From Escherichia coli (GTDB taxonomy: Bacteria > Pseudomonadota > Gammaproteobacteria > Enterobacterales > Enterobacteriaceae), in NCBI RefSeq assembly GCF_044647545.1, contig NZ_CP172818.1: DNA of 64,000 nucleotides. One strand, 5' to 3'. Positions within the stretch are counted from its first letter, which is position 1; every line of letters starts with the position of its first letter. A model generated the notes under the pieces. That model saw nothing but the letters and a program-made list of their open reading frames with translations, ran no database searches and was not told where the DNA came from. Positions 1 through 64,000 of the stretch are shown in pieces. The translations under genes and the position numbers were made by a program.

Positions 1-237
1 GGTATTAAACAAAGCATGTCCAGAAAAGGCAATTGTCTGGATAATGCTGTGGTGGAGTGTTTCTTTGGAACCTTAAAGTCGGAGTGTTTTTATCTTGATG
101 AGTTCAGTAATATAAGCGAACTGAAGGATGCTGTTACGGAATATATTGAATACTACAACAGCAGAAGAATTAGCCTGAAATTAAAAAGTCTGACTCCAAT
201 TGAATATCGGAATCAGACCTATATGCCTCGTGTTTAA
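1..237 (+). CDS. insK: IS150 transposase OrfB (InsK-like), C-terminal part only
   Basis: ORF 16..237 (in frame from position 1) ...CFFGTLKSECFYLDEF...YYNSRRISLKLKSLTPIEYR, typical IS3-family OrfB C-terminus. Confidence 0.8.
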   Translation, partial: GIKQSMSRKGNCLDNAVVECFFGTLKSECFYLDEFSNISELKDAVTEYIEYYNSRRISLKLKSLTPIEYRNQTYMPRV

Positions 238-263
238 CTGTCCAACTTTTTGGGGTCAGTACA
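1..263 (+). mobile_element. IS150 (IS3 family), 3' portion truncated by window edge; right inverted repeat ends near 263
   Basis: Reverse complement of 216-263 reads TGTACTGACCCCAAAAAGTTGGACAGTTAAACACGAGGC, recalled as the IS150 terminal repeat; the upstream ORF translates as an IS3-family OrfB C-terminus. Confidence 0.8.
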
Positions 264-472
264 CACTTTGATTTATAGTCAGGTGGGGCTTTTCTCTGTC
301 TGCCTTTCGGTGAATACCTGAGACAAACAGTCTCAAGCACCCGTGGCTATTCTAGCTTAATAAGTTCGTTTCTTCTCCTTGATATAATCCTAAAAAAATC
401 TCATAAAATTAATATATGAGACAATCTTTATTCAGCAGAAGATTATTAAAGGTTGCTCTATTATTTAGCGAT

Positions 473-501
473 AAAAAAGCCTGCCAGATGGCAGGCTTTT
501 T
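473..501 (-). terminator. Probable rho-independent terminator downstream of glyS (hairpin flanked by A/T runs, possibly bidirectional)
   Basis: aaaaaagcctgccagatggcaggcttttt: GC-rich inverted repeat with U-run on the minus-strand transcript. Confidence 0.5.
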
Positions 502-514
502 AATAACGACGTTA

Positions 515-2584
515 TTACTGCAACAGCGAAATATCCGCAACTCGCAGGAATAATTCGCGCAGTTTCTCCAGCATGGTAAGACGGTTGATTCGCAATTCTT
601 TGTCATCAACCATGACCATCACTTTATCGAAGAAGGCATCAACCGGTTCACGCAGCTCAGCCAGTTCGACCAGCGCATCCTGGTAACGACCTTCAGCAAA
701 GTACGGCTCTAGCTTGTCACGTAGCACCACAACCTGCATCGCCAGTTTAATTTCTTCCGGCTCTTTCAGAGTAGAGGCATTCACGCGGTCGCTCAGCACT
801 TCGTCAGATTTCGCCAGAATGTTAGATACACGCTTGTTCGCCGCCGCCAGTGCTGCAGCTGCATCCAGGGTACGGAAGTGCGATACCGCTTTCATTCGGG
901 CATCGAAATCAGCCGGACGAGTCGGACGACGCGCCAGTACCGCCTGGATGGTGTCAACGGTGTAACCTTCGTCCTGATACCAGGCGCGGAAGCGACCGAG
1001 CATAAAGTCGATAACATCATCAACCACGTTGGCATTAGTCAGCTTATCGCCATACAGACGCACTGCTTCTTCGGTCAGGGTTTGCAGGTCAAGATTGAGG
1101 TTCTTCTCAACGATAATACGCAGCACGCCAAGTGCGGCACGACGCAACGCAAACGGGTCTTTGTCGCCTTTCGGATGCTGGCCGATACCGAAGATACCCG
1201 CCAGAGTATCCATCTTGTCAGCAATCGCCAGCGCACAGGCTACCGGGTTAGACGGCAGGTCATCACCGGCAAAGCGCGGCTGATACTGCTCGTTCAGCGC
1301 CACGGCAACATCTTCCGCTTCGCCATCGTGACGCGCGTAGTGCATCCCCATAACGCCCTGGGTGTCGGTGAACTCGAAGACCATGTTGGTCATCAGGTCG
1401 CACTTGGACAGCAGGCCCGCACGGGTTGCGTGGTTAACGTCAGCGCCAATCTGTTCAGCAATCCAGCCAGCCAGCGCCTGGATGCGGTCAGTTTTGTCGC
1501 GCAGTGTACCCAGCTGTTGCTGGAACAACACGGTTTGCAGGCGCGGCAGGTTATCTTCAAGACGTTTTTTACGGTCGGTATTGAAGAAGAACTCGGCATC
1601 CGCCAGACGTGGACGAACGACTTTCTCGTTACCGGAGATAATCTGCTGCGGATCTTTCGATTCGATGTTGGCAACGAAGATAAAGTTCGGCAGCAGTTTG
1701 CCGTCGTTCGCATACACCGGGAAGTATTTCTGGTCACCTTTCATGGTGTAAACCAGCGCTTCAGACGGCACCGCGAGGAATTTCTCTTCGAATTTTGCGG
1801 TCAGCACAACCGGCCATTCCACCAGCGAAGCGACTTCTTCCAACAGGCTTTCGCTTAAGTCAGCGTTACCGCCAATCTTACGCGCCGCTTCTTCGGCATC
1901 GGCTTTAATCTTCGCCTTACGTTCTTCGTAATCGGCGATGACTTTCCCGCGCTCACGCAGAATTTCCGGATACTGATCAGCATTGTCGATAGTGAATTCC
2001 GGCTCGCCCATAAAGCGGTGGCCGCGAATCACGCGATCGGACTGAATGCCCAGAATGGTAGCCGGAATAACTTTGTCGCCCAGCAGCAGGGTCACGGTGT
2101 GCACCGGACGCACGAAGTGCACGTCGCTTGCACCCCAACGCATCAGTTTCGGGATCGGCAGTTTCGCCAGCGAAGTCGCAACCATATTCGGCAGCAGTGC
2201 TTCGGTGCTTTCGCCCTTCACGTGGGCGCGATACAGCAGCCATTCACCTTTATCGGTAGTCAGACGCTCAGCCTGGTCAACGGTAATACCGCAACCACGC
2301 GCCCAGCCTTCTGCCGCTTTGCTCGGTTTGCCTTCAGCGTCGAACGCCTGAGCAATCGCCGGGCCGCGTTTTTCGATTTCACGATCCGGTTGCGCTTCCG
2401 CCAGGTTAGCTACTTTCAGCGCCAGACGACGCGGAGCAGCAAACCATTGAACGGTGCCGTGTGCGAGGCCAGCGTTATCCAGCTCCGCAGTAAAGTTCGC
2501 AGCAAAGGACTCAGCCAGGCTGCGCAGTGCTTTTGGTGGCAGCTCTTCAGTGCCGATTTCCACCAGAAAAGTTTTCTCAGACAT
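515..2584 (-). CDS. glyS: Glycine--tRNA ligase beta subunit
   Basis: 689-aa ORF matching GlyS as recalled; immediately downstream of glyQ on the same strand. Confidence 0.96.
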
Positions 2585-2593
2585 AGCCGCCTC

Positions 2594-3505
2594 TTACTTA
2601 TCTTTGTTGCACATCGGGAAGCCGAGGGCTTCACGGGAAGCGTAGTATGCTTCTGCCACTGCTTTGGTCAGGGTGCGAATGCGCAGAATATAGCGCTGAC
2701 GCTCGGTGACGGAGATGGCTTTACGCGCATCCAGCAGGTTGAAGCTGTGGGCGGCTTTCAGAATACGCTCGTAGGCTGGCAGCGGCAGCGGATTTTCCAG
2801 CGCCAGCAGCTGCTGCGCTTCTTTCTCGTACTGCTCAAAGCAGGTGAACAGGAAGTCCACATCCGCGTATTCGAAGTTGTAAGTGGACTGCTCCACTTCG
2901 TTCTGATGGAACACGTCGCCGTAGGTGGTTTTACCCAGCGGGCCGTCGCTCCAGACCAGGTCGTAAACGCTGTCTACGCCCTGAATGTACATTGCCAGAC
3001 GTTCCAGACCGTAGGTGATCTCGCCGGTAACCGGTTTACACTCCAGACCACCAACCTGCTGGAAGTAAGTGAACTGCGTCACTTCCATGCCGTTCAGCCA
3101 CACTTCCCAGCCCAGCCCCCAGGCACCCAGCGTCGGGTTTTCCCAGTTATCTTCCACGAAACGGATGTCGTGGATGGTCGGGTCCATGCCCAGCTCTTTC
3201 AGAGAACCAAGGTACAGCTCCTGAATATTGTCCGGCGATGGCTTAATGACCACCTGGAACTGATAGTAGTGCTGTAAACGGTTGGGGTTTTCGCCGTAGC
3301 GACCATCGGTCGGGCGACGAGAAGGCTGAACATAAGCAGCCGCCATCGGTTCTGGCCCCAGCGCGCGCAGACAGGTCATTGGGTGAGAGGTTCCCGCGCC
3401 GACTTCCATGTCCAATGGTTGAACAATGGTGCAGCCCTGGCGAGCCCAGTAATCCTGTAAGGTCAGGATCAAGCCCTGGAAGGTCCTGGTATCAAACTTT
3501 TGCAT
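2594..3505 (-). CDS. glyQ: Glycine--tRNA ligase alpha subunit
   Basis: 303-aa ORF matching GlyQ as recalled; 9-bp spacer to glyS. Confidence 0.96.
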
Positions 3506-3599
3506 ATTATTTCGTGCTGGATACGTGTGGATTTAAAGGAAGGGATCAGTATACCCGCTGGATGGAAGATATACAGTACGAAACGGGAAAAAGCAGGGC

Positions 3600-3908
3600 T
3601 TAACGCATGGAAAGATGCAAAAAATGGCCATCTGCGTCAAAAGAACAGACAAACTGCTCTTTACGGAAGGTATAACCGCGCATTTCGTAGCTCCCCTGAA
3701 ACTGTTCAAATGCGGTGACGTCGATTTTTTGCGCACCTGTATTATAGCGTTTTGCCGCCTGATCTTTGCATAGCCCTTCCATATTCAACGAACGCAGAGG
3801 ATCAACCTTTACCCGTTGTGCTTTCTGCACGGGTGGCGGTGTAGAACAACCCACTAGCGCCATAAGCACCATAAGCGCCATTGCCGGAAAGAAAGCGTTC
3901 ATCATCAT
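3600..3908 (-). CDS. ysaB: Small lipoprotein YsaB
   Basis: 102-aa ORF with hydrophobic signal and lipobox-like LVGC; position between glyQ and wecH. Confidence 0.75.
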   Translation of the reverse strand: MMMNAFFPAMALMVLMALVGCSTPPPVQKAQRVKVDPLRSLNMEGLCKDQAAKRYNTGAQKIDVTAFEQFQGSYEMRGYTFRKEQFVCSFDADGHFLHLSMR

Positions 3909-4082
3909 TAAATTACCGTCTGGTTTGCAGGTGAGTCTTATTATTTATATCGGTATAGTGGCTGATATCTTACGAATTTCCTTAAGCCTCTATAAGCTGT
4001 AGTGATAAAACTCAGATTATTCCAGTGCGCCAACCGAATGATTTATCGGTCAGACTTTTTTTAACCAGATACAGAGACACAG

Positions 4083-5078
4083 ATGCAGCCCAAAATTTAC
4101 TGGATTGATAACCTGCGAGGGATAGCGTGTTTAATGGTGGTGATGATTCACACCACTACCTGGTATGTGACCAATGCTCATAGTGTTAGCCCCGTCACAT
4201 GGGATATCGCCAATGTTCTGAATTCTGCCTCTCGTGTCAGCGTGCCGCTATTTTTCATGATTTCCGGCTATCTCTTTTTTGGCGTACGCAGCGCCCAGCC
4301 GCGCCATTTCTTGCGTATCGGCTTATGTCTGCTTTTTTATAGCGCAATCGCACTGCTCTACATTGCGCTATTTACCTCCATCAATGTAGAGATAGCGCTT
4401 AAAAACCTGCTGCAAAAGCCTGTTTTTTACCACTTATGGTTTTTCTTCGCGATTGCGGTGATTTATCTGGTTTCACCGCTGATTCAGGTGAAGAACGTCG
4501 GCGGAAAAATGTTGCTGGTGCTAATGGTGGTGATTGGTATCATCGCTAACCCAAACACCGTGCCGCAGAAAATCGACGGTTTTGAATGGCTGCCAATTAA
4601 CTTATATATCAATGGCGATACTTTTTACTACATCCTGTATGGCATGTTGGGCCGCGCTATAGGGATGATGGACACACAGCATAAAGCACTGTCGTGGGTG
4701 TGCGCCGCACTGTTTGCGACGGGGGTTTTTATTATCTCTCGCGGGACATTATATGAATTGCAGTGGCGCGGAAATTTTGCCGATACCTGGTATCTTTACT
4801 GTGGGCCGATGGTTTTTATCTGCGCAATCACGCTATTGACTCTGGTTAAAAACACGCTGGATACACACACTGTTCCCGGGCTTGGGCTGATATCACGCCA
4901 TTCTTTAGGTATATACGGGTTCCATGCATTGATTATCCATGCGCTGCGTACCCGGGGGATTGAGCTTAAAAACTGGCCAATACTCGATATTATTTGGATC
5001 TTTTGCGCGACGTTGGCAGCGAGTTTGTTACTTTCTATGCTGGTACAACAAATCGACAGAAACAGACTAGTGAGTTAA
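4083..5078 (+). CDS. wecH: Acyltransferase-3 family membrane protein (enterobacterial common antigen O-acetyltransferase WecH/YiaH)
   Basis: 331-aa polytopic membrane [23 protein letters not shown]... acyltransferase-3 signature. Confidence 0.85.
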
Positions 5079-5119
5079 ATAAAAGCCCGGTCACATTGGA
5101 CTGACCGGGCTTATGTGAA

Positions 5120-5560
5120 TTATTCGCTGTATTCTTCCTGGGTAACCTGTGTTTCTTTTGGTGGGTTTATTCCGGCATCACGAATATTCTTCTGCACCGC
5201 TACTGCACCAAACAAGCTTAAGAAGAAAGCCAGTCCATAAAAACCTTTCTCGCTGAGTAATAACGTCGCATTCCACAGACCTACCATCAGTAACGCAACA
5301 GAGATAATAAAGACAGTCAGGCAGGTCATATAATAAATGGAGGTGGTCGGTATGCCTTCATACTTGTCCCGAACGGTCTTTTGATAAGACGCCGCAGAAA
5401 ACAGTCCTAATACCAGTACGGCAAAATAATATCCTTTTTCATTTAACTGCATCTCTGCATTCCATAGCCCTAACAGATAGGTAACGATACCACCAACGAG
5501 AGCTATCCATGACACAATACTAAATGCCGGTGAATAGGTTGATATTTTGTTGTCCATCAC
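5120..5560 (-). CDS. yiaA: Inner membrane protein YiaA
   Basis: 146-aa ORF with internally duplicated hydrophobic pattern; paralogous to adjacent yiaB. Confidence 0.8.
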
Positions 5561-5602
5561 AGTATTCCTTTCATTCCTGAATGTGTAAGAGGTTTATGTT
5601 GC

Positions 5603-5986
5603 TCATGCCGAGCGAAACAAACGCATTTGACCAAACAAGCAGACAAAAAAGGCGATGGGATAAATCACCATTTCATAAGCATTGATAGGTGCGTTTAAAA
5701 CACCGATAAACAAGAGACCGATAGTGATTAACGCCAGCAACTGGCAGACGCGGATAAAAAAATCATCCAGTTGCCCGAGTTTTTCTGCGCGAAGATATGC
5801 ATAATTGCCAAAAGTTGCTGTCATTAACACGCCAAGAAAATAGCCTTTTCCACTTAACAATGGGCATGAGATCCATAGCCCAACCAGATAAACCAGCGCC
5901 CCGACAACAAATAATAGTTTTGCCACAGTCTTTGAGGTTTTCATAACGATCTCCATATCTACCAGCGATACATTACGAGTAACCAA
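5603..5986 (-). CDS. yiaB: Inner membrane protein YiaB (true start may be the internal Met near 5944)
   Basis: 127-aa ORF, hydrophobic, similar to YiaA. Confidence 0.75.
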   Translation of the reverse strand: MVTRNVSLVDMEIVMKTSKTVAKLLFVVGALVYLVGLWISCPLLSGKGYFLGVLMTATFGNYAYLRAEKLGQLDDFFIRVCQLLALITIGLLFIGVLNAPINAYEMVIYPIAFFVCLFGQMRLFRSA

Positions 5987-6112
5987 CGAAAGACAAAACT
6001 GAAAAATGCCATTAACAAATGATTTTCAGAATAAATTCATACTAAATATTAATTAATTACTGAGATATATAGATGTGAATTATCCCCCACCCGGTCAGGC
6101 AGGGGATAACGT

Positions 6113-7567
6113 TTACGCCATTAATGGCAGAAGTTGCTGATAGAGGCGACGGAACGTTTCTCGTCGTGGCTGATAAGCGGCATAACGCTGCGCATCTGGT
6201 AGATGCGACTGTTCTAACGGTAGCTGCGGCAACAACTCAATGAGCGATTTCTCTGGATTCGCCGCAATCTGCGCCAGCCTTGCTGCGCCCAGTGCTGGCC
6301 CCACATCCCCCCCCGTACGGTAATCGAGCTGCTGACCGCTGATATCCGCCAGCATCTGACGCCAGTACTCACTACGAGCCCCGCCACCAATCAGCGTAAC
6401 ACTTTGCGGTTTAATGCCGCAGGCATGTACGACATCCATGCCATCTGCCAGCGCATAACCCACGCCTTCCAGCACTGCTCGCGCCAGTTCATTAGCACCA
6501 TGTTGATGGGTCAAACCAAAGAAAACCCCCTTCGCCTGGGGATTGTTGTGTGGCGTACGTTCACCGGAAAGATAAGGCAGAAACCAGACAGGCTCGGTAC
6601 TTTCATCAGCCTGTTGAGCAGCCGCGATTAAAGCTGGAACATTGCTCAGACCGGTTAATTTTGCGGCCCAATCCAGGCAAGAAGCCGCACTCAGCATCAC
6701 AGACATTAAATGCCAACGCTGCGGGAGCGCATGGCAAAAGCTGTGTACGGCGCTTTCTGGCTTGCTTAAGAATCCTTCGCTGACAGCAAAATAGACCCCC
6801 GACGTCCCCAGCGATAACATTGCCTGATTAGCATCAACCATTCCCACACCAATCGCACCAGCTGCATTATCGCCACCGCCTGCGACAACAGGCACCGCCG
6901 CCATACCCCACGCTTTCGCAACTTCAGGTAGCAAAGCACCAGTAATTTCGCTGCCTTCGTATAATGCGGGCATCTGGTCACGAGATAAGTGGCAAGCCTG
7001 CAGCATGAGATCGCTCCAGTCACGCTTTGCGACATCCAGCCACATAGTGCCAGCTGCGTCAGACATATCGCTGGCAAACTCCCCCGTCATACGCAGACGC
7101 AAGTAATCTTTCGGTAATAATACTTTATCGATTTGACGGAATATCTCCGGCTCATGCCGCTGAACCCATAACAATTTAGGCGCAGTAAATCCGGGCATCA
7201 TCAGGTTGCCGGTAATCACCCGCGATTGCGGAACTCGCGCTTCCAGCAAAGTGCACTCTTGCGCACAGCGCCCGTCGTTCCACAAAATGGCAGGGCGTAA
7301 CACCCGTTGCTGAGTATCCAGTAAGGTTGCACCGTGCATCTGTCCGGCAATACCTAATGCTTTAACGTCTTGCAGAGAATGCTGAACGCCCAGAGCTTTC
7401 ATTGCGCGATCAGTTGCCTGCCACCACTGTTCCGGGTCTTGTTCCGACCAGAGTGGATGCGGGCGCGAAACGGTCAGCTTTTCCGTTTGCGCAGCAACCA
7501 CCTCACCCTGCTCATTGAGCAAAATAACTTTTACGCCCGAGGTGCCAAGATCTATCCCGATATACAT
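6113..7567 (-). CDS. xylB: Xylulokinase
   Basis: 484-aa FGGY-kinase ORF (MYIGIDLGTSGVK...), downstream of xylA. Confidence 0.95.
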   Translation of the reverse strand: MYIGIDLGTSGVKVILLNEQGEVVAAQTEKLTVSRPHPLWSEQDPEQWWQATDRAMKALGVQHSLQDVKALGIAGQMHGATLLDTQQRVLRPAILWNDGRCAQECTLLEARVPQSRVITGNLMMPGFTAPKLLWVQRHEPEIFRQIDKVLLPKDYLRLRMTGEFASDMSDAAGTMWLDVAKRDWSDLMLQACHLSRDQMPALYEGSEITGALLPEVAKAWGMAAVPVVAGGGDNAAGAIGVGMVDANQAMLSLGTSGVYFAVSEGFLSKPESAVHSFCHALPQRWHLMSVMLSAASCLDWAAKLTGLSNVPALIAAAQQADESTEPVWFLPYLSGERTPHNNPQAKGVFFGLTHQHGANELARAVLEGVGYALADGMDVVHACGIKPQSVTLIGGGARSEYWRQMLADISGQQLDYRTGGDVGPALGAARLAQIAANPEKSLIELLPQLPLEQSHLPDAQRYAAYQPRRETFRRLYQQLLPLMA

Positions 7568-7638
7568 ATCGATCGTTCCTTAAAAAAATGCCCGGTATCG
7601 CTACTGATAACCGGGCCAACGGACTGCACAGTTAGCCG

Positions 7639-8961
7639 TTATTTGTCGAACAGATAATGATTTACCAGATTTTCCAGTTGCTCCTGGCGACCACTCTGAT
7701 GCACCGGAGACAAATTATGTTCCTGAGCATATTTGGCTAAATCTGCCAGTGACATTTGGCCTTTCAGGATTTGCTGGCCTAATTCGCTATTCCAGCCGGA
7801 ATAACGCTGCGCGATGCGTTTATCCAGCTCGCCATCTTCAATCATGCGCGCTGCAATTTTCAGCGCCAACGCCATCGTATCCATCGCGCCGATATGACCG
7901 TAAAACAGATCATATTTATCAGTACTTTGACGACGTACTTTGGCATCGAAGTTCAGACCACCGGTGGTGAAACCGCCTGCTTTGAGAATTTCATACATCA
8001 CCAGCGCATTCTCTTCCACACTGTTCGGGAACTGGTCGGTGTCCCAGCCCAGTTGCGCATCGCCACGGTTGGCGTCGACAGAACCGAACAGGCCAAGCGC
8101 AATGGCGGTGGCTATTTCATGATGGAAAGAGTGACCTGCCAGCGTCGCGTGGTTAGCTTCAATATTCAGTTTAATCTCTTTTTCCAGACCAAACTGTTTC
8201 AGGAAGCCATAGACCGTCGCAGCATCGTAATCATATTGATGTTTGGTCGGTTCTTGCGGTTTCGGTTCGATAAGCAACGTCCCCTGGAAACCGATTTTAT
8301 GTTTATGCTCAACCACCATCTGCATAAAGCGGCCCAGCTGTTCACGCTCCTGACGCAAGTCGGTATTTAACAGCGTTTCGTAACCTTCACGACCGCCCCA
8401 CAGGACATAGTTTTCACCGCCCAATTTATGGGTTGCTTCCATCGCTGTAACAACTTGCGTTGCCGCCCAACTGAAGACTTCAGGATCTGGGTTCGTCGCC
8501 GCACCCGCGCCATAACGAGGGTTTGTAAAGCAGTTAGCGGTTCCCCACAGCAGCTTCACGCCGCTCTCTTCTTGCTTGCCTGCCAGGACATCAACCATTT
8601 GCGCAAAATTATTGATGTACTCTTTTAACGACGCGCCCTCAGGGGAAACATCCACATCGTGGAAGCAATAAAATGGCACATGTAACTTGTGGAAAAACTC
8701 AAATGCGACATCTGCTTTACGCTTCGCCAACGCCAGTGCCTCACCAGGCTGCTGCCACGGACGATTAAACGCCCCCACACCAAACATGTCCGCCCCGTTC
8801 CAGCAGAAGGTGTGCCAGTAGCAGGCGGCAAATCGCAAGTGCTCTTCCATACGCTTGCCCAACACCAGTTCGTCGGGATTGTAGTGACGGAATGCTAACG
8901 GGTTTGAGGATTTTGAGCCTTCATAACGAACGCGATCGAGCTGGTCAAAATAGGCTTGCAT
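7639..8961 (-). CDS. xylA: Xylose isomerase
   Basis: ORF 7639..8973; start set at [16 protein letters not shown] giving 440 aa. Confidence 0.95.
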
Positions 8962-9326
8962 ATTGAACTCCATAATCAGGTAATGCCGCGGGTGATGGAT
9001 GATGTCGTAATATTGGGCACTCCCTTTCAGTTGCTCAATTATGTTATTTCACACTGCTATTGAGATAATTCACAAGTGTGCGCTCGCTCGCAAAATAAAA
9101 TGGAATGATGAAACTGGGTAATTCCTCGAAGAGAAAAATGCAATAAGTACAATTGCGCAACAAAAGTAAGATCTCGGTCATAAATCAAGAAATAAACCAA
9201 AAATCGTAATCGAAAGATAAAAATCTGTAATTGTTTTCCCCTGTTTAGTTGCTAAAAATTGGTTACGTTTATCGCGGTGATTGTTACTTATTAAAGCTGT
9301 CCTCTAACTACAGAAGGCCCTACACC
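8962..9326. promoter_or_regulatory. Divergent xylA / xylF promoter region (expected XylR and CRP control sites)
   Basis: AT-rich 365-bp spacer between divergent xylAB and xylFGHR; individual binding sites not resolved by eye. Confidence 0.5.
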
Positions 9327-10319
9327 ATGAAAATAAAGAACATTCTACTCACCCTTTGCACCTCACTTCTGCTTACCAACGTTGCGGCTCACGCCAAAGA
9401 AGTCAAAATAGGTATGGCGATTGATGATCTCCGTCTTGAACGCTGGCAAAAAGATCGAGATATTTTTGTGAAAAAGGCAGAATCTCTCGGCGCGAAAGTA
9501 TTTGTACAGTCTGCAAATGGCAATGAAGAAACACAAATGTCGCAGATTGAAAACATGATTAACCGGGGTGTCGATGTTCTTGTCATTATTCCTTATAACG
9601 GTCAGGTATTAAGTAACGTTGTAAAAGAAGCCAAACAAGAAGGTATTAAAGTATTAGCTTACGACCGTATGATTAACGATGCGGATATCGATTTTTATAT
9701 TTCTTTCGATAACGAAAAAGTCGGTGAACTGCAGGCAAAAGCCCTGGTCGATATTGTTCCGCAAGGTAATTACTTCCTGATGGGCGGTTCGCCGGTAGAT
9801 AACAACGCCAAGCTGTTCCGCGCCGGGCAAATGAAAGTGTTACAACCTTACGTTGATTCCGGAAAAATTAAAGTCGTTGGTGACCAATGGGTTGATGGCT
9901 GGTTACCGGAAAACGCATTGAAAATTATGGAAAACGCGCTAACCGCCAATAATAACAAAATTGATGCTGTAGTTGCCTCAAACGATGCCACCGCAGGTGG
10001 GGCAATTCAGGCATTAAGCGCGCAAGGTTTATCAGGGAAAGTAGCAATTTCCGGCCAGGATGCGGATCTCGCAGGTATTAAACGTATTGCTGCCGGTACG
10101 CAAACTATGACGGTGTATAAACCTATTACGTTGTTGGCAAATACTGCCGCAGAAATTGCCGTTGAGTTGGGCAATGGTCAGGAACCAAAAGCAGATACCA
10201 CACTGAATAATGGCCTGAAAGATGTTCCCTCCCGCCTGCTGACACCGATCGATGTGAATAAAAACAACATCAAAGACACGGTAGTTAAAGACGGATTCCA
10301 CAAAGAGAGCGAGCTGTAA
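9327..10319 (+). CDS. xylF: D-xylose ABC transporter periplasmic binding protein
   Basis: Start set at MKIKNILLTLCTSLLLTNVAAHA (signal peptide), 330 aa. Confidence 0.95.
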   Translation: MKIKNILLTLCTSLLLTNVAAHAKEVKIGMAIDDLRLERWQKDRDIFVKKAESLGAKVFVQSANGNEETQMSQIENMINRGVDVLVIIPYNGQVLSNVVKEAKQEGIKVLAYDRMINDADIDFYISFDNEKVGELQAKALVDIVPQGNYFLMGGSPVDNNAKLFRAGQMKVLQPYVDSGKIKVVGDQWVDGWLPENALKIMENALTANNNKIDAVVASNDATAGGAIQALSAQGLSGKVAISGQDADLAGIKRIAAGTQTMTVYKPITLLANTAAEIAVELGNGQEPKADTTLNNGLKDVPSRLLTPIDVNKNNIKDTVVKDGFHKESEL

Positions 10320-10396
10320 GCGTTACGCCCCGGCGCAGAGCGGGGGCGTGATTTCTCTCCATGCCGCGTGAATGAATTGGCTTAGGTGGAGTCGTT

Positions 10397-11938
10397 ATGC
10401 CTTATCTACTTGAAATGAAGAACATTACCAAAACCTTCGGCAGTGTGAAGGCGATTGATAACGTCAGCTTGCGGTTGAATGCTGGCGAAATCGTCTCACT
10501 CTGTGGGGAAAATGGGTCTGGTAAATCAACGCTGATGAAAGTGCTGTGTGGTATTTATCCCCATGGCTCCTACGAAGGCGACATTATTTTTGCGGGAGAA
10601 GAGATTCAGGCGAGTCACATCCGCGATACCGAACGCAAAGGTATCGCCATCATTCACCAGGAATTGGCCCTGGTGAAAGAATTGACCGTACTGGAAAATA
10701 TTTTCCTGGGTAACGAAATAACCCACAATGGTATTATGGACTATGATCTGATGACGCTACGCTGTCAGAAGCTGCTCGCACAGGTCAGTTTATCCATTTC
10801 ACCTGATACCCGCGTTGGCGATTTAGGACTTGGGCAACAACAACTGGTTGAAATTGCCAAGGCACTTAATAAACAGGTGCGCTTGTTAATTCTCGATGAG
10901 CCGACAGCCTCATTAACTGAGCAGGAAACGTCGGTTTTACTGGATATTATTCGCGATCTACAACAGCACGGTATCGCCTGTATTTATATTTCGCACAAAC
11001 TCAACGAAGTCAAAGCGATTTCCGATACGATTTGCGTTATTCGCGACGGTCAGCACATTGGCACGCGTGATGCTGCTGGAATGAGTGAAGACGATATTAT
11101 CACCATGATGGTCGGGCGAGAGTTAACCGCGCTTTACCCTAATGAACCACATACCACCGGAGATGAAATATTACGTATTGAACATCTGACGGCATGGCAT
11201 CCGGTTAATCGTCATATTAAACGAGTTAATGATGTCTCGTTTTCCCTGAAACGTGGCGAAATACTGGGTATTGCCGGACTCGTTGGTGCCGGACGTACCG
11301 AGACTATTCAGTGCCTGTTTGGTGTGTGGCCCGGACAATGGGAAGGGAAAATTTATATTGACGGCAAACAGGTAGATATTCGTAACTGTCAGCAAGCCAT
11401 CGCCCAGGGGATTGCGATGGTACCCGAAGACAGAAAGCGCGACGGCATCGTTCCGGTAATGGCGGTTGGTAAAAATATTACCCTCGCCGCACTCAATAAA
11501 TTTACCGGCGGTATTAGCCAGCTTGATGACGCGGCAGAGCAAAAATGTATTCTGGAATCAATCCAGCAACTCAAAGTTAAAACGTCGTCCTCCGACCTTG
11601 CTATTGGACGTTTGAGCGGCGGCAATCAACAAAAAGCGATCCTCGCTCGCTGTCTGTTACTTAACCCGCGCATTCTCATTCTTGATGAACCCACCAGGGG
11701 TATCGATATTGGCGCGAAATACGAGATCTACAAATTAATTAACCAACTCGTCCAGCAGGGTATTGCCGTTATTGTCATCTCTTCCGAATTACCTGAAGTG
11801 CTCGGCCTTAGCGATCGTGTACTGGTGATGCATGAAGGGAAACTAAAAGCCAACCTGATAAATCATAACCTGACTCAGGAGCAGGTGATGGAAGCCGCAT
11901 TGAGGAGCGAACATCATGTCGAAAAGCAATCCGTCTGA
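10397..11938 (+). CDS. xylG: D-xylose ABC transporter ATP-binding protein
   Basis: 513-aa ORF with duplicated Walker A (GENGSGKST) and ABC signature motifs. Confidence 0.95.
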
Positions 11939-13097
11939 AGTGAAATTAGCCGTACCGACATCCGGTGGCTTTTCCGGGCTGAAATCACTGAATTTGCAGG
12001 TCTTCGTGATGATTGCAGCTATCATCGCAATCATGCTGTTCTTTACCTGGACCACCGATGGTGCCTACTTAAGCGCCCGTAACGTCTCCAACCTGTTACG
12101 CCAAACCGCGATTACCGGCATCCTCGCGGTAGGAATGGTGTTCGTCATAATTTCTGCTGAAATCAACCTTTCCGTCGGCTCAATGATGGGGCTGTTAGGT
12201 GGCGTCGCGGCGATTTGTGACGTCTGGCTAGGCTGGCCTTTGCCACTTACCATCATTGTGACTTTGGTTCTGGGACTGCTTCTCGGTGCCTGGAACGGAT
12301 GGTGGGTCGCGTACCGCAAAGTCCCTTCATTTATTGTCACCCTCGCGGGCATGTTGGCATTTCGCGGCATACTCATTGGCATCACCAACGGCACGACTGT
12401 TTCCCCCACCAGCGCCGCGATGTCACAAATCGGGCAAAGCTATCTACCCGCCAGCACCGGCTTCATCATTGGCGCGCTTGGCTTAATGGCTTTTGTTGGC
12501 TGGCAATGGCGCGGAAGAATGCGCCGTCAGGCTTTGGGTTTGCAGTCTCCGGCTTCTACCGCAGTAGTCGGTCGCCAGGCTTTAACCGCTATCATCGTAT
12601 TAGGCGCAATCTGGCTGTTGAATGATTACCGTGGCGTTCCCACTCCTGTTCTGCTGCTGACGTTGCTGTTACTCGGCGGAATGTTTATGGCAACGCGGAC
12701 GGCATTTGGACGACGCATTTATGCCATCGGCGGCAATCTGGAAGCAGCACGGCTCTCCGGGATTAACGTTGAACGCACCAAACTTGCCGTGTTCGCTATT
12801 AACGGATTAATGGTCGCCATCGCCGGATTAATCCTCAGTTCTCGACTTGGCGCTGGTTCACCTTCTGCGGGGAATATCGCCGAGCTGGACGCAATTGCCG
12901 CATGTGTGATTGGCGGCACCAGTCTGGCAGGCGGCGTCGGGAGCGTGGCTGGAGCGGTAATGGGGGCATTCATCATGGCTTCACTGGATAACGGCATGAG
13001 TATGATGGATGTACCGACCTTCTGGCAGTATATCGTTAAAGGTGCGATTCTGTTGCTGGCAGTATGGATGGACTCCGCAACCAAACGCCGTTCTTGA
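11916..13097 (+). CDS. xylH: D-xylose ABC transporter permease
   Basis: 393-aa polytopic membrane ORF; 23-nt overlap with xylG. Confidence 0.93.
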
Positions 13098-13174
13098 TTT
13101 TGATAAAAATTTTCTCAAAGCCGGTAACGTATTACCGGTTTTGAGTTTTTGCATGATTCAGCAGGAAAAGAACC

Positions 13175-14353
13175 ATGTTTACTAAACGTCACCGCATCAC
13201 ATTACTGTTCAATGCCAATAAAGCCTATGACCGGCAGGTAGTAGAAGGCGTAGGGGAATATTTACAGGCGTCACAATCGGAATGGGATATTTTCATTGAA
13301 GAAGATTTCCGCGCCCGCATTGATAAAATCAAGGACTGGTTAGGAGATGGCGTCATTGCCGACTTCGACGACAAACAAATCGAGCAAGCGCTAGCTGATG
13401 TCGACGTCCCCATTGTTGGGGTTGGTGGCTCGTATCACCTTGCCGAAAGTTACCCACCCGTTCATTACATTGCCACCGATAACTATGCGCTGGTTGAAAG
13501 CGCATTTTTGCATTTAAAAGAGAAAGGCGTTAACCGCTTTGCTTTTTATGGTCTTCCGGAATCAAGCGGTAAACGTTGGGCCACTGAACGCGAATATGCA
13601 TTTCGTCAGCTTGTCGCCGAAGAAAAGTATCGCGGAGTGGTTTATCAGGGGTTAGAAACCGCGCCAGAGAACTGGCAACACGCGCAAAATCGGCTGGCAG
13701 ACTGGCTACAAACGCTGCCACCGCAAACCGGGATTATTGCCGTTACTGACGCCCGGGCGCGGCATATTCTGCAAGTATGTGAACATCTACACATTCCCGT
13801 ACCGGAAAAATTATGCGTGATTGGCATCGATAACGAAGAACTGACCCGCTATCTTTCGCGCGTCGCTCTCTCTTCTGTCGCTCAGGGCGCACGGCAAATG
13901 GGCTATCAGGCGGCAAAACTGTTGCATCGATTATTAGATAAAGAAGAAATGCCGCTACAGCGGATTTTGGTCCCACCAGTTCGCGTCATTGAACGGCGCT
14001 CAACAGATTACCGCTCGCTGACCGATCCCGCCGTTATTCAGGCCATGCATTACATTCGTAATCACGCCTGTAAAGGGATTAAAGTGGATCAGGTACTGGA
14101 TGCGGTGGGCATATCACGCTCCAATCTTGAGAAGCGTTTTAAAGAAGAGGTGGGTGAAACCATCCATGCCATGATTCATGCCGAGAAGCTGGAGAAAGCG
14201 CGCAGTCTGCTGATTTCAACCACCTTGTCAATTAACGAGATATCGCAAATGTGCGGTTATCCATCGCTGCAATATTTCTACTCTGTTTTTAAAAAAGCAT
14301 ATGACACAACGCCAAAAGAGTATCGCGATGTAAATAGCGAGGTCATGTTGTAG
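13175..14353 (+). CDS. xylR: Xylose operon transcriptional activator (AraC family, periplasmic-binding-protein-like N-domain)
   Basis: 392-aa ORF ending with AraC-type HTH ...EISQMCGYPSLQYFYSVFKKAYDTTPKEYR. Confidence 0.93.
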   Translation: MFTKRHRITLLFNANKAYDRQVVEGVGEYLQASQSEWDIFIEEDFRARIDKIKDWLGDGVIADFDDKQIEQALADVDVPIVGVGGSYHLAESYPPVHYIATDNYALVESAFLHLKEKGVNRFAFYGLPESSGKRWATEREYAFRQLVAEEKYRGVVYQGLETAPENWQHAQNRLADWLQTLPPQTGIIAVTDARARHILQVCEHLHIPVPEKLCVIGIDNEELTRYLSRVALSSVAQGARQMGYQAAKLLHRLLDKEEMPLQRILVPPVRVIERRSTDYRSLTDPAVIQAMHYIRNHACKGIKVDQVLDAVGISRSNLEKRFKEEVGETIHAMIHAEKLEKARSLLISTTLSINEISQMCGYPSLQYFYSVFKKAYDTTPKEYRDVNSEVML

Positions 14354-14355
14354 CG

Positions 14356-14455
14356 ATGATGAGAATTATCGGCGTCGCATCAGGTAACTCAGCACAACCA
14401 CCTGATACGAGCAAAAGCCTTATCCGCCTGACAAGTCGGATAAGGCTCGAGGAAA
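14356..14455. repeat. REP-like extragenic palindromes between xylR and bax
   Basis: gccttatccgcctgacaagtcggataaggc forms a 10-bp perfect stem; a second imperfect palindrome lies upstream. Confidence 0.5.
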
Positions 14456-14460
14456 TGCAA

Positions 14461-15285
14461 TTACATATGCGCCGCGATTAACCGTTGGTTATCCTGGTAC
14501 ATTGCGAACAGGTAGTTGTTATAACTCTTCCCTTTGGTCGAGTAGCCCTTCAGCTTGTGAATCATCGCTGTGGCAGTCACTTCCTGATCCGCTTTACGCA
14601 GTTGTGCACGCGATTTACGGAACGAAGAGTAAGCCGGGTGCGTATTGAGGTTAGTGACATAGGCGCTCACCGATTCTTTGACAGAACTAAACTGTGAGTA
14701 CCCTTTCACTTTACCCGGCGCATTGGTACAACGTCCTTTCATGCATTTCATGCCGAACAGGTTGTTGTTGTTGCGCGCCAGCTTTGACGTTCCCCAACCG
14801 CTTTCTGCTGCAGCCATCGTCGCCACCATACTGGTAGGGATAATGTCTACGCGTTCAAGCAAGGTATTCCACGGGATTTTTCGCGTATTACCAGACCACT
14901 TCACCTTGTAGCGTTTGGCGATGTCTTTCAGACGCGCACGCTCAGCAGGTGACCATTGGCCCTGATACTGTTTTGAAATCAGCCAGTTACGTTCCGCAGT
15001 AATGGCCGCATTTTGGCTGGTAATGTAAGGCATTACAGTCCGGAGAAACGCCTTTTTCCTTGGTGTTCCGGAAGGGTATTTTCGCAAATCAGGAAGTGAA
15101 CTACTCTTTGCACTATTGCGAGAATACTCTTGTTTACTGCTTACCTGTTTATTACTAGCTTTAGTTAAGTGGGACTTTTGACTCGCTGTTGTTGTGTGCG
15201 TCTTCGCTAACACCTCACTCGAAAACACCAGAGTGAGTAACATAAGAATCATCGCCCCATATCGTCGTATGGGAGTCAAAATCAT
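14461..15285 (-). CDS. bax: Bax protein (putative glucosaminidase-like)
   Basis: 274-aa ORF with N-terminal signal-like segment; position between xylR and malS. Confidence 0.85.
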   Translation of the reverse strand: MILTPIRRYGAMILMLLTLVFSSEVLAKTHTTTASQKSHLTKASNKQVSSKQEYSRNSAKSSSLPDLRKYPSGTPRKKAFLRTVMPYITSQNAAITAERNWLISKQYQGQWSPAERARLKDIAKRYKVKWSGNTRKIPWNTLLERVDIIPTSMVATMAAAESGWGTSKLARNNNNLFGMKCMKGRCTNAPGKVKGYSQFSSVKESVSAYVTNLNTHPAYSSFRKSRAQLRKADQEVTATAMIHKLKGYSTKGKSYNNYLFAMYQDNQRLIAAHM

Positions 15286-15504
15286 CAGGTCTCCTGGTCG
15301 GATTTAATCATTCCAACACCTTATATTTTTTACAAATTTGAGAGTTGAATCTCAAATCATATCAAAAATAGCTGTCAAGAGCACCCCAAGGAATAGTCCA
15401 AATCTGAAACTATGTCACGAGTTAACGATTCAGATTGGCGCTAAATCGCAGAAAATGTGGGGTTTATCGCAAAATTCAGCCGTTTTTTGCGCGCGATCGC
15501 TCAC

Positions 15505-15545
15505 CCTTGCTTCTCATCCTGTGGACTTACCGCTCAGGGATGAGT
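15505..15545 (+). promoter_or_regulatory. Candidate MalT boxes in malS promoter region
   Basis: GGATGA-type hexamers (tcatcc at about 15509 on the other strand, ggatga at about 15538) about 60-100 bp upstream of malS; malS is a MalT-regulon gene. Confidence 0.35.
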
Positions 15546-15604
15546 TTTGTCTGGCTTATCGCTGGCAAACTGTCTGAAATCGCAGCAATAAGGACTCATT
15601 CGCC

Positions 15605-17635
15605 ATGAAACTCGCCGCCTGTTTTCTGACACTCCTTCCTGGCTTCGCCGTTGCCGCCAGCTGGACTTCTCCGGGGTTTCCCACCTTTAGCGAACAGGGG
15701 ACGGGAACATTTGTCAGCCACGCGCAGTTGCCCAAAGGTACGCGTCCACTAACGCTAAATTTTGACCAACAGTGCTGGCAGCCTGCGGATGCGATAAAAC
15801 TCAATCAGATGCTTTCCCTGCAACCTTGTAGCAACACGCCGCCTCAATGGCGATTGTTCAGGGACGGCGAATATACGCTGCAACTAGACACCCGCTCCGG
15901 TACACCAACATTGATGATTTCCATCCAGAACGCCGTCGAACCGGTAGCAAGCCTGGTCCGTGAATGCCCGAAATGGGATGGATTACCGCTCACACTGGAT
16001 GTCAGCGCCACTTTTCCGGAGGGAGCCGCCGTCCGGGATTATTACAGCCAGCAAATTGCGATAGTGAAGAACGGTCAAATAACGTTACAACCCGCTGCCA
16101 CCAGCAACGGTTTACTCCTGCTGGAACGGGCAGAAACTGACGCCTCTGCCCCTTTCGACTGGCATAACGCCACGGTTTACTTTGTGCTGACAGATCGTTT
16201 CGAAAACGGCGATCCCAGTAATGACCAGAGTTACGGACGTCATAAAGACGGTATGGCAGAAATTGGCACTTTTCACGGCGGCGATTTACGCGGCCTGACC
16301 AACAAACTGGATTACCTCCAGCAGCTGGGCGTCAATGCTTTATGGATAAGTGCCCCATTTGAGCAAATTCACGGCTGGGTCGGCGGCGGTACAAAAGGCG
16401 ATTTCCCGCATTATGCCTACCACGGTTATTACACACAGGACTGGACGAATCTTGATGCCAATATGGGCCGCGAAGCCGATCTACGGACACTGGTTGATAG
16501 CGCGCATCAGCGCGGTATTCGTATTCTCTTTGATGTCGTGATGAACCACACCGGTTATGCCACACTGGCGGATATGCAGGAGTATCAGTTTGGCGCGTTA
16601 TATCTTTCTGGTGACGAGCTGAAAAAAACGTTGGGTGAACGCTGGAGCGACTGGAAACCTGCCGCCGGGCAAACCTGGCATAGCTTTAACGATTACATTA
16701 ATTTCAGCGACAAAACAGGCTGGGATAAATGGTGGGGAAAAAACTGGATCAGAACCGATATCGGCGATTACGACAATCCTGGATTCGACGATCTCACTAT
16801 GTCGCTGGCCTTTTTGCCGGATATCAAAACCGAATCAACGACCGCTTCTGGTCTGCCGGTGTTCTATAAAAACAAAACGGATACCCACGCTAAAGTCATC
16901 GACGGCTTTACCCCTCGCGATTACTTAACCCACTGGTTAAGTCAGTGGGTTCGCGACTATGGGATTGATGGTTTTCGGGTCGACACCGCCAAACATGTTG
17001 AGTTGCCCGCCTGGCAGCAACTGAAAACCGAAGCCAGCGCCGCGCTTCGCGAATGGAAAAAAGCTAACTCCGACAAAGCATTAGATGACAAGCCTTTCTG
17101 GATGACCGGTGAAGCCTGGGGCCACGGCGTGATGCAAAGTGACTACTATCGCCACGGCTTCGATGCGATGATCAATTTCGATTATCAGGAGCAGGCGGCG
17201 AAAGCAGTCGATTGTTTTGCGCAGATGGATACGACCTGGCAGCAAATGGCGGAGAAATTGCAGGATTTCAACGTGTTGAGCTACCTCTCGTCGCATGATA
17301 CCCGCCTGTTCCGCGAAGGTGGTAATAAAGCAGCAGAGTTATTGTTATTAGCGCCAGGCGCGGTACAAATCTTTTATGGTGATGAATCCTCGCGTCCGTT
17401 CGGCCCCACCGGTTCGGATCCACTGCAAGGCACGCGTTCGGATATGAACTGGCAGGATGTTAGCGGCAAATCTGCCGCCAGCGTCGCGCACTGGCAGAAA
17501 ATCAGCCAGTTCCGCGCCCGCCATCCCGCAATTGGCGAGGGCAAACAAACGACACTTTCGCTGAAGCAGGGCTACGGCTTTGTTCGTGAGCATGGCGACG
17601 ATAAAGTGCTGGTCATCTGGGCTGGGCAACAGTGA
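15605..17635 (+). CDS. malS: Periplasmic alpha-amylase
   Basis: 676-aa ORF with signal peptide and glycoside hydrolase family 13 motifs (GIRILFDVVMNH, GFRVDTAKH). Confidence 0.95.
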   Translation: MKLAACFLTLLPGFAVAASWTSPGFPTFSEQGTGTFVSHAQLPKGTRPLTLNFDQQCWQPADAIKLNQMLSLQPCSNTPPQWRLFRDGEYTLQLDTRSGTPTLMISIQNAVEPVASLVRECPKWDGLPLTLDVSATFPEGAAVRDYYSQQIAIVKNGQITLQPAATSNGLLLLERAETDASAPFDWHNATVYFVLTDRFENGDPSNDQSYGRHKDGMAEIGTFHGGDLRGLTNKLDYLQQLGVNALWISAPFEQIHGWVGGGTKGDFPHYAYHGYYTQDWTNLDANMGREADLRTLVDSAHQRGIRILFDVVMNHTGYATLADMQEYQFGALYLSGDELKKTLGERWSDWKPAAGQTWHSFNDYINFSDKTGWDKWWGKNWIRTDIGDYDNPGFDDLTMSLAFLPDIKTESTTASGLPVFYKNKTDTHAKVIDGFTPRDYLTHWLSQWVRDYGIDGFRVDTAKHVELPAWQQLKTEASAALREWKKANSDKALDDKPFWMTGEAWGHGVMQSDYYRHGFDAMINFDYQEQAAKAVDCFAQMDTTWQQMAEKLQDFNVLSYLSSHDTRLFREGGNKAAELLLLAPGAVQIFYGDESSRPFGPTGSDPLQGTRSDMNWQDVSGKSAASVAHWQKISQFRARHPAIGEGKQTTLSLKQGYGFVREHGDDKVLVIWAGQQ

Positions 17636-17812
17636 CTTTTCCGGCTTCCCGTTCGTCAGTACCTCGGGAAGCCGCCAACCAGGATAAAATGTCAGCTCTA
17701 ATCAGCGTTGCAGGATAAAGCACTGCTCCCTCTTCAACAGAGCGATTTGCACCCCAGCAAATGTAGCGTTATTGTTACCTTCCTTGCTACAGAGTTCGAC
17801 AGATATCCCGCT

Positions 17813-19066
17813 ATGACATTCTCCCTTTTTGGTGACAAATTTACCCGCCACTCCGGCATTACGCTGCTGATGGAAGATCTGAACGACGGTTTACGCACGC
17901 CTGGCGCGATTATGCTCGGCGGCGGTAATCCAGCGCAGATCCCGGAAATGCAAGACTACTTCCAGACGCTACTGACCGACATGCTGGAAAGTGGCAAAGC
18001 GACTGATGCACTGTGCAATTACGACGGTCCACAGGGGAAAACGGAGCTACTCACACTGCTTGCCGGAATGCTGCGCGAGAAGTTGGGTTGGGATATCGAA
18101 CCACAGAATATTGCACTAACAAACGGCAGCCAGAGCGCGTTTTTCTACTTATTTAATCTGTTTGCCGGACGCCGTGCCGATGGTCGGGTCAAAAAAGTGC
18201 TGTTCCCGCTGGCACCTGAATATATTGGCTACGCTGACGCCGGACTGGAAGAAGATCTGTTTGTCTCTGCGCGTCCGAATATTGAACTGCTGCCGGAAGG
18301 CCAGTTTAAATACCACGTCGATTTTGAGCATCTGCATATTGGCGAAGAAACCGGGATGATTTGCGTCTCCCGGCCGACGAATCCAACAGGCAATGTGATT
18401 ACTGACGAAGAGTTGCTGAAGCTTGACGCGCTGGCGAATCAACACGGCATTCCGCTGGTGATTGATAACGCTTATGGCGTCCCGTTCCCGGGTATCATCT
18501 TCAGCGAAGCGCGCCCGCTGTGGAATCCGAATATTGTACTGTGCATGAGTCTTTCCAAGCTGGGACTACCGGGTTCGCGCTGCGGCATTATCATCGCCAA
18601 TGAAAAAATCATCACCGCAATCACCAACATGAACGGCATTATCAGCCTGGCGCCTGGCGGTATTGGTCCGGCGATAATGTGTGAAATGATTAAGCGTAAC
18701 GATCTGCTGCGCCTGTCTGAAACGGTTATCAAACCGTTTTATTACCAGCGTGTTCAGGAAACTATCGCCATCATTCGCCGCTATTTACCGGAAGATCGCT
18801 GCCTGATTCATAAACCGGAAGGAGCCATTTTCCTCTGGCTATGGTTTAAGGATTTGCCAATTACGACCGAGCAGCTCTACCAGCGCCTGAAAGCACGGGG
18901 CGTGCTGATGGTGCCGGGGCACAACTTCTTCCCAGGGCTGGATAAACCGTGGCCACATACACATCAATGTATGCGCATGAACTACGTGCCGGAGCCGGAT
19001 AAAATTGAGGCGGGGGTGAAGATTCTGGCGGAAGAGATAGAAAGAGCCTGGGCTGAAAGCCATTAA
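17813..19066 (+). CDS. avtA: Valine--pyruvate aminotransferase
   Basis: ORF 17708..19066; start set at MTFSLFGDKFTRHSGI giving 417 aa; aminotransferase class I fold. Confidence 0.9.
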   Translation: MTFSLFGDKFTRHSGITLLMEDLNDGLRTPGAIMLGGGNPAQIPEMQDYFQTLLTDMLESGKATDALCNYDGPQGKTELLTLLAGMLREKLGWDIEPQNIALTNGSQSAFFYLFNLFAGRRADGRVKKVLFPLAPEYIGYADAGLEEDLFVSARPNIELLPEGQFKYHVDFEHLHIGEETGMICVSRPTNPTGNVITDEELLKLDALANQHGIPLVIDNAYGVPFPGIIFSEARPLWNPNIVLCMSLSKLGLPGSRCGIIIANEKIITAITNMNGIISLAPGGIGPAIMCEMIKRNDLLRLSETVIKPFYYQRVQETIAIIRRYLPEDRCLIHKPEGAIFLWLWFKDLPITTEQLYQRLKARGVLMVPGHNFFPGLDKPWPHTHQCMRMNYVPEPDKIEAGVKILAEEIERAWAESH

Positions 19067-19104
19067 TACGCTATTCCGGCGTTGAGAAACGCCGGAAAAA
19101 CGTT

Positions 19105-19584
19105 TCAAACAGGCTGCTGCCGTAGCCGATGCCGCTGCACTTTCTCGACATCCATGCACTGCAACGCCTTTGTCGGGCAGGCTTCAACACAGGCCGGTCC
19201 CGTCGCCCGATGCCAGCACAGATCGCACTTAATCGCCCTCGCATTTTTGCGCGAAGAAACGACCTCCATCGCACCAAACGGGCAAGCCAGCATACAGCTT
19301 TTACAGCCAATGCAACGTGATTGTTCAACGAAAATATGCCCATGTTCGCGGCTTATCGCGTCAACAGGGCACACATTTGCGCACGGTGCATCTTCACACT
19401 GATGACAGGCTACTGCCGTGGTGTAAGTATGATCTTTAATGACACGAATACGCGAAATAAACTCACCGTGTGACAACGCAGCGCAATCCTGATTCTCCTG
19501 ATGCGACACTGCGCAAGCCACTTCACAGGTACGGCAACCGATACATTTCGTCGCATCCGCAATAATAAACCGGTTCATGATCAC
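19105..19584 (-). CDS. ysaA: 4Fe-4S ferredoxin-type protein YsaA
   Basis: 159-aa ORF with four CxxCxxCxxxCP-type cysteine clusters. Confidence 0.8.
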   Translation of the reverse strand: MIMNRFIIADATKCIGCRTCEVACAVSHQENQDCAALSHGEFISRIRVIKDHTYTTAVACHQCEDAPCANVCPVDAISREHGHIFVEQSRCIGCKSCMLACPFGAMEVVSSRKNARAIKCDLCWHRATGPACVEACPTKALQCMDVEKVQRHRLRQQPV

Positions 19585-19679
19585 TCCTTTGCACTAAAAC
19601 AGCAGAGTGCCAGAGAGCGCGTCTCTACTGCTTTGATCCAACGAAGGAAATGTTAAAGTTTTGGCACTTGTCCAAAGCG

Positions 19680-20528
19680 TTATGTGATCGCGCCCTGGTC
19701 GTCCCTGACAGTAAATCCCAGTTCATTAGAAATAGCCTGCGCGGTTTCACGCAGTGGTTTCAGGAGATTTTTCTCCCCCACCTGTTTCAGACGTGATGTC
19801 GAAAGCGAAATCGACACGGCGTACGGCACCCGCCCATGAATATCAAACACCGGAACAGCAATACAGGAGACGCCGAGTTCGTTTTCTTCTCTGTCCATCG
19901 CCGCTCCGCTTTCACGAATGTGCGCCAGTTCGTCGAACATCGCGGGCAGCTCGGTAATGGTATTGCGGGTTAACGGCTGGATCTCATGCTGATGGCTTTC
20001 CCAGTATGACTTCACGTAGTCCGGGTGACCAAACGCCATGTAGATCTTGCCCATTGCGGAACAGTAGAGCGGCATATGCTGGCCAATATAGGCACGGGTT
20101 CGCAGCATCCCGGTTGTGGGTTCCAGCTTATAAATCAAAATAGCGTGATCGTCTTCGCGGCTGGAGAAGTTAATAGTTTCACCAGTGGCGATGTTCAGTG
20201 CCTCAAGATGCGGAGCGGCGATATGAATGATATTCAGCGAAGACAGCGCCTTCTGCCCGACGGCAATAAATTTGGTGGTCAGGCGGTAACTCCCTGCGGC
20301 GGGCGCGGTGGTCACATAGCCGCAGGATTGTAATCCCTGCAATAAGCGATGGACGGTACTCTTATTTAAACCAGCCAGTTCCGAAAGATGCGCCAACGGA
20401 CAACCGTTTGGATAGTTGCTCAAAATCTCAATCAGCATCAACCCGCGAAACAGACTCTGGCTTCCGGCTGGACGCTCTTTTTCCTGCGCCATCTCGTTCT
20501 CTTTTTTTCCCATCACTTCTTTCCCCAT
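19680..20528 (-). CDS. yiaJ: IclR-family transcriptional repressor of the yiaK-sgbE operon
   Basis: 282-aa ORF with IclR-type HTH; divergent from yiaK. Confidence 0.9.
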   Translation of the reverse strand: MGKEVMGKKENEMAQEKERPAGSQSLFRGLMLIEILSNYPNGCPLAHLSELAGLNKSTVHRLLQGLQSCGYVTTAPAAGSYRLTTKFIAVGQKALSSLNIIHIAAPHLEALNIATGETINFSSREDDHAILIYKLEPTTGMLRTRAYIGQHMPLYCSAMGKIYMAFGHPDYVKSYWESHQHEIQPLTRNTITELPAMFDELAHIRESGAAMDREENELGVSCIAVPVFDIHGRVPYAVSISLSTSRLKQVGEKNLLKPLRETAQAISNELGFTVRDDQGAIT

Positions 20529-20728
20529 TTTGTCGCGTCCTGATGGTAGCGCAAAGTGTGCCGTAGTTCACGATCTCGACAGATAATTTATAACCACTTG
20601 ATTCTTAAGTTTTTTGAAATTCGTCAATCCGATTGCTTTGTTAAAAAGTGATCGATATATTTGAAATCAAGTTTCGCATATTGAAATTTTAAGCCAAAAA
20701 AGCGATCAAAAAAACAAGGAAACCTGGG

Positions 20729-21727
20729 ATGAAAGTGACATTTGAGCAGTTAAAAGCAGCCTTTAATCGGGTCTTAATTTCACGCGGCGTTGACAGCGAA
20801 ACGGCTGACGCCTGTGCAGAGATGTTCGCCCGCACCACCGAATCCGGCGTTTATTCTCACGGCGTTAATCGTTTCCCTCGTTTCATTCAACAACTGGAAA
20901 ACGGCGATATCATTCCTGATGCCCAACCCAAACGTATAACCAGCCTCGGCGCAATTGAACAGTGGGACGCTCAGCGTTCGATCGGTAACCTGACAGCGAA
21001 AAAGATGATGGATCGCGCCATTGAACTGGCTGCCGATCACGGTATTGGTCTGGTGGCACTACGTAATGCCAACCACTGGATGCGCGGCGGCAGCTACGGC
21101 TGGCAGGCGGCGGAAAAAGGCTATATTGGCATTTGCTGGACCAACTCCATCGCCGTAATGCCGCCGTGGGGCGCAAAAGAGTGTCGCATCGGCACCAACC
21201 CGCTGATCGTCGCCATTCCTTCTACCCCAATCACCATGGTCGATATGTCGATGTCGATGTTCTCTTACGGCATGTTAGAAGTTAACCGTCTGGCAGGCCG
21301 TCAGCTCCCGGTCGATGGTGGCTTTGATGATGAGGGCAATTTGACCAAAGAACCTGGCGTTATCGAGAAGAATCGCCGCATTTTGCCGATGGGCTACTGG
21401 AAAGGTTCTGGCATGTCGATTGTGCTGGATATGATCGCCACTCTCCTTTCCGACGGCGCATCGGTTGCCGAAGTCACCCAGGACAACAGCGACGAATACG
21501 GCGTTTCGCAAATCTTTATCGCCATCGAAGTGGATAAATTGATCGACGGCCCCACCCGCGATGCCAAGCTGCAACGCATCATGGATTACGTTACTACCGC
21601 TGAACGCGCTGACGAAAACCAGGCCATCCGCTTACCCGGCCACGAATTTACTACCCTGCTGGCCGAAAACCGCCGTAACGGCATCACTGTTGATGACAGC
21701 GTGTGGGCCAAAATCCAGGCGTTATGA
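20729..21727 (+). CDS. yiaK: 2,3-diketo-L-gulonate reductase
   Basis: 332-aa ORF, first gene of the operon. Confidence 0.92.
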
Positions 21728-21735
21728 GGAGATAA

Positions 21736-22206
<471 letters not shown>

Positions 22207-22323
22207 TCGAATAATCGTCTACGCCAGAACGCCTGGGTAATGTTATTGCTCTAACTATATTAATAATTTAGGTTGCTGCACATGCAACTTGAATTATGAC
22301 AGACATAGCCTCAAGGAATAGCT

Positions 22324-22797
22324 ATGAAAAAAATACTTGAAGCAATACTGGCGATTAATCTCGCCGTACTTTCCTGTATTGTGTTTATAAACATTATTTT
22401 AAGATATGGTTTTCAGACAAGCATTTTATCTGTAGATGAATTGTCACGTTATTTATTTGTCTGGTTAACATTTATTGGCGCGATTGTGGCTTTTATGGAT
22501 AACGCCCACGTTCAGGTCACCTTTCTGGTGGAGAAACTCTCCCCCGCATGGCAGCGACGAGTCGCTCTGGTTACCCATTCCTTAATCTTATTTATTTGTG
22601 GCGCACTGGCCTGGGGCGCAACGCTAAAAACAATTCAGGACTGGAGCGATTATTCACCGATCCTCGGTTTGCCCATCGGCCTGATGTATGCCGCTTGTCT
22701 GCCCACCAGCCTCGTTATCGCATTCTTTGAACTGCGTCATTTATATCAACTCATCACGCGTAGCAATTCTCTAACGTCGCCACCGCAAGGAGCTTAA
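22324..22797 (+). CDS. yiaM: TRAP transporter small permease (2,3-diketo-L-gulonate)
   Basis: 157-aa four-helix membrane ORF directly upstream of the large permease. Confidence 0.9.
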
Positions 22798-22799
22798 TC

Positions 22800-24077
22800 A
22801 TGGCTGTGCTGATTTTTCTGGGCTGTCTGTTGGGTGGTATTGCTATCGGTTTGCCTATTGCCTGGGCACTGTTGTTGTGCGGGGCGGCGTTAATGTTCTG
22901 GCTGGGCATGTTTGATGTCCAGATCATGGCACAAACGCTGGTGAACGGAGCCGACAGCTTCTCCCTGCTGGCGATTCCGTTCTTTGTGCTGGCGGGTGAA
23001 ATCATGAATGCGGGCGGCTTGTCAAAACGCATTGTTGACCTGCCGATGAAACTGGTGGGGCATAAACCAGGCGGGCTGGGCTACGTCGGCGTGCTGGCGG
23101 CTATGATTATGGCGAGCCTTTCTGGTTCTGCTGTTGCGGATACCGCCGCCGTTGCCGCGCTATTAGTGCCGATGATGCGCAGCGCTAACTACCCGGTCAA
23201 CCGTGCTGCGGGGCTGATTGCCTCTGGCGGCATTATCGCGCCAATTATTCCCCCTTCCATTCCGTTTATTATCTTCGGCGTTTCCAGCGGATTATCCATC
23301 AGCAAGCTGTTTATGGCGGGTGTTGCCCCAGGCATTATGATGGGCGCAACGCTGATGCTCACATGGTGGTGGCAGGCCAGTCGTCTTAATTTACCCCGTC
23401 AGCAAAAAGCAACGAAACGAGAAATCTGGCACTCTTTTGTTTCCGGTATCTGGGCGCTATTTCTTCCGGTCATTATTATTGGCGGCTTTCGCTCCGGTCT
23501 GTTTACCCCTACCGAAGCCGGGGCCGTTGCTGCTTTCTATGCGCTGTTTGTCGCCACAGTTATTTACCGTGAAATGACCTTCGCCACACTTTGGCATGTA
23601 CTCATTGGCGCGGCGAAAACCACCTCAGTGGTAATGTTTCTGGTGGCCTCGGCACAAGTTTCTGCCTGGCTGATTACCATTGCTGAACTGCCGATGATGG
23701 TTTCTGATTTACTGCAACCGTTGGTCGATTCACCGCGTCTGCTGTTTATCGTTATTATGCTGGCTATCCTGATTGTCGGCATGGTCATGGATTTAACGCC
23801 GACGGTGTTAATTCTTACTCCGGTATTAATGCCTTTAGTTAAAGAGGCAGGAATCGATCCGATTTATTTCGGTGTCATGTTTATCATTAACTGCTCAATC
23901 GGCTTAATTACACCGCCTATCGGTAATGTGCTTAACGTTATTTCAGGGGTGGCAAAACTCAAATTCGATGATGCAGTCAGAGGCGTTTTCCCTTACGTCC
24001 TGGTTTTATATTCATTATTAGTCGTATTTGTTTTTATTCCCGATCTCATCATCCTCCCTTTGAAATGGATTAATTAA
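22800..24077 (+). CDS. yiaN: TRAP transporter large permease
   Basis: 425-aa polytopic membrane ORF; 2-bp spacer after yiaM. Confidence 0.92.
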   Translation: MAVLIFLGCLLGGIAIGLPIAWALLLCGAALMFWLGMFDVQIMAQTLVNGADSFSLLAIPFFVLAGEIMNAGGLSKRIVDLPMKLVGHKPGGLGYVGVLAAMIMASLSGSAVADTAAVAALLVPMMRSANYPVNRAAGLIASGGIIAPIIPPSIPFIIFGVSSGLSISKLFMAGVAPGIMMGATLMLTWWWQASRLNLPRQQKATKREIWHSFVSGIWALFLPVIIIGGFRSGLFTPTEAGAVAAFYALFVATVIYREMTFATLWHVLIGAAKTTSVVMFLVASAQVSAWLITIAELPMMVSDLLQPLVDSPRLLFIVIMLAILIVGMVMDLTPTVLILTPVLMPLVKEAGIDPIYFGVMFIINCSIGLITPPIGNVLNVISGVAKLKFDDAVRGVFPYVLVLYSLLVVFVFIPDLIILPLKWIN

Positions 24078-24089
24078 AAGGAAAATATT

Positions 24090-25076
24090 ATGAAATTACG
24101 CTCTGTAACCTACGCATTATTCATTGCTGGCCTGGCTGCATTTAGTACATCTTCAATGGCGGCGCAATCTTTACGTTTCGGTTATGAAACCTCACAAACC
24201 GACTCGCAACATATTGCGGCGAAAAAATTCAATGATTTATTGCAGGAGAGAACCAAAGGCGAGCTGAAATTAAAACTGTTCCCGGACAGCACTCTCGGTA
24301 ACGCGCAGGCGATGATCAGCGGCGTACGTGGCGGCACCATCGATATGGAAATGTCCGGCTCGAATAACTTTGCCGGGTTATCACCAGTGATGAACTTGCT
24401 TGATGTCCCTTTCCTGTTCCGCGATACCGCTCACGCGCATAAAACGCTCGACGGCAAAGTCGGTGATGATCTGAAAGCCTCACTTGAAGGTAAAGGACTG
24501 AAAGTACTGGCCTACTGGGAAAACGGCTGGCGCGATGTCACCAACTCGCGCGCACCGGTTAAAACCCCCGCCGACCTGAAAGGGCTGAAAATCCGCACCA
24601 ACAATAGTCCGATGAATATCGCAGCATTCAAAGTCTTTGGCGCTAACCCGATCCCGATGCCGTTTGCCGAAGTCTATACCGGGCTGGAAACGCGCACTAT
24701 CGACGCTCAGGAACACCCGATCAACGTCGTCTGGTCAGCAAAATTTTTCGAAGTACAGAAGTACCTTTCTCTGACGCACCACGCCTATTCGCCACTTTTG
24801 GTGGTGATCAACAAAGCGAAGTTTGATGGCTTAAGCCCGGAATTCCAGCAGGCGCTGATCTCATCTGCGCAGGAAGCGGGTAACTACCAGCGCAAACTGG
24901 TTGCCGAAGATCAGCAAAAAATCATCGACGGCATGAAAGAAGCGGGCGTGGAAGTCATCACCGATCTCGACCGCAAAGCCTTTAGCGACGCACTGGGGAA
25001 TCAGGTTCGCGACATGTTTGTTAAAGATGTGCCGCAGGGAGCTGATCTGCTGAAAGCCGTGGATGAGGTGCAATAA
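24090..25076 (+). CDS. yiaO: TRAP transporter periplasmic solute-binding protein
   Basis: 328-aa ORF with signal peptide. Confidence 0.92.
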   Translation: MKLRSVTYALFIAGLAAFSTSSMAAQSLRFGYETSQTDSQHIAAKKFNDLLQERTKGELKLKLFPDSTLGNAQAMISGVRGGTIDMEMSGSNNFAGLSPVMNLLDVPFLFRDTAHAHKTLDGKVGDDLKASLEGKGLKVLAYWENGWRDVTNSRAPVKTPADLKGLKIRTNNSPMNIAAFKVFGANPIPMPFAEVYTGLETRTIDAQEHPINVVWSAKFFEVQKYLSLTHHAYSPLLVVINKAKFDGLSPEFQQALISSAQEAGNYQRKLVAEDQQKIIDGMKEAGVEVITDLDRKAFSDALGNQVRDMFVKDVPQGADLLKAVDEVQ

Positions 25077-25079
25077 ACC

Positions 25080-26576
25080 ATGACGCAATACTGGCTGGGG
25101 TTAGATTGTGGCGGTAGCTGGCTGAAAGCCGGGCTGTATGACCGCGAAGGCCGGGAGGCAGGCGTGCAGCGCCTGCCGCTGTGCGCATTAAGCCCGCAGC
25201 CAGGTTGGGCAGAGCGCGATATGGCAGAACTGTGGCAATGCTGCATGGCTATCATTCGCACCCTGCTTACTCATTCTGGTGTCAGCGGGGAACAAATTGT
25301 CGGTATCGGCATCTCCGCACAGGGAAAGGGCTTGTTTTTGCTGGATAAAAACGACAAGCCGCTCGGTAACGCCATTTTGTCCTCGGATCGCCGGGCGATG
25401 GAAATCGTTCGTCGCTGGCAGGAAGATGGCATCCCGGAAAAACTCTACCCGCTGACCCGACAAACCTTGTGGACCGGGCATCCGGTGTCGCTGTTACGCT
25501 GGCTGAAAGAGCACAAACCAGAACGCTACGCGCAAATTGGCTGCGTGATGATGACGCACGACTACCTGCGCTGGTGTTTAACCGGCGTCAAAGGTTGCGA
25601 AGAGAGCAATATTTCCGAGTCCAATCTCTACAACATGAGTCTTGAGGAATATGACCCGTGCCTCACCGACTGGCTGGGGATCGCTGAAATCAACCACGCC
25701 CTGCCGCCTGTTGTCGGATCTGCCGAAATCTGCGGGGAAATCACCGCTCAGACAGCCGCACTGACCGGTCTGAAAGCGGGTACGCCCATTGTCGGCGGCC
25801 TGTTTGATGTGGTTTCCACCGCACTCTGTGCCGGGATCGAAGACGAATTTACCCTTAATGCGGTGATGGGCACCTGGGCGGTGACCAGCGGCATAACCCG
25901 TGGTTTACGTGACGGTGAAGCGCATCCGTATGTCTATGGTCGCTACGTTAACGATGGTCAATTTATCGTTCACGAAGCCAGCCCCACCTCTTCCGGCAAC
26001 CTCGAATGGTTTACCGCACAGTGGGGAGAAATCTCGTTTGATGAGATTAACCAGGCCGTTGCCAGCTTGCCAAAGGCCGGGGGCGATCTCTTTTTCCTGC
26101 CGTTCCTGTACGGCAGCAACGCCGGACTCGAGATGACCAGCGGTTTCTACGGGATGCAGGCCATTCACACCCGCGCACACCTGTTGCAGGCCATTTATGA
26201 AGGCGTGGTGTTCAGCCATATGACCCATCTCAACCGGATGCGCGAACGTTTTACTGATGTGCACACCCTGCGCGTCACTGGCGGCCCGGCGCACTCCGAT
26301 GTCTGGATGCAAATGCTGGCGGACGTCAGCGGGCTGCGTATCGAACTGCCGCAGGTGGAAGAAACCGGCTGCTTTGGTGCGGCACTTGCCGCCCGCGTCG
26401 GCACCGGAGTTTATCGCGATTTCAGCGAAGCCCAACGTGATTTACAGCACCCGGTACGCACCCTGCAGCCGGATATGACCGCACATCAGCTTTACCAACA
26501 AAAATACCAACGTTATCAGCATCTCATTGCCGCACTTCAGGGCTTTCACGCCCGCATCAAGGAGCACACATTATGA
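25080..26576 (+). CDS. lyxK: L-xylulose/3-keto-L-gulonate kinase
   Basis: 498-aa FGGY-family kinase. Confidence 0.93.
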   Translation: MTQYWLGLDCGGSWLKAGLYDREGREAGVQRLPLCALSPQPGWAERDMAELWQCCMAIIRTLLTHSGVSGEQIVGIGISAQGKGLFLLDKNDKPLGNAILSSDRRAMEIVRRWQEDGIPEKLYPLTRQTLWTGHPVSLLRWLKEHKPERYAQIGCVMMTHDYLRWCLTGVKGCEESNISESNLYNMSLEEYDPCLTDWLGIAEINHALPPVVGSAEICGEITAQTAALTGLKAGTPIVGGLFDVVSTALCAGIEDEFTLNAVMGTWAVTSGITRGLRDGEAHPYVYGRYVNDGQFIVHEASPTSSGNLEWFTAQWGEISFDEINQAVASLPKAGGDLFFLPFLYGSNAGLEMTSGFYGMQAIHTRAHLLQAIYEGVVFSHMTHLNRMRERFTDVHTLRVTGGPAHSDVWMQMLADVSGLRIELPQVEETGCFGAALAARVGTGVYRDFSEAQRDLQHPVRTLQPDMTAHQLYQQKYQRYQHLIAALQGFHARIKEHTL

Positions 26577-27235
26577 GCCGACCACTTCTGCAACTGGCCC
26601 TCGACCACTCATCACTTGAAGACGCACAGCGCGACGTGACGCTGTTAAAAGACAGCGTCGATATCGTCGAAGCGGGCACCATTCTCTGCTTAAACGAAGG
26701 GCTTGGCGCAGTGAAAGCCTTGCGCGAACAGTGCCCGAACAAAATCATCGTCGCTGACTGGAAGGTCGCCGACGCGGGTGAAACGCTCGCGCAACAGGCG
26801 TTTGGCGCAGGCGCTAACTGGATGACCATCATCTGCGCCGCACCGCTCGCGACGGTGGAAAAAGGCCACGCGATGGCGCAACGCTGCGGTGGTGAAATTC
26901 AGATCGAGTTGTTCGGTAACTGGACGCTGGACGACGCCCGCGACTGGCATCGTATTGGCGTGCGGCAGGCCATTTATCATCGCGGTCGCGACGCGCAGGC
27001 CAGCGGGCAACAGTGGGGGGAGGCCGATCTGGCACGCATGAAGGCGCTTTCCGATATCGGCCTTGAGCTTTCCATTACCGGCGGTATTACTCCTGCTGAT
27101 CTGCCACTGTTTAAAGATATCCGCGTAAAGGCGTTTATTGCCGGACGGGCGCTGGCAGGCGCGGCAAATCCGGTGCAGGTGGCTGGCGATTTCCATGCAC
27201 AAATTGATGCCATCTGGGGAGGTGCGCGTGCGTAA
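26573..27235 (+). CDS. sgbH: 3-keto-L-gulonate-6-phosphate decarboxylase
   Basis: 220-aa ORF; ATGA start/stop overlap with lyxK. Confidence 0.93.
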
Positions 27236-28088
27236 TCATCCGTTAGGGATTTATGAAAAAGCGCTGGCGAAAGATCTCTCCTGGCCGGAGCGGCTGGTGC
27301 TGGCAAAAAGCTGTGGCTTTGATTTTGTCGAAATGTCGGTGGATGAAACCGACGAACGGCTCTCACGTCTTGACTGGAGCGCCGCACAACGTGCTTCGCT
27401 GGTCACTGCGATGATCGAAACGGGTGTTGCCATTCCGTCAATGTGCCTGTCTGCCCATCGTCGTTTTCCCTTTGGCAGCCGGGACGAGGCAGTGCGCGAA
27501 CGGGCGCGGGAAATCATGAGTAAAGCGATTCGCCTGGCGCGCGATCTCGGCATTCGCACCATCCAGCTGGCAGGTTATGACGTCTATTACGAAGACCACG
27601 ACGAAGGCACCCAACAACGTTTTGCTGAAGGGCTGGCGTGGGCAGTCGAACAGGCGGCGGCATCACAAGTCATGCTGGCGGTGGAGATTATGGATACCGC
27701 GTTTATGAACTCCATCAGCAAATGGAAAAAATGGGACGAGATGCTCGCCTCGCCGTGGTTCACCGTCTACCCGGACGTCGGCAACCTCAGCGCCTGGGGC
27801 AATGATGTTCCCGCCGAACTGAAACTGGGCATTGACCGTATCGCCGCGATCCACCTGAAAGACACCCTGCCAGTCACCGGGCAAAGCCCCGGACAGTTCC
27901 GTGATGTGCCGTTTGGCGAAGGCTGCGTCGATTTCGTTGGCATCTTCAAAACGCTGCATGAACTGAACTATCGCGGATCATTTCTGATTGAGATGTGGAC
28001 CGAAAAAGCCAAAGAGCCGGTGCTGGAGATTATTCAGGCGCGGCGCTGGATTGAAGCGCGTATGCAGGAGGCCGGATTTATATGTTAG
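27228..28088 (+). CDS. sgbU: L-xylulose-5-phosphate 3-epimerase
   Basis: ORF 27138..28088; start set at GTG 27228 giving [13 protein letters not shown]..., 286 aa; overlaps sgbH by 8 nt. Confidence 0.9.
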
Positions 28089-28777
28089 AGCAACTAAAAG
28101 CCGACGTGCTGGCGGCGAATCTGGCGCTTCCCGTTCATCATCTGGTGACGTTCACCTGGGGCAATGTCAGCGCGGTAGACGAAACGCGGCAATGGATGGT
28201 AATCAAACCTTCCGGCGTCGAGTACAACGTGATGACCGCCGACGATATGGTAGTGGTTGAGATAGCCACCGGTAAGGTGGTGGAAGGCAGAAAAAAACCC
28301 TCGTCCGACACGCCAACGCATCTGGCGCTTTACCGTCGCTATGCCGAAATTGGCGGTATTGTGCATACCCACTCGCGCCACGCCACCATCTGGTCGCAGG
28401 CCGGGCTGGATCTCCCCGCCTGGGGCACCACGCACGCTGATTACTTCTATGGTGCCATCCCCTGCACGCGACAGATGACCGCAGAGGAGATCAACGGCGA
28501 GTATGAATACCAGACCGGCGAAGTGATCATTAAAACCTTCGAAGAACGTGGGTTGAACCCGGCACAAATCCCGGCTGTACTGGTGCATTCTCACGGCCCG
28601 TTCGCCTGGGGAAAAAACGCCGCCGATGCGGTGCATAACGCCGTGGTGCTGGAAGAGTGCGCCTATATGGGCCTGTTCTCGCGCCAGCTTGCACCGCAGC
28701 TCCCTGCGATGCAAAACGAACTGCTGGATAAGCACTACCTGCGTAAACATGGGGCCAATGCCTATTACGGGCAGTAA
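28082..28777 (+). CDS. sgbE: L-ribulose-5-phosphate 4-epimerase
   Basis: 231-aa class II aldolase/epimerase ORF; 7-nt overlap with sgbU. Confidence 0.93.
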
Positions 28778-28807
28778 TCCCTCACGCCGGGGCTTCATTG
28801 CCCCGGC

Positions 28808-28915
28808 ACTACGAATTGATATGTTCCTTGCTGTAACGTCGCTTCCACGCAGCTGGCGTTAAGCCGGTGTGTTTGCGAAAAATCTGCCGGAAATAGCCGA
28901 CGTCATTAAACCGTA
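28808..28915 (-). pseudogene. AraC/XylS-family regulator C-terminal remnant (HTH fragment, frame interrupted upstream)
   Basis: Minus-strand translation ...LAVVGLFQAIRFNDVGYFRQIFRKHTGLTPAAWKRRYSKEHINS* fits the AraC C-terminal HTH pattern; an in-frame TGA lies just upstream. Confidence 0.35.
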
Positions 28916-29123
28916 TTGCCTGGAACAGGCCGACAACGGCGAGTCACTGCATAACCTGTGGCTGCCCGCCGATGCGCCATTTACGACATTTGAAGGTAAT
29001 GGATTGTTCCGCCATAAGATCTTAATCCAGGCACCGGGTTACCGGTATGAACAGAGCAATCCAGAGCAGCAACCGCTGTGGCATTACGACAGTGCGCCAG
29101 CCGCACCGACATCCACCGGTGAA

Positions 29124-29864
29124 TTAAAAACGCCAGCTCACCCCGGTGACAAAGGTAAAACTCTCATTACGATCAATCATCGGGCTGTCGGTAATCTCTT
29201 CCGGCAGCTCGCTGTATCCTGCGCTCGCCATCAATACGACGTGCTCTCCTATCGGGTATTTTGCCGTCAGGCTGACATAGGGCACCCAGGCATCCTGCGC
29301 GGAATAACTTGCCAGACCGCTACGACGGGACTCACTCTCTGAAATGCCATAGTAATAGTCACTGAAATTCTCGTCATAATAGAGAACGCCCAGCGCAGGT
29401 GTCAGCGACAGACGACCTATCTGCATTTTGTGGAATACCGATAGCTCCCCCACCCAGCCGTTGCTGTTATCCAGAACGTCCGCAGCTGCAGAGGCTTTCA
29501 CGGTTCCCCAACGCTCGTGGTGATACCAGGCAACCCCCGCCATAGCCGTACTATCACGCTTATCAAGCTGTTGCATGGCATAATCGTCATTATCGGTAGG
29601 GTCAAATTCCAGCGGCATCCAGGATGCGGTCAGGCTAAGTTCATTTTTTTCACTTTGCGACAGAATAAAACCTAACGTGGTCTGACGAACATAAAAAGTA
29701 TCACCTTCATAACTAATCAGCGGAATTGCCTTCGTATTTTCATTATAACCGCGATAAGGCGATTCATTATAAGCCGCACCAGCACCAATGGATAATTCAG
29801 AAGCAGTTGCGCTTGCCATAAAAGGCAACGCAAATAACGCCACAATATTGCGATTAATTAACAT
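29124..29864 (-). CDS. yiaT: Outer membrane protein (MipA/OmpV family)
   Basis: 246-aa ORF with signal peptide, beta-strand-like alternation and C-terminal F. Confidence 0.88.
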   Translation of the reverse strand: MLINRNIVALFALPFMASATASELSIGAGAAYNESPYRGYNENTKAIPLISYEGDTFYVRQTTLGFILSQSEKNELSLTASWMPLEFDPTDNDDYAMQQLDKRDSTAMAGVAWYHHERWGTVKASAAADVLDNSNGWVGELSVFHKMQIGRLSLTPALGVLYYDENFSDYYYGISESESRRSGLASYSAQDAWVPYVSLTAKYPIGEHVVLMASAGYSELPEEITDSPMIDRNESFTFVTGVSWRF

Positions 29865-29987
29865 GTCCGGTATTCCATTTTAAAATAAGATAAAAAAGAG
29901 TCGGCATAATAATGCTTACAATTTCTCCGGTGCAAGATTCATATTTATATAGTAATATATAAAATTATATATAATTGGGCTGTTGCG

Positions 29988-30962
29988 ATGACAAAATTAC
30001 AACTTAAGTACCGGGAGTTAAAAATTATCTCGGTAATCGCTGCCAGTGAAAATATCAGCCATGCCGCGACTGTACTTGGCATCGCACAGGCCAACGTCAG
30101 CAAATATCTTGCTGATTTTGAATCAAAAGTGGGTTTAAAAGTCTTTGACCGAACCACCCGGCAGCTGATGCTCACACCTTTTGGCACCGCGCTGTTACCG
30201 TACATCAACGACATGCTGGACAGAAACGAGCAACTTAATAATTTTATTGCAGATTATAAGCATGAGAAACGTGGTCGGGTCACCATCTACGCCCCAACCG
30301 GCATAATTACCTATTTATCCAAACATGTAATCGATAAAATTAAAGATATCGGTGATATCACCTTATCGCTAAAAACCTGCAATCTTGAGCGTAATGCCTT
30401 TTATGAAGGCGTCGAATTTCCTGATGATTGTGATGTTTTAATCAGCTACGCTCCACCAAAAGATGAATCGCTGGTTGCCAGTTTTATTACCCAATATGCC
30501 GTAACCGCTTATGCCAGCCAGCGCTATCTTGAGAAACATCCCATTAGCCGTCCTGACGAACTCGAACATCACTCCTGTATTTTGATCGACTCGATGATGA
30601 TCGACGACGCGAATATCTGGCGCTTCAACGTCGCCGGGAGTAAAGAGGTGCGGGATTATCGCGTGAAGGGAAATTACGTTTGCGACAACACGCAATCTGC
30701 GCTGGAGCTGGCACGAAATCACCTGGGGATTGTGTTTGCGCCAGACAAAAGTGTGCAGAGCGACCTGCAAGACGGCACGCTGGTGCCCTGCTTTCAGCAA
30801 CCCTATGAATGGTGGCTGGATCTGGTGGCTATCTTCCGTAAACGGGAATACCAGCCCTGGCGGGTCCAGTATGTGCTGGATGAAATGCTGCGTGAAATTC
30901 GCCACCAGCTTGCTCAGTCGCAGCAACTGCGGCCTGAACAAGCGGCGGAAAGCGAAGATTAA
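29988..30962 (+). CDS. yiaU: LysR-family transcriptional regulator
   Basis: 324-aa ORF with N-terminal LysR HTH; divergent-convergent with yiaT/yiaV. Confidence 0.9.
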
Positions 30963-32095
30963 TGATCGAGATAAAGGTAATGCACCCAGCTGGTCATGCG
31001 TAATAGCACTTTGCGCATCACCGAGACATGGCTGAAATGATCAGAGTAAACCGCCACCTGGGCGTAAATACCGTCTGGTAAAGCGCTCAAATCAGTGTGC
31101 TCATCCAGTTCAATGGTCGCGATAACGCCATCTGAACCCGGCGCTGTGTTTAACGTCTGTAAGGTGCCGGTCGACTGATAAGCTCCGCCGGGAACGGCTG
31201 GACTAATGGCTGCCAGCTTACCGCTGAATACCTTACCTGGCAGAGCATTAAACACCACTTCCGCATCGTCGCCAGGAGCCAGTCGCAGCAAGGAGTTCTG
31301 ACGGAACTGCGCCACGATTTGTCGTTTCTGATCGGGTATAAACACCATCACCGGACGTAGCGGCAGCGACGCGGCATAGGTACCCGGACGAATCAGTACC
31401 TGGGTCACATAACCATCGCTCGGCGCACGCACTATCGTCTGCTCAAGGTTATATTTTGCTTCCGCGAGCTGTGCTTTCAGGCTGGCGATTTGAGAATGTT
31501 CACCCAACACCAGGCTATCCAGCTGGCTCTGGATCTGTTTTTGTTCCGCCGCCGATGACTTCACGGAGGCTTCCTGCGCCAGATAATTTTGCCGCGCCAC
31601 ATCGATATCGCGTTCTGAAAACGGGTTTACTTTCGCCTGGCTGCCACGTGCGTAACGCTGATACTCTTTAGCGAATTTATCCCGCGTGGCCTTTGCCTGC
31701 TGAGTATTCGCCGCCATCTCATCTAACTCTGCGCCCAACGCCCGCTGTTTATGTTCTGCGGTAACGATATCCGCCATCAGCCGATCCACCCGCGCCTGAT
31801 AACGCGTCGGGTCCAGTCGAAATAGCACCTCACCTTTTTTAATCAGCGTATTTTTCTTATCCGTCACTTCAATCACCACACCAGTCACCTGTGGGACAAC
31901 AGGAATAGAAATAACCGCTTTTTGCGCTTTAAAGGTATACGGATGGTTATAGTTCATTAACAGAATTAGACCGCTGACAATAAATATGCCACCCAGGGCC
32001 GCTGTGGGAATGGTCCATTTATTTACAGGAATTTTGAAGATCTTAAACATTGCCCATGCAAAAGCCACATAGGTCAAAATAATCAGTAAATCCAT
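30959..32095 (-). CDS. yiaV: HlyD-family membrane fusion protein
   Basis: 378-aa ORF, N-terminal TM, coiled-coil middle; paralog of yibH. Confidence 0.9.
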
Positions 32096-32100
32096 AAGTA

Positions 32101-32326
32101 TTACTCGGCAGAAGAGGTCTTGATGTCGGCGAGCTGTTTCTCCAGCCCGGCAATACGCTGTTGTAGTTGCACAACGCCGGAGGAGTCATGGTTTTGCATT
32201 CCCCATCCCCGCTCCGGGCGGTAAAGCGTGGCCCAAATCCACAAAATGGCCAGATAACATGCAGCGTAAAAAGACTCACCCAACCAGCAACATGAATGGC
32301 GTCGGCATGAGGATGATTACGTTTTG
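32101..32326 (-). pseudogene. yiaW: yiaW (DUF3302 small membrane protein), C-terminal part, separated from its 5' part by IS1
   Basis: Translation ...[46 protein letters not shown] matches the YibI paralog; reading frame runs into the IS1 left end. Confidence 0.8.
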
Positions 32327-32351
32327 GTGATGCTGCCAACTTACTGATTTA

Positions 32352-32657
32352 GTGTATGATGGTGTTTTTGAGGTGCTCCAGTGGCTTCTGTTTCTATCAG
32401 CTGTCCCTCCTGTTCAGCTACTTGACGGGGTGGTGCGTAACGGCAAAAGCACCGCCGGACATCAGCGTTATCTCTGCTCTCACTGCCGTAAAACATGGCA
32501 ACTGCAGTTCACTTACACCGCTTCTCAACCCGGTACGCACCAGAAAATCATTGATATGGCCATGAATGGCGTTGGATGCCGGGCAACCGCCCGCATTATG
32601 GGCGTTGGCCTCAACGCGATTTTACGTCACTTAAAAAACTCAGGCCGCAGTCGGTAA
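32352..32657 (+). CDS. insA: IS1 InsA-like ORF (body in frame with ...[23 protein letters not shown]...; N-terminus out of frame with the canonical GTG start at 32381)
   Basis: ORF-track translation; canonical-looking start GTG 32381 [14 protein letters not shown] reaches TGA at 32423. Confidence 0.7.
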
Positions 32658-33079
32658 CCTCGCGCATACAGCCGGGCAGTGACGTCATCGTCTGCGCGGA
32701 AATGGACGAACAGTGGGGCTATGTCGGGGCTAAATCGCGCCAGCGCTGGCTGTTTTACGCGTATGACAGGCTCCGGAAGACGGTTGTTGCGCACGTATTC
32801 GGTGAACGCACTATGGCGACGCTGGGGCGTCTTATGAGCCTGCTGTCACCCTTTGACGTGGTGATATGGATGACGGATGGCTGGCCGCTGTATGAATCCC
32901 GCCTGAAGGGAAAGCTGCACGTAATCAGCAAGCGATATACGCAGCGAATTGAGCGGCATAACCTGAATCTGAGGCAGCACCTGGCACGGCTGGGACGGAA
33001 GTCGCTGTCGTTCTCAAAATCGGTGGAGCTGCATGACAAAGTCATCGGGCATTATCTGAACATAAAACACTATCAATAA
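32576..33079 (+). CDS. insB: IS1 InsB transposase frame
   Basis: 167-aa ORF ...[21 protein letters not shown]...[48 protein letters not shown]. Confidence 0.85.
32631..32641 (+). promoter_or_regulatory. IS1 programmed -1 ribosomal frameshift motif (A6C) joining insA and insB
   Basis: ttaaaaaactc at the insA/insB junction. Confidence 0.6.
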
Positions 33080-33094
33080 GTTGGAGTCATTACC

Positions 33095-33204
33095 TTACGT
33101 TTTTTAGCAATCAGGTAGGGAATATCATGTAAAATAATAATCCCATAGAATATCACCAGAAATACAAAAATAAGCACTCCCAGTGCAAAATAGTCCAGGA
33201 ACAT
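33095..33204 (-). pseudogene. yiaW: yiaW 5' part ([37 protein letters not shown]...), separated from the 3' part by IS1
   Basis: Reverse complement of 33104-33204 encodes the N-terminus homologous to YibI; joining the two parts minus one TSD copy restores a 109-codon frame. Confidence 0.8.
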
Positions 33205-33317
33205 ATTTCCCTCAAAGAATATAAAAAAGAACAATTAACGCATATTATGAAATGCCATGATGCAGTGCAACTTCCTTATTTATATAACGACATATTGTTT
33301 TTTATATACTTTCTGAA

Positions 33318-33530
33318 ATGTGCTGTCTGGTTTTTCAACAGGACGAGGTTTATCATATTGAAATAGTGGAACTATTGGCCAAACTAATGAATAACTCCAG
33401 TAAAACATCCACAGTACAGATTAAGCGTATTAAACCTTCAATTATCTACCGTTTATTGCTGATTGGCCTCGGATCACCAATGGTGATTTACGGCCTGGTT
33501 CGCCCGCTAACCATCGAAACGCGAGATTAA
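33318..33530 (+). CDS. Hypothetical small ORF with a C-terminal hydrophobic segment (possible small membrane protein)
   Basis: 70-aa ORF; internal Met gives a 47-aa peptide MNNSSKTSTVQIKRIKPSIIYRLLLIGLGSPMVIYGLV...; no recognisable homology. Confidence 0.2.
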   Translation: MCCLVFQQDEVYHIEIVELLAKLMNNSSKTSTVQIKRIKPSIIYRLLLIGLGSPMVIYGLVRPLTIETRD

Positions 33531-33638
33531 ACGCCCGGCAATACACGCCGGGCAGCTTCTGCCAGAAACGCACTTCTGTTGGCGTAGTCTGGGTTATTGC
33601 GCACGTAGGTTTAAAACGTAAATTGTAACAACGTGCGC

Positions 33639-33735
33639 TTTGTTTATGCCGGATGCGGCGTGTACCTTATCCGGCCTACGGTCAGGTTCCCGTAGGCATG
33701 ATAAGACGCGTAAGCGTCGCATCAGGCAATGAATA
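33639..33735. repeat. REP elements downstream of aldB
   Basis: gccggatgcggcgtgtaccttatccggcctacgg and gacgcgtaagcgtcgcatcaggc palindromes. Confidence 0.5.
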
Positions 33736-33758
33736 CCCAATGCGACCAGCTTCTTACA

Positions 33759-35297
33759 TCAGAACAGCCCCAACGGTTTATCCGAGTAGCTCACCAGCAG
33801 GCACTTGGTTTGCTGGTAATGCTCAAGCATCATCTTATGGGTTTCGCGTCCGATGCCCGACTGTTTGTAGCCGCCAAACGCCGCATGTGCCGGGTAAGCG
33901 TGATAACAGTTGGTCCACACGCGCCCGGCCTGAATGCCGCGCCCCATCTTATAGGCCAGATTACCGTTGCGGCTCCAGACACCCGCGCCCAGGCCATATT
34001 GCGTGTCGTTCGCCAGCTCCAGCGCCTCGTCCATCGTTTTGAAGGTGGTTACCGCCAGCACCGGACCAAAAATCTCCTCCTGGAACACGCGCATATTATT
34101 CTGACCAAACAAAATCGTCGGTTCGAGGTAGTAACCGTCTTTCAGTTCGCCTTCCAGCAGCTTGCGCCGCCCGCCGGTGAGCACGTCTGCGCCCTCTTTT
34201 TTACCAATATCAATGTAGTTGAGGATGGTTTCCAGTTGCCCGTGAGAAACCTGCGCCCCCATTTGCGTCACGCTGTCGAGCGGGTTACCGCTGCGAATGC
34301 TTTCGACACGGCGGATGGCGCGTTCCATAAAGCGTTCGTAGATAGACTCCTGCACTAAAGCACGGCTTGGACAGGTGCAAACTTCGCCCTGGTTAAAGGC
34401 AAACAGTGCAAAGCCTTCCAGCGCTTTATCGAAAAAGGCATCTTCTTCATCCATCACATCAGCAAAGAAGATATTTGGGGATTTGCCGCCCAGCTCCAGC
34501 GTCACCGGAATAATGTTTTGCGTGGCGTACTGCATAATTTGTTGGCCCACTTCCGTTGAGCCGGTAAACGCCACTTTGGCGATGCGTTTCGAGGTCGCCA
34601 GATATTCGCCAATTTCTCCGCCCGCACCGTTGACCACGTTCACCACGCCCGGCGGCAGTAAATCACCGACGATTTCCATTAGCAGCAGTACTGAGAGCGG
34701 GGTAAGACGTGCGGGTTTCAGCACCACACAGTTGCCCGCCGCCAGCGCGGGAGCCATTTTCCAGCTCGCCATCAGCAGCGGGAAGTTCCACGGAATAATC
34801 TGCCCCACCACGCCTAACGGTTCGTGGAAGTGATAAGCCACAGTTTCGCTATCCACTTCACTAATACCGCCTTCCTGCGCCCGAATACACGAGGCAAAAT
34901 AGCGAAAATGGTCAATCGCCAGCGGCACATCAGCAGCACTGGTTTCGCGAATGGGTTTGCCGTTATCCCAGGTTTCAGCGGTCGCTAACAGTTCGAGGTT
35001 CTGCTCCATCCGATCGGCAATCTTAAACAGAATCGCCGCGCGATCCTGCACCGAAGTATGCGCCCATTTATCTTTCACTTTGTGCGCAGCATCCAGCGCC
35101 AGATCGATGTCTCGTTTGCCCGAAGACGCCACTTCGCACAGCAGCTGTCCGGTCACCGGCGTCAGGTTCTGGTAATACTCGCCGTCGGCAGGGGCTACCC
35201 ATTCGCCGCCAATAAAGTTGTCGTAGCGGGCTTTTAACTTGAGGGGGAAACCATACTCGCCGGGCTTAATCTGTGCTGAAGGGGGATTATTGGTCAT
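33759..35297 (-). CDS. aldB: Aldehyde dehydrogenase B
   Basis: ORF 33759..35435; start set at [17 protein letters not shown] giving 512 aa. Confidence 0.93.
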
Positions 35298-35461
35298 GAT
35301 CGTCTCCTTGCGGTGTGAGGTATAACAAGGGTAGACGTGACTGGCGAAATCTTCGCCAGTCGATAACAGCTTTACGACGGCTATCACGAATTTACGGGCA
35401 AGGGTTACAGAGATAGTTGAAAAAGCGGCTGACAACTCGCCAGCCGTTGCGGGAATGATGA

Positions 35462-36613
35462 TTACATTGCGGCGCGATAAATCGCCACAATTTCTTCGTG
35501 AGTTGCCTGGATCGGGTTAGTAAAGCCACAGGCATCTTTCAGGGCATTAGTCGCCAGTACCGCGAAATCTTCTTCTTTCACGTTCAGGTCACGCAGGCCT
35601 GCCGGGATATCCACTTTCTTCGCCAGTTCACGGATGGCGTTAATGCAGGCTTCAGCACCTTCCGCGTCGTTTTTACCAGTCACGTTCACGCCCATTGCAG
35701 CGGCACAGTCACGCAGACGTGCTGCAGCGACTTTGCTATTGAATACCTGAACGTGTGGCAGCAGAACAGCATTACATACACCGTGTGGCAGGTTGTAGAA
35801 ACCGCCCAGCTGGTGCGCCATCGCATGAACATAACCCAGAGAAGCATTATTGAACGCCATACCGGCGAGGAACTGGGCATAAGCCATTGCTTCACGCGCT
35901 TTAGCATTGCTGCCATCTTCAACGGCTAACGGCAGATTTTCGGCAATCATGGTCACCGCTTTCAGTGCGCAAGCGTCAGTGATCGGCGTGGCGGCAATAG
36001 AAACATACGCTTCGATAGCGTGCGTTAAGGCATCCATACCCGTTGCGGCGGTCAGTGACTTCGGCATACCGATCATCAGAGAGGAGTCATTGACAGAAAG
36101 CAACGGAGTTACATGTTTATCAACAATCGCCATTTTGATATGACGCGCTTCGTCAGTGATGATGCAGAAACGGGTCATTTCAGAGGCCGTACCCGCCGTG
36201 GTATTGATGGCGATCATCGGCAGCTGCGGTTTTGCAGAGCGGTCAACGCCTTCGTAATCGCGAATATCGCCGCCATTGGCTGCCACCAGCGCAATACCTT
36301 TTGCGCAGTCGTGCGGAGAACCACCGCCTAAGGAGATCACGCTATCGCAATTATTTTCTTTAAGTAATTTCAAACCTGCGGCGACGTTTTCCGTGGTGGG
36401 GTTAGGTTGGGTGCCATCATAAATAACGCTAAAAATATTGCGTTCTTCCAGTGCTTTTTGCACATCACCCGCCATACCCAATTTCGTTAACATATTGTCG
36501 GTGACAATTAAGGTACGGGTAAATCCATAATCTGCCATCATATTCATTGCATCATTCAATGAATCAGCACCAATAACATTCACGGAAGGAATAAAAAAGG
36601 TTGAAGCTGCCAT
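35462..36613 (-). CDS. yiaY: Iron-containing alcohol dehydrogenase
   Basis: 383-aa ORF with Fe-ADH motifs ([16 protein letters not shown]). Confidence 0.9.
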
Positions 36614-36803
36614 AACACACTCCTGAAAGTGTAAAAAAGGGCGGGCAGCTTACTGAGGATTTTCATTTGAAAATATGATCAACATTACCGTTTATTAAAA
36701 TATTTTTAATAAAAAGCACGTTACATTCATCAAATAACGTGCCTTCTTAACATTAATAAGAAATTTTGTATTAATTCATATTTATTATGAATTAATCATT
36801 TCC

Positions 36804-38648
36804 TTATTTTTCCGGAAATAATAATGCGTCGCGCAATAAATGATCATTTCCACGACGACGCGTAAAGCCAATGCGGTCAAAATATTCCAGAATCTGAATT
36901 GCCAGCTTTCGGCCTACGCCTAAGCGATCGCGGAAATCCGCCGCGCAGGTTGAACCACACTCCTGATCGAGATCGCGGATCATATTGGCAAACTCGACAA
37001 TCCGATCGTTACGGTAATAACGATCTTTGACGATCGCGGTAATTATTCCTTGCTGCGCCGCCTGACGTAGCGTCAGACGCATTGCCTGCTCGTCGGTTCC
37101 CGTCTCTTTTGCCAGGTCTCGCACCCACCACGGTTCGTCACCAAACAGTGGCTCTGCTTTTTGCCAGATGGCCTGCTGCTCTTCGCTGAAGCCCGCTTTG
37201 TGATCCGGCAGATGCAGCCAGCCGTGATGACTGAGGATGTCACCGCTTTCACGCATCTTTTCAATCAGCAACAGTACCAGCGCTTCATCTTCCATTGGCA
37301 ACGCCATACGTCGCAGACGTTCGCGCCCAGGACCAGGTTCATCGCGATGTTTCTCATGATAAGTCGCTAATGTGTCGAGAATTTTCCGCTGCCAGCGGGC
37401 GGCAACTGGCGCATTCAACAAGCTGTAACCAGCCTGAATATAGCCAGGCTGTTGCAGCAGTTCGCGCATCCCTTCGCCGTTGAGCTGCCGTGCCCAGGCG
37501 AAATCCGCAAGGTTAACCGCGCCGCGTTCCAGATGAACAGATAACGCATCGGCATCGCTCTGCGCCCGTGCAAGAGACGCCAGCCATTGCAGATATTCCG
37601 GCTTACGCTTACCGCGACGCGGCGGGTTAAGCATCACCACACGCGCCCCCGCCAGCGTGTTGCGGGCCGAGATATCGCGCAGCACTATGCGATCGTTATC
37701 CGCCAGCCACAGCGGCGTGTCGAACACCAGCTCGGCAAGGTTATCTTCCAGCAGCGAAACGCGTCCCGTAACGTGGCTGGCGGCGTGGTGAATATGCAGT
37801 GGCTGCCACTGGGTCAGCGGTGTATGGGTTTGAAGCTCGACTATCACCCGCGTAAACGGCTCCGGCGGCACATCGGCAAGCAGCCAGTCGCCACGGTTAA
37901 TCTGCTCTTTTTCCGCATCACCCGCGATGTTAAGCGCGATACGCTGCCCGGCATGGGCAGTTTCTGTTGGCTGATTTTGCGCATGTAGCGCACGCACGCG
38001 CATCGGTTTATTTACACCAGTCAGCCAGATTGAATCGCCTACCTTCACTTCCCCGCTTAACGCCGTACCGGTGACGACCAGCCCGGCACCTTTTACGGTA
38101 AATGCGCGGTCGATCGCGAGGCGGAAACTATGTTGGCTGGCGTGTTCACGTTCTGGTAACTGAAGCAAATGCTCGCGCAGGGCATCAATTCCCCGACCTT
38201 CGGTTGCTGCGGTGATAAACAGTTTTGCCTCAGCAAAACCGTATTCCCGCAGCACCTCCTTTACCTGGCGTTCAACCTCATCAACACGCGCTTCGTCCAC
38301 GCGATCGGCTTTGGTCAGCGCCACTGTCAGCATCGGGTTACCGGTCAGCTGCAAAATCGCCAGATGCTCACGGGTCTGTGCCATCACGCCGTCATCGCAC
38401 GCCACCACCAACAGCGCGTGATCGATACCACCAACGCCCGCCAGCATGTTGGAAAGAAACTTTTCATGACCGGGAACGTCGATAAAACCCGGAACACGAC
38501 CATCCGGCTGCGGCCAGTAGGCATAGCCGAGATCGATGGTCATGCCGCGCTTTTTTTCTTCCGGCAGACGGTCGGCATTTACGCCAGTAATCGCCTGCAA
38601 TAAGGTTGTTTTGCCGTGGTCAACGTGTCCGGCAGTCGCAATAATCAT
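36804..38648 (-). CDS. selB: Selenocysteine-specific translation elongation factor
   Basis: 614-aa ORF starting [16 protein letters not shown] (GTPase G1 motif). Confidence 0.95.
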
Positions 38649-40036
38649 TTCAACAACATCTCCAAAAACCGTTGCTCATCTTCAAGGCAGCGTAAATCCA
38701 GCCACAATCGTCCGTCATAAATACGACCAATCACCGGCACTGGCAATTCACGCCAGCGGGCGGCTAATGACTCAAGGTGGCTACCGCGTCCATCATGGGG
38801 TGTAAACGTTAATGCCGCGCTCGGCAGGCGATCAACCGGCAGCGAACCACTGCCAATCTGCGAAAGACATGGCATAACCTGTACCGCAAACTCCGCGCCG
38901 TAATGTGCGGCAAGGGGAGCCTGTAAACGTTGTGCCTGGATTTGAATGACCTCTGCGCTGCGGGTAAGCAGGCGCAGGGTCGGTAATTTTTTACTCAGAG
39001 CTTCAGGGTGTAAATAAAGACGCAACGTGGCTTCCAGCGCCGCAAGGGTCATTTTATCCGCGCGTAATGCACGCTTCAGCGGGTGGCTTTGCAGTCGGGC
39101 GATCATCTCTTTTTTACCAACAATAATTCCTGCCTGCGGCCCGCCTAACAACTTGTCGCCGGAGAAGCTCACCAGACTGACGCCCGCCGCAATCAACTCC
39201 TGCGGCATTGGCTCTTTCGGCAAACCGTACTGGCTAAGATCGACCAGCGAGCCACTGCCTAAATCAGTCACTACGGGGACATCCAGCTCTTTGCCGAGCG
39301 CCACCAGTTCCGCTTCATCTATCGCTTTGGTGAATCCCTGAATGCTGTAGTTACTGGTATGTACTTTCATCAACAGCGCGGTATTTTCATTCACCGCCTG
39401 GCGATAATCATTAGCGTGCGTGCGGTTGGTGGTCCCCACTTCGTGTAGGGTGCAGCCTGCCTGACGCATAACATCGGGAATACGAAACGCGCCGCCAATC
39501 TCCACCAGTTCGCCGCGAGAAACCACCACCTCTTTCCCGCTGGCAGTGGCCGCCAACATCAATAACACCGCCGCCGCATTGTTATTAACGATACAGGCAT
39601 CTTCCGCCCCCGTAATACGGCACAGCAGCTGCGCCAGCGCCCGATCGCGATGTCCGCGTCCGGCGTCGTCCAGATCGTACTCGAGGGTCACTGGCGAACG
39701 CATAGCCTTCGTAACGGCTTCCACCGCGGCTTCCGCCTGTAAAGCTCGCCCAAGGTTGGTATGCAGCACGGTTCCCGTCAGGTTGATTACCGGACGCAGC
39801 GCGCTTTGCGCCTCTTTCGTCAACCGGGCATCGACTTCTTGCGCCCAGTTTTCACACCACGCGGGAAGCGTCTGGCTGTCTCGAATCACTTCTCGCGCTT
39901 CGTCAAGCATCTGACGCAGCAATTCCACCACGCGGGTGTGACCATAAGTATCACGCAAAGAAAGGAAGGAGCTATCGCGCAATAAGCGATCAATAGCCGG
40001 AAGTTGACTATAGAGGGAACGCGTTTCGGTTGTCAT
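38645..40036 (-). CDS. selA: L-seryl-tRNA(Sec) selenium transferase
   Basis: 463-aa ORF; 4-nt overlap with selB. Confidence 0.95.
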
Positions 40037-40133
40037 AGGAAACCTGGCTGATCAAGGCCCTCTCACACGGAGAAGGGCGTTTAACATAACCACGGATTGT
40101 AACGTGAGATGGGTCAGGAGGACATATCGCGCA

Positions 40134-40742
40134 TCAAGCCTTTGGCGGTTCGGTGCGAGCAAAACTTTCGCGGCTAAACAGGTTTTCGACCAGTTTGACT
40201 AAGTGTGGGCGGTCGACACACCAGCCTGGCGCAACGCGGCGGAAATTGAGATATCCGACGGCACAGGCAATGGCGATAGTCGCCAGATTGACCGTATCGG
40301 TTTTGAGCGTGCCATCGACCAGATATCCTTCCAGCACATCCAGACTGCGGTTGATTTTCTCCCGCTGGCGTAACAATTCATCTTCAGACTGCTGCGCCGC
40401 CGGACGCGCCTGTTCACGCACCGATACCAGCCCGGCATCCATAATGCCATCCGCCAGTGCCTCAATTTTGCGCACTCGCAACGACTCCAGCGGATCGCGC
40501 GGCAACATCGCCGGAGCGACATTCATTAATTCAATATATTCAGCGATGATCGCCGAATCAAACCAACATTCACCCTCTTCGGTCACCAGCACCGGCACTT
40601 TCCCTAACGGGTTAAATTGCGCCACGCCGTTGTCCGCGTTATAGGGCAGTTCATTAATAAATTCGAAAGTTATGCCCTTTTCTAACAACAGAATAGAAAG
40701 TTTGCGTACAAACGGGCTGGTGTAGCTACCGACGAGTTTCAT
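40134..40742 (-). CDS. yibF: Glutathione S-transferase-like protein
   Basis: 202-aa ORF with GST fold pattern. Confidence 0.88.
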
Positions 40743-40970
40743 GCCGAGTCCTTTGTGCGAGGAAAAATATCAGTATGGCCTGGTGATGGGAAAAAGGGCA
40801 GAAAATGTTGATGGTTTGTTACTTCCCAATAAATCACATATTTATCATGGTGATATAAATATTTTCCTAATTGTTCTTATCTGACAGATATCTCACTTAA
40901 GGCTTTCTTATAAATCTGTAGGGTTTCGCCTGTCAGCAGACAAATAACCCGATAAAACAAGGATGAGCAG

Positions 40971-43900
40971 ATGAGCGGAAAACCGGCGGCGCGTCAGGGC
41001 GACATGACGCAGTATGGCGGTAGCATTGTCCAGGGTTCAGCCGGGGTACGTATTGGTGCCCCCACCGGCGTGGCCTGTTCGGTGTGCCCCGGCGGAGTAA
41101 CGTCCGGCCATCCGGTCAATCCGCTGCTCGGTGCAAAGGTCCTTCCCGGCGAGACAGACATCGCCCTGCCCGGCCCGCTGCCGTTCATTCTCTCCCGCAC
41201 CTACAGCAGTTACCGGACAAAAACGCCCGCGCCGGTGGGGAGCCTCGGCCCCGGCTGGAAAATGCCTGCGGATATCCGCTTACAGCTGCGCGATAACACA
41301 CTGATACTCAGTGATAACGGCGGCAGAAGCCTGTATTTTGAGCACCTGTTTCCCGGTGAGGACGGTTACAGCCGCAGCGAGTCACTCTGGCTGGTGCGCG
41401 GCGGCGTGGCGAAACTGGATGAAGGTCACCGGCTGGCCGCACTCTGGCAGGCGCTGCCGGAAGAGCTTCGCCTGAGTCCGCATCGTTATCTGGCGACGAA
41501 CAGTCCACAGGGGCCGTGGTGGGTACTCGGCTGGTGTGAGCGGGTGCCGGAGGCGGATGAGGTGCTGCCTGCGCCGCTGCCGCCGTACCGGGTACTGACC
41601 GGGCTGGTGGACCGCTTCGGGCGCACACAGACGTTCCACCGTGAGGCTGGCGGCGAATTCAGCGGCGAAATCACCGGCGTGACGGATGGCGCAGGCCGTC
41701 ACTTCCGGCTGGTACTGACCACGCAGGCGCTGCGGGCAGAAGAGGCCCGGCAGAAGGCCATTTCCGGCGGGACGGAACCGTCCGCTTTTCCTGATACCCT
41801 GCCGGACTACACGGAATATGGCCGGGACAACGGTATCCGTCTGTCTGCCGTGTGGCTGACACACGACCCTGAATACCCGGAGAATTTACCTGCCGCGCCG
41901 CTGGTGCGCTATGGCTGGACGCCACGCGGCGAACTGGCGGTGGTGTATGACCGCAGCAATACACAGGTGCGCAGCTTTACTTACGATGATAAATACCGGG
42001 GCCGGATGGTGGCGCACCGTCACACGGGCCGGCCGGAAATCCGTTACCGTTACGACAGTGACGGGCGGGTGACAGAACAGCTAAACCCGGCAGGCTTAAG
42101 CTACACGTATCAGTATGAGAAAGACCGCATCACCATCACCGACAGCCTGGACCGCCGTGAAGTCCTGCATACCGCAGGCGAAGGCGGCCTGAAGCGGGTG
42201 GTGAAAAAGGAACACGCGGACGGCAGCGTCACGCAGAGTCAGTTTGACGCGGTGGGCAGGCTTAAGACACAGACGGATGCCGCAGGCCGGACAACAGAAT
42301 ACAGCCCGGATGTGGTGACGGGCCTCATCACGCGCATCACCACGCCGGATGGCAGGGCATCGGCGTTTTACTATAACCACCACAGCCAGTTAACGTCAGC
42401 CACCGGGCCTGACGGGCTGGAAATACGCCGGGAATATGATGAATCCGGCCGTCTGATTCAGGAAACCGCCCCTGACGGCGATATCACCCGCTACCGTTAT
42501 GATAATCCACACAGTGACTTCCCCTGCGCAACGGAAGATGCCACCGGCAGCCGGAAAACCATGACGTGGAGCCGTTACGGTCAGTTGCTGAGCTTCACCG
42601 ACTGTTCCGGCTACCAGACCCGTTATGACCATGACCGCTTCGGGCAGATGACGGCGGTGCACCGCGAGGAAGGCCTGAGCCAGTGCCGCGCATACGACAG
42701 CCGTGGACAGTTAATTGCCGTGAAAGACACGCAGGGCCATGAAACGCGGTATGAATACAACATCGCCGGTGACCTGACCGCCGTCATTGCCCCGGACGGC
42801 AGCAGAAACGGGACACAGTACGATGCGTGGGGAAAGGCCATCCGTACCACGCAGGGCGGGCTGACCCGCAGTATGGAATACGATGCTGCAGGACGGGTCA
42901 TCCGCCTGACAAACGAAAACGGCAGCCACACCACCTTCCGTTACGATGTACTCGACCGGCTGATACAGGAAACCGGCTTTGACGGCCGCACACAGCGTTA
43001 CCACCACGACCTGACCGGCAAACTTATCCGCAGCGAGGATGAGGGGCTGGTCACCCACTGGCACTATGACGAAGCAGACCGCATCACGCAGCGAACGGTG
43101 AATGGTGAAACCGCAGAACAGTGGCGGTACGACGAACGCGGCTGGCTGACACAAATCAGCCATCTCAGCGAAGGGCACCGGGTGACGGTGCATTACGGGT
43201 ATGATGAGAAAGGCCGCCTGACCGGTGAGCGCCAGACGGTGCATCATCCGCAGACGGAAGCACTGCTCTGGCAGCATGAGACCAGACATGCGTACAACGC
43301 GCAGGGGCTGGCGAACCGCTGTATACCGGACAACCTGCCCGCCGTGGAATGGCTGACTTATGGCAGTGGTTACCTGGCAGGGATGAAACTCGGCGACACA
43401 CCGCTGGTGGAGTACACCCGCGACCGCCTGCACCGGGAAACGCTGCGCAGCTTCGGCCGTTATGAACTCACCACCGCTTATACCCCTGCCGGGCAGTTAC
43501 AGAGCCAGCACCTGAACAGCCTGCAGTATGACCGCGATTACACCTGGAACGACAACGGCGAACTCATTCGCATCAGCAGCCCGCGCCAGACCCGGAGTTA
43601 CAGCTACAGCGACTCCGGCAGGCTGACCGGCGTTCACACCACCGCAGCGAACCTGGATATCCGCATCCCGTATGCCACGGACCCGGCAGGTAACCGCCTG
43701 CCCGACCCGGAGCTGCACCCGGACAGCACCCTCAGCATGTGGCCGGATAACCGTATCGCCCGTGACGCGCACTATCTTTACCGGTATGACCGTCACGGCA
43801 GGCTGACGGAGAAAACCGACCTCATCCCGGAAGGGGTTATCCGCACGGATGATGAGCGGACTCACCGGTACCATTACGACAGCCGGCACCGGCTGGTGCA

Positions 43901-44750
43901 CTACACGCGGACACAATATGCAGAGCCGCTGGTCGAAAGTCGCTATCTTTACGACCCGCTGGGCCGCAGGGTGGCAAAACGGGTGTGGCGGCGTGAACGG
44001 GACCTGACGGGCTGGATGTCGCTGTCACGGAAACCGGAAGTGACCTGGTACGGCTGGGACGGCGACCGCCTGACCACGATACAGAACGACAGAACCCGCA
44101 TCCAGACGGTTTATCAGCCGGGGAGCTTCACACCACTCATCAGGGTCGAAACCGCCACCGGTGAGCAGGCGAAAACGCAGCGCCGCAGCCTGGCGGATGC
44201 GCTTCAGCAGTCCGGCGGCGAAGACGGTGGCAGTGTGGTGTTCCCGCCGGTGCTGGTGCAGATGCTCGACCGGCTGGAAAGTGAAATCCTTACTGACCGG
44301 GTGAGTGAGGAAAGCCGCCGCTGGCTGGCATCGTGCGGCCTGACGGTGGCGCAGATGCAAAACCAGATGGACCCGGTGTACACGCCGGCGCGAAAAATCC
44401 ACCTGTACCACTGCGACCATCGCGGCCTGCCGCTGGCGCTTGTCAGCACGGAAGGGGCAACAGAATGGTGCGCAGAATACGATGAGTGGGGCAACCTGCT
44501 GAATGAAGAGAACCCGCACCAGCTGCAACAGCTTATCCGCCTGCCGGGTCAGCAGTATGATGAGGAGTCCGGCCTGTATTACAACCGCCACCGCTATTAT
44601 GACCCGCTGCAGGGGCGGTATATCACTCAGGATCCGATTGGGCTGAAGGGGGGATGGAATTTTTATCAGTATCCGTTGAATCCGATATCAGACATCGAGC
44701 CCCCTGGGTTTATCTATGTGGGAGGATGCAAAATCGGGGGCATGTACTAA
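40971..44750 (+). CDS. rhsA: Rhs-family polymorphic toxin core protein: N-terminal PAAR motif, YD repeats, Rhs core; very short 12-residue tail after an EPPGF motif
   Basis: 1259-aa ORF; N-terminus [26 protein letters not shown] (PAAR); many YD/YxYD repeats; ends ...[39 protein letters not shown]. Confidence 0.92.
44238..44686 (+). repeat. Rhs core 3'-end repeat, copy A (inside rhsA)
   Basis: About 450 bp near-identical to 46623-47069 at a constant offset of about 2384 bp. Confidence 0.9.
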
Positions 44751-45754
44751 TGGTCTTTGCGGCATATCAGCTGTGATGAGAGGTGCATAAGTTTTTCATA
44801 GACCGCATATGACGCCTTAATAACAATAAAATTAAAATATATTTTCAATAAAATCAATAGCCAAATAAAATAAATAAATAAATTTTCCCTGCACCTAGAA
44901 CGTGGAGAAAGTTAGTACATACTATGGATGCAATAGCATTGACATAATGGTGGGACGAATATTTTCACTTCGACTAATGTGGTAGATATCAGATTTGGAC
45001 GAAATATTTTAAGCAAAGATGAAAATAATTAAAATAAACAACGAATAAATACCACCCCATTAATAAACAATAGATAACCACGGGAAGGAAATAACAAACG
45101 GAAAAGGATCCGATGCCAGAGTTATCGGTAATATTAAAAAAAAAAATATAAATAAAATAAATAAATTTTATTTAGCACTCCCATTTTTTTTACACAACAT
45201 GGCCATAATAATAATTTTAAAATAATAATGACGGGAAAGAGAGAAAGAAGGTAAACTGTAAAAGGATTACAAAAATTTGGTCTACAAATACAGGTTATAG
45301 TAAAAAAATATTTTTTAGAATTTATTGTATCTTTTTTTTTTTACAACAACACAGGTCGCAGTGTAATTACAGAGATATTAAAATAATGCTCAAATTTATG
45401 AAGCAGTGAGGCAGAAGAATATACATATAAACGCTTCATTAAAACAAGTGGGTAATTTGGTTAAAAATAAACTAACATTGAATTACAATATATGTTAAAA
45501 TCAGGCAACCAAAAAGAAAAAATATAAAATATGATTAACAACAAGTCTTGTTGAAGGCACCATTCACTCAGACCAAATTGCTGGTGGGGTTTTTATTAGA
45601 AAATAGGCAAAAATGATGGGGTAATTCTGAATTTTGGCCACGGAAAATAAGTATGTAAGGATAATCAAACATCGTGTGCGCTGATGGCAGAGTAGGTGGA
45701 GGACTCCAGACAGTCAAACGATAAAAAAAGATAGCCTTTATGGAGGCTCCTGCA
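44751..45754. other. Extremely AT-rich block without ORFs of 60 aa or more between rhsA and yibA; contains A11 (45136-45146) and T11 (45332-45342) homopolymers
   Basis: Visibly low GC and low complexity; ORF track shows no ORF on either strand. Confidence 0.8.
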
Positions 45755-46597
45755 ATGTCAAATACATACCAGAAAAGAAAGGCAAGTAAAGAGTATGGTT
45801 TATATAATCAATGTAAGAAACTAAATGATGATGAATTATTTCGCTTACTTGATGATCACAATTCCTTGAAAAGGATTTCATCTGCCAGAGTATTACAGTT
45901 AAGAGGTGGGCAAGACGCTGTTAGATTGGTAATTGAGTTCTGCTCTGATAAAAATTATATCCGTAGAGATATCGGAGCATTTATACTCGGGCAAATAAAA
46001 ATTTGCAAAAAATGCGAAGATAATGTGTTTAATATTTTGAACAATATGGCATTGAATGATAAGAGCGCTTGCGTTCGAGCTACGGCAATCGAGTCAACGG
46101 CTCAGCGATGCAAGAAAAACCCAATTTATTCACCTAAAATAGTAGAACAATCTCAAATTACTGCTTTTGATAAATCGACTAATGTCAGACGTGCTACAGC
46201 ATTTGCTATTTCTGTTATCAATGATAAAGCAACAATTCCACTATTGATTAATCTGTTAAAAGATCCAAATGGAGATGTCAGAAACTGGGCCGCATTTGCA
46301 ATAAATATCAATAAATATGATAATAGTGATATTAGGGATTGTTTTGTGGAGATGCTTCAGGATAAAAATGAGGAAGTCCGTATTGAAGCAATAATCGGAC
46401 TTTCCTACAGAAAAGATAAAAGGGTTTTATCTGTTTTATGCGATGAGTTAAAAAAAAATACTGTTTATGATGATATCATTGAAGCTGCGGGTGAATTAGG
46501 TGATAAAACGCTACTTCCTGTTTTAGATACTATGTTGTACAAGTTTGATGACAATGAAATTATAACTTCCGCTATTGATAAGCTGAAGCGTTCATAG
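45755..46597 (+). CDS. yibA: HEAT-repeat protein YibA
   Basis: ORF 45740..46597; start set at MSNTYQKRKASKEYGLYNQ giving 280 aa; repeated helical-repeat pattern. Confidence 0.85.
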   Translation: MSNTYQKRKASKEYGLYNQCKKLNDDELFRLLDDHNSLKRISSARVLQLRGGQDAVRLVIEFCSDKNYIRRDIGAFILGQIKICKKCEDNVFNILNNMALNDKSACVRATAIESTAQRCKKNPIYSPKIVEQSQITAFDKSTNVRRATAFAISVINDKATIPLLINLLKDPNGDVRNWAAFAININKYDNSDIRDCFVEMLQDKNEEVRIEAIIGLSYRKDKRVLSVLCDELKKNTVYDDIIEAAGELGDKTLLPVLDTMLYKFDDNEIITSAIDKLKRS

Positions 46598-46622
46598 CGT
46601 GAGTTGCCTATGCACAGTGGGG

Positions 46623-64000: not shown

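What the first reader, a model, noticed from the sequence alone, without database searches (positions are those of the whole stretch)
45755..46597. HEAT-repeat protein YibA sits where an immunity gene would be, but is separated from the rhsA stop by 1 kb
In Rhs loci the gene after the tip is normally the cognate immunity gene. Here the main rhsA has no substantive tip, and a 280-aa HEAT-repeat protein follows after an AT-rich gap. Its codon usage looks AT-rich like the accessory part of the locus. It may be an orphan immunity protein retained after loss of its toxin.
Basis: inference. Interest (0 to 1): 0.4.

Follow-up and report, generated by a model that had tools for sequence, protein, structure and literature searches.

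The report
Orphan YibA immunity gene, Rhs locus
The gene is the well-known E. coli yibA, a HEAT-repeat immunity protein whose own Rhs toxin tip has been replaced by a different toxin/immunity pair, and the "empty 1-kb gap" in front of it is a badly corrupted copy of that pair, most likely a sequencing or assembly error.

Summary
The ORF at 45755-46597 (+) is real. It is E. coli yibA: 280 aa, 279/280 identical to PDB 1OYZ, with Pfam HEAT_2 and HEAT hits. The orphan-immunity reading holds, but it is already known. In K-12, yibA lies 20 bp after the RhsA tip, which is an Ntox34 domain. Vlazny & Hill 1995 (cited in PMC3150448) showed that yibA neutralises RhsA C-terminal toxicity. Zhang et al. 2012 list Ntox34 with Imm-HEAT. 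In the window only the last 10 codons of the Ntox34 tip remain before yibA.

The description of the surroundings is wrong. The 1,004-nt "gap" is a corrupted copy of a DUF4329 (RhsB-type) tip plus its immunity gene yhhH. Both are intact in clonal relatives that match the flanks at 99.9-100%. The damage is indel-dominated and base-specific: in the larger zone G is lost 53% of the time and A 6%. It is bounded by rhs core-end repeats and matches nothing above 67% in 5,426 complete genomes. A +1 G inside DPLGL causes the "tipless" rhs. This is most likely an assembly artefact.

About 1,200 of the 2,948 genomes with full-length yibA lack the Ntox34 junction, so orphan yibA is common. Interest is low.

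The parts
40971..44750 (+). Main rhs gene: DUF6531/PAAR-like N-terminus, YD-repeat core, RHS core end. As given it is a 1,259-aa ORF that ends 21 codons after a +1 G at 44699 inside the DPLGL motif. Relatives have a 1,411-aa protein with a DUF4329 tip.
   Evidence: the only differences from L002 over 38400-44698 are 44391 and a patch at 44660-44675, then +G at 44699. One search gives the Pfam domains of the relatives' gene; this exact 1,259-aa product is not on record anywhere in the collection.
44765..45560 (+). Corrupted zone 1: remains of the DUF4329 (RhsB-type) toxin tip and the yhhH (Imm-NTF2-2) immunity gene. No ORF survives.
   Evidence: error rate is 18-45% per 50 nt, with 133 deletions, 60 insertions and 72 substitutions; the best match in 5,426 genomes is rhsB/yhhH at 67%. 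Pfam hits for the intact reference genes. GC 0.274 against 0.347 in the reference.
45561..45702 (+). 3' flank of the yhhH cassette. It is intact apart from two differences at 45599 and 45601 and matches relatives.
45703..45734 (+). Remnant of the Ntox34 tip of RhsA: the last 10 codons (SRQSNDKKR) plus the stop. This is where K-12 homology resumes and marks the recombination joint.
   Evidence: K-12 alignment starts at 45703 = L001 6843.
45755..46597 (+). yibA: an intact 280-aa HEAT-repeat (Imm-HEAT) immunity gene, orphaned here.
46639..47148 (+). Displaced rhs core-end fragment with the start of an orphan tip, cut short by a 1-nt deletion at about 47116. Relatives have a 181-aa product.
47720..49200 (+). 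Corrupted zone 2: remains of the rest of the orphan module (100-aa and 116-aa ORFs in relatives) and of an ISAs1-family transposase gene.
   Evidence: 492 deletions, 39 insertions and 69 substitutions. G deleted 53%, C 33%, T 16%, A 6%; annotation of relatives.
49285..50284 (+). Last orphan module of the locus, intact: rhs core-end fragment fused to a Tlde1 domain (49285-49758), followed by an Imm57 immunity gene (49763-50284).
   Evidence: (99.7% to L007).

Best explanation
yibA encodes the HEAT-repeat immunity protein (Imm-HEAT) that binds and neutralises the Ntox34 toxin tip of the K-12-type RhsA.

In this strain's lineage the Ntox34 tip was replaced by recombination at the rhs core end. 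The incoming cassette carries a DUF4329 (RhsB-type) tip and its own immunity gene, yhhH. yibA was left intact as an immunity-only orphan 104 bp after yhhH, preceded by just the last 10 codons of its former toxin.

Kept in this form, it would protect the cell against Ntox34-armed RhsA delivered by neighbouring E. coli. That last step is inference.

The apparent 1-kb non-coding gap and the 'tipless' rhsA are most likely not biological. They are a corrupted rendering of the DUF4329 tip + yhhH, most plausibly low-quality bridging sequence laid between repeat-bounded contigs and only partly polished.
For: Shown here:
- Identity to K-12 YibA and PDB 1OYZ; HEAT repeats.
- In K-12, yibA starts 20 bp after rhsA, and that rhsA tip is Ntox34 at E=1.1e-43.
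- The same pairing occurs in Salmonella: the YibA homolog is 74% identical, lies 22 bp after the tip, and the tip scores Ntox34 at 1.9e-39.
- It also occurs in a metagenome: the homolog is 43% identical and its upstream ORF scores Ntox34 at 2.5e-12.
- The window and K-12 share only the last ~31 nt of the tip ORF before yibA.
- Clonal relatives carry rhs(DUF4329)-yhhH-104 bp-yibA.
- Census of 5,426 complete genomes: full-length yibA in 2,948 and the Ntox34-yibA junction in 1,747.

From the literature:
- RhsA C-terminal toxicity is neutralised by yibA (PMC3150448, citing Vlazny & Hill 1995; also PMC7259588).
- Ntox34 is listed with Imm-HEAT and RHS (PMC3482391).

For the artefact reading:
- Flanks are 99.9-100% identical to L023 and L002.
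- Inside the zones error is 18-55%, indel-dominated and base-specific.
- Part of the reference is present twice.
- The first and last errors (44699 and about 49217) fall at rhs core-end repeat copies 44603-44711 and 49212-49320.
- Both zones cover sequence that has paralogs elsewhere in E. coli genomes: yhhH-yibA' at the rhsB locus, and ISAs1.
- No complete genome matches zone 1 above 67%.
Against: - No experiment here shows that this allele (A59V relative to K-12) protects against Ntox34.
- The original 1995 paper could not be read. Its result is taken from citing papers.
- Two YibA-like proteins at 44-51% identity stand alone among housekeeping genes, so the family is not exclusively toxin-linked.
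- A K-12 yibA::Tn5 mutant has general stress phenotypes (PMC2824699).
- The artefact reading cannot be proved without the reads. The error profile is not a simple gradient, and G loss dominates in both halves of zone 1. A two-opposite-read-tails model therefore does not fit, and the bridging model is inference.
Confidence: 0.85

Rival explanations
1. The gap is genuine. The main rhsA really lost its tip, and the DUF4329 tip, yhhH and the downstream orphan module have really decayed in this strain through some intense local mutational process. YibA would then be the only survivor.
For: The sequence as given has no ORF of 50 aa or more in 44751-45739. It carries a frameshift in DPLGL. GC falls from 0.35 to 0.26-0.27 in the two zones, in the direction of AT-biased decay.
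Against: Flanks and 20+ kb of the surrounding genome are 99.9-100% identical to relatives with intact genes, so there was no time for 30% divergence. Changes are mostly indels: 492 deletions against 69 substitutions in zone 2. Loss is strongly base-specific (G 53%, A 6%), which matches no known replication or repair process. The damaged domain begins and ends at rhs repeat copies. None of 5,426 complete genomes and no gene on record shares it.
Confidence: 0.05
2. YibA is chiefly a cytosolic stress-tolerance or 'lyase'-type HEAT protein whose position in the Rhs locus is incidental. It is retained for that function rather than for immunity.
For: [quoted passage not shown] There is a weak PBS-lyase HEAT-like hit, 25.7 bits. 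Homologs at 44-51% identity stand alone in housekeeping neighbourhoods.
Against: The K-12 mutant still carries the Ntox34 RhsA, so its phenotype can be read as unneutralised toxin. Adjacency to Ntox34 is conserved down to 43% identity. Neutralisation of toxicity is reported (PMC3150448). The gene is absent from 2,293 of 5,426 genomes and close relatives are confined to E. coli, so it behaves as an accessory gene rather than a core one.
Confidence: 0.08
3. YibA is the cognate immunity protein, or a second one, for the toxin now carried by the main rhs gene (DUF4329).
For: The rhs(DUF4329)-yhhH-yibA order is conserved. The yhhH-to-HEAT junction is present in 2,968 genomes and at two loci.
Against: yhhH is an Imm-NTF2-2 immunity protein that overlaps the end of the DUF4329 tip ORF in relatives. 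At the K-12 rhsB locus the yibA copy after yhhH is a 351-nt pseudogene, yet the DUF4329 RhsB is kept. YibA homologs pair with Ntox34 elsewhere.
Confidence: 0.02

Closest known systems
E. coli K-12 YibA (b3594; dsORF-a1 of the RhsA element; PDB 1OYZ)
   Same: 99.6% identical protein (279/280), same length, same chromosomal locus between yibF and yibH, same downstream rhs core fragment.
   Different: In K-12 it directly follows its cognate Ntox34 tip. Here that tip is gone except for 10 codons, and a DUF4329/yhhH cassette lies upstream. There is one substitution, A59V.
Imm-HEAT immunity proteins of Ntox34 polymorphic toxins (Zhang et al. 2012, PMC3482391)
   Same: HEAT-repeat all-alpha protein in an RHS locus. 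Homologs in Salmonella and a metagenome sit next to Ntox34.
   Different: This copy has no adjacent toxin. Some family relatives at 44-51% identity are not in toxin loci at all.
Orphan rhs-CT/rhsI modules produced by C-terminal displacement (Poole et al. 2011, PMC3150448)
   Same: It lies downstream of the main rhs/immunity pair in an array of displaced modules, and the immunity gene is still intact.
   Different: Typical orphans keep a piece of core plus the toxin tip. Here the toxin part is deleted to a 10-codon stub, so this is an immunity-only orphan.
rhsB-yhhH-yibA' arrangement at the K-12 rhsB locus
   Same: Same composite of DUF4329 tip, yhhH, 104-bp spacer and yibA start.
   Different: At rhsB the yibA copy is cut to 351 nt, with the ISEc1 transposase gene yhhI directly downstream. 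In the window's relatives it is full length.

Membership tests
YibA / Imm-HEAT (immunity to Ntox34) | HEAT-repeat all-alpha protein of about 280 aa, orthologous to K-12 YibA | tested here: met
   279/280 identical to 1OYZ; HEAT_2 at 5e-23 and HEAT at 1.9e-17.
YibA / Imm-HEAT (immunity to Ntox34) | Encoded immediately downstream of an Ntox34 toxin domain | tested here: not met
   In the window only the last 10 codons of the tip remain. The feature is met in K-12, Salmonella and a metagenomic homolog. This copy is therefore a family member by orthology but lacks its partner.
YibA / Imm-HEAT (immunity to Ntox34) | Neutralises the cognate toxin | not testable with these tools
   Reported for K-12 by Vlazny & Hill 1995, as cited in PMC3150448 and PMC7259588. 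The primary paper is not held.
Orphan immunity gene in an Rhs array | Lies within the rhs locus, downstream of the main rhs gene and its own immunity gene | tested here: met
   Gene order in clonal relatives is rhs-yhhH-yibA-core fragment-...-Tlde1-Imm57. The window is collinear with this.
Orphan immunity gene in an Rhs array | No functional cognate toxin in the locus, with the immunity ORF intact | tested here: met
   The K-12 Ntox34 tip (L001 6454-6842) aligns nowhere in window 40001-51000. The yibA ORF is intact. The rest of the source genome was not available.
Orphan immunity gene in an Rhs array | Orphan retains a core fragment plus toxin tip (rhs-CT/rhsI module) | tested here: not met
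   Directly upstream of yibA is the yhhH cassette flank and a 10-codon stub, with no core fragment or tip.
PBS-lyase HEAT-like 'lyase' (database name) | Phycobiliprotein lyase function or context | not tested
   There is only a 25.7-bit repeat-level hit to PF03130. E. coli has no phycobilisome context. The name 'lyase' in some records is repeat-based.

The most novel reading that the evidence does not exclude
The two indel-riddled zones (44765-45560 and 47720-49200) are real. They would be the product of an unknown, sharply localised, base-specific mutational process (G lost more than C, more than T, more than A) that destroys toxin, immunity and transposase cassettes inside an Rhs array while sparing yibA and the last Tlde1/Imm57 module.
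Probability: 0.03. Interest if true: 0.8.

Novelty: already known. Interest (0 to 1): 0.12.

Why it matters
For biology it matters little. YibA as the RhsA (Ntox34) immunity protein, and orphan immunity genes in Rhs arrays, are both established.

Three modest points may be useful.
- About 40% of the complete E. coli genomes with full-length yibA lack the Ntox34 junction, so immunity-only retention is common.
- The DUF4329/yhhH/yibA composite occurs at both the rhsA and rhsB loci.
- The window contains about 2.3 kb of corrupted sequence. That corruption creates a false "tipless rhsA" and a false "non-coding AT-rich gap". Any other finding drawn from 44.7-49.2 kb of this window should be treated with caution.

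Tried and rejected
- **Divergent lineage.** I first suspected the window came from a divergent lineage, because it was only 97% identical to the first genome fetched. This was rejected when WP5-S18-ESBL-08 and M25631H proved 99.9-100% identical over most shared segments.
- **Two low-quality read tails meeting in the middle.** This is not supported. Error does not rise monotonically, and G loss dominates in both halves of zone 1.
- **Weak G after A (dye-terminator pattern).** There is no clear dependence on the preceding base.
- **Cross-species context by the search for related loci on genome contigs.** The scan returned only three E. coli-like contigs in MAGs. Contexts were obtained instead through the search for homologous proteins and the look-up of encoding contigs.
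- **Finding the source assembly by exact protein.** The 1,259-aa Rhs is not on record. One look-up used wrong coordinates.
- **Other scans.** The promoter/terminator scan around yibA found no more than chance. Rfam gave no hit in 44000-50500. No solved structure exists for the Ntox34 domain. The primary 1995 paper is not held.

Full report
**1. What is at the coordinates**

The window around 36.8-52 kb is the E. coli selB-selA-yibF / rhsA locus / yibH-yibI region. The ORF at 45755-46597 (+) is intact and 280 codons long. A GGAGG motif lies 8 nt before the ATG.

Its product is 279/280 identical to PDB 1OYZ, "hypothetical protein yibA", at E=1.9e-182. It hits Pfam HEAT_2 at 5e-23 and HEAT at 1.9e-17. 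GC is 0.337, against 0.619 for the rhs core. The gene and its coordinates are therefore confirmed.

**2. The "gap" is not a gap**

The closest relatives I compared are E. coli WP5-S18-ESBL-08 (L023) and M25631H (L002).
- L023 differs by 1 mismatch over 20683-28912, none over 33756-41275, and 5 over 49203-57388.
- L002 is identical over 38400-44390.

In these relatives, and in ten further assemblies that encode exactly this YibA, the locus reads as follows:
- an rhs gene of 1,411 aa (1,408 in two assemblies) with a DUF4329 tip;
- yhhH, an Imm-NTF2-2 immunity protein that overlaps the end of the tip ORF;
- 104 bp of spacer;
- yibA;
- an rhs core fragment with an orphan tip;
- two small ORFs;
- an ISAs1 transposase gene;
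- an rhs fragment fused to Tlde1;
- Imm57, then yibH.

The window is collinear with this order. However, 44765-45560 aligns to the DUF4329 tip + yhhH with 18-45% error per 50 nt. The differences are about 133 deletions, 60 insertions and 72 substitutions. About 93 nt of the reference is represented twice.

The "tipless" rhs results from one extra G at 44699 inside the DPLGL motif: GAGCCCCCTGGG against GACCCCCTGGG.

A second damaged zone, about 47720-49200, covers the orphan module and the ISAs1 gene. It has 492 deletions, 39 insertions and 69 substitutions. Isolated 1-nt indels lie at 45601, 47116, 47237, 47394 and 47537.

**3. Real decay or artefact?**

Several features argue against biology.
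- The flanks are clonal with genomes that have intact genes.
- The changes are dominated by indels and are base-specific. In zone 2, 53% of G, 33% of C, 16% of T and 6% of A are deleted.
- GC falls from about 0.35 to about 0.26-0.27 as a result.
- The first and last errors (44699 and about 49217) coincide with copies of the rhs core-end repeat at 44603-44711 and 49212-49320. The error-free island ends at the third copy, 46986-47094.
- Both zones cover sequence that has paralogs elsewhere in E. coli genomes: the yhhH-yibA' composite at the rhsB locus, and ISAs1.
- No complete E. coli genome out of 5,426 matches zone 1 above 67%.
- The truncated 1,259-aa Rhs is not on record among 153 billion gene positions.

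My inference is that low-quality bridging sequence was laid between repeat-bounded contigs and only partly polished. I cannot prove this without the reads. I put genuine local hypermutation at a few percent.

**4. What YibA is**

In K-12, yibA starts 20 bp after rhsA. The K-12 RhsA tip is an Ntox34 domain at E=1.1e-43.

Poole et al. 2011 (PMC3150448) state that Hill and colleagues showed two things. The RhsA C-terminal region blocks recovery of stationary-phase cells, and this inhibition is neutralised by yibA. PMC7259588 gives the same account for "dsORF-a1". Zhang et al. 2012 (PMC3482391) list Ntox34 with immunity "Imm-HEAT" and RHS repeats.

I checked the pairing independently.
- A Salmonella homolog (74% identity) sits 22 bp after an Rhs fragment whose tip scores Ntox34 at 1.9e-39.
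- A metagenomic homolog (43%) overlaps the end of an Ntox34 ORF at 2.5e-12. In a second contig it follows an Ntox34 C-terminal remnant.
- Another 43% homolog lies in the downstream array of an Rhs gene, next to a second HEAT gene.
- Two homologs at 44-51% stand alone among housekeeping genes, so the wider HEAT family is not exclusively toxin-linked.
- Close relatives are confined to E. coli-type sequence.

**5. Why it is an orphan here**

K-12 homology upstream of yibA resumes only at 45703. That leaves the last 10 codons (SRQSNDKKR) and the stop codon of the Ntox34 tip ORF. Upstream of that point the sequence is the 3' flank of the yhhH cassette. The cognate toxin was therefore removed by replacement, not by decay of the current tip.

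The same composite exists at the K-12 rhsB locus. There the yibA copy is a 351-nt pseudogene, with the ISEc1 transposase gene yhhI directly downstream.

Across 5,426 complete genomes:
- full-length yibA occurs in 2,948;
- the Ntox34-yibA junction occurs in 1,747;
- the yhhH-to-HEAT junction occurs in 2,968.

Roughly 1,200 genomes therefore carry a full-length yibA without the Ntox34 junction.

**6. Mechanism**

*Shown or reported.* YibA is a HEAT-repeat alpha-solenoid with a solved structure (1OYZ). It is encoded next to Ntox34 tips in several lineages and is reported to neutralise RhsA C-terminal toxicity.

*Inferred.* It acts by binding the toxin domain, as other polymorphic-toxin immunity proteins do. 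In orphan form it protects against Ntox34-armed RhsA delivered by neighbouring strains.

The biochemical activity of Ntox34 was not examined here. PMC9635880 lists it among characterised predicted nuclease-type toxin domains, and no structure of the domain is in the PDB.

**7. Rivals**

- *A general stress role.* Han et al. 2010 found yibA::Tn5 hyper-susceptible to killing by nalidixic acid, UV, H2O2 and SDS (PMC2824699). This is not excluded. However, the K-12 mutant retains the toxin, which offers a simpler explanation.
- *Immunity to the DUF4329 tip.* This is unlikely, because yhhH fills that role and yibA is dispensable at the rhsB locus.

**8. Verdict**

The gene is real and the orphan-immunity idea is right, but both are already known. 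The features that made the locus look odd are most likely sequence corruption. Interest is low.

Noticed in passing
window 47720-49200 (sporadic indels from 47116): A second heavily corrupted zone covers an orphan Rhs tip/immunity module and an ISAs1-family transposase gene that are intact in clonal relatives. Damage is deletion-dominated (492 deletions, 39 insertions, 69 substitutions), with G lost 53% of the time and A 6%.
   Followed up: yes
window 44603-44711, 46986-47094, 49212-49320: Three copies of the ~109-nt rhs core-end repeat. The corrupted domain starts inside the first copy and ends inside the third. The error-free yibA island ends at the second copy.
   Followed up: partly
window 44660-44675: A patch of 8 substitutions changes NLYGYQLNP to NFYQYPLNP, the variant carried by the other core-end copies. 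This is either gene conversion between rhs copies or polishing with reads from paralogs.
   Followed up: no
L034 3818-4168 (K-12-type rhsB locus): A truncated yibA pseudogene of 351 nt follows yhhH at the rhsB locus, with the ISEc1 transposase gene yhhI directly downstream. The DUF4329/yhhH/yibA composite therefore exists at two rhs loci, and the junction is present in 2,968 of 5,426 genomes.
   Followed up: partly
window 49285-50284: An intact terminal orphan module: an rhs core-end fragment fused to a Tlde1 domain (157-aa ORF from a TTG start), followed by an Imm57 immunity gene. It is 99.7% identical to relatives.
   Followed up: partly
window 32326-33094: An IS1 copy, 99.2% identical to the IS1A of another strain. 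It lies between the yiaW side and the aldB side, at a different site from the comparison genome.
   Followed up: no
window 28912-33756, 35410, 41275, 57388-57484: Relative to its near-identical relative WP5-S18-ESBL-08, the window lacks several features: a Fic gene, an IS21 insertion in rhs, and a YadA-like adhesin/DUF3251 island. It also carries the K-12-type yiaT-yiaW segment instead of a GH127/MFS/HicAB/type I restriction island. The accessory content is therefore mosaic within an otherwise clonal frame.
   Followed up: no
L029 2947-3837; L031 6001-6855: YibA-like HEAT proteins at 51% and 44% identity are encoded alone among housekeeping genes (near recC; near clpXP and a tail-specific protease). 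This hints at a non-immunity branch or ancestor of the family.
   Followed up: no
L030 4955-6879: Two different HEAT-repeat genes lie in tandem in the downstream array of an Rhs gene in a Logan assembly. This may be a poly-immunity arrangement of Imm-HEAT genes.
   Followed up: no
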